In this document: positions 1 through 16,455 of the stretch, piece after piece
Position numbering within the stretch: the first letter of the stretch is position 1
How the letters are laid out: every line of letters begins with the position of its first letter
Assembly: GCA_027005175.1 (NCBI GenBank)
Contig: JALTMC010000330.1
Coordinates: 2,664-19,118 of the forward strand
Length of the DNA: 16,455 nt
Origin: Myxococcales bacterium
Lineage (GTDB): Bacteria > Myxococcota_C > UBA6777
Direction: 5' to 3'
The notes under the pieces: generated by a model
The model's database searches: none
Seen by the model: the letters and a program-made list of their open reading frames with translations, nothing else
Told to the model about the DNA's origin: nothing
Translations under genes and position numbers: made by a program

Positions 1-16
1 CACAGTGCCAATGAAT

Positions 17-1828
17 TTAGCTCTGGTTTAAGCGACCACCGAGGTCTTCAGCTTTGCGGGTTTTGCGGGGTACATTTTCGAGGCGGAGTACGCCACGAGG
101 GCAGACTTCGGAGCAGAGGCCGCAGCCGACACAAGAGGCGCGGGTGAAGTTCTGGTTGGATTGTGCGTAGTTGCGGACGTCGATACCCATTTCGCAATAT
201 TTGGAGCAAAGACCGCAGGAGATACACATGTCGCGCTTGACGCGAATACGGAATCGTCCAAGCTTTTGGAGGAGTCCCAGTAGGGCGGCCATGGGGCAGG
301 CGAATCGACACCAAACGCGCGTACCACCGAGAGGATAGAGTCCAACACCTACAACCCCGGAGAGGACGGCAGAGACACCCAACCCGTAGAGTCCTCGGGT
401 TTCCATGGCGATCTGTCCGAGTGGTTTGTTGCCTGAATACCATGCCAGCGCAGTGATGATCGTCATTAGGATGGTGATGACCAGTATAGCGTTGATAGAG
501 AACTTTTCGAAGAGCCAGGCTTTGCTCGACTTGTTGGACAGGTGACGCCAGGGCTCACCAAAGGTATTCGCCAGACCACCACATCCACAAACCCAAGAGC
601 AGTACCAGCGTTTGCCAAATACAATCCCTGCAAGGGGAGCGAGGAAGAGTCCCGCTACAAAGCTGTAGACAATGAAGGGAACAGGAAGTCCGCTTTTGAT
701 CTGGTATGCAATGGTGGAAGGATAGAAGTAGTCAACCTTCAGGGGCCAGATATAGCTGAAGTAGTAGTCCGGTCGTTGGAACAATTTGAGGATCCAGGGG
801 ATCGAAAATGCGATTGTGGCCTGAACAAACATCACAACTGTGGTGCGGATCACCTGATACTTATTGTGCCAGTATTTCCAGATCATATAGGAGCCGCCTG
901 AGGTAATACAGACAGTATAGAGCAGCCCATAAAATACCCACTTGCTGTCGAGGCCCATGGAGAGGGCGAGTTGGCGGAAAGGATCTTGCTTGGCATGCAA
1001 AGCACCCATCAACGTAGGCATCGCGTGAACGGCTGCGACCAAGGTAAAGAAGAAACTCAGCAGCATCACCATTCCGATGAATCGATGGGGGTTTTCGGCG
1101 TGCTCTTTTTTCTTAACCATCACAGTCACACCGCCCAAACTCACAAGCAGCATCCCACCAAAACCAGCCAGAAACCAAAGGAGCAGTTTGAGTCCGGTGC
1201 CTACTCCATAAAATAGAGAGGTCGATGGAGGTGATTTCCCCGGCATGGCAAGAATGAGATAGGTTGATAAAAATAACACCACCAAAGTGGAAGTTAGTAG
1301 TATGGCTAACAATCCAAGGACTTTGAGAGGCTGTCCTTTCTCCTTGCGGTGAGCAAACATAGAGGCCATGCCAAACGCTAAGATGACACCATAGATAGCT
1401 TGAAATATAGCATTTCCTGTAGCTCCCCACTCTAACTGACTTAGGGATTGGGCTAAGCCTGTTTCACCCAACATTTTCATCAGGGCCGGTGTGAAGTAAA
1501 CAAAGGTTGCCAACAAAAGGGTGGCGACCAAGCCGATAGCTGTCTTTGTCATCTGTGCTTTGCGGACAGTCTCGGCTTCTTGTGAGTCAGACCACAGCAT
1601 ATATCCGCCGACCCCAACGATGCCTGCAAAAAGAATATAAAAAATACCACTTTCTGTCGCACTCCACTGGCCTTGGCCCAGACGATGTCCAAAATACAAG
1701 ACGATATAAAATAAAAGAATCGCTGCAGAAAGAAGCCAGGCTGTTATCCCGCGATGAGTCACATCGTGGTGTAACCAGCCTATGGCAGTTTGTCGTCGCA
1801 TGATATGTACTCTCTCTTTATCGTTCAA
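17..1828 (-). CDS. Polytopic membrane polyferredoxin. The C-terminal half is NapH/MauN/CcoG-like, with two membrane CxxxC(P) motifs and two CxxCxxCxxxC(P) 4Fe-4S ferredoxin motifs. The N-terminal half is an extra multi-helix membrane domain.
   Basis: 603-aa ORF with many hydrophobic helices. Motifs seen: WYCSWVCGCGG and VWCRFACP (NapH/FixG-type CxxxCP), then CISCGLCSKYC and CVGCGLCSEVCP (ferredoxin-type 4Fe-4S). Family assignment is from motif recognition only. Confidence 0.6.
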   Translation of the reverse strand: MNDKERVHIMRRQTAIGWLHHDVTHRGITAWLLSAAILLFYIVLYFGHRLGQGQWSATESGIFYILFAGIVGVGGYMLWSDSQEAETVRKAQMTKTAIGLVATLLLATFVYFTPALMKMLGETGLAQSLSQLEWGATGNAIFQAIYGVILAFGMASMFAHRKEKGQPLKVLGLLAILLTSTLVVLFLSTYLILAMPGKSPPSTSLFYGVGTGLKLLLWFLAGFGGMLLVSLGGVTVMVKKKEHAENPHRFIGMVMLLSFFFTLVAAVHAMPTLMGALHAKQDPFRQLALSMGLDSKWVFYGLLYTVCITSGGSYMIWKYWHNKYQVIRTTVVMFVQATIAFSIPWILKLFQRPDYYFSYIWPLKVDYFYPSTIAYQIKSGLPVPFIVYSFVAGLFLAPLAGIVFGKRWYCSWVCGCGGLANTFGEPWRHLSNKSSKAWLFEKFSINAILVITILMTIITALAWYSGNKPLGQIAMETRGLYGLGVSAVLSGVVGVGLYPLGGTRVWCRFACPMAALLGLLQKLGRFRIRVKRDMCISCGLCSKYCEMGIDVRNYAQSNQNFTRASCVGCGLCSEVCPRGVLRLENVPRKTRKAEDLGGRLNQS

Positions 1829-1953
1829 GCGGTCGGTGACCCGGTTTTGTGTGCAAGCGGTCAGTGACTCGGTTTTGTGTGCAAGCGGTCAGTGACCCGG
1901 TTTAAGCGGTCGGTGACCCGGTTTTGTGTGCAAGCGGTCGGTGACTCGGTTTT
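1826..1953. repeat. Tandem array of about 4.5 copies of a 28-bp unit (consensus caagcggtc[a/g]gtgac[c/t]cggttttgtgtg). It sits immediately upstream of the polyferredoxin start on the minus strand.
   Basis: Direct reading: near-identical units follow head-to-tail with one or two substitutions. Copy 3 is truncated (lacks tgtgtg) and the last copy is truncated. There are no unique spacers between units. Confidence 0.8.
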
Positions 1954-1956
1954 ACG

Positions 1957-1988
1957 GTAAAAAACAGTAGATTGGGTATGTTACTGTT
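1957..1988 (-). terminator. Candidate intrinsic terminator after the FAD-oxidoreductase gene (weak, AT-rich stem).
   Basis: On the minus strand, aacagta / 12-nt loop / tactgtt (7-bp stem) is followed by a TTTTTT run, about 5 nt after the stop at 1993. The stem has only 2 GC pairs, so confidence is low. Confidence 0.3.
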
Positions 1989-1992
1989 TGAC

Positions 1993-3279
1993 TCATCGAA
2001 CCAGGGGGATCTCGGTGGTTTGCATGTTGTCGAGTTTTGCGCGGCCAAATTCGACGTCGTATTGGGCTTTGTGGAGGTTTTCCAAGACATATTGTGGTGA
2101 TCTTGCTTCCAATACCCAGTCTTCCAATACTTCGTGATCCCATCGGGACCCAAGCATATTGAATCCAAGAACCTTGGTACCATCATGGGCAATTCGCTGT
2201 GATATCGGTTGTCCTGGCATCTTGCGATAAATCGTAGGGGAGCCTTCAGGAAGTGTTTGGACAGCTCCCACTGTGGTATATTCAATCTCAAAAAACTTGG
2301 AGCTGTTGAAGAAAAGAGGAGGCTTGTATACTTCGCGTTGCCCGACGATGTTGCGTGCTACGTGAGCCCCCTGTCGTTTGGCGGAGTACCAGATCAACTC
2401 TGTGGTGGGGCGTTCTTGTCCGGGGAAATGGATCTCTGCACAGTCTCCGGCTGCGTAGACATTTTTTTGCGGCGTTTCGAGATACTCATTAACCACAATC
2501 CCCCGACCTAACTCGGGAGGTTGGGAGAAGTCTTTGAGTCGGTCGATGTTGGGGCGTACGCCTGCTGCGATTCCGAGCATCTGACACTCGATAACGTTGC
2601 CTTTGTTGGTATGGACTGCTTTGACACGGCCATTGTCATCTACTTCCACACGAGTCATTTCTTCAGTCAGGCGGACATCGACACCATGGTGTCTCATCTC
2701 TGCTGTAACAAAAGTAGCTTCTTCTTCACCCAGTGCCATGGGCCAATAATAGGATTCTCGAACCAGGAAGGTGACTTTGACACCGTGATGTCTCAGGCAC
2801 TCGACCAGCTCAATGCCAATCAGCCCGCCTCCGATTACAACAGCATGTTGTGTGCTGGGTGTGAGGCGTTCACATTGTTCCAGGTCTTGCATGGATACAA
2901 AGTGAACTTTGCCTTCTTTCACTTGATCCATACCGTCCCAGGGGAACATATTGGGCTTGGCTCCTACAGCATAGACAAGCTTGTCGTAGGGAATGCGTTC
3001 GCCATTGTCGAGCACGACTTGTTGGGTTTGCGTGTTGCAATCGACCATCCAGCCCTTGATGAGCTTGATATCTTGTCGAGCGTACTCTGAGCGTTCATAG
3101 GGCTCCAGATCTCGTCGTGTGAGTTTATCCATATAAGCGTACATCAACGCTGTACGGGAAAAAAAGTATTCGGTCTCCCCGCTGAGTACTGTAATGGATG
3201 CATCCTTGTCGTGTTTTCTGACTGTCATAGCGCAGGTGATGCCCGCTACACCATTTCCGATGATAACAACCCTCATCAA
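1993..3279 (-). CDS. FAD-dependent pyridine nucleotide-disulfide oxidoreductase family protein (rubredoxin/ferredoxin-reductase or NADH-oxidase-like).
   Basis: 428 aa. N-terminal VIIGNGVAG dinucleotide-binding motif at residues 5-13. A second Rossmann motif, VVIGGGLIGIE, lies mid-protein. The AAGDCAE motif is typical of the family. The specific substrate is not assignable. Confidence 0.8.
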   Translation of the reverse strand: MMRVVIIGNGVAGITCAMTVRKHDKDASITVLSGETEYFFSRTALMYAYMDKLTRRDLEPYERSEYARQDIKLIKGWMVDCNTQTQQVVLDNGERIPYDKLVYAVGAKPNMFPWDGMDQVKEGKVHFVSMQDLEQCERLTPSTQHAVVIGGGLIGIELVECLRHHGVKVTFLVRESYYWPMALGEEEATFVTAEMRHHGVDVRLTEEMTRVEVDDNGRVKAVHTNKGNVIECQMLGIAAGVRPNIDRLKDFSQPPELGRGIVVNEYLETPQKNVYAAGDCAEIHFPGQERPTTELIWYSAKRQGAHVARNIVGQREVYKPPLFFNSSKFFEIEYTTVGAVQTLPEGSPTIYRKMPGQPISQRIAHDGTKVLGFNMLGSRWDHEVLEDWVLEARSPQYVLENLHKAQYDVEFGRAKLDNMQTTEIPLVR

Positions 3280-3543
3280 ATACTCTCCTCCCTTGTTTGT
3301 TTTCTGCGTTTTAAAGAAACTTTGTTTCGATTGACCCTATACATACGAACAAACGATGCTTCTAGTGTGAGGTCGCTGTGATGCAAATTCTGCTACACTT
3401 GAATTTAACTGTATGATGTTTTCTATGGGCTCCCAGCAGCTTCTGAAAGACATGGACATCGCGAAATTACCTGTGAGTTCACCGTTCTGGTTGTTGGAGC
3501 AAGCTGGAATATTTCGGCAACGATGCGGTCTCTTTGTGAAAAC

Positions 3544-3658
3544 AAGGAACAAACAAGCTCCTTCTTAAGAAACAAACAAGTTTCTTCTTAAGGAACAAGC
3601 AAGTTTCTTCTTAAGGAACAAGCAAGTTTCTTCTTAAGGAACAAGCAAGCTCCTTCTT
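3544..3658. repeat. Five head-to-tail copies of a 23-bp unit (aaggaacaagcaagtttcttctt). Each unit has internal dyad symmetry (gaaac...gtttc), and each junction forms ttcttaaggaa around a CTTAAG core.
   Basis: Direct reading. Units 3 and 4 are identical. Units 1 and 5 carry the same variant (ctcc). Unit 2 is a perfect GAAAC-aaacaa-GTTTC palindrome. The array lies about 265-380 bp upstream of the oxidoreductase start on the minus strand. Confidence 0.8.
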
Positions 3659-4082
3659 GCGGTCCTTTTACAGTGTTTGAGTAAAAATACGCTATGGTTT
3701 GGATAGGATGATGGAAATAAAATGGACATGACCATGACCAGGAATGGCCTCCTTTGGTGTGCAAGTTTGCTTCTTTCTCTCGTGGGGCTAAAACCACCGA
3801 CTCTGAGGAAGAAAAACCCGACTGAAGTCGGCTCAGCTCTTTGTTTTTCCCTGTAGGGTAAGTGGTTTTGAGTGCTCTTTTGTATACTTCTCACCCTTAG
3901 AGTAGGACTGCAAGCTCCACGAAAATACAGGAGGTTCCGCTAGAAGCGACGATTGATGAACTTGAATATCTCAAATCGCACTCACAAGCACGCGGTTTTC
4001 TCCTGAATGTATTCGTTCAACTTGTTGGGTTGCCATTTCTACGTCCATTTCTTTTACTTCGTGACTCACACTCTGCTGTGCT

Positions 4083-4454
4083 TCACACCAATTCATCACT
4101 GTCTTTCGGGGTTTCTCTAACAAGGACTAGGATAGCACTTTGTGGGACGATATGATACTTTTCCCCCTCAAACTCCAGTTCAATGGCTGCTTTTTTTAGG
4201 AATAGAGCGTGATCTCCCGGTTTTGCTTCCATGGGCATATAGCGGACAGAGACTTCGGAGGAGCTCCAGTCTGTGAGCAGGGAAGGCTCCACAAGCGGGG
4301 TGCCTCGTCCTGTTTTAATGATCGTCCCTTCCAGGACATCTTCTTTATCGCGGACAGTGTCCGGAAGATAGAGACCCACCTCTGTTCGCTTTTCGGAGTC
4401 ATCGACTTTTAAGAGAACCCGGTCTCCAATGACAATCAGTTCTGTGGTGTTCAA
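4083..4454 (-). CDS. Divergent Cpn10/GroES-family co-chaperonin-like protein (123 aa, TTG start). No GroEL partner is adjacent.
   Basis: Pattern match to GroES: the N-terminus has DRVLLK (cf. DRVIVK), a mobile-loop-like segment, and a KPGDHALF...IVPQSAILVLV C-terminal beta-hairpin region. A strong SD (aagaggt) sits 6-8 nt upstream of TTG. It is longer than canonical GroES. Confidence 0.55.
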   Translation of the reverse strand: MNTTELIVIGDRVLLKVDDSEKRTEVGLYLPDTVRDKEDVLEGTIIKTGRGTPLVEPSLLTDWSSSEVSVRYMPMEAKPGDHALFLKKAAIELEFEGEKYHIVPQSAILVLVRETPKDSDELV

Positions 4455-4465
4455 TATCGGTACCT

Positions 4466-4578
4466 CTTGCTACTTGAAGTTGAAAATACATCTTAAGATC
4501 CCGCTTCGGACAAGTGGTCGTCGTTGTCTCGAAGCGAGACAACTTGCTACTTGAAGTTGAAACTACATCTTAAGATCC
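4466..4578. repeat. Two copies of a 36-bp direct repeat (cttgctacttgaagttgaaa[a/c]tacatcttaagatcc, 35/36 identical) at 4466-4501 and 4543-4578. They flank a perfect 9-bp-stem hairpin (gttgtctcg-aag-cgagacaac, about 4523-4543).
   Basis: Direct reading. The proximal copy contains the ribosome-binding site of the Cpn10-like gene. No U-tract follows the hairpin. Confidence 0.8.
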
Positions 4579-4591
4579 GGGGTCCATCCGG

Positions 4592-5350
4592 TTAGGCGTT
4601 GGCACTTTTGATAATTCCGATGAAGTCTTCTGCTTTGAGGGCTGCTCCGCCGACAAGGGCACCGTCGATGTTCTTTTGGGAGAGCAGTTCTCTGCTGTTC
4701 TTGGGCTTGACACTGCCACCATAGAGGATTCGTACAGCGTCTGCGACATCGGGGGAAAAGAGCTGAAAGAGGTGTGCACGGATAAAGGCGTGAGCTTCTT
4801 CTGCTTGTGTGGGAGTGGCGGTTTTGCCTGTTCCAATCGCCCATACAGGTTCGTATGCGATGATAAGCTCGGAGCCTTCTTCGTGAGTGAGGCCTGTGAG
4901 GCCCTGAAGGATCTGTTGTTCAATGACTCTGACAAAGTCGCCGCGTTCACGTTCTTCCAGGGTCTCTCCAAAACACACGATGGGGATCAGATTGTGTTGG
5001 AAGGCTGCCTTGATTTTCTTGTTGACGATCTCATTGGTTTCACCGAAGTATTTGCGACGTTCGGAGTGGCCGATAAGGATATAATCTGCGCCTGCATCTT
5101 TGAGGAAGGAGGGGGAGATCTCTCCAGTGAAAGCACCACTCTCTTCCCAATGCATATTTTGCCCTGCGACGCTGATATAGGATTTTGCACAAAATTCAAC
5201 GACAGTATCGAGCGCTGTAAAGGGTGGGGCGACAATCACATCCACTTCACCAGGCCAGGTGAGTCCATAGTGGAGACCTTGAACAAGCTCCAAAGCCTGC
5301 CTCTTGTGCATGTTCATCTTCCAGTTGCCAGCAATCACCGGAGTTCTCAT
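4592..5350 (-). CDS. tpiA: Triosephosphate isomerase.
   Basis: Hallmark TIM motifs: VIAGNWKMN near the N-terminus, GHSERR, and AYEPVWAIGTGKTAT. I chose the internal ATG at 5350 (MRTPVIAGNWKMN), preceded by a ggggag RBS. The ORF-track start at 5419 adds a non-conserved 23-aa extension. Confidence 0.9.
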   Translation of the reverse strand: MRTPVIAGNWKMNMHKRQALELVQGLHYGLTWPGEVDVIVAPPFTALDTVVEFCAKSYISVAGQNMHWEESGAFTGEISPSFLKDAGADYILIGHSERRKYFGETNEIVNKKIKAAFQHNLIPIVCFGETLEERERGDFVRVIEQQILQGLTGLTHEEGSELIIAYEPVWAIGTGKTATPTQAEEAHAFIRAHLFQLFSPDVADAVRILYGGSVKPKNSRELLSQKNIDGALVGGAALKAEDFIGIIKSANA

Positions 5351-5538
5351 CTCTCGCTCCCCTGTCAATCCAATACCTGAACAAAGAAAAAAGGGGCATA
5401 CGATCATCCATAAGGTCAAAACAAAGAGAAACTTATCATGCCCAATTGATACATTGTGAGTTTAGCAGAAAAATGGCAACAAGCCCAAAAACTACAGGTT
5501 CGGAAGGTGCATGATGATCTCCATCCTACTTTGCAAAC

Positions 5539-5585
5539 CATGCTCAGCGAGCATGTCCTCAGCGAGCGACTCCGTGAGCGACTCG
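5539..5585. promoter_or_regulatory. Perfect 7-bp inverted repeat catgctc-agc-gagcatg. It is followed by reiterated gagcgactc motifs, about 190 nt upstream of tpiA.
   Basis: Direct reading of the symmetry. A regulatory role is inference only. Confidence 0.25.
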
Positions 5586-5698
5586 TTGTGTAGGTTTGTA
5601 AGATCTTTTTGCAATCGATTGCTGCGATGACAAAGAGATTAAAAGTGAGATGGACTCCAGCCCGTCTGATGGAACCAAAAAGGGCCAAGTTCTTGCGA

Positions 5699-5814
5699 CG
5701 ACTTCGTTGCGGTAGCTGAGAAGAGAGCGTCTTGGGTCTTTCAGGAAACAGCACAGCCGTCAGCATATGACTTCGTTGCGGTAGCTGAGAAGAGAGTGTC
5801 TTGGGATTTTCAGG
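5699..5814. repeat. Two copies of a 47-bp direct repeat (gacttcgttgcggtagctgagaagagag[c/t]gtcttggg...ttcagga), period about 69 bp. The second copy abuts or overlaps the aldolase stop codon.
   Basis: Direct reading, about 44/47 identity. The repeated PKTLSSQLPQRS in the 5416..5934 shadow ORF is the same DNA repeat translated. Confidence 0.75.
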
Positions 5815-6703
5815 AGTTTCCCTGAAAGATCTTCTTGACCTCATCAAGGACAAGTTCTTCGAGTCGTGTTGGGTCGATGGGGACAGAGGCTTCGGTCCCT
5901 GCTGCTTTTGGTGACGGAGGCTGTGTTGTGTCAACAGATTTGGTCTCTTGTTTCTGTGTTTTGGCTTGTTGGTGGAGTTCTTCTTTCCACTGTTGGCGTG
6001 CTTCCTTTTCTCGCAGAGCTTTTTCTTGGAGGGCTGCTATTTTCTCTTGTCGGTTTTGGGGTCCTAAGCCGATGGATGCACGTTTTTTGAGTAGAGTGTC
6101 ACGATGTTCTTGAGCTAGGGTCATTGGCTGCCCCATTTGCATGGCATAATATTCGATTTTGGCGAGATGCTCGACAAGCTCGAGGCGTAGCCATGCTTGT
6201 TCAAGGTCATCTCCAATGGCTAAGATCCCATTGCCTGTCATCATGATGACATCGGCGATTTGCAATCCATCATGGATCAGTTTGTCATTCTCGGGAGCGC
6301 CAGGCATTGCAAAAGGGGTGACAGGAATACAGTCACCAATGGATACGATAGCTTCAGGGAGTGCTGGATATATTGGCTGGTTGACAAGGCCTCGTGCGGT
6401 GACAAAGGGGGGGTGGGCGTGGACCACAGCGTTGGCATCGGGTCTTGCACGGTAGGCGGAGAGGTGGAGCTTGATCTCCGAGAAAGGTCTGCCGATCCCC
6501 TCGATCTTTTTGCCCTCCATATCGAGGGTGATGACCATCTCTGGCTTGATGGAAGCTTTGCTCTCGGAGGTTGGGGTGGCGAGCAGCACATCGTCGAGGC
6601 GAGCGGATATATTGCCATCGTGATTGGCGGTGAAACCTTTATGGTCTAGTTTTTGAGAGATCTCTGCAATCAGGTTGCTGAGATAACTTCGCCTTGAACC
6701 CAT
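5810..6703 (-). CDS. Class II aldolase/adducin-family enzyme (FucA-like: fuculose/rhamnulose-1-phosphate or 5-deoxyribulose-1-phosphate aldolase type). It has a C-terminal Lys/Glu/Gln-rich linker and a terminal amphipathic helix that resembles a BMC encapsulation peptide.
   Basis: YRARPDANAVVHAHPPFVTA matches the FucA metal-binding region (YQSRPDANAVVHNHAVHCTA). The catalytic domain is about 210 aa. A roughly 85-aa tail then follows, ending PIDPTRLEELVLDEVKKIFQGNS (amphipathic, EP-like). Confidence 0.85.
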   Translation of the reverse strand: MGSRRSYLSNLIAEISQKLDHKGFTANHDGNISARLDDVLLATPTSESKASIKPEMVITLDMEGKKIEGIGRPFSEIKLHLSAYRARPDANAVVHAHPPFVTARGLVNQPIYPALPEAIVSIGDCIPVTPFAMPGAPENDKLIHDGLQIADVIMMTGNGILAIGDDLEQAWLRLELVEHLAKIEYYAMQMGQPMTLAQEHRDTLLKKRASIGLGPQNRQEKIAALQEKALREKEARQQWKEELHQQAKTQKQETKSVDTTQPPSPKAAGTEASVPIDPTRLEELVLDEVKKIFQGNS

Positions 6704-6708
6704 TGATT

Positions 6709-7362
6709 TTAACCCAACTGACTTCCGGTCTTGGTGGCTTGCATATGGTTGAGATGCTCAATGGCTTGTAGGGCAGCTTCTGCGCAGGAATCGATCTCCG
6801 ATTCCTTTCCGCTCAAGATCAGCCGTCCCGTTGCACCGTAAGGTTTGATGTGAATCAGTTTGACCTCTGCTGCTTTGAGTGCCTCGTTACAAATGAGGGA
6901 CATATAGGAAGCGGGCTTGGCTTCCAGAATCAAGAGTGATTCACCCGAGAGGACCATGTTCCCAGAGGCGAGGCTGGAGAAAAACATGGAGTGATCCTTT
7001 TCAACACCTCGGATGATCTGGTTGGTCAGGAGTTGGATCGGGGCGCGGTCATTTTCGTCCAATCCTGTTTCTCGAAGAACGGCTCGACCCGCTTCTTGAA
7101 CTTCGCCGTGGGTCGGATGGTGAACGACAAACAAACCAAAGTGTCGCTCTGTGATGATCTCTCCGAGTCGCACGCTTGTGCCCTTTAAGGCGAGGTCAAC
7201 CATACGGTGGATCTCCATGGCAGGTGAGATCTCCATCACCAGCGCAGAATCGTACTCTGAGGGATCATAGACGCTATTCTTTTGAGCAATAAACTGGGCC
7301 AACTGAGGTTGCAAACTGTCGATAAAAGTGAGGGTTCGCAGCTCGAAATATTGAGATAGCAT
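6709..7362 (-). CDS. BMC-T shell protein of the EutL/PduB type (tandem permuted BMC domains).
   Basis: 217 aa, about EutL length. It has two internally repeated halves. The second half, LLILEAKPASYMSLICNEALKAAEVKL...ILSGKESEIDSCAEAALQAIE, parallels EutL [23 protein letters not shown]...FLTGSQAACKAACNAF. A GGAG RBS lies upstream. Confidence 0.65.
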   Translation of the reverse strand: MLSQYFELRTLTFIDSLQPQLAQFIAQKNSVYDPSEYDSALVMEISPAMEIHRMVDLALKGTSVRLGEIITERHFGLFVVHHPTHGEVQEAGRAVLRETGLDENDRAPIQLLTNQIIRGVEKDHSMFFSSLASGNMVLSGESLLILEAKPASYMSLICNEALKAAEVKLIHIKPYGATGRLILSGKESEIDSCAEAALQAIEHLNHMQATKTGSQLG

Positions 7363-7415
7363 GAGTGCTCCGGTGCTTCGGTGTCTTTCGGTGTCTTTCG
7401 GTATCCAGGGGGAGA

Positions 7416-8330
7416 TTAATATTTTCCTTTTGCGGCTTTTTTTCCAGTGACAATGGCGATACTCGCTGAAGCACCGATTCGATTGGCTCCAGCCTTTATC
7501 ATCTTTTCCGCGTCTTCTCGTGAACGAACACCGCCAGAAGCTTTGACTTCCATGTCACAACCTACCACTCTTCGCATCAGCTCGACATCTTCTACAGTGG
7601 CTCCACCTGAACCAAAACCGGTGGAGGTCTTTACAAAGGCTGCACCGGCTGTTTTGCTAAGTGTACAGGCAATGACTTTTTCTTCGTCTGTGAGACTTGA
7701 GTTTTCAAGGATGACCTTGACTTTGTAGGGTGCTGAAGCTTTGACAACTTCGCGAATGTCTTCATACACCAGTTGGTACTCTCTGGACTTGAGTGCACCG
7801 ATGTTGATAACCATGTCTATCTCTTGGGCACCGTTTCGGATCGCCTCTTTGGCCTCAAAAGCTTTGGCATGACTCGTTGATGCGCCCAATGGAAAGCCAA
7901 CCACCGCGATGGGTTTGACGCCAGAGCCTCGCAATTGTCGTGCGACCAGCGGGATATTGCTCGCGTTGACGCAAACGGTAGCAAACTGATAACGCTTGGC
8001 TTCGTCGCAGATATTTAACAACTCTTCTCGGGTAGCATCCGCCTTTAATAAGGTGTGGTCGATGTATTTGGCGAGAGTATGGTCGATCTTCTCTCCAAAT
8101 CCAGGCTTTGCGCCAATTCGTACAGCGCCGGAGTTGATAATATTGCCACAGGCATCTTTTTTGATTGTGGCACAATGACCACATCCATCGCAGTTATCCA
8201 TGGAGAGCAGACAGGGGGCATCTCCACAAGACCCACCAGCTTGCATGCCGGCTCCACCGGATTGCAAGCGCTCCACCACTTGCTGGGTGATCTTGCGGAC
8301 AATCTCATCAAGGTTGTTATTTTGACTCAT
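7416..8330 (-). CDS. deoC: Deoxyribose-phosphate aldolase with an N-terminal extension of roughly 75 aa. The extension is an EP-like amphipathic helix followed by a Gly-rich linker and a six-Cys cluster.
   Basis: DeoC core motifs: [42 protein letters not shown], and VKASGGVRS (Schiff-base Lys region). N-terminus: [16 protein letters not shown], then GGAGMQAGG, then C-x4-C-x6-C-x2-C-x2-C-x7-C. Confidence 0.85.
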
Positions 8331-8349
8331 GGCGAACCCTTATCTTTTG

Positions 8350-8622
8350 TTATTCTGCACAGAATACCTTGTCTACAATACCAACAATTACCGAGTGAAA
8401 TGGATCGTCTTGTGTGCCCAGGAGTTGACGGGCTGAGTTCCCTTCTCGTTGGACAAGGACAACATCACCTTCTCCTGCCTGAACAGAGTCACAGGCAAGA
8501 AATGATTGTCCACAATCGTTGCCTTTTTCGTCGATGGGGTGAACGATAAGAACCGTATGTCCCTCAAAGCAGGGATGCTTTTCTGAGGCAACCACATTTC
8601 CTTTAACTCTTCCCAAGATCAT
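8350..8622 (-). CDS. BMC-P vertex (pentamer) shell protein, EutN/PduN/CcmL family.
   Basis: 90 aa. MILGRVKGNVVAS N-terminus and overall pattern typical of Pfam EutN_CcmL. Its start overlaps the stop of the upstream BMC-P by 4 nt (ATGA). Confidence 0.8.
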   Translation of the reverse strand: MILGRVKGNVVASEKHPCFEGHTVLIVHPIDEKGNDCGQSFLACDSVQAGEGDVVLVQREGNSARQLLGTQDDPFHSVIVGIVDKVFCAE

Positions 8623-8927
8623 GTCCCAAAGATCTCCTTTTTCCCGACGATCCCACTATCTTCGTTACTATAGACTTGGTCCACAATTCCGGTAATGGCA
8701 GCATCTACCGGGCTGAAGGGGTTGGGAAGTGCTAAGCTGGCTTCGCGAGACATGGTGAGATAGACCAAGTCATCAGGGCCAGCCTGAACAGAGTCGATGG
8801 CCACAAAGGGCTCTCCAGAGGGTTCCAGTCGGTCGTTGAGAGGCTCCACCATCAGGAGCTTAATCCCCTTCAAGGATGGGTCTTTGACTGTGGCTACCAC
8901 TGTGCCAATTACTTTTGCCAGTTGCAA
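8619..8927 (-). CDS. BMC-P vertex shell protein (second paralog).
   Basis: 102 aa. MQLAKVIGTVVATVKD N-terminus and FVAIDSVQAG motif, EutN/CcmL-like. Confidence 0.8.
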   Translation of the reverse strand: MQLAKVIGTVVATVKDPSLKGIKLLMVEPLNDRLEPSGEPFVAIDSVQAGPDDLVYLTMSREASLALPNPFSPVDAAITGIVDQVYSNEDSGIVGKKEIFGT

Positions 8928-8938
8928 TGTCTTATCTC

Positions 8939-9496
8939 CTACCTCTGGAATACTTTTTCAAGAAATTCAGGATGGGGGGAAGGGATGATCTCATAATTGG
9001 CTAACATACCTTCTTTTTGTGCATAACGCCATGCTGCTTCCATCGATGCTTCAAGTTGGTGGAGTTCTCCGGTGATCACAAAGTAGCCTTTTCCTCCGAG
9101 TCCACTACCCAATTTGAGTTCTACGAGTTGAACAGGTGTTGTCTTGGCTGCTCGGTCAGCGGCAAAAACGCAAGAGCATACGGAGAAGGTTTCGACGATA
9201 CCGATAGCACCGAAGGTCTCAATCGCGGTGCTTCCTGCGATCGCCGATAGCACGCTGTGATGGAGTTGAGGGATGATAATGTCATGGACGAGCCCGTCTC
9301 CGGCTGCCACAACACCAGCCTTGTGAGATTCTTCCACATCCCCCACTTCACCACCAAAAAGAGTGATGTACTTTCCGGGAGAGATCGGGTGGGATTGGAG
9401 AATCCGTACGGGCGCCTTTTTGGCAATGGCATCGGTGGAAAAGATACCTTTTGCCACAGACTTGTATTCGATCATCCCGAGAGCGGGCTCCTGCAT
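8939..9496 (-). CDS. BMC-T shell protein, PduT-like (tandem canonical BMC domains). The Fe-S ligand Cys of PduT is replaced by Ser.
   Basis: ALGMIEYKSVAKG...SHPISPGKY aligns to PduT AIGILELTSIAKG...SKTICPGKF (C to S). The second domain is AIGIVETFSVCSCVFAADRA. I chose the start at the internal ATG (MQEPALGM), preceded by aggaaaagagga. The ORF-track start at 9535 adds 13 aa. Confidence 0.75.
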   Translation of the reverse strand: MQEPALGMIEYKSVAKGIFSTDAIAKKAPVRILQSHPISPGKYITLFGGEVGDVEESHKAGVVAAGDGLVHDIIIPQLHHSVLSAIAGSTAIETFGAIGIVETFSVCSCVFAADRAAKTTPVQLVELKLGSGLGGKGYFVITGELHQLEASMEAAWRYAQKEGMLANYEIIPSPHPEFLEKVFQR

Positions 9497-9507
9497 TCCT
9501 CTTTTCC

Positions 9508-10839
9508 TTATCGTCTGGTGCGAATCTCGATCCATGCGTCACAAATATCGCTAACATGACCTGCAATGGATGCATGAAAACACAACCCAAGTTGATCCAG
9601 TGGACTCTCTGCTATCCTATCACCCATTCGTACCCTTTCTCCCACTCGTACCTGGGGGATCACAGGTACACCAAAGCGTTTCTCAAGCGGTACTCGAACC
9701 AAGCCAACGTGTTTTGTCCCCTCGTAAGGGAGCTTTTGAAGATAGCGCTGAATATCCATCTTTTTGAGCAGCATGGGAAGGGATACCCTGGCATTTTCGT
9801 AACCGGAACGTACCTTTGGCTCTTCTTGTGTTTTGGGATAGTGAAGTCCTCTTTGCTCTAACTCATTCCGGGTCTCTGCAAAAAGCTGTCGGGGAGAGAG
9901 TTGCATCACATCACAGGCTATCAAGTCGCAGACACCGCACTGGCTGCACAAAAAGGAAGACATCAAGTGCTCTGTGTCTACCTTGTTGTAGTTGATGGCC
10001 CGCATCATTTGATGGGGAAAGATGTCGTGCCCTGCGAGGTAGCGTGGACACATGTCTGTGCATCGCATACACTGACTGCAAGCCGCCTTGGATTGTTTTA
10101 GCATCTGTGTGGTGCTTTTGCTTTTTATGCGAATGATACAGTGGTCTTGTGCCAAGACCGTGATCCCATTTGTTGTTTTGGTGATCCCAAGACTGTGGTT
10201 CTGAACCAACCCTCCTCGCAGTGGACCCCCATCCAAAATGGCTACAGGATGTTGTGTGGTGCCGCCTGCCATATCCAATAGATCACTGTAGGTTGTTCCT
10301 ATCGGTACTCTTACGATTTTGGGTTCCGCGACCTCTCCCACGATACTGACGAGCTTTTCTGTGACAGCCTTCCCTCCCATTGCCCGAGCCATCTGAGCCA
10401 ACGATACAACATCATTCACGACAATACCGATGTCTCTGGGGCTTCCTCCTTCAGGAACAACACGCTTTTTGATGTCGTAGGTGAGGTGGACTTCATCTCC
10501 GGTCGGATGGTGGTCTCTCAGCGGAAAGAGTGAAATGGAGCCATCAGAGGGGAGAGCCTGGTTCAGAGACTCGAGCAACTTCGGTTGTGCTCCTCGGGTT
10601 GCGATAATTCCTTCCCGGGCTCCTGTCGCCGTCATCGCGAGCTTCAAACCGTCCATGACGAGATCGGGTCTTTCTTCCATTAATACCGTGTCGGTGGCGA
10701 GGAGAGGTTCGGATTCACTGCCATTGGCAATGACTGTATCCGCTTTCGCCAAGAGCTTGCGATACGTTGGTTCTCCCCCATCTCCGGAATCCATAATCCC
10801 AGCCAGTCGAACAGCATTGATGATCGCATTTCGCTTCAT
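9508..10839 (-). CDS. PduS-like (RnfC/Nqo1-like) Fe-S flavoprotein. It has a divergent N-terminal nucleotide/flavin-binding motif.
   Basis: Two 4Fe-4S motifs: CSQCMRCTDMCP and CSQCGVCDLIAC. The N-terminal SGDGGEPTYRKL sits where the plus-strand paralog has GAGGGGFPAHVKL. SESEPLL sits where the paralog has AECEPLL. Confidence 0.8.
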   Translation of the reverse strand: MKRNAIINAVRLAGIMDSGDGGEPTYRKLLAKADTVIANGSESEPLLATDTVLMEERPDLVMDGLKLAMTATGAREGIIATRGAQPKLLESLNQALPSDGSISLFPLRDHHPTGDEVHLTYDIKKRVVPEGGSPRDIGIVVNDVVSLAQMARAMGGKAVTEKLVSIVGEVAEPKIVRVPIGTTYSDLLDMAGGTTQHPVAILDGGPLRGGLVQNHSLGITKTTNGITVLAQDHCIIRIKSKSTTQMLKQSKAACSQCMRCTDMCPRYLAGHDIFPHQMMRAINYNKVDTEHLMSSFLCSQCGVCDLIACDVMQLSPRQLFAETRNELEQRGLHYPKTQEEPKVRSGYENARVSLPMLLKKMDIQRYLQKLPYEGTKHVGLVRVPLEKRFGVPVIPQVRVGERVRMGDRIAESPLDQLGLCFHASIAGHVSDICDAWIEIRTRR

Positions 10840-10851
10840 AAGACCGATACT

Positions 10852-12348
10852 TTAGAGGACACCAAAGTATCCCTTGAGGGTACATCTTCGGATACGAGTA
10901 AATGTGCGGGCTGTGGTCATGCCTTCTCCTGTGGGAGAGGCGATGGTGAAGGATGTTGGCCCTTCACCTCCCAGACCCAAACCCGCCAGAGAGCCGCCGT
11001 TTTTGACAAACAAACTTGTGTTCATCTTGATGGCCATCTTGTGCATATTGTCGATATTTTTGGAGTGAATGCAGGCGGTGTGAAAGCAGCCTTGTTCCAG
11101 TGTGTATGCGATATCGATCGCCTCATCGATATCTCTGGCTTGTATCAGTGGAACAACGGGCAACATCAACTCTTGCACAGCAAAGGGGTGATCTGCGTCG
11201 GTTTGAGTAATGGCCAGCCGCTTGGAGGCATCCACTTCCATCCCAATCTCTCGCAAGATGACCTGAACATCCTTACCCACAAACCTCTTTTCAACATGCC
11301 CATGATCGTCCAGGATAAGGTTCTTCAAGCGTCTGGTTTGGAAAGGGCTCAACTCCACGGCCCCGTGTTTGAGCATGTATTTCTTGAGCGGAGCAAGAGC
11401 TTTTCTTGTGGCGATGATCTCCTTTTCGACCACACAGATAATATTGTTGTCTGTGCTTGCACTGGTCACGATGTCACGTGCGGCTTGTTCCAAATCGGCA
11501 GTCTCATCAACAACCACCGGAGGGTTCCCCGGTCCGGCAGCGATCACTCGTTTCCCCGACTGCATCGCAGCTCGCACAACAACAGGGCCGCCGGTGACGA
11601 CCAACAGTCGGATACCTCGGTGCTTCATCAATCGCTGTGCGCTTTGGATGGTGGGAGAGCGCAAGGTGGTGAAGAGGTTGGGGGGACCCCCCTCTGAGAT
11701 GACCGCTTTGTTCATGATGTTGATCGTAAAGAGGGATACTTTTCGGGACGAAGGGTGAGGGTGAAAGACCACACTGTTTCCACCTGCCAACATCCCAATA
11801 CCGTTGTTGATAATGGTCTCTGAGGGATTGGTGGTGGGGGTGATGCTGCCGAGAACACCGAAGGGACATCTCTCTTCGAGAGTGAGCCCGTCGTCTCCCA
11901 CAAAACTGTTGGCTTCAATGTCTTCAACACCAGGGGTCTTGAGAATAGCAAGGCGGTTTTTTACCAGCTTGTCTTCATACCGGCCAAGCCCCGTTTCCTC
12001 CACGGCCATTCGGGCCAGATCTTCAAGGTGCTCCATGCAGATCTCACGAACCGCTGCAACGATCCTTTTGCGTTGCTCTATAGAGATGCTCCGAAATTCT
12101 TCGAATGCCTTCTGTGCCGCTTCTACAGCAGTGTCAAGGTCGGGAAAACAGCCCAACTCTCCCACACCCGAGCCCCAGGCTCGTGGACCCGGTACAAATG
12201 TAGGGCGGGCAGGAGGCGAAGGGGCCAGTACGGGAACAGAAGTTCGAGGGAGTGCTTGGGTAGGGTTGGAAGGCTCGTGGGAATCGACTGCCAACTGCTC
12301 GACGACGCGGTCGACAATGGAGCGAATTTGATCGTCCGTCACTTTCAT
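10852..12348 (-). CDS. CoA-acylating aldehyde dehydrogenase (PduP/EutE family) with an N-terminal encapsulation peptide and Pro-rich linker.
   Basis: Aldehyde dehydrogenase superfamily core, about 450 aa. N-terminus MKVTDDQIRSIVDRVVEQLA (amphipathic EP), then the linker PSNPTQALPRTSVPVLAPSPPARPTFVPGP. I chose the ATG at 12348 (ggaaaggtgg RBS). The ORF track starts 4 codons earlier at GTG. Confidence 0.85.
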   Translation of the reverse strand: MKVTDDQIRSIVDRVVEQLAVDSHEPSNPTQALPRTSVPVLAPSPPARPTFVPGPRAWGSGVGELGCFPDLDTAVEAAQKAFEEFRSISIEQRKRIVAAVREICMEHLEDLARMAVEETGLGRYEDKLVKNRLAILKTPGVEDIEANSFVGDDGLTLEERCPFGVLGSITPTTNPSETIINNGIGMLAGGNSVVFHPHPSSRKVSLFTINIMNKAVISEGGPPNLFTTLRSPTIQSAQRLMKHRGIRLLVVTGGPVVVRAAMQSGKRVIAAGPGNPPVVVDETADLEQAARDIVTSASTDNNIICVVEKEIIATRKALAPLKKYMLKHGAVELSPFQTRRLKNLILDDHGHVEKRFVGKDVQVILREIGMEVDASKRLAITQTDADHPFAVQELMLPVVPLIQARDIDEAIDIAYTLEQGCFHTACIHSKNIDNMHKMAIKMNTSLFVKNGGSLAGLGLGGEGPTSFTIASPTGEGMTTARTFTRIRRCTLKGYFGVL

Positions 12349-12450
12349 CAGAAAAACCACCTTTCCCTTTGGGAAGTACTGGTTTTGCTGGCGACAAAAC
12401 CAGGAGAGGGGGTGCCATAGGCATACAGGAGAAGAGAATCTTCTTCCGAA

Positions 12451-12738
12451 TTATTTGCTGTAACGCGTTTCCCCGTGAACCTCTACGAGGTCAACAATCG
12501 CCATAATGACGGTGTCTACTGGTTTTCCCTGGGTTATTGTTGTCTGGCGAGCCGCACTGCCCGCAGCAACAAGAACAACCTCTCCAATGCCGGCACCGAC
12601 AGAGTCGACGGCAACAACCATCCCTCCTGTCTCCTGGCATTGGACGTCAAGGTACTTGACGACATGCAGTCTTATTCCTTCGAGCTTCTCGTCTTTCTGT
12701 GTTGAAACGATCGTTCCAACAATTTTCCCGAGTTGCAT
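12451..12738 (-). CDS. BMC-P vertex shell protein (third paralog).
   Basis: MQLGKIVGTIVSTQKD...VVAVDSVGAG, EutN/CcmL-like. I chose the internal ATG at 12738 with an aaggag RBS 6 nt upstream. The 43-aa ORF-track extension is not conserved-looking. Confidence 0.8.
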   Translation of the reverse strand: MQLGKIVGTIVSTQKDEKLEGIRLHVVKYLDVQCQETGGMVVAVDSVGAGIGEVVLVAAGSAARQTTITQGKPVDTVIMAIVDLVEVHGETRYSK

Positions 12739-12971
12739 CAATGCTCCTTCAACGAGAAGAGAACGAAGCCCAAGTACCCCTTTCTTTCGAGCACCAACCC
12801 CTTGGTTTGTGGCTGCTGAAACCAACATGACACAATGGGTTTGTCCCGTAAGGGGGGACGGGAGCACTCAGGTACAATCACAGCAATGCAGAGTGTCTGA
12901 ATCTTGCGATCATCTCTGTGATGACTCCCGTGTCGGGATCACGTTCTCTGGTCGGATTGTCCAAGGTTTGA

Positions 12972-12991
12972 GTTGCTGTTGAACGCTCAAC
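12972..12991 (-). other. 7-bp-stem hairpin (ctgttga-acgc-tcaacag) just downstream of the BMC-H stop. It has no U-tract and is a possible intra-operon RNA structure.
   Basis: Inverted repeat read directly. Its position between the BMC-H and BMC-P genes is analogous to attenuating hairpins after shell genes in other BMC operons (inference). Confidence 0.3.
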
Positions 12992-12999
12992 AGTCCGTC

Positions 13000-13296
13000 T
13001 CAATCCCCAGACTTCTCACCATTGCGACCAAGGGGGAGTGTGCTATCTACGTTGGAGTGAGGTCTGGGAATCACATGAACGGAGACAAGCTCACCCACTT
13101 TTTCAGCCGCTCTAGACCCTGCTTCTGTCGCCGCTTTGACAGCCGCCACATCTCCACGAACAATGACCGTGACAAAACCACCACCGATCTTTTCGTAGCC
13201 AACAAGCTCTACTTTCGCTGCTTTGACCATCGCGTCAGAGGCTTCTACGACTCCAACAAAGCCTCTTGTCTCAATCATCCCTAATGCATCAGCCAT
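13000..13296 (-). CDS. BMC-H hexameric shell protein (PduA/PduJ/CcmK type, Pfam BMC).
   Basis: [57 protein letters not shown] is near-canonical for BMC-H. 98 aa. Confidence 0.9.
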
Positions 13297-13539
13297 ATAT
13301 ACGTGTCCTCTTTCTTGAATTGTGGGACGACCGTTTGGGTAATCGGCCGGAACTACTGTTCCGAATCATCGGTGGTATTCTCAGGTGAGCCGCTAACAAA
13401 GAAGGGCAAACCCTAGCACAGCAAATCAGGAGTGTCAAGAACTACAGACGATTCTTTTTTTCTCTTTTTCTCCTGTCAATACCGGTGCTTTTGGCCTTCT
13501 CTCAAAGCTCACTTCACATCTCGTGAACAGAGCAAAGAT

Positions 13540-13553
13540 AGAGTCTTGACTCT
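13540..13553. promoter_or_regulatory. Perfect dyad AGAGTC-tt-GACTCT in the roughly 500-bp divergent intergenic region between the two BMC operons. It overlaps a TTGACT -35-like hexamer with a weak TAGTTT 17 nt downstream.
   Basis: Symmetry read directly. The operator and promoter interpretation is inference. Confidence 0.3.
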
Positions 13554-13803
13554 CCTTGCCCCCTTTGCTAGTTTGGCCCCTTCACACCATTCGGACGTAG
13601 ACGTCGGCCGCTTGAACCGAGTCGTTGGCCGCTTGAACATAGGAACAGCGAGAAAACAACTTGAACATTTCGAACGGCAATCGCCGGAACCTTCGGGATT
13701 TACAATTCCCACATATGTTCAACTTCTTTGGTCGCCATTCCTAGAATGCAGAACCAGGTATTTGTTTCTCATTGAATTGAAAATGAGGTTGGAGTAGGTT
13801 TAT

Positions 13804-15147
13804 ATGCCGCATTTCTCATCGTCTTTTTCGGCAAAAGATATCGTGGAGAAGGTCCGACAGGCAGGCATTGTCGGTGCGGGAGGTGGAGGCTTTCCTGCGC
13901 ATGTCAAGCTCGATGCAAGTGTAGACTTTTTTATTGCCAACGCTGCGGAGTGTGAGCCTTTGCTGTGCAAGGATCAGCAGCTTATGGAGCTGCATGCACA
14001 ACGCATGGTGCATGGACTTCGTCTTGGGATGAAAGCCACTGGGGCGTCTCGTGGCATCGTCGCGATCAAGAAGAAGTACAAAAGAGCGATAGCCCAACTC
14101 GAAAAGTACGTGAGTGGGAACATCGACTTCTACCTCTACGACAACTTCTACCCTGCTGGAGATGAGTTTATCATCGTATATGATGTGTTGGGACGCTTGA
14201 TTCCACCAGGAGGGATACCTCTTGATGTGGGTTGTGTTGTCAACAATGTCGAAACACTGATCAATATCTCTTGTGCCATGGAGGATGTTCCTGTGACACA
14301 TTCCGCGCTGACGATCGCGGGTGCTGTTCATGAGCCTCTCTCTGTTGTGGCACCTCTTGGAACTTCTCTGCGAGAGCTTCTCGCTTTGGCGGGAGGGGCG
14401 ACTGTGGAGGACCCGGTTTTTCTCGATGGTGGTGCGATGATGGGGAAAGCTCTGGATGATCTGGATGCTCCTGTGACCAAGACATCAGCAGGTTATATCG
14501 TGATCCCCAGAGAACACCATCTCTATCGTCGCAAAACACGAAGCGATGAGGCCAATGTTCACATCTCTCGCTCTGCTTGTGACCAGTGTAGCTATTGTAC
14601 GGAACTGTGTCCTCGTTATCTTCTTGGTTATGCTATCGAACCACATGCGGTGATGCGTTCGGTTGGTTTTGAGGGGGACAAAGAAGCTCATTGGGCAAGA
14701 CTTGGCCTGTTGTGTTGTGAGTGCGGTATCTGCGACTTGTATGCCTGCCCTGAAGACCTGCCTGTGAAAGACATGCAGATCCGTTCCAAAGCCATCTGGA
14801 ATGCACGTGGATGGCCCAAAGAGCACCTCATTGGCTTGGACAGAGTTCATCCCATGCGAGACAGTCGTCGTGTGCCTATCCCACGATTGATTCAACGCTT
14901 AGGACTGACAGACTGGGATGTTACCGCTCCAATGACAACCAAGGTTCTGGAGCCGATGAATGTACAGTTGATGCTGAAACAACACGCTGGTGCTCCTGCG
15001 GTACCGATTGTTGGGGAGGGGGAGGTTGTGAAAGTCGGCCAACTTGTCGCGGCGATTCCCGATGGACAACTCGGTGCCAACATTCATGCAAGTATCGATG
15101 GATATGTAGCCCGTATCGATGACAACAGTATCTGGTTGACGAGGTAA
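13804..15147 (+). CDS. PduS-like (RnfC/Nqo1-like) Fe-S flavoprotein with canonical motifs.
   Basis: GIVGAGGGGFPAHVKL glycine-rich FMN/NADH motif. AAECEPLL. Two Fe-S motifs: CDQCSYCTELCP and CCECGICDLYACP. 447 aa. Confidence 0.85.
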   Translation: MPHFSSSFSAKDIVEKVRQAGIVGAGGGGFPAHVKLDASVDFFIANAAECEPLLCKDQQLMELHAQRMVHGLRLGMKATGASRGIVAIKKKYKRAIAQLEKYVSGNIDFYLYDNFYPAGDEFIIVYDVLGRLIPPGGIPLDVGCVVNNVETLINISCAMEDVPVTHSALTIAGAVHEPLSVVAPLGTSLRELLALAGGATVEDPVFLDGGAMMGKALDDLDAPVTKTSAGYIVIPREHHLYRRKTRSDEANVHISRSACDQCSYCTELCPRYLLGYAIEPHAVMRSVGFEGDKEAHWARLGLLCCECGICDLYACPEDLPVKDMQIRSKAIWNARGWPKEHLIGLDRVHPMRDSRRVPIPRLIQRLGLTDWDVTAPMTTKVLEPMNVQLMLKQHAGAPAVPIVGEGEVVKVGQLVAAIPDGQLGANIHASIDGYVARIDDNSIWLTR

Positions 15148-15150
15148 TTT

Positions 15151-15726
15151 ATGAGCTGGAGAAGTTTCGATAAACCCACTCCCCCTGCTATCGGTTTTCT
15201 GGAGCTTTCAAGTATTGCTCGTGGCATTGAAGCTACAGATGCGATGCTCAAAGCTGCCGATGTTCTCCTGGTGCTTGCCCGAACCATCTGCTCGGGAAAA
15301 TACATGGTTTTGGTCGCTGGTGAGGTTCAGGACATCGAAGCCAGCGTCGCCGCTGGCGTTGCAATCGGGAAGGAATGTACCATCGATCAATTTATCATTC
15401 CCAATGTTCATCCCGCTGTATTCCCTGCGGTGTCTTCCTCTGGTATGTTCCGCGGTAGCGGTGCTATCGGTATTATTGAGTCCTTCTCGGTAGCCTCTTT
15501 AATTGAAGCCATCGATCAGATCGCAAAAGCGGCACTGGTCGAGGTGGTGGAGTGTCGTCTTGCGATGGCTCTAGGTGGAAAAGCATATGTTGTCTTTACG
15601 GGCGATGTTGATGCCGTTCAATACTCCATTGATGCAGGCGCTGAGGTTGTTAAAAAGCGCGGTCTTTTGGTCAACCAGGTCGTCATTCCCAACCCTCGAA
15701 AAGAGTTGTTTGACACCCTGATCTAG
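15151..15726 (+). CDS. BMC-T shell protein, PduT-like, retaining the 4Fe-4S ligand Cys.
   Basis: AIGFLELSSIARGIEATDAMLKAADVLLVLARTICSGKY aligns to PduT ...KTICPGKF. The second BMC domain is AIGIIESFSVASLIEAIDQIAKAA. Its ATG is 3 nt after the PduS-like stop, with a gaggt RBS. Confidence 0.8.
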   Translation: MSWRSFDKPTPPAIGFLELSSIARGIEATDAMLKAADVLLVLARTICSGKYMVLVAGEVQDIEASVAAGVAIGKECTIDQFIIPNVHPAVFPAVSSSGMFRGSGAIGIIESFSVASLIEAIDQIAKAALVEVVECRLAMALGGKAYVVFTGDVDAVQYSIDAGAEVVKKRGLLVNQVVIPNPRKELFDTLI

Positions 15727-15748
15727 ACCGAGACAAAAGGAGCTACAG

Positions 15749-16414
15749 ATGAGTCGTAAACGATCCATTTTCGCGTTTTTGTTCGCATGTCTTGTGCCTG
15801 TACTCTTCCCAATGGAAGCTATAGCTCGAAAGAGCGTCAAAACGATCTGCAGTTGGAAGAACGCGAAAACGACTATCGGAACGGCCCGTGAGTTTCGAGG
15901 TTGGCAGGTCTATTCTCCTGCGATCGAATGCTTGGCGAAGCAACTACAAAAAGCAAATCCAGGACAAGACAGTCCTGAGGCTGCTCTCGTCACCTTTTTT
16001 CGTCGCTTGATGAAACAGCGTCCTTCATTCAGGGCAATCTTGTCACCAACGATGCATCCGAAGTTTCGTGTGCTCCTTGAGAAAGGACTGCTTGCTCAAA
16101 CAACAAAGTTTCGACGCTTTATTCTTCACTCTCGCATTCATGCCTCTCGTGCCCCCAAAGGCAATCGATTCTCGAAGCGGTTTGCCAAACAAGGCAACAC
16201 TATGTTTGGTGCCTTTGATCTGCTTGTGTTTGCTGAGGGCAATACCAGCAGTACCGATATAATTTTGTTTTTAAAGAAGACGAACAAACGCTGGTATATC
16301 CAAGGCTTTCTCGCGCACTGGTTACGTCCTTTGTTCAAAGGAATGAAACATCCTTGGTGGCTCAAGGCCAAGAAAAAGAAAACCAAGAAAACGGCATCCA
16401 AGCCGAAGCTCTAG
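15749..16414 (+). CDS. Hypothetical exported protein with a Sec-type signal peptide and a Lys-rich C-terminal tail.
   Basis: N-terminus MSRKRS-IFAFLFACLVPVLFP-MEAIA (n-h-c regions, AxA site). The C-terminus is KAKKKKTKKTASKPKL. An aaggag RBS lies 7 nt upstream. I recognise no domain. Confidence 0.5.
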   Translation: MSRKRSIFAFLFACLVPVLFPMEAIARKSVKTICSWKNAKTTIGTAREFRGWQVYSPAIECLAKQLQKANPGQDSPEAALVTFFRRLMKQRPSFRAILSPTMHPKFRVLLEKGLLAQTTKFRRFILHSRIHASRAPKGNRFSKRFAKQGNTMFGAFDLLVFAEGNTSSTDIILFLKKTNKRWYIQGFLAHWLRPLFKGMKHPWWLKAKKKKTKKTASKPKL

Positions 16415-16455
16415 CCCTTGCGGGGTTGATTGTTTTACAAGTCTTTGTTTTAATA

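Follow-up and report, generated by a model that had tools for sequence, protein, structure and literature searches.

A 23-bp non-coding tandem array, possibly a young minisatellite, in an expanded spacer of a Myxococcota-like microcompartment locus

The locus and the spacer that holds the array

The DNA analysed in this study (hereafter, the window) is a stretch of 16,455 nucleotides. Pfam searches identified it as a bacterial microcompartment locus, in which shell genes for BMC-H, BMC-T and three EutN-type pentamer proteins are accompanied by enzyme genes for two PduS-like flavoproteins, an aldehyde dehydrogenase, a DeoC aldolase, a class II aldolase and a triosephosphate isomerase. The locus matches the HO/SPU-like loci of PMC8217296, and its closest named homologues were found in metagenome-assembled genomes labelled Deltaproteobacteria, Myxococcota or Bradymonadia. 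Directly after the shell and enzyme genes of the window lies a trio of genes on the minus strand, encoding a Cpn10-like protein, an FAD oxidoreductase and an Fe-S protein. The features of this region are collected in Table 1.

Table 1 Features of the minus-strand gene row and of the spacer that holds the array. Positions are those of the window.
Feature	Position	Strand	Evidence or remark
Tandem duplication, 69-bp unit	5700-5815		Starts at the aldolase stop codon
Tandem duplication, 77-bp unit	4466-4578		Between the isomerase and Cpn10-like genes
Cpn10-like gene	4454-4083 (stop 4085-4083)	-	
Gene-free spacer holding the array, 806 bp	3277..4082	-	From the Cpn10-like stop to the oxidoreductase ATG; ORF list, Pfam, codon usage
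Terminator-like hairpin CCGAC-TTCA-GTCGG, then GTTTTTCTTC	3811..3831	-	Consensus scan; hairpin 3831-3818 plus T run
Right copy of the short direct repeat bracketing the array, TGCGGTCCTTTT	3658..3669	+	First base is the array's last base; repeat search, flank alignment
Tandem array, 5 x 23 bp	3544..3658	.	TRF, repeat search, pattern search with shuffles, unit dissection
Array unit 1			AAGGAAC AAACAA GCTCCTT CTT
Array unit 2			AAGAAAC AAACAA GTTTCTT CTT
Array unit 3			AAGGAAC AAGCAA GTTTCTT CTT
Array unit 4			AAGGAAC AAGCAA GTTTCTT CTT (same sequence as unit 3)
Array unit 5			AAGGAAC AAGCAA GCTCCTT CTT
Left copy of the short direct repeat bracketing the array, TGCGGTCTCTTT	3524..3535	+	Repeat search, flank alignment
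Isolated dyad GAAAC-AAA-GTTTC, 3-nt centre	3316..3328	.	Resembles the unit arms; nhmmer E = 7.3, repeat search
Ribosome-binding site GGGAGGAG (3292-3285) and oxidoreductase ATG (3276-3274)	3274..3292	-	Read from the sequence
Pyr_redox_2 FAD oxidoreductase gene	ATG at 3276	-	427-aa product from this ATG matches a record exactly
Tandem array, 28/21-bp unit x 4.8	1823-1953		From the oxidoreductase stop to the Fe-S protein start; contains a palindrome
Fe-S protein gene, 594 aa	ATG at 1801	-	Polyferredoxin-type partner of the oxidoreductase

The original prediction placed a tandem array between the Cpn10-like gene and the oxidoreductase gene, upstream of the latter, in a gap of about 800 bp. This placement was confirmed, and the array was located 267-381 nt upstream of the oxidoreductase ATG. 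The G+C content of the spacer was 43-46%, compared with about 50% for the window. No spacer ORF had a Pfam match, and no tRNA or tmRNA gene was detected in the spacer. When Rfam 15 was searched, no family reached its gathering threshold; the best sub-threshold match was to a microRNA model, with 19 bits as against the 63 needed. The whole spacer showed no similarity to plasmids and phages, nor to 89 related loci (765 kb) when blastn and tblastx were used, the best translated match having an E value of 0.41.

A terminator-like hairpin was found in the spacer 160 bp ahead of the array in the direction of transcription. Its predicted RNA fold, flanks included, had a free energy of -11.8 kcal/mol. 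Terminator-like sites are weak evidence when taken alone, as five were found where shuffled sequences gave 3.2 +/- 1.8. If this hairpin works as a terminator, the oxidoreductase gene would need its own promoter or read-through. A sigma-70 scan gave no promoter in the spacer, and no sigma-54-like promoter was recognised when the spacer was read by eye. The isolated dyad listed in Table 1, 40 nt upstream of the oxidoreductase ATG, is not statistically significant, and its hairpin has -2.4 kcal/mol.

The array and its units

Tandem Repeats Finder (TRF) reported the array with a period of 23, 5.0 copies, 92% matches, no indels and a score of 181. The same 23-bp register, head to tail and with starts 23 bp apart, was reproduced by a second repeat search. 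When the consensus 23-mer was searched with up to three mismatches, exactly the five array copies were matched, and none of 200 dinucleotide shuffles contained any match. The predicted array of five 23-bp units is therefore present, far above chance.

Each unit consists of a 7-bp arm (AAGRAAC), a 6-nt centre (AARCAA), a second 7-bp arm (GYTYCTT) and a 3-nt linker (CTT). Four positions vary among the five units, and all of the changes are transitions. It had been expected that the two outer units share one variant and that the array is accordingly symmetric. Units 1 and 5 indeed have GCTCC in common, but they differ at position 10 (A and G, respectively); hence the symmetry is partial. Each unit had also been described as a GAAAC-n6-GTTTC dyad. 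Inverted arms were observed in all five units, but this literal form occurs in unit 2 only and the arms are really 7 bp long. Watson-Crick pairing of the arms is complete in unit 2 (7/7) and 6/7 in the other four, where the mismatch is G.T in units 3 and 4 and A.C in units 1 and 5. When the consensus unit was shuffled 20,000 times with its composition kept, 20% of the results had a dyad of 6/7 and 1.4% one of 7/7. The unit dyad is thus statistically weak, barely beyond chance.

A second dyad had been noted around CTTAAG at the unit junctions. CTTAAG is present at all four junctions; however, the 7-bp junction dyad GYTYCTT-CTT-AAGRAAC follows automatically from repeating a unit of 7 + 6 + 7 + 3, so that it is not an independent second feature. 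The last unit together with two flanking bases reads GCAAG-N6-CTTGC (3645-3660), which the consensus scan reported as terminator-like on both strands, with five pairs and a weak T run.

The array exists and is non-coding. Its period is not a multiple of 3, and stops occur in all six frames because the TAA of CTTAAG closes all three frames on both strands. The codon-usage score was negative for every spacer ORF, whereas 16 real genes scored +0.13 to +0.26. The units abut without spacers, and no cas genes were found among the Pfam matches of the window ORFs and of the 2-kb extension described below. The view of the original prediction that this is neither a coding repeat nor a CRISPR array accordingly holds.

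The locus is carried by a single organism and sample, SAMN12239307, from which all of the sequence was obtained as metagenome assemblies; the record name alone may point to a hydrothermal-vent study. An overlap of exactly 55 nt joins two ENA contigs of the same organism and sample, L001 and L007, and points to a k-mer of 55. The longest exact repeat within the array is 50 nt, close to this apparent k-mer; extra identical inner units could therefore be collapsed, and five copies may be a lower bound. The overlap, where L007 ends and L001 starts, corresponds to positions 3945-3999, about 290 bp from the array, and this break suggests a branch in the assembly graph (strain variant or repeat). The array is further bracketed by a short direct repeat (Table 1). 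Since the alignment of the left and right flanks was equalled by 24 of 1000 shuffles, this repeat is a weak sign, possibly a trace of how the segment arose.

Relatives, other copies and neighbouring spacers

The row of Cpn10-like, oxidoreductase and Fe-S protein genes was also found in relatives, in three lineages with 74-81% protein identity. The gap between the Cpn10-like and oxidoreductase genes was 331 bp in L002/L003 (oxidoreductase identity, 81%) and about 118 bp in both L088 (80%) and L004-L006 (74%). The spacer of the window, at 806 bp, is thus two to seven times longer than those of the three lineages (about 120-330 bp). No tandem array was detected in these gaps, and they had no nucleotide similarity to the gap of the window. 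Because the relatives' gaps contain neither the array nor alignable sequence, the array and most of the gap are considered to be lineage-specific. In a more distant relative, L089 (70%), the gap holds a zinc alcohol dehydrogenase gene (L089 positions 2806-3837) that overlaps the end of the Cpn10-like gene, which indicates that the content of the gap varies between lineages. We examined a decayed gene as the origin of the spacer and rejected it: tblastn gave no remnant of the L089 alcohol dehydrogenase, codon usage was non-coding and there was no Pfam match. Tandem arrays upstream of the oxidoreductase gene in two more distant genomes, L010 and L027, were also dismissed, as they encode TAAQ repeats and belong to a divergent lipoprotein gene.

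Other observations were made on the relatives. In L002 and L004 the trio, with an Fe-S protein of 600 aa, adjoins DeoC and aldehyde dehydrogenase genes but not shell genes, none of which occurs within 10 kb; a few genes further downstream, a sigma-54 activator is encoded. A 10-mer, GTAGCAGAAT, was found at 3387-3396 on the minus strand of the window, about 110 nt upstream of the oxidoreductase ATG. The same 10-mer occurs twice in tandem at 9828-9848 of L002, the 81%-identical relative, about 155-170 nt upstream of the orthologous ATG, where about 0.25 chance matches were expected. This 10-mer could be a conserved promoter or operator element.

Copies of the unit were then sought elsewhere. The degenerate 23-mer had no match in 185,579 species genomes (one genome per species, the source genome not being among them), in the JGI metagenomes or in IMG/VR, and a 30-mer with a free centre had none in the metagenome and viral collections. 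A profile built from the five units gave no sixth copy in the window extended by 2 kb from contig L001 (18.4 kb in total). Matches to the dyad alone numbered 10 outside the array, compared with 8.9 expected for the window; these candidate single sites, the palindromic one at 13437-13456 among them, are at chance level and were rejected. CTTAAG occurs six times in the window, four times in the array and twice in the spacer between the triosephosphate isomerase and Cpn10-like genes. A shared CTTAAG-centred operator was rejected as well: the count of six was reached by 16 of 200 shuffles, and the contexts have only 7 nt in common. No CTTAAG was present upstream of the Cpn10-like gene in the relatives.

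Three neighbouring spacers of the same minus-strand gene row carry tandem duplications of their own (Table 1). A pairwise comparison that comprised the 23-bp array, the 77-bp duplication and the 28/21-bp array revealed no similarity above shuffles. A relation between the flanks of the 23-bp array and the 28/21-bp array was considered on the grounds that GCGGTC is present in both, but the similarity was not significant. Elsewhere in the 89 fetched loci (765 kb, including L001 and L007 from the window's own organism), only two arrays were found whose period was 12 or more and not divisible by 3. The duplications in neighbouring spacers point to a lineage-specific tendency to local duplication, so that a mutational origin is favoured over four separate inventions.

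The neighbouring repeats have the following structures. The gap between the class II aldolase and isomerase genes (5351-5815, about 460 bp) contains no gene in the ENA calls and opens with the 69-bp duplication, whose 47-nt copies are 94% identical and include the aldolase stop codon; a 172-aa ORF across this gap had a non-coding codon score. The duplication at 4466-4578 comprises a 36-nt sequence and, 77 bp from it, a second copy with 97% identity; each contains the 10-bp palindrome ATCTTAAGAT (4490-4499 and 4567-4576), and between the copies is a hairpin with a perfect 8-bp stem, TTGTCTCG-CTT-CGAGACAA. The 28/21-bp array has the core motif GGTCRGTGAC, and its last unit supplies a -35-like hexamer, TTGAAC. 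Its sequence GRCCGCTTGMAC recurs at 13599-13638, where two copies of 21 bp stand in tandem about 165 nt before a PduS-like gene (ATG at 13804) and have the same orientation to the gene. Seven copies of GRCCGCTTGMAC were counted in the window, where 0.36 were expected, and none in the loci of the relatives. The 28/21-bp array may serve the microcompartment locus as a genuine operator or promoter element. Because its core recurs upstream of the PduS-like gene, some short arrays of this organism may be functional.

Explanations of the array and its likeness to known systems

We favour, with moderate confidence, the explanation that the array is a young, lineage-specific, non-coding minisatellite that was generated by slippage in a relaxed and expanded spacer. 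A 23-bp, A/T-rich and weakly hairpin-prone unit would have multiplied into head-to-tail copies through slippage during replication or through unequal exchange, at a site under little constraint in a spacer that had presumably lengthened to 806 bp in this lineage. Units 3 and 4, which are identical and lie inside the array, would be the most recent copies, and the outer units would have retained the older variant GCTCC. Sequence-specific function would not be needed for such an array; any effect would be indirect and in cis, for instance if the array altered how far the terminator-like hairpin lies from the start of the oxidoreductase and Fe-S protein gene pair, or the geometry of the DNA in between. 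The copy number may vary between strains.

Several findings are consistent with this explanation. The closest relatives found lack the array, no remnant of a former gene is visible in the spacer, the available sequence contains the unit nowhere else, and spacer DNA tends to be duplicated locally. The dyad is barely beyond chance and the hairpins are weak. Furthermore, units 3 and 4 are identical, the outer units have a variant in common and the differences are transitions only; identical inner and diverged outer units are typical of arrays that grow from within. We infer both the slippage origin and the lack of function from these features. Other findings argue in the opposite direction. The arm pair at positions 4/17 is G-C, A-T or G-T in different units, which could reflect selection that keeps the dyad. 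The core of the neighbouring 28/21-bp array is also present in two tandem copies upstream of another gene. Lastly, the position of the array, 267-381 nt before the start codon and 160 nt past the terminator-like hairpin, would suit an upstream regulatory site or a long leader. Functional readings of the array, as binding sites or as RNA hairpins, are less probable, and no test supported them.

The first of these functional readings is a reiterated protein-binding site. A dimeric protein would recognise either AAGRAAC-N6-GYTYCTT or the junction sequence TTCTTAAGRAA, bind all five units in a cooperative manner and regulate how the oxidoreductase and Fe-S protein genes are transcribed. We regard this as unlikely, although each unit does have 7-bp inverted arms with 6/7 or 7/7 Watson-Crick pairs, and the 23-bp spacing, about 2.2 helical turns, resembles that of iterons. 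The location 267-381 nt upstream of the ATG and past a terminator-like hairpin would also agree with it, as would the sigma-54 activator gene found a few genes downstream of the gene row in relatives. In addition, the recurrence of the 28-bp array of the window upstream of a second gene indicates that repeated upstream motifs exist in this organism. Against these points, the orthologous spacers of the three relatives do not contain even a single ancestral site, the window has no second site, and a dyad of this strength was attained by one fifth of the shuffled units. A check for a nearby regulator gene, which the original prediction had called for, gave none: Pfam searches of sizeable ORFs in the window and its 2-kb extension returned microcompartment, redox and sugar-phosphate enzymes only, with no DNA-binding, Rep or Par gene. 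Features of a replication origin were likewise missing. The DnaA box TTATCCACA does not occur in the window, and relaxed matches were found only at 5183 and 9018, none of them near the array. With the array missing from the relatives and no second site in the window, the proposal of an iteron-like array of DNA-binding sites gained no support.

It is quite unlikely that the array is a member of a REP/BIME-like or MIRU-like family of repeats dispersed over this genome, a family in which short palindromic units in tandem occupy the spacers of co-directional genes and may be spread by a transposase. The anatomy fits such a family, with palindromic units arranged in tandem in an intercistronic spacer and specific to the species. 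Moreover, GRCCGCTTGMAC occurs in tandem in two separate spacers of the window, in far more copies than expected, and in the independent assembly of this sample the contigs separate 290 bp from the array and share 55 nt, as is seen at repeats or strain variants. However, the 18.4 kb available contain no second copy of the 23-bp unit, and the searches of species genomes (among which the source genome was not present), JGI metagenomes and IMG/VR yielded none. The unit is without a GTAG head, known REPs are longer than 23 bp, and Pfam searches revealed no transposase gene in the window and 2 kb beyond.

A very unlikely explanation is an RNA element, in which the array is transcribed as part of a long leader or intercistronic stretch of mRNA and its row of hairpins affects stability, processing or translation. 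REP hairpins act on mRNA in this way in E. coli operons. The two flanking genes are on one strand and lie 118 bp apart in relatives, so that co-transcription is plausible, and the array folded better than shuffles on the sense (z = -2.5) and antisense (z = -2.0) strands. In addition, an 11-nt stretch of the array (3570-3580) is a perfect inverted match to 3292-3302, just 5' of the ribosome-binding site. Nevertheless, single-unit hairpins ranged from -1.1 to -8 kcal/mol, and the weak units were the inner ones on the sense strand, where two reach only -1.1 kcal/mol, and the outer ones on the antisense strand. All five stems were paired on neither strand. On both strands the minimum free energy (MFE) structure had a frequency below 0.005 and the centroid was unlike it; the array folded as DNA had z = -1.5, and the whole 601-nt leader (z = -0.1) was no better than shuffles. 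Pairing of the array with the region of the ribosome-binding site was rejected as a candidate: the duplex of -27.5 kcal/mol was equalled or beaten by 182 of 500 shuffles (-26.4 +/- 4.4), and it was no better than with other gene starts. There is no Rfam family match, and the terminator-like hairpin stands between the upstream gene and the array. The suggestion of a series of RNA hairpins therefore gained no support, the hairpins being weak and inconsistent between strands and the fold ensemble ill-defined.

A broader proposal takes the repeats of the four consecutive spacers (69-, 77-, 23- and 28/21-bp) together as lineage-specific cis-regulatory arrays. The 23-bp array would then be a cooperative operator or upstream activating array, at which a putative dimeric regulator sets expression of the oxidoreductase and polyferredoxin genes against that of the microcompartment genes. 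We see only a slim chance of this.

That short-read assembly created or distorted the array or its copy number is highly improbable, for although all available assemblies are metagenomic and the 50-nt internal repeat is near the apparent k-mer, the same five units with their flanks were obtained in two separate assemblies (the window's contig and L001), the 115-bp array is shorter than a typical read and the unit variants make most of it unique.

If the minisatellite explanation is correct, the array would be at most a potential marker for strain typing, and an example of spacer expansion by local duplication in one uncultured Myxococcota-like lineage. If the array were instead a binding site, it would provide a handle on the regulation of this HO/SPU-like microcompartment neighbourhood and of the conserved trio of Cpn10-like, oxidoreductase and Fe-S protein genes.

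The array was finally compared with known systems. Iterons comprise at least three direct repeats of 17-23 bp at regular spacing, a description that covers the five 23-bp units, and with plasmid origins such as those of R6K, RK2 and pPS10 the array has in common an uninterrupted series of five direct repeats, about 22-23 bp each, outside coding sequence. Each iteron is an asymmetric site to which Rep binds as a monomer, and beside iterons lie the rep gene, DnaA boxes and a region rich in A+T where the DNA unwinds. The present units, in contrast, are dyads in a chromosomal metabolic cluster that has no rep gene, unwinding region or DnaA boxes, and the size and number of units are the only features that the array shares with plasmid iterons. 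The sopC site of plasmid F consists of 12 units of 43 bp, each with a 7-bp inverted repeat, and is thus similar in that each tandem unit has its own inverted repeat with 7-bp arms. The array differs from it in unit length and sequence, in its location in a chromosomal operon-like gene row and in having no ParA/ParB-type genes nearby. The met boxes bound by MetJ, a ribbon-helix-helix repressor, are abutting palindromic units of 8 bp whose junctions form further dyads and which are conserved across a regulon. The array has the same abutting arrangement and could be coated cooperatively in the same manner, but its unit is 23 bp long and it has neither another site nor a repressor gene nearby.

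The REP and BIME elements of enterobacteria and pseudomonads resemble the array in being species-specific palindromic units that cluster in the spacers of co-directional genes, and as hairpins they can stabilise mRNA. A REP measures about 35-40 nt and has a conserved GTAG and a stable stem rich in G+C; each genome contains hundreds of copies, in alternating orientation. The stems of the array are, by comparison, A/U-rich and weak, and no other copies of its unit were found. REPINs are treated in PMC3116915.

The array most resembles intergenic VNTRs. As in minisatellites and VNTRs, its unit is within 10-100 bp and repeated head to tail with high identity in non-coding DNA, and it is not conserved at the orthologous site. 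The MIRU-VNTR loci of Mycobacterium tuberculosis also consist of units of tens of bp arranged head to tail in non-coding spacers between co-directional genes. MIRUs form a family of related sequences at dozens of loci, each unit measuring 46-101 bp, whereas one locus is known here. Like bacterial VNTR loci in general, the array is missing from the orthologous site of relatives and combines identical inner copies with diverged copies at the edges.

What the first reader, a model, noticed from the sequence alone, without database searches (positions are those of the whole stretch)
5810..15726. Metabolosome locus combining DeoC (SPU-type) and a FucA-like class II aldolase (PVM-type), both EP-tagged
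The locus carries two different aldehyde-generating aldolases, each with an encapsulation-peptide-like extension. It also has an EP-tagged acylating aldehyde dehydrogenase, three BMC-P, one BMC-H and three BMC-T genes.

DeoC would yield acetaldehyde plus glyceraldehyde-3-phosphate (G3P). A FucA-family aldolase would yield lactaldehyde or acetaldehyde plus dihydroxyacetone phosphate (DHAP). The adjacent tpiA could funnel DHAP and G3P into glycolysis. This suggests a microcompartment that processes more than one sugar-phosphate, or a deoxy-sugar salvage route.

DeoC as signature enzyme with PduS is the bioinformatically described SPU type. The class II aldolase with a C-terminal EP is the Planctomycete-Verrucomicrobia-type (PVM) signature. 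Their co-occurrence in one operon is unusual and uncharacterised as far as I know.
Basis: partly seen in the sequence, partly recalled or inferred. Interest (0 to 1): 0.85.

Follow-up and report, generated by a model that had tools for sequence, protein, structure and literature searches.

The report
SPU5-type bacterial microcompartment operon
This is a real bacterial microcompartment gene cluster with two different aldehyde-producing aldolases tagged for encapsulation, but the combination is already catalogued as the SPU5 type and recurs in the same gene order in many uncultured bacteria, so it is a new example of a known, still untested, organelle type.

Summary
[quoted passage not shown] AldDH and DeoC carry N-terminal amphipathic helices and the aldolase a C-terminal one.

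The claim that the pairing is unusual does not hold. Nine of nine distinct full-length related loci share the order H-P-AldDH-PduS-T-P-P-DeoC-Tdp-aldolase, six of them followed by TIM. One matches Bdellovibrionales GWA2_49_15, a genome catalogued as SPU5 by Sutter 2021. The 2024 SPU paper already records the C-terminal EP on the SPU5 aldolase.

"PVM-type" and "FucA-like" are too loose. The aldolase belongs to an SPU5/HO subclade in which the third zinc-ligand His is Asn. It reaches no named NCBIfam family cutoff.

Most likely mechanism: DeoC, and probably the aldolase, release an aldehyde plus a triose phosphate inside the shell. AldDH makes acyl-CoA. PduS with an Fe-S BMC-T exports electrons. 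Untagged TIM merges the trioses outside.

Side observations:
- a conserved 4-Cys motif in the DeoC extension;
- a degenerate in-operon PduS/BMC-T pair backed by a second canonical pair.

The parts
13000..13296 (-). BMC-H shell protein (98 aa), first gene of the main operon
   Evidence: PF00936 E=1.2e-30. 79-84% identical to the first gene of L001-L004.
12451..12738 (-). BMC-P number 1 (95 aa; true start at M44 of the listed ORF)
   Evidence: PF03319 over residues 44-126 of the ORF. Orthologs are 95-96 aa and 64-72% identical.
10852..12348 (-). CoA-acylating aldehyde dehydrogenase (498 aa) with an N-terminal EP (about 12289-12345) and a Pro-rich linker
   Evidence: NF011927 (EutE-type) 626 bits against a cutoff of 403. 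The N-terminal helix DQIRSIVDRVVEQL has muH 0.67 and is conserved in L001-L004.
9508..10839 (-). In-operon PduS/MNdh homolog (443 aa) with degenerate conserved motifs
   Evidence: PF01512, SLBB, Fer4_17 and RnfC_N. GAGGxGFP has become DSGDGGEP, ECEP has become ESEP and YYPAGDE has become HHPTGDE. Only one of 119 other homologs (P0246) shares the degenerate Gly-loop and also lacks the other two motifs.
8939..9535 (-). In-operon tandem BMC-Ts (185-198 aa) with Ser in place of the pore Cys
   Evidence: Two PF00936 domains. The pore motif is PISPGKY, against P[ITV]CPGKY in the eight SPU5 orthologs whose BMC-Ts was compared. L092 carries the same Ser.
8619..8927 (-). BMC-P number 2 (102 aa)
   Evidence: PF03319 E=6.5e-28.
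8350..8622 (-). BMC-P number 3 (90 aa)
   Evidence: PF03319 E=5.7e-24.
7416..8330 (-). Deoxyribose-phosphate aldolase (304 aa) with an N-terminal EP helix (about 8259-8324) and a conserved 4-Cys motif (about 8172-8213)
   Evidence: TIGR00126 277 bits against a cutoff of 117. E. coli D102/K167/K201 equivalents are invariant in 120 homologs. C47, C50, G51 and C53 are present in 120/120 and C40 in 105/120. muH is 0.71. AF2 gives a helix at 3-24.
6709..7362 (-). CsoS1D/CcmP-like double-stacking BMC-Tdp (217 aa)
   Evidence: PF00936. PF27545 CsoS1D_N is recorded on the identical protein in L085. CcmP model 173 bits, below its cutoff. It occupies the same position in all related loci.
5810..6703 (-). 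Class II (PF00596) aldolase (297 aa), H-H-N metal-site variant, with a long helical linker and a C-terminal EP (about 5825-5872)
   Evidence: PF00596 E=6e-38. AF2 pLDDT 92, with helices at 215-255 and 278-293. Asn sits at FucA H155 in 121/121 clade members. The strict C-terminal EP motif is present in 108/120 homologs.
4592..5350 (-). Triosephosphate isomerase (252 aa, start MRTPVIAGNW), no EP
   Evidence: PF00121 E=1.8e-96. N-termini align flush with orthologs. TIM follows the aldolase in 6 of 9 distinct loci.
13804..15147 (+). Second, canonical PduS/MNdh homolog (447 aa), divergently transcribed
   Evidence: PF01512 E=5e-42. GAGGGGFP, ECEP and YPAGDE motifs are intact. rnfC model 239.5 bits against a cutoff of 246.
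15151..15726 (+). PduT-like BMC-Ts with a pore Cys (TICSGKY), partner of the second PduS
   Evidence: Two PF00936 domains, E=4.9e-44. The Cys aligns with the pore Cys of the SPU5 orthologs. The MNdh/BMC-T^SE pairing rule comes from PMC11626177.

Best explanation
The window carries a complete SPU5-type metabolosome operon from an uncultured bacterium. Its nearest named relatives are Bdellovibrionota and Gammaproteobacteria MAGs.

Proposed mechanism, with each step marked as shown or inferred:
1. DeoC, drawn into the shell by its N-terminal EP, cleaves 2-deoxyribose-5-phosphate to acetaldehyde and glyceraldehyde-3-phosphate. The family assignment and catalytic residues are shown. DERA activity has been shown only for an SPU6 ortholog in the literature.
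2. The C-terminally EP-tagged class II aldolase is a second lumenal enzyme. It most probably cleaves a ketose-1-phosphate to DHAP plus a short aldehyde. This is inferred, and the substrate is unknown.
3. The N-terminally EP-tagged EutE-type AldDH converts the aldehyde(s) to acyl-CoA and makes NADH. This follows from the family assignment.
4. No alcohol dehydrogenase or PTAC is encoded. NAD+ is regenerated by a PduS/MNdh flavo-Fe-S protein that passes electrons out through the 4Fe-4S cluster of its partner BMC-T. This is inferred from the published MNdh model. In this window only the divergent second pair looks competent.
5. The CsoS1D-like BMC-Tdp is the likely gate for sugar phosphates (literature proposal).
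6. Triose phosphates leave, and the untagged TIM interconverts DHAP and G3P in the cytosol (inferred).
For: Gene content and domains.

Synteny: nine of nine distinct full-length loci share the order. They are the window, L001-L005, L087, L088 and L089/L091, reached independently from the aldolase side and the DeoC side. Per-gene identity over the five aligned loci (window and L001-L004) is 47-84%.

Link to the catalogue: L091 carries a protein annotated A2X86_14130 from Bdellovibrionales GWA2_49_15. The catalogue lists A2X86_14105 as an SPU5 216-aa Tdp and A2X86_14125 as an SPU5 PduT-like protein. This matches the gene spacing in L091. The SPU5 definition is, and the SPU5 aldolase C-terminal EP, absence of RPI and TPI association are.

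Encapsulation peptides.

Enzymes: DeoC equivalog score and invariant D/K/K. AldDH subfamily score. MNdh/BMC-T^SE model and statistics. Intact motifs in the second pair.

Context: nucleoside-catabolism genes flank some related loci. These are PNP_UDP_1 in L002, and thymidine kinase, a phosphopentomutase-like metalloenzyme and a cytidine deaminase in L003.
Against: - No SPU5 protein has been tested experimentally.
- The aldolase lacks the third His metal ligand and reaches no named NCBIfam cutoff, so its activity and direction are open.
- No kinase or isomerase that would supply a ketose-1-phosphate is encoded in the window or in the related loci examined.
- No PTAC is present, so CoA recycling is unexplained.
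- The in-operon PduS/BMC-T pair, which is the canonical redox pair in the orthologous loci, is degenerate here.
- Nucleoside-catabolism genes do not flank the window itself.
Confidence: 0.8

Rival explanations
1. The class II aldolase works in the synthetic direction inside or next to the shell. It would condense G3P from DeoC with DHAP from TIM into a hexose bisphosphate. On this reading the BMC has a single aldehyde source, DeoC, and the aldolase acts downstream. This is the scheme drawn for SPU loci in the 2024 SPU paper.
For: The 2024 paper places the class II aldolase and TPI linearly after DERA, with fructose-1,6-bisphosphate as a possible exit product. TIM directly follows the aldolase in 6 of 9 loci.
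Against: PF00596 is the FucA/RhaD/AraD family, not the FBP-aldolase family. The best NCBIfam and PDB matches are fuculose-, 5-deoxyribulose- and ribulose-1-phosphate aldolases. TIM has no EP, so DHAP would have to enter the shell. Encapsulating an enzyme whose substrates are non-volatile triose phosphates has no evident rationale.
Confidence: 0.12
2. The aldolase homolog is not an aldolase here. With the His-to-Asn change at the metal site it would be either a different PF00596-type catalyst or mainly a structural core partner of DeoC. On the second reading it takes the place of the catalytically inactive RPI that forms a complex with DERA in other SPU subtypes and is absent from SPU5.
For: Asn replaces the third metal ligand in all 121 clade members and in all SPU5 loci. 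The protein reaches no named family cutoff. The PF00596 fold also supports epimerases, dehydratases, decarboxylases and non-haem-iron oxygenases. The SPU RPI is inactive on R5P and co-purifies with DERA, and RPI is absent from SPU5.
Against: The other catalytic and phosphate-binding positions are invariant: FucA N29, S72, E73, H92 and H94. That pattern points to selection on an active site. Related BMC aldolases that keep His occupy the same signature position in ACI, PVM-like and SPU-like loci.
Confidence: 0.15
3. The locus is a recent hybrid of an SPU locus and a PVM locus.
For: Both a DeoC and an EP-tagged PF00596 aldolase are present.
Against: The whole unit is conserved in order across lineages whose genes are only 47-84% identical. 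PVM accessory genes (lactate/malate dehydrogenase-like, acetate kinase, PTAC, DeoR regulator) are absent. The aldolase's nearest relatives are HO-type, not from Planctomycetota or Verrucomicrobiota. The catalogue places the SPU5 AldDH nearest the HO type.
Confidence: 0.03

Closest known systems
SPU5 subtype of sugar-phosphate-utilising BMC loci (Sutter et al. 2021, PMC8217296; 2024 SPU paper, PMC11585597)
   Same: AldDH with an N-terminal EP. No RpiB. DeoC. A pfam00596 aldolase with a C-terminal EP. A BMC-P triplet, a single BMC-H, PduS plus BMC-Ts, a CsoS1D-like BMC-Tdp and TPI. The gene order is identical to the locus of the catalogued genome Bdellovibrionales GWA2_49_15.
   Different: The window has a second, divergently transcribed PduS/BMC-Ts pair. 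Its in-operon pair has lost the Gly-rich motif and the pore Cys. The aldolase linker is much longer: about 80-90 aa follow the core, against a clade median of about 36. A 390-bp spacer containing a 47-nt direct repeat separates the aldolase from TIM.
HO-type BMC of Haliangium ochraceum and other Myxococcota
   Same: The catalogue places the SPU5 AldDH closest to HO. HO satellite loci of the form BMC-P, BMC-P, aldolase carry the aldolases nearest to the SPU5 clade. Some of these also have Asn at the third ligand position. Both types have a BMC-P triplet and a CsoS1D-like BMC-Tdp.
   Different: HO main loci lack DeoC, which sits elsewhere in some genomes. The structurally characterised HO BMC-T lacks the pore Cys. 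The function of HO is unknown.
PVM BMC (Planctomycetes/Verrucomicrobia; fucose and rhamnose degradation)
   Same: [quoted passage not shown]
   Different: PVM has no DeoC. It carries a lactate/malate-dehydrogenase-like NAD+ recycler, an acetate kinase and a DeoR regulator, none of which is present here. No Planctomycetota or Verrucomicrobiota appear among the 80 closest species-representative aldolase loci.
SPU6 BMC (Chloroflexi), the only SPU subtype with characterised enzymes
   Same: Its DERA has an N-terminal helix plus an extra element and shows measured deoxyribose-5-phosphate aldolase activity.
   Different: SPU6 has RPI, a C-terminal EP on AldDH, no PduS and no class II aldolase.

Membership tests
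SPU5 BMC locus (Sutter 2021) | pfam00171 AldDH with an N-terminal EP | tested here: met
SPU5 BMC locus (Sutter 2021) | No pfam02502 RpiB in the locus | tested here: met
   None of the 19 gene-sized ORFs scanned hits PF02502. No unassigned space in 4592-15726 is large enough for such a gene.
SPU5 BMC locus (Sutter 2021) | pfam01791 DeoC and/or a pfam00596 aldolase with a C-terminal EP | tested here: met
   Both are present. The EP helix is at aldolase residues 278-293.
SPU5 BMC locus (Sutter 2021) | BMC-P triplet plus a single BMC-H | tested here: met
   Three PF03319 genes and one single-domain PF00936 gene. The colour-clade assignment (green/grey/orange) was not tested.
SPU5 BMC locus (Sutter 2021) | PduS homolog adjacent to a BMC-Ts with a pore Cys | tested here: met
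   Met by the pair at 13804-15726 (TICSGKY). The in-operon pair has Ser instead.
SPU5 BMC locus (Sutter 2021) | CsoS1D-clade BMC-Tdp (present in about half of catalogued loci) | tested here: met
   PF27545 CsoS1D_N is recorded on the identical protein in L085.
SPU5 BMC locus (Sutter 2021) | Synteny with a catalogued member | tested here: met
   L091 carries the protein annotated A2X86_14130 of Bdellovibrionales GWA2_49_15 and has the same order.
SPU5 BMC locus (Sutter 2021) | Assignment by the published BMC HMM set or BMC Caller | not testable with these tools
   The HMM library is not available here.
PVM BMC locus | Accessory set: lactate/malate-DH-like enzyme, acetate kinase, PTAC, DeoR regulator | tested here: not met
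   None is found among the window ORFs.
PVM BMC locus | Aldolase orthologous to PVM aldolases | tested here: inconclusive
   No PVM sequence was available for direct comparison. The best 80 genome hits contain no Planctomycetota or Verrucomicrobiota.
L-fuculose-1-phosphate aldolase (FucA, TIGR01086) | Score at or above the curated equivalog cutoff | tested here: not met
   89.8 bits against 400.25. No PF00596-type NCBIfam model reaches its cutoff.
L-fuculose-1-phosphate aldolase (FucA, TIGR01086) | Zn site H92/H94/H155 plus E73 | tested here: not met
   The H155 equivalent is Asn. H92, H94 and E73 are kept.
Deoxyribose-phosphate aldolase (TIGR00126) | Equivalog cutoff and the catalytic Asp/Lys/Lys | tested here: met
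   277.3 bits against 117.3. D102/K167/K201 equivalents are invariant.
MNdh / BMC-T^SE NAD+-recycling module (PMC11626177) | PduS homolog immediately adjacent to a BMC-Ts carrying the CP(G/S)K Fe-S motif | tested here: met
   Pair 2 has adjacent genes and the motif C-S-G-K, so the Cys is present but Pro is replaced by Ser. Pair 1 has S-P-G-K, and its PduS has lost the Gly-rich loop.

The most novel reading that the evidence does not exclude
The SPU5/HO aldolase clade is a functionally distinct enzyme that nobody has described. Its metal site is His-His-Asn-Glu rather than His-His-His-Glu, and it has a strictly conserved C-terminal EP. It would make the SPU5 organelle a two-substrate compartment. 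For example, deoxyribose-5-phosphate and a 5-deoxy or 6-deoxy ketose-1-phosphate from nucleoside or SAM by-product salvage could both feed one acylating dehydrogenase. Alongside this, the invariant C-x2-C-G-x-C element in the BMC-type DeoC extension would bind a metal or Fe-S cluster and couple the signature enzyme to the PduS/BMC-T redox module.
Probability: 0.2. Interest if true: 0.55.

Novelty: new member of a known kind. Interest (0 to 1): 0.3.

Why it matters
SPU is one of the most widespread BMC types, and no SPU5 component has been tested. This window adds a clean, complete SPU5 example. It confirms that DeoC plus an EP-tagged class II aldolase is the normal state of this operon and not an oddity.

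Three details give experimental handles:
- an Asn at the third metal ligand of the aldolase, specific to the SPU5 and some HO-type aldolases;
- a conserved 4-Cys element in the encapsulated DeoC, which the text of the 2024 SPU paper does not mention;
- paired loss of the FMN-loop motif in PduS and the pore Cys in its partner BMC-T, compensated by a second pair. This fits the proposed functional coupling of MNdh and BMC-T^SE.

None of this changes the main verdict that the locus type is already catalogued.

Tried and rejected
- A single-sequence scan of species-representative genomes with the aldolase found nothing. An alignment-based scan worked.
- Supplementary tables of the 2024 SPU paper are not held, so per-locus SPU5 counts come only from Sutter 2021.
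- The Rfam scan of the whole window gave no hits.
- Promoter-like sites were not above the shuffle expectation. The terminator scan showed nothing clear between the aldolase and TIM.
- AlphaFold2 could not resolve the DeoC Cys-motif region: residues 25-57 have pLDDT below 50. Its fold and any metal binding therefore remain untested.
- The PDB fold search returned FucA and the Bacillus thuringiensis 6BTD/6BTG aldolase at essentially equal scores, so it does not discriminate substrate.
- An Arg at the FucA F206 position might have hinted at a bisphosphate substrate. The tail sequences listed suggest an equivalent Arg/Lys is common in His-type BMC aldolases from other locus types too, so I dropped this idea. 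I did not tabulate that column across the wider set.
- The source organism could not be named. The window's proteins are on record in GCA_015485625.1 and an ENA metagenome without names.
- The lookup for P0240 (Aminicenantes) found nothing on record.
- The NapH-like membrane Fe-S protein and FAD oxidoreductase at 17-3279 were considered as the external electron acceptor. They are not present in the related loci.

Full report
**1. What is in the window**

ORF listing and Pfam/NCBIfam scans give a minus-strand operon:
- BMC-H (13000-13296)
- BMC-P (12451-12738)
- AldDH (10852-12348)
- PduS homolog (9508-10839)
- tandem BMC-Ts (8939-9535)
- BMC-P (8619-8927)
- BMC-P (8350-8622)
- DeoC (7416-8330)
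- 217-aa BMC-T (6709-7362)
- class II aldolase (5810-6703)
- after a 390-bp spacer, TIM (4592-5350)

A second PduS homolog (13804-15147) and a second tandem BMC-Ts (15151-15726) are transcribed divergently. The 217-aa BMC-T is CsoS1D-like: the identical protein on contig L085 carries PF27545.

**2. Encapsulation peptides**

- The aldolase core ends near residue 214. AlphaFold2 (mean pLDDT 92.4) then predicts a long single helix (215-255), a disordered stretch, and a terminal helix at 278-293.
- The DeoC model has a helix at residues 3-24.
- Hydrophobic moments of the three terminal helices (aldolase 280-293, DeoC 5-18, AldDH 6-19) are 0.64-0.71, at or above the 99th percentile within their own proteins. 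TIM and both PduS proteins lack such a terminal helix.
- The helices are conserved while the linkers vary. The strict C-terminal motif [LIVM]xx[LIVMA][LIVM]xxE[LIVM] occurs in 108 of 120 aldolase homologs.

**3. Conservation with the shell genes**

- Four contexts reached from aldolase homologs (L001-L004), one from the genome scan (L005) and three reached independently from DeoC homologs (L087-L089) were examined.
- All have the order H-P-AldDH-PduS-Ts-P-P-DeoC-Tdp-aldolase. TIM follows in 6 of 9 distinct loci, counting the window.
- Per-gene identity of L001-L004 to the window is 47-84%.
- The second refutation condition, an unrelated neighbouring gene, is also not met.

**4. Already catalogued**

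- Sutter et al. 2021 (Supplementary Data 2) define SPU5. [quoted passage not shown] RpiB is absent. DeoC is in four loci and a pfam00596 aldolase with a C-terminal EP is in five. [quoted passage not shown] A CsoS1D-clade BMC-Tdp is in four loci. Hosts are Proteobacteria plus one Chloroflexi.
- The 2024 Communications Biology paper states that RPI is completely absent from SPU5, that a C-terminal EP is predicted on the SPU5 class II aldolase, and that TPI and class II aldolases occur in SPU loci.
- A homolog of the window's PduS is annotated A2X86_14130 of Bdellovibrionales GWA2_49_15. The catalogue trees list A2X86_14105 as an SPU5 216-aa CsoS1D-like Tdp and A2X86_14125 as an SPU5 PduT-like protein.
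- The contig carrying that protein (L091) reads H-P-AldDH-PduS-Ts-P-P-DeoC-Tdp(216 aa)-aldolase-TIM. That fits the locus-tag spacing and is identical to the window's order.
- The DeoC plus class II aldolase combination is thus the standard form of a published subtype, not an unusual hybrid.

**5. What kind of class II aldolase**

- Alignment to E. coli FucA shows N29, S72, E73, H92 and H94 conserved. The third zinc ligand, H155, is Asn in the window and in all 120 closest homologs.
- In 87 aldolases from the window and the related loci, Asn occurs in all seven aldolases of the six SPU5 loci then in hand. It also occurs in seven others: six HO-style 'P-P-aldolase' loci and one Bacteriovoracaceae contig with no shell genes in view. 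The other 73 keep His. They include those in ACI-style (aldolase-H-P-P-P), PVM-like and SPU-like architectures.
- The aldolases of L087, L088, L089 and L091 also read GNG.
- No NCBIfam model of this superfamily reaches its cutoff. Scores against cutoffs are: FucA 90/400, ribulose-1-P aldolase 97/300, RhaD 27/401, MtnB 56/137.
- The PDB fold search ranks FucA and the Bacillus thuringiensis 6BTD/6BTG aldolase equally.
- No Planctomycetota or Verrucomicrobiota appear among the best 80 species-representative hits.
- The enzyme is therefore a member of the BMC-associated PF00596 family, in an SPU5/HO subclade with an altered metal site. Its substrate is unknown. 'PVM-type' and 'FucA-like' hold only at superfamily level.

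**6. Mechanism**

- DeoC passes the deoC equivalog cutoff (277 against 117 bits) and keeps the catalytic Asp/Lys/Lys.
- AldDH passes the EutE-type subfamily cutoff (626 against 403 bits).
- No alcohol dehydrogenase or PTAC is present.
- The published MNdh model proposes that PduS homologs oxidise NADH in the lumen and pass electrons out through the Fe-S cluster of the adjacent BMC-Ts. It reports 361 AldDH-containing loci that lack an alcohol dehydrogenase but have PduS/T.
- I therefore propose the following scheme. DeoC, and probably the aldolase, release aldehyde plus triose phosphate in the lumen. AldDH makes acyl-CoA. MNdh/BMC-T^SE recycles NAD+. The CsoS1D-like BMC-Tdp admits sugar phosphates. 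Untagged TIM works outside.
- Family assignments, catalytic residues, EPs and synteny are shown here. The aldolase reaction, metabolite routing and electron export are inferred.
- Some related loci are flanked by nucleoside-catabolism genes, which fits a deoxyribose source.

**7. Rivals**

- The aldolase condenses G3P and DHAP, as drawn in the 2024 scheme. This is disfavoured by the family's chemistry and by TIM lacking an EP.
- The Asn variant is a different catalyst, or a structural partner replacing the inactive RPI of other SPU subtypes. This is possible. However, the rest of the active site is invariant.
- A recent SPU/PVM hybrid is essentially excluded by the conserved synteny and the missing PVM accessory genes.

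**8. Extra observations**

- The DeoC extension contains C47-x2-C50-G-x-C53 in 120 of 120 homologs and C40 in 105 of 120. Among 107 more distant DeoC representatives with at least 45 residues upstream of the barrel, 25 have the same 4-Cys spacing. By eye, several of the others listed have a C-x2-C...C-x3-C variant, and many are followed by a GAxR[IV] segment. Twenty-one of the 25 are 400 aa or longer, which probably marks RPI-DERA fusions. The 2024 paper's text does not mention this motif.
- The window's in-operon PduS has lost three conserved motifs and its BMC-Ts has Ser at the pore Cys. Among 120 homologs only P0246 (66% identical) shares the degenerate Gly-loop (and also lacks the other two motifs), and its neighbouring BMC-Ts also has Ser. 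The divergent second pair is canonical.

**9. Verdict**

The feature is real and correctly described. The novelty claim fails: this is a new member of the catalogued, experimentally uncharacterised SPU5 type.

Noticed in passing
window 7416-8330 (-), residues 40-53 (about 8172-8213): The DeoC N-extension has a 4-Cys motif, C-x6-C-x2-C-G-x-C, between the EP helix and the barrel. C47, C50 and C53 are invariant in 120/120 homologs and C40 is present in 105/120. The same spacing is found in 25 of 107 more distant extended DeoC representatives, 21 of them 400 aa or longer (probably RPI-DERA fusions). The 2024 SPU paper's text does not mention it. It may be a Zn or Fe-S site. AF2 confidence there is below 50.
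   Followed up: partly
window 9508-10839 (-) and 8939-9535 (-), against 13804-15726 (+): The in-operon PduS has DSGDGGEP, ESEP and HHPTGDE where homologs have GAGGxGFP, ECEP and YYPAGDE. Its partner BMC-Ts has Ser at the pore Cys. A second divergent PduS/BMC-Ts pair is canonical. Only one other lineage (P0246 on L092, 66% identical) shares the degenerate Gly-loop, and its BMC-Ts also has Ser. This is an exception to the reported universal CP(G/S)K motif next to MNdh.
   Followed up: partly
window 5810-6703 (-), residue 158: Asn replaces the third metal-ligand His (FucA H155) in every SPU5 aldolase and in seven others (six HO-type 'P-P-aldolase' loci and one Bacteriovoracaceae contig with no shell genes in view). 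ACI, PVM-like and SPU-like BMC aldolases keep His.
   Followed up: yes
window 5700-5746 and 5769-5815: A 47-nt direct repeat (94% identical, 69-nt spacing) starts at the last codons of the aldolase gene. It lies in a 390-bp aldolase-TIM spacer. In the other loci that have TIM, it follows the aldolase gene(s) within a few tens of bases. It may be a remnant of a duplication or insertion.
   Followed up: partly
window 5810-6703 (-), residues 215-255: The window's aldolase linker is unusually long: about 80-90 aa follow the core, against a clade median of about 36. AF2 predicts it as one charged helix of about 40 residues (QEKIAALQEKALREKEARQQWKEELHQQ...).
   Followed up: no
L002 10775-11548: A second tandem aldolase copy in a Gammaproteobacteria MAG has an N-terminal hydrophobic, signal-peptide-like segment and lacks the C-terminal EP. 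It keeps the Asn variant.
   Followed up: no
window 17-1828 (-) and 1993-3279 (-): A NapH-like polytopic Fe-S membrane protein (603 aa) and an FAD/NAD(P) pyridine-nucleotide-disulfide oxidoreductase lie downstream of the locus. They could be an electron sink for the PduS/BMC-T module, but they are not found next to the related loci.
   Followed up: partly
window 4083-4454 (-): A 123-aa GroES-like protein scores below every GroES model cutoff. It directly follows TIM here and on L085. No groEL is adjacent.
   Followed up: no
window 15749-16414 (+): A 221-aa protein with a signal-peptide-like N-terminus and a Lys-rich C-terminus follows the second BMC-Ts. It has no Pfam or NCBIfam hit.
   Followed up: no
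L003 1-3376 and 18990-19463; L002 1-302: Related SPU5 loci are flanked by thymidine kinase, MFS transporters, a phosphopentomutase-like metalloenzyme, a cytidine deaminase (L003) and a PNP_UDP_1 nucleoside phosphorylase (L002). This fits a nucleoside-derived deoxyribose supply.
   Followed up: no

Follow-up and report, generated by a model that had tools for sequence, protein, structure and literature searches.

A 297-residue class II aldolase (ORF translation; gene at positions 5810-6703, minus strand) is very probably a cargo enzyme of a microcompartment (BMC) of the SPU5 type, with a helix at aa 279-295 as encapsulation peptide (EP) and a polar helix ahead of it as an expansion of the linker that acts as a spacer. 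The gene lies in a 16,455-nucleotide stretch of DNA, all of which was analysed and is referred to as the window. Within the gene, the following elements were distinguished.

6062-6703, minus strand: catalytic domain of class II (FucA-like) aldolase, aa 1-214, identified by Pfam, phmmer and Foldseek
5939-6061, minus strand: K/E/Q-rich polar segment, aa 215-255, a predicted 41-residue alpha-helix, from the AF2 model and composition
5870-5938, minus strand: Pro/Ser/Thr-rich flexible linker, aa 256-278, from the sequence and the lack of secondary structure in the AF2 model
5819-5869, minus strand: C-terminal amphipathic helix TRLEELVLDEVKKIFQG, aa 279-295, a predicted EP, from the hydrophobic moment, the AF2 model and the motif
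5810-5818, minus strand: last two codons (Asn-Ser) and stop codon of the aldolase gene, from the sequence

The catalytic domain ends with a conserved segment, KRASIGLGP (aa 206-214). Pfam gave a match of PF00596 (Aldolase_II) to aa 11-184 with 131 bits against the gathering cutoff of 22.2, and by phmmer the protein aligned with E. coli FucA over aa 5-213 (E=1.8e-21). In a Foldseek search of PDB, the AF2 model (mean pLDDT 92) matched the B. thuringiensis 5-deoxyribulose-1-phosphate aldolase DrdA (6BTG) and FucA (1FUA) over about 205 columns, with E of about 1e-18 and target-normalised TM-scores of 0.87-0.89. By the Pfam score and the FucA-like fold, the aldolase is a member of the PF00596 family. 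FucA and DrdA share the fold of aa 1-214, but both are without a C-terminal extension, unlike the window aldolase. Among the metal and catalytic residues of FucA, E73, H92 and H94 correspond to Glu76, His95 and His97, whereas the third zinc ligand H155 is replaced by Asn158, Y113 by Glu117 and Y209 by Ile211; the FucA set of H92/H94/H155 plus E73, Y113 and Y209 is thus incomplete, only E76, H95 and H97 being kept. The score against TIGR01086, the model of FucA proper, was 89.8 bits versus a cutoff of 400, below equivalog level, and the scores for all other NCBIfam aldolase, epimerase and decarboxylase equivalogs were far under their cutoffs.

The end of the FucA alignment at aa 213/214 sets the start of the tail proper, which comprises 83 residues (aa 215-297); the span 5810-6080 codes for aa 208-297 and the stop codon. 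In the AF2 model, with residue numbers shifted by +1 to count the initial Met, a helix of aa 215-255 (block-mean pLDDT 88-97) is followed by a low-confidence linker of aa 256-278 (block pLDDT 51-72) and a terminal helix of aa 278-293 (block pLDDT about 91). The peptide KIAALQEKALREKEARQQWKEELHQQAKTQKQETK corresponds to aa 221-255 and the Pro/Ser/Thr linker SVDTTQPPSPKAAGTEASVPIDP to aa 256-278. In the preliminary description, a domain of about 210 aa had been followed by a tail of about 85 aa, built from a K/E/Q-rich segment, a Pro/Ser/Thr linker and a terminal helix; this division was confirmed, and all the peptides quoted there were found in the translation.

The Eisenberg hydrophobic moment of RLEELVLDEVKKIF was 0.64, and the C-terminal 18-residue window gave the highest moment anywhere in the aldolase. 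The same value was equalled in 118 of 5000 shuffles of the last 22 aa (frequency 0.024); taken alone, the amphipathicity is only moderately significant. The terminal motif h..hh...h..h, sought in the last 32 aa, was present in 100 of the 120 closest homologs versus 65 of 595 control windows, and the top homologs all carry the KRASIGLGP anchor, a variable linker and the conserved terminal motif. The family consensus is D-x-[LI]KK[LI]IAEEI[KR]KxLQG, and the end of the window aldolase fits it. The terminal helix is a family feature and not a product of chance. As defined by Kinney et al. 2012 and Aussignargues et al. 2015, an EP is a terminal predicted amphipathic alpha-helix of about 15-20 aa, preceded by a poorly conserved linker, encoded in a locus with shell proteins and missing from non-BMC homologs. 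In the window aldolase, the helix (moment 0.64, AF2 278-293) follows linker columns that are almost wholly unconserved, the gene stands in a locus coding for shell proteins, and the extension is missing from FucA, DrdA and the closest homolog outside a BMC context, in line with the locus counts given below.

The length of the tail varies widely. Complete homologs ending in the terminal helix have tails of 18-83 aa, with the domain-to-helix linker spanning roughly 5 to 65 aa; the median tail of the subfamily is 37 aa versus 83 aa in the window aldolase, and the linker of about 64 residues is about twice as long as that in 118 of the 120 closest homologs. The earlier statement that the linker is unusually long thus holds within the subfamily, but not beyond it, since tails of 60-110 aa occur in other BMC aldolase clades and published linkers span 23-81 aa. 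A degenerate copy of the EP was also sought at the start of the K/E/Q segment (KIAALQEKAL): the Smith-Waterman score of this stretch was 16 against the EP of the same protein, equalled in 956 of 2000 shuffles, and 16 against the family EP consensus, reached in 1706 of 2000 shuffles, and an EP duplication was rejected.

The surroundings of the aldolase gene contain the following elements.

6709-13296, minus strand: rest of the operon, 5' of the aldolase gene, from Pfam scans and the gene order in loci L001, L082 and L083
12283-12348, minus strand: N-terminal EP-like helix of an acylating AldDh (MKVTDDQIRSIVDRVVEQLAVD), followed by a Pro-rich linker, moment 0.67
8253-8330, minus strand: N-terminal EP-like helix of deoxyribose-phosphate aldolase (DERA), moment 0.71, equalled in 22 of 5000 shuffles
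4592-5350, minus strand: triosephosphate isomerase (TPI), downstream of the aldolase gene, Pfam TIM 323 bits

The rest of the microcompartment operon, at 6709-13296 on the same strand, codes for BMC-H, BMC-P, AldDh, a PduS-like protein, BMC-T, BMC-P, BMC-P, DERA and a CsoS1D-like tandem BMC protein. The shell genes among these are the BMC-H gene (13000-13296), three BMC-P genes (12451-12738, 8619-8927 and 8350-8622) and two tandem-BMC genes, BMC-T (8939-9535) and the CsoS1D-like one (6709-7362), whose 217-aa product has an identical counterpart in locus L081 that is annotated with PF27545 (CsoS1D_N). A third tandem-BMC gene is located at 15151-15726 on the plus strand. The AldDh matched NCBIfam NF011927 with 626 bits and the DERA matched TIGR00126 with 277 bits, both over cutoff. 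The TPI, which probably starts at Met24 of the ORF (the gene is called as 252 aa in L081), has no EP-like extension. No match to Rfam was obtained at gathering thresholds in the window, including the 459-bp gap downstream of the aldolase gene.

The order BMC-H, BMC-P, AldDh, PduS, BMC-T, BMC-P, BMC-P, DERA, CsoS1D-like, aldolase and TPI is the same in L001, L082 and L083. The aldolases of these three loci retain the terminal helix on tails of 40-47 aa; the N-terminal helix of DERA is also kept in all three, and that of AldDh in L001 and L083. The closest homolog outside a BMC context (P0002, locus L085), which has 71% identity and comes from the same metagenome, ends after GLGPQNRNL at a stop that is genuine, and none of the reading frames there codes for an EP. 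The aldolase family thus offers a clean natural example in which the helix is kept, the linker varies freely and the closest non-BMC homolog is tail-less.

On a wider scale, a tail of at least 25 aa was present in 43 of 49 loci with shell genes versus 5 of 16 loci without them, the latter having at least 5 kb on both sides of the aldolase and no shell gene (Fisher p = 3.5e-5 for 65 loci among the matches listed). These loci came from a scan of genome contigs and belong mostly to distant clades, the best identity being 52% among the matches listed; tail length was taken as the criterion, and a strict EP regular expression under-called the EPs of other clades. In four of the five shell-less loci with a tail, the aldolase has an EP-like end, and these loci could be satellites. 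Six shell-adjacent aldolases, those of the HO-like myxobacterial loci L003-5, L011 and L048 and of L009 (Caldithrix MAG), are without any tail, and therefore the tail is not obligatory for BMC association. The proposal that the aldolase is built like a BMC cargo enzyme targeted through its C-terminus was borne out: the C-terminus shows amphipathic periodicity, the helix is conserved among homologs and is present in the orthologs of otherwise identical loci, it is missing from the closest non-BMC homolog, and it agrees with the literature. The main confirmation is that EPs are recognisable by reading of the sequence only.

The polar helix was also described as coiled-coil-like and as a possible mediator of cargo-cargo scaffolding. 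If it were an interaction module, in the form of a coiled coil or of a bundle of the four tails of the tetramer, it would cross-link cargo and let the aldolase organise the BMC core. Such a role is suggested by the high-confidence, continuous 41-residue helix of the AF2 model, by a weak a/d series (I222-L225-A229-W239-L243), by a shorter K/E/Q helix (about 26 aa versus 39 aa in the window aldolase) kept in the sole related lineage, P0121 of locus L086, and by the composition of the linker, the most charged and Gln-rich of the 54 BMC aldolase tails compared (KREDQ fraction 0.48, and 0.50 in the near-identical L081, versus a median of 0.26). The segment consists of 41% charged residues and 23% Gln, but only 5 of 39 residues are strongly hydrophobic, hydrophobic residues fill 4 of 11 a/d positions in the best heptad register, the hydrophobic moment is never above 0.27, and pairs of opposite charge are not above those in shuffles (i/i+4, 3 versus 2.96; i/i+3, 1 versus 3.10). 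No syntenic ortholog has the segment, nor, except for the 100%-identical P0001, does any of the 120 closest homologs; in an alignment of 36 sequences, 33 of 35 homologs are gapped through its body, and short non-homologous stretches of P0003 and P0091 align at this position. A word-indexed search with the tail as query and an exhaustive HMMER search of 1.84 billion representatives gave P0121 as the only further long-tail carrier, and the sequence of the segment, like its length, differs between the two carrier lineages. Co-aggregation of cargo has been ascribed to the EP helices themselves (PMC4594438; PMC7221423). Because neither heptad nor salt-bridge periodicity was detected and the segment is missing from syntenic orthologs, the coiled-coil and scaffolding idea is unsupported, and an interaction module is unlikely; by sequence comparison, the K/E/Q helix is a lineage-specific insertion of a very narrow lineage. 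A single-alpha-helix (SAH) domain that binds nothing, but as a rigid spacer holds the EP about 6 nm off the tetramer and tunes the packing density, would fit the highly charged and polar composition, the long isolated helix of the AF2 model and the flexible linker that follows. The defining feature of an SAH domain is a high density of i/i+4 Glu-Lys/Arg pairs, and such pairs occur here at the level expected from shuffles; together with the Gln content and the lack of conservation in orthologs, this makes an SAH spacer very unlikely.

Two other explanations concern the terminal helix and the tail as a whole. In E. coli FucA, residues of the mobile C-terminal tail contribute to catalysis, and Y209 mutants were among the PDB matches; the terminal helix, conserved in sequence beyond its hydrophobic pattern, could likewise be a lid of the active site or an oligomerisation element instead of a targeting signal. 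The equivalent of the FucA C-terminus is, however, KRASIGLGP (aa 206-214) and not the terminal helix, which is set off from the domain by a linker varying from about 5 to 65 aa. The tail-less P0002 keeps the ANHDGN and GNG active-site motifs of the clade and the HAH metal-ligand motif, and the presence of a tail follows that of shell genes. A catalytic or regulatory function is accordingly highly improbable. That the tail is a meaningless low-complexity extension, arising from read-through, annotation or assembly, might be suspected from the metagenomic source and from a low-complexity composition in which Q, E, K and A account for 46% of the final 90 aa, but the frame is open as far as a terminal motif that fits the family consensus, the same gene, differing by one substitution, is present on the independent contig L081, and no repeat of at least 9 nt was found in the tail DNA. 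An artefact has next to no likelihood, being effectively refuted by the conservation data.

As an EP-bearing cargo enzyme, the aldolase would reside in the lumen of an SPU5-type sugar-phosphate-utilising BMC, as its sequence features and genomic context suggest. By analogy with characterised EPs, the terminal helix (aa 279-295) would bind to the inner face of the shell and may co-aggregate with the EP helices of the co-encoded AldDh and DERA; through this co-aggregation, it is proposed, the three enzymes would be packaged together. FucA-type aldolases are homotetramers, and on this ground four EPs would be displayed per particle. The 64 residues between catalytic domain and EP would form a tether, composed of the polar helix of 41 residues (about 6 nm when helical throughout) and a flexible Pro/Ser/Thr stretch of about 23 residues. 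The polar helix appears to be a recent lineage-specific expansion of an otherwise short and freely varying linker, and most likely plays the role of a plain spacer. Given the confident 41-residue helix of the AF2 model and the shorter K/E/Q helix kept in P0121, a role that goes further than passive spacing is conceivable. One such role is that of a multivalent hub, in which four rigid polar arms of about 6 nm, each tipped with an EP, enable the tetramer of this narrow lineage to space and nucleate the BMC core. Although improbable, such a hub would be an analogue of CcmN or a CsoS2-like organiser, and would show how scaffold functions can evolve by expansion of linkers. The current understanding of BMC assembly is left unchanged by the aldolase tail. 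The SPU5 consensus EP, [LI]KK[LI]IAEEI[KR]KxLQG, together with the natural helical spacer, is a possible C-terminal targeting tag.

By gene content, the locus matches the published SPU5 type of sugar-phosphate BMC, which is described as being without RPI and with a CsoS1D-like BMC-T(dp), a BMC-P triplet, PduS and TPI (PMC11585597). The class II aldolase, PduS homolog, TPI, BMC-P triplet and CsoS1D-like BMC-T(dp) were all found in the window, together with DERA (PF01791) and the acylating AldDh with its N-terminal EP, as identified by TIGR00126, NF011927 and the N-terminal helices; no match to RPI (PF02502) or PF06130 was found in the 20 ORFs scanned, which cover the 16.5-kb window only. SPU5 loci and the window are thus alike in DERA with an N-terminal extension, a feature reported on all SPU DERAs (PMC11585597), in AldDh with an N-terminal EP, in the PduS homolog, TPI, BMC-P triplet and CsoS1D-like BMC-T(dp), and in having neither RPI nor PTAC. 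A C-terminal EP has been predicted for the SPU5 class II aldolase (Commun Biol 2024, PMC11585597), and the window aldolase likewise ends in an amphipathic helix after a linker; the 41-residue polar helix of this linker sets it apart from its closest homologs, except for the identical P0001. The EP is of a known type already described for such enzymes, and the tail, correctly read in the preliminary description, is an ordinary member of this type. A C-terminal EP of about 17 aa behind a non-conserved linker of 23-81 aa was described for 21 of 23 BMC class II aldolases (Aussignargues et al. 2015, PMC4594438), and a C-terminal EP was also reported for the ACI aldolase (Sutter et al. 2021, PMC8217296). 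The aldolases of PVM (PMC4594438), PVM-like, GRM5 and ACI types and that of the window have in common PF00596, an amphipathic EP of about 17 aa at the C-terminus and weak conservation of the linker, and the window linker of about 64 aa falls inside the range of 23-81 aa for the PVM, PVM-like and GRM5 types (PMC4594438). They differ in the active-site signature, GNG/ANHDGN in the window aldolase versus NHG/A[AS]NDGN in the other types, and in the EP family, which is of the LIAEEIKKAL type in the window aldolase versus ELTALIEDAVRNLK (ACI-like) or LVAEITRRVMAELNR (Firmicute types); the linkers of the ACI-like and Firmicute-type clades are rich in P, S, T, G and A, often with Cys, whereas that of the window aldolase is rich in K, E and Q. 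CcmN of beta-carboxysomes resembles the window aldolase in having a C-terminal EP helix behind a long linker (23-277 aa in PMC4594438), but its folded domain is unrelated and it is a dedicated assembly factor, whereas the window protein is an enzyme.

The class II aldolase contains an aldolase domain at aa 11-184 (Pfam, 131 bits). Since the alignment with E. coli L-fuculose-1-phosphate aldolase (FucA) extends to aa 213/214, the true tail is aa 215-297, 83 aa in length; the region 5810-6080 delimited in the preliminary description covers aa 208-297 and the stop codon. The gene and the three parts of the tail are as follows.

5810-6703, - strand: class II aldolase ORF, 297 aa
aa 215-255: K/E/Q-rich stretch, 41% charged and 23% Gln
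aa 256-278: Pro/Ser/Thr stretch
aa 279-295: terminal helix TRLEELVLDEVKKIFQG

The amphipathic character expected of the C-terminal end was borne out: the terminal helix gave an Eisenberg hydrophobic moment of 0.64 over 14 residues, equalled in 118 of 5000 shuffles of the last 22 aa, and the highest 18-residue window of the entire protein is its C-terminus. In the AlphaFold2 model (36-sequence alignment; mean pLDDT 92; numbering +1 for the omitted Met), an unbroken helix at 215-255 (block pLDDT 88-97) is followed by a low-confidence linker (pLDDT 51-72) and a second helix at 278-293. By Foldseek and phmmer, only the first ~210 residues match solved structures, FucA and DrdA (5-deoxyribulose-1-phosphate aldolase) among them, and the tail has no counterpart there. 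The preliminary description of an aldolase with a charged segment, a Pro/Ser/Thr linker, and a terminal helix like an encapsulation peptide (EP) thus stands as written, except for the term "coiled-coil-like".

A protein search with the window aldolase yielded 2077 matches, and the best 120 of these, cluster representatives, were used as the homolog set. Two apart, a 100%-identical copy and a tail-less protein of 220 aa, the best 120 range from 232 to 275 aa in length. Counted from the conserved KRASIGLGP anchor, the tails of this set have a median of 37 aa with an interquartile range of 33-40, and the 83-aa tail of the window protein is the longest. Three zones can be told apart in the alignment: the catalytic domain and a terminal block, both conserved, and between them a linker that is not. 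The pattern h..hh...h..h was found within the last 32 aa in 100 of these 120 homologs versus 65 of 595 control windows drawn from the catalytic domain. The terminal consensus is D-x-[LI]-K-K-[LI]-I-A-E-E-I-[KR]-K-x-L-Q-G, with which L-E-E-L-V-L-D-E-V-K-K-I-F-Q-G of the window protein agrees at all hydrophobic and acidic positions. Examined for its absence from orthologs of identical loci, the EP-like helix proved to be present, being kept after short polar linkers in the syntenic orthologs P0015 (...QLDALRDIIAGEIRNALNG), P0033 (...QLHKLIAQEIRKILAGEQ), and that of locus L001 (...DPLRTLIESEIQNFLKGK).

The presence of the tail, defined as at least 25 aa past the FucA-equivalent end, is associated with genes for the bacterial microcompartment (BMC) shell. 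Among the matches listed, all in loci fetched from genomes, tails were found at 43 of 49 loci close to shell genes versus five of 16 loci that extend 5 kb or more to either side of the aldolase and lack a shell gene (Fisher p = 3.5e-5). Four of these five exceptional loci encode aldolases with EP-like ends, and shell genes are present in other members of their clade; such loci may be satellite loci. Six tail-less aldolases beside shell genes (five HO-like myxobacterial loci and one Caldithrix MAG) are also included among the matches listed. The nearest non-identical homolog, P0002 (71% identity; contig L085, 90-752), from the same metagenome sample as L081, the contig with a near-identical copy of the window gene, ends at a real stop codon directly after GLGPQNRNL, with EP-like sequence downstream in no frame. 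Its neighbours are non-BMC genes, with an M20-like peptidase downstream, and tblastn detected no shell, triosephosphate isomerase (TPI), or CsoS1D-like matches on L085. P0002 is a natural tail-less paralog, in which the GNG/ANHDGN active-site variant (see below) is retained.

The genes from 13296 down to 4592 are all on the - strand, the same as the aldolase, in the order BMC-H, BMC-P, acylating aldehyde dehydrogenase (AldDh; NF011927, 626 bits), PduS-like flavoprotein, tandem BMC-T, BMC-P, BMC-P, deoxyribose-phosphate aldolase (DERA; TIGR00126, 277 bits), CsoS1D/CcmP-like tandem BMC protein, class II aldolase, a 459-bp gap, and TPI. Neither ribose-5-phosphate isomerase (RPI) nor a PduL-type phosphotransacylase was found among the 20 window ORFs scanned. 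This locus matches the SPU5 subtype of sugar-phosphate-utilisation BMCs, described as lacking RPI and as combining a class II aldolase, TPI, and a PduS homolog with a BMC-P triplet and a CsoS1D-like BMC-T(dp) (PMC11585597). The identical gene order is found in L001 (Bacteriovoracaceae MAG), L083/L084 (Bdellovibrio sp. MAG), and L082 (metagenome contig). The window's two other aldehyde-related cargo enzymes, AldDh and DERA, each start with an amphipathic helix followed by a linker (DQIRSIVDRVVEQL for AldDh, hydrophobic moment 0.67; for DERA 0.71, equalled in 22 of 5000 shuffles), and the syntenic loci conserve both. TPI carries no EP-like extension, in contrast to the TPIs of SPU4 (PMC11585597); its ORF as listed (4592-5419) begins at TTG, but the true start is likely Met24 (MRTPVIAGNWKMN), giving 252 aa as called in L081.

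Several other features of the locus were observed. Between its N-terminal EP helix and its domain, DERA carries a Cys cluster, C-x4-C-x6-C-x2-C-x2-C-x7-C (aa 35-61; 8148-8228), which resembles an Fe-S or metal-binding motif; its C-x2-C-x2-C core plus one upstream Cys is kept in L082 (4122-5039) and L083 (8347-9309) and absent from L001, and PMC11585597, the SPU paper, does not mention it with DERA in its main text. A 47-nt direct repeat is present in two copies (5700-5746 and 5769-5815; 94% identical, 69-nt spacing), beginning at the aldolase stop codon and lying inside the non-coding gap before TPI. Rfam gave no match, and one weak terminator-like hairpin was detected at 5807-5828. In the syntenic Bdellovibrio locus this gap is missing, and aldolase and TPI abut. 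On the + strand (13804-16414), genes for another PduS-like protein (447 aa) and another tandem BMC-T protein (191 aa) diverge from the main operon; after them comes a Lys-rich 221-aa protein whose N-terminus resembles a signal peptide and which matched nothing in Pfam or NCBIfam. Downstream of TPI (- strand, 17-4454) are three genes, for a divergent GroES/Cpn10-like protein (123 aa, scoring below NCBIfam cutoffs), a 428-aa pyridine-nucleotide-disulfide oxidoreductase, and a 603-aa polytopic membrane protein bearing a NapH-like 4Fe-4S domain; together they could provide the PduS-like proteins with an outlet for electron transfer.

Judged from the alignment, the K/E/Q segment is an insertion: its body is gapped in 33 of 35 homologs, and only short non-homologous stretches of P0003 and P0091 are aligned with it. 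Searched alone against 5.8 billion proteins, the tail gave one relative, P0121, again the sole relative by exhaustive phmmer of 1.84 billion cluster representatives (E = 3.6e-10). P0121 is located on an 835-bp contig, L086; interrupted by one in-frame stop codon, its frame extends upstream to encode a catalytic domain that is closely related. The order of its tail is GPQSRQERIAELRQKEAEKQKAKQVEKK, a longer Pro-rich linker, and HLEELVLDEVKKLFQDN; the charged helix is ~26 aa versus 39 aa in the window protein and unlike in sequence, and the EP is near-identical in both lineages. In L086 1-561, this stop replaces the invariant Gln of DDLEQAWLRLE, and may reflect a sequencing error, pseudogene formation, or recoding.

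The preliminary description had regarded this segment as coiled-coil-like and as a possible scaffold. The best heptad register, however, places hydrophobic residues at only four of 11 a/d positions and the hydrophobic moment is 0.27 or less throughout, supporting neither a coiled coil nor a coiled-coil scaffold. An SAH domain is likewise unsupported, opposite-charge pairs being no more frequent than expected (i/i+4, 3 observed versus 2.96 expected; i/i+3, 1 versus 3.10), and a duplicated EP was rejected. Beside the tails (35 aa or longer) of 54 BMC-type aldolases of other clades, where 60-110 aa occur, the length of the window tail is ordinary, but its KREDQ fraction is extreme (0.48, and 0.50 in L081, versus a median of 0.26); in the other-clade tails P, S, T, G, and A, and often Cys, are abundant. 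The charged helix is thus best read as a lineage-specific helical expansion of a freely varying linker, a specific scaffolding role being unlikely and unsupported.

As an enzyme, the window protein cannot be classed as FucA: all NCBIfam equivalogs score far below cutoffs, Asn158 (GNG; 6230-6232) stands where FucA has its third zinc ligand, H155 (HHG), and Glu117 and Ile211 stand in place of Y113 and Y209. DrdA is among the closest structures. The GNG Asn is found throughout the SPU5/HO-like clade (13 of 85 aligned sequences, including L001, L003-L006, and L081-L085), always paired with His in ANHDGN (His28; 6620-6622); in the other clades of BMC aldolases, A[AS]NDGN goes with NHG. These residues suggest a remodelled metal site and an unassigned substrate. 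Of no less interest than the tail are the active-site variant, the DERA Cys motif, and the downstream repeat.

The anatomy, conservation, and context of the tail support the proposal of a C-terminally targeted BMC cargo enzyme, from which we infer packaging, most likely by the established EP mechanism. FucA-type enzymes are tetramers, and therefore an aldolase particle would present four EPs, with the 41-residue helix extending their reach by ~6 nm (0.15 nm per residue). The terminal amphipathic helix would hang on a flexible or poorly conserved tether, drive cargo co-aggregation, and attach to the inner shell surface (PMC4594438; PMC7221423; PMC11585597), with docking between shell tiles as described by Gu et al. 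2024 (as cited in PMC11585597).

Such C-terminal targeting is already in the literature. [quoted passage not shown] The linker of ~64 aa lies inside the published range, indicating that the window protein belongs to a known kind, and the sole distinctive trait of its tail is the polar helical make-up of the linker.

Follow-up and report, generated by a model that had tools for sequence, protein, structure and literature searches.

Sugar-phosphate (SPU) microcompartments are among the most widespread types of bacterial microcompartments (BMCs). All SPU deoxyribose-phosphate aldolases (DERAs) have an N-terminal extension of ~70 amino acids that has been interpreted as an encapsulation peptide (EP) helix and two low-confidence strands (Dwyer et al. 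2024, PMC11585597). The DERA gene analyzed here lies in a 16,455-nt stretch of DNA from a Myxococcales bacterium (the window), and its extension carries six cysteines. This raises the question of what a cysteine cluster does between a targeting helix and the catalytic barrel of an aldolase.

The DERA gene is part of an SPU5-type locus

The window locus is of the SPU5 type of sugar-phosphate microcompartments. Its operon encodes a BMC-H protein, three EutN/BMC-P proteins, a BMC-T protein, a CsoS1D-like BMC-T protein, and AldDH; Fe-S proteins of the same operon are two PduS/MNdh homologs and a polyferredoxin. A locus with BMC shell and AldDH genes, and a DERA with an N-terminal extension containing an amphipathic helix, agree with the description of SPU-type BMC DERAs (PMC11585597, PMC8217296). 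The SPU5 subtype lacks RPI and has a class II aldolase with a C-terminal EP, a PduS homolog, and a CsoS1D-like BMC-T(dp) (PMC11585597). Consistently, the window contains an Aldolase_II gene whose product has a tail ending in LEELVLDEVKKIF, two PduS-like genes, and a CsoS1D_N/BMC gene adjoining DeoC, while no match to LacAB_rpiB was obtained for the 19 ORFs that were scanned in the 16.5-kb window, and RPI is likewise absent from the syntenic loci. The loci of the homologs have the same synteny as the window, i.e., BMC shell genes together with an acylating aldehyde dehydrogenase.

The extension is part of the DERA protein and lies outside the DeoC domain

The DERA ORF (Table 1) is real, and a protein identical to its product exists in public data (P0001). 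The match to Pfam DeoC (PF01791; E 3.3e-18, 66.6 bits versus a cutoff of 23.8) covers residues 86-287 only, and residues 1-85, which are outside this domain, match no known domain at Pfam default thresholds. Most of the barrel is modeled by AF2 with a pLDDT >90. D172, K234, and K263 are invariant columns in a 63-sequence family alignment and, based on motif position rather than a direct alignment, we take them to be the equivalents of E. coli D102, K167, and K201. The latter are the active-site residues of E. coli DERA (PMC11585597). In a PDB profile search, solved DERA structures start ~10 residues ahead of the IDHTLLK motif. Thus, the claim of the earlier note that the Cys cluster is not part of DeoC is borne out, as canonical DeoC has no such cluster in either Pfam or the solved DERA structures.

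Translation from an internal Met would make the extension an annotation artefact, and the Cys cluster would not be made. The earlier note had named residue 44 as the sole internal Met; this is incorrect because Met29 is also present, and both codons are in frame. Moreover, some database homologs have shorter annotated N-termini (P0095, P0096, P0120). However, shortened SPU DERA annotations are attributed to wrongly called start sites (PMC11585597), Met44 sits within an invariant motif, the protein sequence of residues 1-85 is conserved among 120 homologs and in different phyla, and a Shine-Dalgarno-like site is located 6 nt before the ATG at 8330, with a gap of 19 nt to the upstream EutN gene (stop at 8350-8352). 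The conservation of residues 1-85 and the Shine-Dalgarno-like site at 8337-8341 rule out a downstream start. Translation starts at the ATG at 8330, upstream of the Cys cluster, and the artefact explanation can for practical purposes be dismissed.

Table 1 Features of the BMC-type DERA gene and its product (positions refer to the window)
Feature	Positions	Strand	Description and basis
BMC-type deoxyribose-phosphate aldolase (DERA/DeoC) ORF	7416..8330	minus	Complete, 304 aa plus stop; ORF list, translation
Shine-Dalgarno-like AAGGG	8337..8341	minus	6 nt upstream of the DERA ATG; read from the sequence
Amphipathic EP helix (predicted)	8259..8318	minus	Residues 5-24; AF2, conservation, hydrophobic moment, PMC11585597
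Variable Gly-rich linker	8214..8258	minus	Residues 25-39; length and sequence vary among homologs
Conserved four-Cys knot	8172..8213	minus	Residues 40-53 with C40, C47, C50, G51, and C53; homolog alignment
Helix and strand-like segment	8091..8171	minus	Residues 54-80; resembles the last helix and beta8 of DERA itself
Class I aldolase TIM barrel	7419..8075	minus	Residues 86-304; Pfam, AF2, invariant columns

The extension begins with a predicted EP helix and a variable linker

Residues 5-24 are modeled as a helix by AF2 with a pLDDT of ~74 in the full-length model and 73-90 in a model of the extension alone. The hydrophobic moment of this helix is 0.52 (rank 11 among 289 16-mers), V18 and L22 are invariant, and I14 is nearly so. 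Similar amphipathic helices are found in the same operon at the N-terminus of AldDH (DDQIRSIVDRVVEQL) and the C-terminus of the class II aldolase. Together with the EP prediction in PMC11585597, these data support the earlier description of residues 7-22 as an EP-like amphipathic helix. The Gly-rich linker described after the helix is also present, and its residues 28-37 have a pLDDT <50. The two elements match the pattern of an EP, i.e., a terminal amphipathic helix and a poorly conserved linker. We suggest that the helix would target DERA either to the cargo core or to the shell.

Four of the six cysteines are conserved

The cysteines of the extension are C35, C40, C47, C50, C53, and C61. 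As reported in the earlier note, they amount to six in 27 residues with the spacing C-x4-C-x6-C-x2-C-x2-C-x7-C. Among shuffles with the composition of this DERA, 525 of 200,000 reach six Cys in a window of 27 residues; conservation among homologs is the stronger argument that the cluster did not arise by chance. In an alignment of 120 close homologs (63-100% identity), C47, C50, G51, and C53 are invariant (120/120). C40 is present in 105 sequences and most of the others have a Cys at position 44; 14 homologs without C40 have C-x2-C-x2-C-x2-C instead. The relocated Cys at position 44 in sequences without C40 implies that four thiols are kept. By contrast, the column of C35 (8226-8228) is a gap in 71 of the 120 homologs, with Cys outside its four commonest residues, and the position of C61 (8148-8150) is normally V or I and is Cys in only two. 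C35 and C61 are thus lineage-specific. Accordingly, the six-cysteine module proposed in the earlier note is ruled out in favor of a four-Cys knot, for which the alignment with homologs upholds C47, C50, and C53 in all sequences and C40 in most.

The family motif is C-xn-C-x2-C-G-x-C-x3-[K/R]-P-x-A-V, in which position 57 is K in 77 and R in 39 of the 120 homologs. In an exhaustive profile search of 1.84 billion representative sequences, 81 proteins contained CxxC[GAS]xC, and 78 of them had an upstream Cys at a distance of at most 16 residues; six eukaryotic C2H2 zinc-finger arrays recovered in this search were discarded as repeat-driven false positives. Judged from these alignments, the Cys cluster is a conserved feature of the extension in the whole clade of BMC-type DERAs rather than a peculiarity of the window gene.

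The knot persists in fusion proteins but is repeatedly lost

Twenty-two distant long fusion proteins (349-516 aa) also carry these four Cys and the Gly without exception, and the knot is found in RpiB-knot-DERA and EP-flavoprotein(PF02441/HFCD)-knot-DERA fusions. Since the knot remains in place even where another domain replaces the EP or is inserted between the two, it belongs with the barrel and is not a mere linker. Among 78 reference-genome loci, 56 have at least four knot Cys; the spacing varies between lineages (C-x3-C-x4-C-x3-C, CC-x4-C-x4-C, and C-x2-C-x4-C-x3-C), and several lineages carry five or six Cys in this region. In 19 of the 78 loci, the knot is down to zero to two Cys: the Cys are fully lost in the BMC-embedded DERAs L037 and L079 (both Anaerolineales) and L047, while Ignavibacteria have one or two. 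These losses argue that the knot is dispensable. All 78 loci share the EP helix and the ...AV-x-NI...GA-x-R[IVL]... segment.

One reading of this pattern is that the Cys bind nothing and are a remnant, e.g., of an ancestral ferredoxin-like segment, with the EP helix and the helix-strand downstream of the knot as the only functional parts. The complete losses, the status of these two elements as the universally conserved parts of the extension, and the lack of a fold at the knot in the AF2 model would fit this reading. However, three Cys and one Gly are invariant in the 120 close homologs and the distant fusions, and the fourth Cys is relocated upon loss of C40, arguing for purifying selection on a set of four thiols. 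We therefore consider it quite unlikely that the Cys are a remnant.

All four Cys are also kept in SPU6 Anaerolineales loci without PduS/MNdh and in satellite DERAs encoded far from BMC genes. The SPU6 loci imply no electron-transfer partner for the knot, and a general role as a partner of PduS/MNdh in electron transfer is ruled out by both groups.

The segment after the knot resembles the helix-beta8 of the barrel

In a comparison of the extension with the barrel using hhalign, residues 55-80 align to residues 268-293 (P 2e-5). The score of 32.2 compares with 10.5 +/- 2.0 for a column-shuffle null and was reached by none of 150 shuffles. Consistently, the segment matches the C-termini of solved DERAs in the PDB profile search. 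We conclude that residues 55-80 are a diverged copy of the DERA's own helix-beta8, a similarity that is new here. The segment holds the non-conserved C61 and the invariant G68, A69, R71, and G77, and its positions 57-58 correspond to the "CP" position of ferredoxins. The earlier note placed the extension module at 8106-8330, which equals residues 1-75, but the conserved module reaches to approximately residue 80 (nt 8091). Structure prediction gives a divided picture: helix 5-24 is modeled, whereas the knot and the helix-strand have a pLDDT of only 45-65 in both the full-length model and that of the extension alone. In the AF2 model, a helix begins at C53, as in ferredoxin motifs.

The four Cys probably bind a metal

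Based on sequence comparisons, we infer that the four-Cys knot binds a metal, and we consider it likely that it binds a metal of some kind. In our model, the extension would consist of four parts, i.e., the EP helix (residues 5-24), the flexible linker (25-39), the four-Cys knot, and the helix-strand (54-80). Ligated by C40, C47, C50, and C53, the metal centre would hold the knot and the helix-strand together as a small neck domain that separates the targeting helix from the barrel. This neck would be accessory, with a function in structure, assembly, or possibly redox or oxygen sensing rather than in catalysis.

In the SPU5 lineage, the centre would most likely be a ferredoxin-type iron-sulfur cluster; nevertheless, we assign Fe-S specifically only tentatively. 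The motif C-[IVT]-x-C-G-x-C-[VA]-x-x-[K/R]-P-x-A-V can be read as the [4Fe-4S] signature CxxCGxCxxxCPxxAI in which the fourth Cys would have shifted upstream. Among 44 isolated extensions, 4Fe-4S Fer4 families were the most recurrent Pfam matches (12, 6, 4, and 3 of the 44 members), all of them below Pfam thresholds (best E 0.016), such that none is significant; the window's own extension had no Fer4 match at E <= 10. Using hhalign, the knot aligned in register with a genuine Fer4 motif, SCVGCGLCSEVCPRGVL, of the window's polyferredoxin (P 9.6e-4, with a probability of only 22%), placing K57 on the fourth Cys and position 58 on the Pro, while a comparison of this type with the MNdh ferredoxin motif was not significant (P 0.1). 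The window has C47-x2-C50-x2-C53-x3-K57-K58, where the family consensus is [K/R]57-P58, and therefore lacks a complete CxxCxxCxxxCP; the homolog P0214 has the complete signature CLSCELCVEKCP, and several lineages have C-x3-C-P at this position. In the PDB profile search, the extension matched only DERA termini, the knuckle of eS26, and, weakly, ferredoxin-type proteins (the latter with E 0.5 or worse). The size of the loop, which at 14 residues is small for shielding a cubane, counts against Fe-S. In addition, the knot is retained in Myxococcota/Haliangium and Gemmatimonadota, which are largely aerobic, and a labile, exposed cluster is less suited to such lineages.

The retention of the knot in these aerobic lineages and in loci without an Fe-S partner is more readily compatible with a zinc knuckle, in which the four Cys would bind one structural Zn(II) that stiffens the neck and has no redox role. 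DERA is not a redox enzyme, and aldol cleavage proceeds without a redox cofactor. The Zn-binding knuckle of eS26, CTNCARCVPKDKAI, is the best non-DERA PDB match of the extension profile, although its E value of 0.026 is sub-significant, and there are weak matches to C2H2 zinc-finger arrays. The variable spacing and the repeated loss of Cys (zero to two in 19 of 78 loci) also resemble C+/C- structural zinc sites. In horse liver alcohol dehydrogenase (ADH), the structural zinc is bound by Cys97/100/103/111 with the spacing C-x2-C-x2-C-x7-C, demonstrating that CxxCxxC can bind Zn. C47/C50/C53/C61 of the window have exactly this spacing; however, C61, which completes the pattern, is present in only 2 of 120 homologs. 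Similarly, five or six Cys, as in several lineages, are beyond the need of one Zn, and the low-confidence AF2 model of the region contains no confident knuckle. Moreover, the knot matches the ferredoxin signature in register, in that its first Cys is followed by a hydrophobic residue, its second by an invariant Gly, and the motif ends in [K/R]-P-x-A-V; some homologs have the full CxxCxxCxxxCP. We consider a structural Zn site possible but on the doubtful side.

By analogy with CcmM of the beta-carboxysome, which is redox-regulated, the Cys could instead be redox-active thiols whose intra- or intermolecular disulfides serve as a switch for cross-linking or condensing cargo in the shell. The clustering of conserved Cys in a flexible, low-pLDDT region beside the targeting helix would be compatible with such a switch, and disulfide pairs would tolerate that the number of Cys is kept while the spacing varies. 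Yet many hosts are strict anaerobes, e.g., Levilinea saccharolytica (L038) and the Anaerolineae, in which reducing conditions are expected in both the cytoplasm and the lumen of the metabolosome. Moreover, the syntenic loci have no conserved thiol-disulfide oxidoreductase, and an invariant CxxCGxC combined with a fourth Cys that can change position is characteristic of a ligand set rather than of disulfide pairs. A thiol switch is, therefore, very unlikely.

Returning to the iron-sulfur reading, we regard as unlikely its stronger form, in which the knot would hold a functional rather than merely structural Fe-S cluster, making this the first known aldolase cargo with an Fe-S centre. If so, the cluster could assemble at the interface of the two subunits of a DERA dimer, with two ferredoxin half-motifs contributing to it; alternatively, it could act as an oxygen or redox sensor over the folding of the beta8-like neck, and hence over cargo condensation and encapsulation. 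In the EP-flavoprotein-knot-DERA fusions, flavin and Fe-S would then form a built-in pair.

Implications for cargo packaging and BMC engineering

To our knowledge, this signature enzyme of SPU microcompartments has so far been studied only after deletion of the extension. The full-length SPU6 (Chloroflexi) DERA is insoluble in E. coli, while deletion of the extension yields a soluble, active enzyme, such that catalysis does not require the extension (PMC11585597). An empty metal site could account for this insolubility, and EP-driven aggregation could do so just as well. Thus, if the knot binds a metal, there would be a second possible reason, beside EP-driven aggregation, for the insolubility, suggesting anaerobic or metal-supplemented expression for obtaining the native cargo, and the rules of cargo packaging would gain a metal-dependent element. 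As the beta8-like copy and the fusions with RpiB and flavoproteins show, the so-called EP extension is built from several separable modules. This modularity is relevant wherever the extension serves as a tag for encapsulating cargo in engineered BMCs. Should the knot be no more than a zinc staple or a remnant, our findings would modestly refine the known annotation.

Comparison with known systems

The extension of SPU DERAs described by Dwyer, Sutter, Kerfeld et al. (2024, PMC11585597) belongs to the same family and the same type of locus as the window DERA. Both extensions comprise ~70-85 residues that are absent from non-BMC DERAs and consist of a long amphipathic helix followed by a region of low AF2 confidence. 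In PMC11585597, the extension is described in its entirety as an EP with "two beta strands", with no reference to cysteines or metals in it: in its main text, to which our search was confined, the terms "iron-sulfur", "Fe-S", "ferredoxin", and "flavoprotein" have no occurrences, and "cysteine" is confined to mentions of the RPI active site and of a mass-spectrometry setting. Likewise, we found no discussion of the beta8 similarity of the extension or of the flavoprotein fusions in the main text, and a full-text literature search returned nothing relevant on DERA with iron-sulfur or cysteine-rich features in a BMC context. Hence, while the extension itself was already described, the knot, which the main text of PMC11585597 does not discuss, the beta8-like copy, the occurrence of the knot in RpiB- and flavoprotein-DERA fusions, and the lineage-variable Cys spacing are new here.

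With Fer4 domains (PF00037 and relatives), the knot family shares the CxxCGxC core including the Gly, the hydrophobic residue after the first Cys, and the Pro at +5 after the third Cys followed by x-A-[VI]. It differs in that the fourth Cys is K/R in the window lineage, with a Cys 2-11 residues upstream as a substitute, and in that the knot is a single half-motif with no second one, no predicted ferredoxin fold, and sub-threshold Pfam scores. Zn(Cys)4 sites, such as the eS26 knuckle (profile match with E 0.026) and the lobe of medium-chain ADHs, are similar in that four Cys, with CxxCxxC among them, fall within ~15-25 residues, the role is structural and not catalytic, and the ligands are evolutionarily labile. 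However, no homology to these sites is established, the ADH-like C61 of the window is not conserved, and some lineages have five or six Cys. In Endonuclease III and MutY, the loop C-x6-C-x2-C-x5-C holds a structural, non-redox [4Fe-4S] cluster in a non-redox enzyme and is stable in aerobes. Its first spacings, C-x6-C-x2-C, are identical to those of the knot, whereas the last spacing is x2 in the knot rather than x5, the knot is N-terminal and not a C-terminal loop, and none of our searches recovered sequence similarity between the two. Finally, the known Fe-S components of metabolosomes are PduS/MNdh and the pore cluster of PduT-type BMC-T proteins (PMC11626177). These resemble the DERA knot in being encoded in the same operon and, if the knot holds a cluster, in having Cys-ligated clusters inside the BMC; however, they form a defined electron path from NADH to the shell, and the DERA knot, which occurs equally in the SPU6 Anaerolineales loci without MNdh, is not part of this module.

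A four-cysteine unit is conserved in the N-terminal extension of DERA

The deoxyribose-phosphate aldolase of the window (DERA, encoded by deoC) starts 19 nt after the end of the upstream EutN gene, with a Shine-Dalgarno-like sequence 6 nt before its ATG, and an identical protein is present in MAG GCA_015485625.1. The DeoC/LacD aldolase domain is confined to residues 86-287 (Pfam, E 3.3e-18), while residues 1-85, the extension, match no Pfam family. N-terminal extensions have been described on all DERAs associated with sugar-phosphate-utilising microcompartments (SPU) and on no non-BMC DERAs (Dwyer et al. 2024, PMC11585597). In the same study, AF2 modeled the extension as a ~30-residue amphipathic helix and two low-confidence beta strands; the extension was often missed in database annotations because start sites were called too far downstream; an SPU6 DERA in E. 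coli was insoluble at full length and a soluble, active dimer once the extension was deleted; and the interdomain "linker" of RPI-DERA chimeras was recognized as a structural element of DERA. The terms "iron-sulfur", "Fe-S", and "ferredoxin" are absent from the main text of PMC11585597, where "cysteine" refers only to the RPI active site or to a mass-spectrometry setting; in the other BMC literature searched, we likewise found no Cys or metal site described.

An earlier note reported a six-Cys module behind an encapsulation peptide (EP). The positions agree (35, 40, 47, 50, 53, and 61), and 525 of 200,000 shuffles of DeoC's own composition reached six Cys within 27 residues; the statement that residue 44 is the only internal Met is incorrect, as Met occurs at 1, 29, and 44. 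Many ~300-aa homologs (97-100% query coverage, 63-100% identity) were retrieved from 5.8 billion proteins, and conservation was counted in the best 120, three of which are shorter (87-88% coverage), apparently due to downstream start calls. Among these 120, C47, C50, G51, C53, G68, A69, R71, and G77 are invariant. C40 is kept in 105, and 14 homologs lacking it have C-x2-C-x2-C-x2-C, i.e., a Cys at position 44 instead. The C35 column is a gap in 71, and the C61 column holds Cys in two, V or I being usual. Thus, the conserved unit comprises four Cys (C40/C47/C50/C53, here called the knot) with the pattern C-x6(or x2)-C-x2-C-G-x-C, followed by x3-[K/R]-P-[E/D]-A-[V/I]-x-N-I-x-x-S-G-A-x-R-I-G-x-x-x-G. 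The Cys cluster noted earlier is real but was overstated, having four rather than six conserved Cys and lying in an extension already known from other members of the family. The conserved, ligand-like Cys set with its relocatable fourth Cys seems not to have been described before, nor do the ferredoxin-like register, the beta8-like duplicate, and the flavoprotein fusions presented below.

With a profile of the extension alone, an exhaustive search of 1.84 billion cluster representatives yielded 116 matches, six of them spurious matches to C2H2 zinc-finger arrays. CxxC[GAS]xC is present in 81 of the 116, and 78 of these 81 have an upstream Cys at most 16 residues away (spacing 2-11, mode 6). 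Among 78 reference-genome loci from many phyla, the knot has four Cys in 48, five or six in 8, three in 3, two in 13, one in 3, and none in 3. Its spacing is lineage specific: C-x7-9-C-x2-C-x2-C in Myxococcota, C-x3-C-x4-C-x3-C in SPU6 Anaerolineales, C-x2-C-x3-C-x3-C-x3-CP-x2-C in other Anaerolineae, CC-x4-C-x4-C in Bacteroidota and Ignavibacteria, and C-x2-C-x4-C-x3-C in Gemmatimonadota. The EP helix and the ...AV-x-NI...GA-x-R[IVL]... segment are kept throughout.

The second half of the extension resembles the C-terminal end of DERA

In the PDB, the extension profile hits the C-terminal ends of DERAs of known structure (e.g., mIdaGAtRIGaSaGva). When residues 34-84 were aligned with the protein's own barrel using hhalign, residues 55-80 paired with 268-293 (P 2e-5, probability 77%), with a score of 32.2 versus 10.5 +/- 2.0 (maximum 15.8) in 150 column-shuffled controls. 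This points to the second half of the extension being a copy of DERA's C-terminal helix-strand and, thus, a partial internal duplication. Residues 68-78 have a pLDDT <50 in AF2, which would be compatible with a segment needing a partner or cofactor to fold.

The knot travels with the barrel, is dispensable for encapsulation, and is independent of MNdh

In 22 representative long proteins (349-516 aa), the knot is internal and lies directly N-terminal to the DeoC domain, with all four Cys and the Gly invariant. They include RpiB-knot-DERA (one protein, the SPU3 chimera already known) and nine proteins with a match to PF02441 Flavoprotein (best E 2.7e-7); in the PDB, the profile of this extra domain finds flavoprotein decarboxylase, UbiX, and EpiD (E 8e-4 to 4e-3). 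An EP-like helix (LIExITREVL) opens the consensus of the long proteins. The knot thus occurs in three architectures, EP-knot-DERA, RpiB-knot-DERA, and EP-flavoprotein-knot-DERA, arguing that knot and helix-strand travel with the barrel and that the EP is a separable module. The flavoprotein-like neighbor is mildly suggestive of redox chemistry; this evidence is weak because HFCD-family domains also serve as oligomerization scaffolds. Proteins of 430-516 aa combining an EP-like helix, HFCD/PF02441, knot, and DERA include P0130, P0177, and about seven others. Among four flavoprotein-fusion loci, L018, L019, and L026 (at least three of the four) are BMC loci with a separate RpiB; neither BMC nor RpiB genes were detected in L023. 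We found no mention of the fusion in the main text of the SPU paper (PMC11585597).

All four knot Cys persist in SPU6-type Anaerolineales loci that have RpiB, AldDH, and shell genes without the PduS-type flavo-Fe-S protein MNdh, and also in satellite DERAs from Myxococcota and Bacteroidota that lack BMC genes within 10 kb. Some Anaerolineales DERAs encoded in BMC loci (L037, L079) carry no knot Cys. Encapsulation therefore does not require the knot, and the knot does not depend on the PduS/MNdh electron-export module. DERAs with EP helix and beta8-like segment also occur in Myxococcota, Bacteroidota, and Ignavibacteria at L011-L017, L024-L030, L035, L039, and other loci where no BMC gene is detectable in the 10 kb flanking each side. 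Among these, the Ignavibacteria type has a degenerate knot (C-x4-C-K-G-W-E or a single Cys).

The operon matches the SPU5 subtype

The operon lies on the minus strand in the order BMC-H, EutN, acylating aldehyde dehydrogenase (AldDH), a PduS/MNdh-like protein of the flavo-Fe-S type, BMC-T, EutN, EutN, and DeoC, followed by a CsoS1D-like BMC-T, class II aldolase, and triosephosphate isomerase; gene order around the homologs P0091 and P0045 is the same. SPU5 loci lack RPI and encode a PduS homolog, a CsoS1D-like BMC-T, and a class II aldolase whose C-terminus carries an EP (PMC11585597; PMC8217296), and the operon matches this subtype. The aldolase tail is consistent with the C-terminal EP reported for SPU5 aldolases. 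The EP-like AldDH N-terminus and the DERA EP helix (residues 5-24) have the pattern [DE]-x-I-x-x-I-x-x-x-V-V-E-x-L in common, which suggests a shared shell or core binding mode.

Features of the window
Feature	Position	Strand	Description
NapH-like polyferredoxin	17-1828	minus	603 aa, multi-pass membrane, Fer4_5 and 4Fe-4S dicluster motifs
FAD pyridine-nucleotide-disulfide oxidoreductase	1993-3279	minus	428 aa
Cpn10/GroES-like ORF	4083-4454	minus	123 aa, directly after triosephosphate isomerase gene
Class II aldolase	5810-6703	minus	C-terminal tail of ~110 residues, charged, low-complexity, terminal EP-like helix LEELVLDEVKKIF
DeoC	7416-8330	minus	304 aa, ATG start
Shine-Dalgarno-like AAGGG	8337-8341	minus	
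Main-operon BMC-T adjoining PduS/MNdh	8939-9535	minus	Pore motif HPISPGKY
AldDH	10852-12360	minus	N-terminus MKVTDDQIRSIVDRVVEQL
Second PduS/MNdh-like gene	13804-15147	plus	Divergent from main operon
Second BMC-T	15151-15726	plus	Paired with second PduS/MNdh-like gene
221-aa ORF	15749-16414	plus	Hydrophobic N-terminus, Lys-rich C-terminus; immediately 3' of second BMC-T

CP(G/S)K is reported to be universally conserved in MNdh-adjacent BMC-T proteins (PMC11626177). In the main-operon BMC-T, Ser replaces the expected Fe-S-ligating pore Cys in both public contig copies; its syntenic counterparts in five further SPU5-type loci (L003-L007) read HP[IV]CPGKY. In the second BMC-T (TICSGKY), the pore Cys is retained and Ser takes the place of Pro; this protein may compensate for the Cys-less one. 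The polyferredoxin and FAD oxidoreductase genes, both downstream of the BMC operon, could provide an external sink for electrons from MNdh and BMC-T. The Cpn10/GroES-like ORF is also found in public contig L001, and the 221-aa ORF has no Pfam match.

The knot may bind a metal cofactor

Among 44 isolated extensions, the commonest Pfam matches were Fer4 (12), Fer4_2 (6), Fer4_6 (4), and Fer4_4 (3), with all 4Fe-4S family matches below threshold (best E 0.016). Using hhalign, the knot pairs in register with SCVGCGLCSEVCP, a real Fer4 motif of the window polyferredoxin (P 9.6e-4, probability 22%), which aligns K57 with the fourth ligand Cys and residue 58 with the Pro. Position 58 is Pro in 107 of the best 120 homologs and Lys in the window. 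The homolog P0214 has a complete CLSCELCVEKCP, and several lineages have C-x3-C-P in that part. From these sequence comparisons, we tentatively suggest that the knot may bind Fe-S, a reading we hold at somewhat below even confidence. More generally, the reading we favor is an accessory metal-binding knot that would staple a small neck domain between EP and barrel. Disulfides had also been considered in the earlier note, and a disulfide switch seems to us very improbable, as does a knot without any cofactor. A structural Zn is possible, if somewhat less likely than Fe-S: the spacing CxxCxxC-x7-C is also that of the structural zinc of alcohol dehydrogenase. Compared with known systems, the knot is like the Fer4 ferredoxin motif in its register and differs from it in having K57 in place of the fourth ligand Cys in the window, while the extension profile is slightly closer to the eS26 zinc knuckle (E 0.026 in the PDB) than to ferredoxin chains (0.5 or worse).

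Follow-up and report, generated by a model that had tools for sequence, protein, structure and literature searches.

Results

Organization of the locus

The window is a stretch of 16,455 nucleotides from a Myxococcales bacterium (contig JALTMC010000330.1). As shown in Table 1, its minus strand carries an SPU5-type (sugar-phosphate) metabolosome operon, which holds a PduS/PduT (MNdh/BMC-TSE) pair, here called PduSm and PduTm. The gene order is BMC-H, BMC-P, AldDH, PduS, PduT, BMC-P, BMC-P, DERA, BMC-Tdp, class II aldolase and TPI, and this order is kept in loci L003-L017. A further pair on the plus strand, PduSp and PduTp, is transcribed divergently (head-to-head) from the operon. No second PduS/PduT pair was found within 10 kb in any of L003-L017. 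Independent assemblies also show PduS and PduT side by side.

The operon has DERA together with AldDH, no RPI, a CsoS1D-like BMC-Tdp, a BMC-P triplet and a class II aldolase. Its assignment to SPU5 is a match to the published description (PMC11585597) and not the output of its authors' own classifier. The likeness to the SPU5 microcompartment includes the N-terminal extension of DERA, the C-terminal extension of the aldolase, the three BMC-P, TPI and the PduS homologue (PMC11585597). What sets the window apart from SPU5 is the additional divergent PduS-PduT pair and the degenerate state of its resident pair. The domain search detected neither an alcohol dehydrogenase nor PduL in the window. 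AldDH is the NADH source served by the MNdh. Its ORF begins at GTG 12360, and ATG 12348 is the likely start. A start at the upstream ATG 9535 would lengthen PduTm by 13 residues, but the orthologues begin with MQEPALG.

Table 1. Positions of the genes, motifs and intergenic elements in the window.
Feature	Position	Strand	Basis
TPI (triosephosphate isomerase)	4592..5350	-	domains
Class II aldolase, ~100-residue C-terminal extension ending in amphipathic helix	5810..6703	-	ORF, domains, comparison with PMC11585597
CsoS1D-like BMC-Tdp	6709..7362	-	domain search; PF27545 CsoS1D_N in precomputed table
DERA (DeoC family), N-terminal extension, SPU signature enzyme	7416..8330	-	domains; PMC11585597
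BMC-P3	8350..8622	-	domains
BMC-P2	8619..8927	-	domains
PduTm, tandem-BMC trimer tile (BMC-TS), pore Cys replaced by Ser	8939..9496	-	domains, alignment, family comparison
PduTm pore motif ISPGK	9371-9385	-	
PduSm, resident MNdh/PduS homologue, degenerate NADH/FMN site	9508..10839	-	Pfam, family comparison, AF2
PduSm tetracysteine motifs, intact	10048-10080 and 9913-9948	-	
PduSm GGPLRG	10213-10230	-	
PduSm DHHPTGDEV	10489-10515	-	
PduSm SESEP	10705-10719	-	
PduSm loop DSGDGGEP	10768-10791	-	
AldDH (acylating aldehyde dehydrogenase), N-terminal encapsulation-peptide-like helix	10852..12348	-	ORF, domains
BMC-P1 (pentamer)	12451..12738	-	domains; gene call in L085
BMC-H, first gene of minus operon	13000..13296	-	domains; 80-87% identity to relatives
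Divergent intergenic region, 507 bp, BMC-H to PduSp	13297..13803	.	consensus matches only
Sigma-70-like site	13479-13451	-	consensus match only
19-nt direct repeat, two copies	13599-13638		intergenic
29-nt imperfect inverted repeat	13640-13668 / 13715-13743		intergenic
PduSp, canonical MNdh/PduS	13804..15147	+	domains, motifs, clade
PduSp loop GAGGGGFP	13873-13896	+	
PduSp AECEP	13945-13959	+	
PduTp, canonical BMC-TSE	15151..15726	+	pore motif ICSGK, 15286-15300

Cofactor sites of the resident pair

Both PduS proteins have the Pfam domain order Complex1_51K, SLBB, Fer4_17 (4Fe-4S dicluster) and C-terminal RnfC_N. Both PduT proteins have two BMC domains (PF00936) and adjoin an MNdh gene. All four score below the NCBIfam equivalog cut-offs (118.5 and 117.1 against 250.3 for eut_PduT, TIGR02526; 183.4 and 239.5 against 245.95 for rnfC, TIGR01945), and PduS and PduT here denote homologues in a broad sense. 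The AF2 model of PduSm had a pLDDT of 92.3, and RnfC was the top structural match and the best solved relative.

In PduSm, the glycine-rich FMN/NADH loop GAGGGGFP is changed to DSGDGGEP. Among the 120 closest PduS homologues, the pattern GxGGxGFP is missing only from the window protein and P0002; about 118 orthologues at the same operon position are intact, and the changes are limited to the window organism and a relative with 66% identity. The loop aligns with G64-R-G-G-A-G-F70-P71 of Thermus Nqo1, and the changed sites correspond to G64, G67 and F70. Furthermore, the flavin-adjacent Tyr (YPAGDE) is replaced by His (HHPTGDE). This residue, Y111 of the family, corresponds to the Tyr of NDUFV1 next to the isoalloxazine, and the glycine loop of NDUFV1 is part of the flavin cavity (PMC4614703). 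Of 130 family columns with at least 95% conservation, 26 are altered in both degenerate PduS proteins (window and P0002), including G17D, G20D, F23E, Y111H/D and M208R. At half of these 26 sites the two proteins have different residues, and the positions around the isoalloxazine (Y110, Y111, N109, K82, Y85 and L135) have different replacements in the two lineages. P0002 has additionally changed E42 to D, and its residue 111 is D; the window protein keeps K28, E42, E44 and G114-D-E116. These changes suggest that PduSm has lost the binding of FMN and NADH. All eight Fe-S cysteines are kept: CxxCxxCxxxC and CxxCxxCxxxxC motifs are present in both PduSm and PduSp, in the pattern of C. freundii PduS. 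The binding of PduS to PduT has been shown, and it is mediated by the PduS N-terminus (PMC2982820). The first 11 residues of PduSm and P0002 are identical, as are 14 of the first 16, and overall identity is 66%.

PduTm lacks the pore pattern C-P/S/A-G-K. Its Ser falls in the alignment column of Cys38 in Citrobacter PduT (3PAC, TICPGKF), where the Salmonella PduT entry 3N79 (TISPGKF) has Ser too. This C38S variant of Salmonella PduT reportedly served as a cluster-free form. Among 55 near-invariant PduT columns, only C39S, I83L and P84S/D are altered in both lineages. PduTm has probably lost the pore [4Fe-4S] cluster.

The four ORFs and all motifs are exactly as described in the original prediction, which had called the plus pair canonical (GAGGGGFP, AECEP and TICSGK), had noted both cluster motifs in PduSm and had pointed out the pore Cys-to-Ser change in PduTm. 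Its claim that PduSm has lost flavin/NADH motifs holds for the glycine loop but not for SESEP, since the aligned NuoF motif is itself DESEP (D94-E95-S96-E97-P98). In NuoF, E95 and E97 contact NADH, and active enzymes carry either Ser or Met at position 96 (PMC6560083).

Separate ancestry of the plus-strand pair

In addition to the motifs in Table 1, PduSp has YPAGDEF and the eight Fe-S cysteines. Members of its clade come mostly from MAGs labelled as Deltaproteobacteria or Myxococcota. Because identity between the two pairs is only 35% and 39% and they fall into separate clades, they are not recent duplicates. Judged from these comparisons, a resident module stands beside a module of different ancestry. 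The MNdh/BMC-TSE module is horizontally mobile and often a satellite (PMC11626177); satellite examples are L087-L090. The papers searched described no locus that combines two such modules with different ancestries.

Paired changes and selection

The fetched loci contain 69 adjacent PduS-PduT pairs. Both genes are intact in 64 of them and degenerate in three, and a Ser-pore PduT beside an intact PduS was found in none of the 69. This pairing exceeds chance (p ~2e-4, hypergeometric, calculated by hand), with the reservation that the window and L002 are sister lineages, which lowers the number of independent events. In all fetched Ser-pore relatives whose PduS cofactor sites are readable, PduS is impaired or deleted. 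L002 has an impaired PduS, L014 has a PduS without Fe-S ligands, and PduS is deleted in L095 and L096. With these deletions in other Ser-pore lineages, part of the trend runs toward PduS loss. No compensating pair was seen in the available DNA of L014, L095 and L096.

The ORFs of PduSm and PduTm are free of frameshifts and stops in both the window and L002. Between these, dN/dS is ~0.06-0.12 with saturated dS, and identity is 85% at second codon positions vs 39% at third positions. The derived loop residues D17, S18, G19, D20, E23 and P24 are identical in both lineages through synonymous codon differences. Both degenerate genes are under purifying selection. They evolve 1.5-5 times faster than the canonical orthologues, which indicates relaxed constraint, although this acceleration is based on a single sister pair and the canonical pair L009-L012 comes close. 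For PduSm, dN is 0.246 vs 0.076 for a canonical orthologue at equal AldDH divergence (~3-fold). Between the window and P0002, identity in Complex1_51K is 69% (68% in canonical pairs), and identity in Fer4 is 70% vs 82 +/- 4% in canonical pairs. The lower Fer4 conservation fits weakly with Fe-S clusters that are still essential.

Discussion

In loci of this kind, the role of MNdh/BMC-TSE is thought to be NAD+ recycling. NADH would reduce FMN, electrons would then cross the two [4Fe-4S] clusters of PduS, and they would leave the shell via the [4Fe-4S] cluster that the PduT trimer binds with three pore cysteines. With Asp, Asp and Glu in the phosphate-binding glycine loop, His in place of the flavin-stacking Tyr and Ser in place of the pore Cys, the resident pair would no longer export electrons. 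NAD+ recycling would most likely be supplied by the intact plus pair. The old PduT would persist as an ordinary non-redox shell tile, and the old PduS as an NADH-blind protein retaining its Fe-S ligands, probably still bound to its tile in a structural or organising capacity. We slightly favour this explanation, in which the resident module has lost electron export, its neighbour supplies it and the old pair is kept as tile and adaptor. A precedent for a "dead" RnfC-like protein that keeps a role is NqrA of Na+-NQR, which belongs to the RnfC lineage, no longer has FMN and survives as a structural subunit (PMC9588780). Unlike PduSm, which keeps eight cluster ligands, NqrA lost both Fe-S clusters and sits in a membrane complex. 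The conserved derived acidic loop and the kept Fe-S ligands may point to a role of PduSm that goes beyond a passive, structural one.

The original prediction was right that the changes in the partners are coupled (the 69 adjacent pairs together with L014, L095 and L096) and that the genes are not decaying pseudogenes (intact under selection in two lineages), and the structural role that it offered for one pair is the best reading of the degenerate pair. Sub-functionalisation, which implies duplicates that split a function, does not fit two pairs from different clades. Two separate electron conduits are also unlikely, the degenerate pair having neither the entry (NADH/FMN site) nor the exit (pore cluster ligand).

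Several other explanations have to be weighed. That pairs from different organisms were joined in silico, by assembly or binning, is extremely improbable: the ENA assembly has a break between the halves at ~12075-12086, inside AldDH, and a related locus (L097) belongs to a different organism of that sample, but ENA scaffold_32832 alone holds the AldDH N-terminus, BMC-P1, BMC-H, PduSp and PduTp. Moreover, AldDH is continuous across the junction as one intact protein of 498-502 residues with full-length alignment to orthologues, and GC content is uniform (~0.50). It is highly improbable that both pairs are active, with a Ser-ligated cluster in PduTm and flavin/NAD(P)H bound via the altered loop of PduSm, which would give two conduits that differ in potential or donor. 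Some proteins do have Ser as an Fe-S cluster ligand, and the Fe-S motifs, K28, E42, E44 and G114-D-E116 are kept in the window PduSm. However, with two Gly-to-Asp changes and a Phe-to-Glu change, the phosphate-binding loop is electrostatically unfavourable for FMN and NADH, P0002 has changed further at E42 and Y111, a solved Salmonella PduT entry has Ser at the same position, and the pore motif is described as universally conserved beside functional MNdh (PMC11626177).

Slow decay, in which PduTm is a needed tile and PduSm a functionless remnant on its way to deletion, kept intact fortuitously or through polarity or translational-coupling effects on the genes downstream, is decidedly improbable. 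The deletion of PduS beside a Ser PduT in L095 and L096, the ~3-fold faster evolution of PduSm and the lineage-specific residues at half of the 26 sites would agree with decay, but a 443-codon ORF without stop or frameshift persists in two lineages with saturated synonymous divergence, and neutral sequence would not retain the observed contrast between codon positions or a dN/dS of ~0.06-0.11. Neo-functionalisation is unlikely. Here, PduSm would be an NADH-independent Fe-S protein in which the one-time flavin pocket, with the conserved acidic loop DSGDGxEP and Arg208, binds a new ligand or partner, and the compartment would have two different lumenal redox modules. The eight retained cysteines, the six derived loop residues shared despite saturated dS and the normal conservation of Complex1_51K speak for it, as does P0461, an unrelated representative of a 50%-identity cluster, which repeats the pattern, with DADD-GMP as its acidic loop and all eight Cys present. 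Nevertheless, because the partner tile lost its cluster ligand, electrons would have no evident way out of the shell; the divergence around the isoalloxazine indicates relaxed rather than redirected constraint, Fer4 conservation is below normal, and PduS is dispensable in other Ser-pore lineages. It is quite unlikely that PduSm belongs to a scattered "pseudo-MNdh" class (independent instances P0461, P0365, P0498 and L014) that has given up NADH oxidation for another role, in the window lineage as an Fe-S protein with a conserved acidic pocket for a new partner or ligand. If this were true, the metabolosome would have two lumenal modules with distinct redox or organising functions, each docked on a different trimer tile.

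The locus resembles described MNdh/BMC-TSE systems (PMC11626177) in its four-domain PduS with C-terminal circularly permuted RnfC_N, the adjacent tandem-BMC tile gene and an AldDH-containing locus without alcohol dehydrogenase, and the plus pair carries every motif. In contrast, the minus pair breaks the pore motif CP(G/S)K, which was reported to be universally conserved next to MNdh, and has no glycine-rich NADH/FMN loop; BMC-TS proteins that are not beside MNdh lack the pore Cys (PMC11626177). Like Haliangium ochraceum BMC-T1 (PDB 5DIH; match E 5e-28), PduTm is a single-layer tandem-BMC trimer without pore cysteine. However, PduTm matches true PduT far more closely (3NWG and 3PAC; E 1e-40 to 1e-43), is a syntenic orthologue of Cys-bearing tiles and still adjoins a PduS gene. 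PDB 5DII is reportedly the Cys-engineered, cluster-binding form of H. ochraceum BMC-T1.

MNdh/BMC-TSE was only recently proposed as a general means of metabolosome NAD+ recycling without cofactors crossing the shell. The locus does not overturn this model but is a natural exception, in which both partners lost their redox sites together, selection still acts on both genes and the adjacent module, of other ancestry, is intact. The minus pair offers natural paired "knock-outs" for testing a structural or organising role of MNdh. It is comparative evidence that PduS and PduT function, and fail, as a unit, and it gives a view of module turnover from an intact pair, through a dead pair, to a plain tile with PduS deleted.

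Gene organization of the locus

A single long minus-strand operon is present in the window and includes one PduS-PduT pair (PduSm and PduTm; the resident pair). A second pair (PduSp and PduTp) lies on the plus strand, and an intergenic region of 507 bp separates the operon from this divergent pair. By ORF listing and Pfam scans, no alcohol dehydrogenase, PduL or ribose-5-phosphate isomerase was found in the window. This gene content matches the published description of SPU5, a subtype of sugar-phosphate-utilizing microcompartment loci (PMC11585597). No equivalog-level assignment was obtained from NCBIfam, no Rfam or tRNA match was found in the window, and a promoter scan gave only weak consensus matches in a number close to shuffle expectation. 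The system is the known module of an MNdh (PduS-type protein) and a BMC-TSE (PduT-type tile with a pore cluster) in a known locus type.

Genes of the window and related loci with a Ser-pore tile
Feature	Position	Strand	Source or basis	Remark
BMC-H	13000-13296	-	ORF listing, Pfam	
BMC-P	12451-12738	-	ORF listing, Pfam	
Acylating aldehyde dehydrogenase (AldDH)	10852-12348	-	ORF listing, Pfam	
PduSm	9508-10839	-	ORF listing, Pfam	PduS-like
PduTm	8939-9496	-	ORF listing, Pfam	PduT-like
BMC-P, two further genes	8619-8927 and 8350-8622	-	ORF listing, Pfam	
DERA	7416-8330	-	ORF listing, Pfam	DeoC-family aldolase
BMC-Tdp	6709-7362	-	ORF listing, Pfam	CsoS1D-like
Class II aldolase	5810-6703	-	ORF listing, Pfam	Long C-terminal extension
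Triosephosphate isomerase (TPI)	4592-5350	-	ORF listing, Pfam	
PduSp	13804-15147	+	ORF listing, Pfam	Second PduS-like
PduTp	15151-15726	+	ORF listing, Pfam	Second PduT-like
L095 (related locus)	2172-7590		SRR10520159	SPU5-like operon; AldDH to Ser-pore BMC-T gap 80 bp
L096 (related locus)	333-3371		GCA_024449835.1	SPU5-like operon; AldDH to Ser-pore BMC-T gap 21 bp

After TPI, the operon ends with a gene for a Cpn10/GroES-like protein of 123 aa (4083-4454, minus strand; Pfam E 5e-13, two matched stretches), which is called on an independent ENA scaffold too. A co-chaperonin-like gene within a microcompartment operon is unusual. Downstream of the operon, on the minus strand, are genes for a pyridine-nucleotide-disulphide-family flavoprotein of 428 aa (1993-3279) and a polytopic membrane protein of 603 aa with C-terminal 4Fe-4S dicluster domains (17-1828). 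These two proteins are conceivable cytoplasmic or membrane acceptors of exported electrons; neither was found adjoining the related loci. An ORF of 221 aa (15749-16414, plus strand) lies directly 3' of PduTp. Its product, without a match in Pfam, has an N-terminus resembling a signal peptide and a tail rich in lysine (…KAKKKKTKKTASKPKL), and the ORF is not conserved beside the PduSp-type pairs of other genomes.

Several repeats were observed. Upstream of PduSp, in the region 13599-13743, a 19-nt direct repeat occurs twice with 21-nt spacing (AGACGTCGGCCGCTTGAAC and AGTCGTTGGCCGCTTGAAC), and a 29-nt imperfect inverted repeat (13640-13668 and 13715-13743) comes after it; the repeats could serve the plus-strand pair as an operator or a leader structure. 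Intergenic tandem arrays are located at 1826-1953 (28 nt x 4.8; CAAGCGGTCGGTGACCCGGTTTTGTGTG) and 3544-3658 (23 nt x 5; AAGGAACAAGCAAGTTTCTTCTT). The segment 3300-4080 (about 750 bp) contains no convincing gene and no Rfam match. Self-matches revealed a 47-bp segment present twice, about 69 bp apart and with 93.6% identity, at 5700-5815. It lies just 3' of the class II aldolase gene, overlapping its last codons, and before TPI.

Ancestry of the two pairs

PduSm and PduSp are 35% identical, and PduTm and PduTp 39%. In a neighbor-joining tree of PduS (100 bootstraps), PduSm groups with P0002, the PduS of the related locus L002, at 100% bootstrap. This sister pair has a long stem and lies among the SPU5 family, where its exact position has a bootstrap value of only 40-45%. 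PduSp is placed within the other clade, and its branch length is ordinary. On these identities and separate clades, in-situ duplication was rejected, and the sub-functionalization of duplicates proposed in the original prediction is not borne out. Many proteins share 60-69% identity with PduSp, and most of them are from MAGs labelled Deltaproteobacteria or Myxococcota. In other genomes, PduSp-type pairs either are stand-alone satellites (L087-L090) or head SPU3-like loci that encode an RPI-DERA fusion (L091 and L092), where a separate non-Cys BMC-T follows AldDH. It has been reported that the MNdh/BMC-TSE module is phylogenetically uncoupled from BMC type, probably horizontally mobile and often a satellite (PMC11626177).

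An assembly artefact is very unlikely, since one ENA scaffold alone spans the AldDH N-terminus, BMC-P1, BMC-H, PduSp and PduTp. AldDH reads through the assembly junction, and GC is uniform across the window.

Residue changes in the resident pair

The motifs quoted in the original prediction are all present in the window where they had been placed. Alignment to solved structures confirmed that the substituted residue of PduTm is at the pore position: the Ser occupies the column of Cys38 in Citrobacter PduT (3PAC, ...KTICPGKF...) and matches the Ser of the Salmonella entry 3N79 (...KTISPGKF...). The counterpart of the PduS loop in Thermus Nqo1 is G64-R-G-G-A-G-F70-P71, so that PduSm has the equivalents of G64D, G67D and F70E. 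Lys28 of PduSm corresponds to Lys75 of Nqo1, and the E-x-E-P motif to E95-S96-E97-P98. In NDUFV1, the glycine-rich loop is part of the flavin cavity and the Tyr in Y-I-C-G-E-E packs against the isoalloxazine; loss of the complex or of its flavin results from mutations at these sites (PMC4614703). Y111, the PduS counterpart of this Tyr, shows 100% conservation across the family; the window protein has His there and P0002 has Asp. The SESEP motif, which had also been counted as a lost cofactor ligand, was rejected as such: it is a NuoF sequence (DESEP) with both NADH-contacting glutamates, and active enzymes have either Ser or Met at NuoF position 96 (PMC6560083). All eight Fe-S cysteines of PduSm are present (CxxCxxCxxxC / CxxCxxCxxxxC), in the pattern of C. 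freundii PduS.

We considered the 130 columns that are at least 95% conserved among 118 canonical PduS family members. Both degenerate proteins (window and P0002) are changed at 26 of them. At 13 columns the new residue is the same (G17D, A18S, G20D, F23E, M207L, M208R and others), and at 13 it differs between the window protein and P0002 (C43S/A, K82R/S, Y85Q/gap, N109D/Q, Y110H/N, Y111H/D, F117V/I, L135R/E and others). The pattern reads as fixation of a new acidic loop together with relaxed constraint around the former flavin site. Enrichment in the flavin domain is modest (13/53 conserved columns versus 13/77 elsewhere), and therefore the argument rests on the identity of the changed residues and not on their number. 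The two lineages share changes at only three of 55 near-invariant PduT columns (C39S, I83L and P84S/D). An AF2 model of PduSm (best match RnfC, 9ERI_C, E 2e-23, TM 0.66) has a confident pLDDT of 92.3 and pTM of 0.91. The result reflects mainly the intact homologues in the alignment that drives the model, which cannot show occlusion of the pocket.

Coupled changes in related loci

Among the 120 closest PduSm homologues, all except the window protein and P0002 possess GxGGxGFP and (S/A)ECEP. Apart from the window protein itself and P0002 (66%), they are about 46-54% identical to PduSm. L002 is a 2.8-kb contig from another sample (SRR14005096), and its AldDH is 88% identical to that of the window. 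P0002 reads DSGDGKEP and VDAEP, and the L002 PduT begins ...SHSISPGKY. Two metagenome-contig scans gave no further close member; as far as these scans show, the clade consists of the window and L002. The closest homologues of PduSp included no orthologue from SRR14005096; P0128 and P0129 were obtained from different samples. Among species-representative genomes, the same operon order occurs in MAGs labelled Gammaproteobacteria, Bdellovibrionales, Nitrospirales, Acidobacteriota and others, with intact motifs and with no second PduS-PduT pair within 10 kb.

The fetched loci contain 69 adjacent PduS-PduT pairs, of which 64 are intact in both genes. Three (window, L002 and L014) are degenerate in both, and a Ser pore beside an intact PduS occurs in none of the 69. 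Thus, the changes in the two partners are coupled, as had been predicted. L014 differs in kind and arose independently: four Fe-S ligands are missing from its PduS (C254S, C257R, C260S and C309D), the PduS loop is GAAGMGYP, and its PduT reads PLSPGKY, with a Ser pore. In this locus (L014:4821-12560; JAFEAO010000001.1, Bdellovibrionales bacterium SZAS-1), the genes of ethanolamine ammonia-lyase (EutB and EutC) immediately precede SPU5-like shell genes, AldDH, PduS and PduT, and DERA, BMC-P2 and BMC-P3 are absent. The arrangement resembles an SPU5-type shell whose signature enzyme has been exchanged.

The pore residue is Ser in 7 and Cys in 113 of the 120 closest PduTm homologues. In the two Ser lineages with enough context, L095 and L096, the Ser-pore tile directly follows AldDH and PduS is absent. 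A second organism in the window's own sample has a related locus (L097; ERZ23495147 scaffold_192433) with a Ser-pore PduT (P0251, 62% identical); a PduS C-terminus precedes this tile, and the N-terminal loop is off the 1.1-kb contig. Because the Ser-pore contexts include both a dead PduS (window, L002 and L014) and the absence of PduS (L095 and L096), these loci suggest a series from an intact pair, through a dead PduS with a Ser tile, to a Ser tile alone.

In a scan of 1.84 billion representatives, 138 of the 150 nearest 50%-identity clusters of PduS were intact. Beyond the window protein itself, the exceptions include further full-length homologues whose glycine loop is destroyed. The full-length P0461 has a DADD-GMP loop with eight Cys retained, which is the same pattern as in the window in an unrelated lineage. 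P0365, also full-length, has lost the loop and 5/8 Fe-S ligand cysteines, and the full-length P0498 has the loop GASGSGRA. Separately, in an otherwise canonical locus with a Cys PduT (L016:6021-7341; JACPAJ010000004.1), PduS is split into two overlapping ORFs, which reflects a frameshift or else an error of sequencing. A genuine split would make this a PduS pseudogene beside a tile still bearing Cys.

Selection on the degenerate pair

Synonymous divergence between the window and L002 has reached saturation (third-position identity 39-50%, dS at least 1.5), and second-position identity is 84-95%. With dS thus saturated, dN/dS is about 0.06-0.11 for PduSm, 0.05-0.12 for PduTm and 0.02-0.06 for AldDH. 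Derived loop residues are retained through synonymous codons (window/L002: S18 TCC/TCT, G19 GGA/GGT, D20 GAT/GAC). The degenerate genes are not pseudogenes, but they are relaxed: measured against AldDH, they have diverged faster than their canonical orthologues. On shared columns, the distance ratio to AldDH is 3.4 for PduS and 2.9 for PduT in the degenerate pair, versus 1.66 ± 0.29 (maximum 2.53) and 1.55 ± 0.40 (maximum 2.62) in 66 canonical pairs. At equal AldDH dN (about 0.08), PduS dN is 0.246 versus 0.076 for a canonical orthologue, and PduT dN is 0.205 versus 0.043.

The constraint profile of the degenerate PduS has shifted. As compared with canonical pairs of equal overall identity, the Fer4 domain is less conserved (70% versus 82 ± 4%), the linker (59% versus 48%) and the C-terminal RnfC_N domain (66% versus 57%) are more so, and the flavin domain is unchanged (69% versus 68%). 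PduSm and P0002 share all of their first 11 residues and 14 of the first 16. Binding of PduT has been assigned to the N-terminus of PduS (PMC2982820).

Proposed role of the resident pair

MNdh docks on the lumenal face of BMC-TSE, and electrons from NADH leave the compartment via FMN and three [4Fe-4S] clusters; in loci without alcohol dehydrogenase, this export regenerates NAD+ for AldDH (PMC11626177). Judged from its residues, the resident pair appears to have lost both ends of this electron wire. If so, NAD+ recycling would be done by the neighboring intact pair PduSp-PduTp, PduTm would be an ordinary shell tile like the Cys-less BMC-TS (single-layer tile) away from MNdh, and PduSm would be an NADH-blind subunit docked on PduTm. 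A precedent for PduSm is NqrA, an RnfC relative without cofactor that persists as a subunit with a structural role (PMC9588780). PduSm could also simply be decaying slowly, but the selection signal fits this poorly. Conservation of the acidic loop and retention of the Fe-S ligands would be compatible with a new function for PduSm, which we regard as unlikely.

Thus, the coupling and the absence of decay in the original prediction stand, and its duplicate origin and two conduits do not; a second conduit is not expected of a pair without both ends of the wire. As far as the literature was searched, four points are new: an exception to the reported universal conservation of CP(G/S)K beside MNdh, a "dead" MNdh under purifying selection, the coexistence of a dead MNdh with an intact module of other ancestry, and a recurrent, always coupled loss across lineages.
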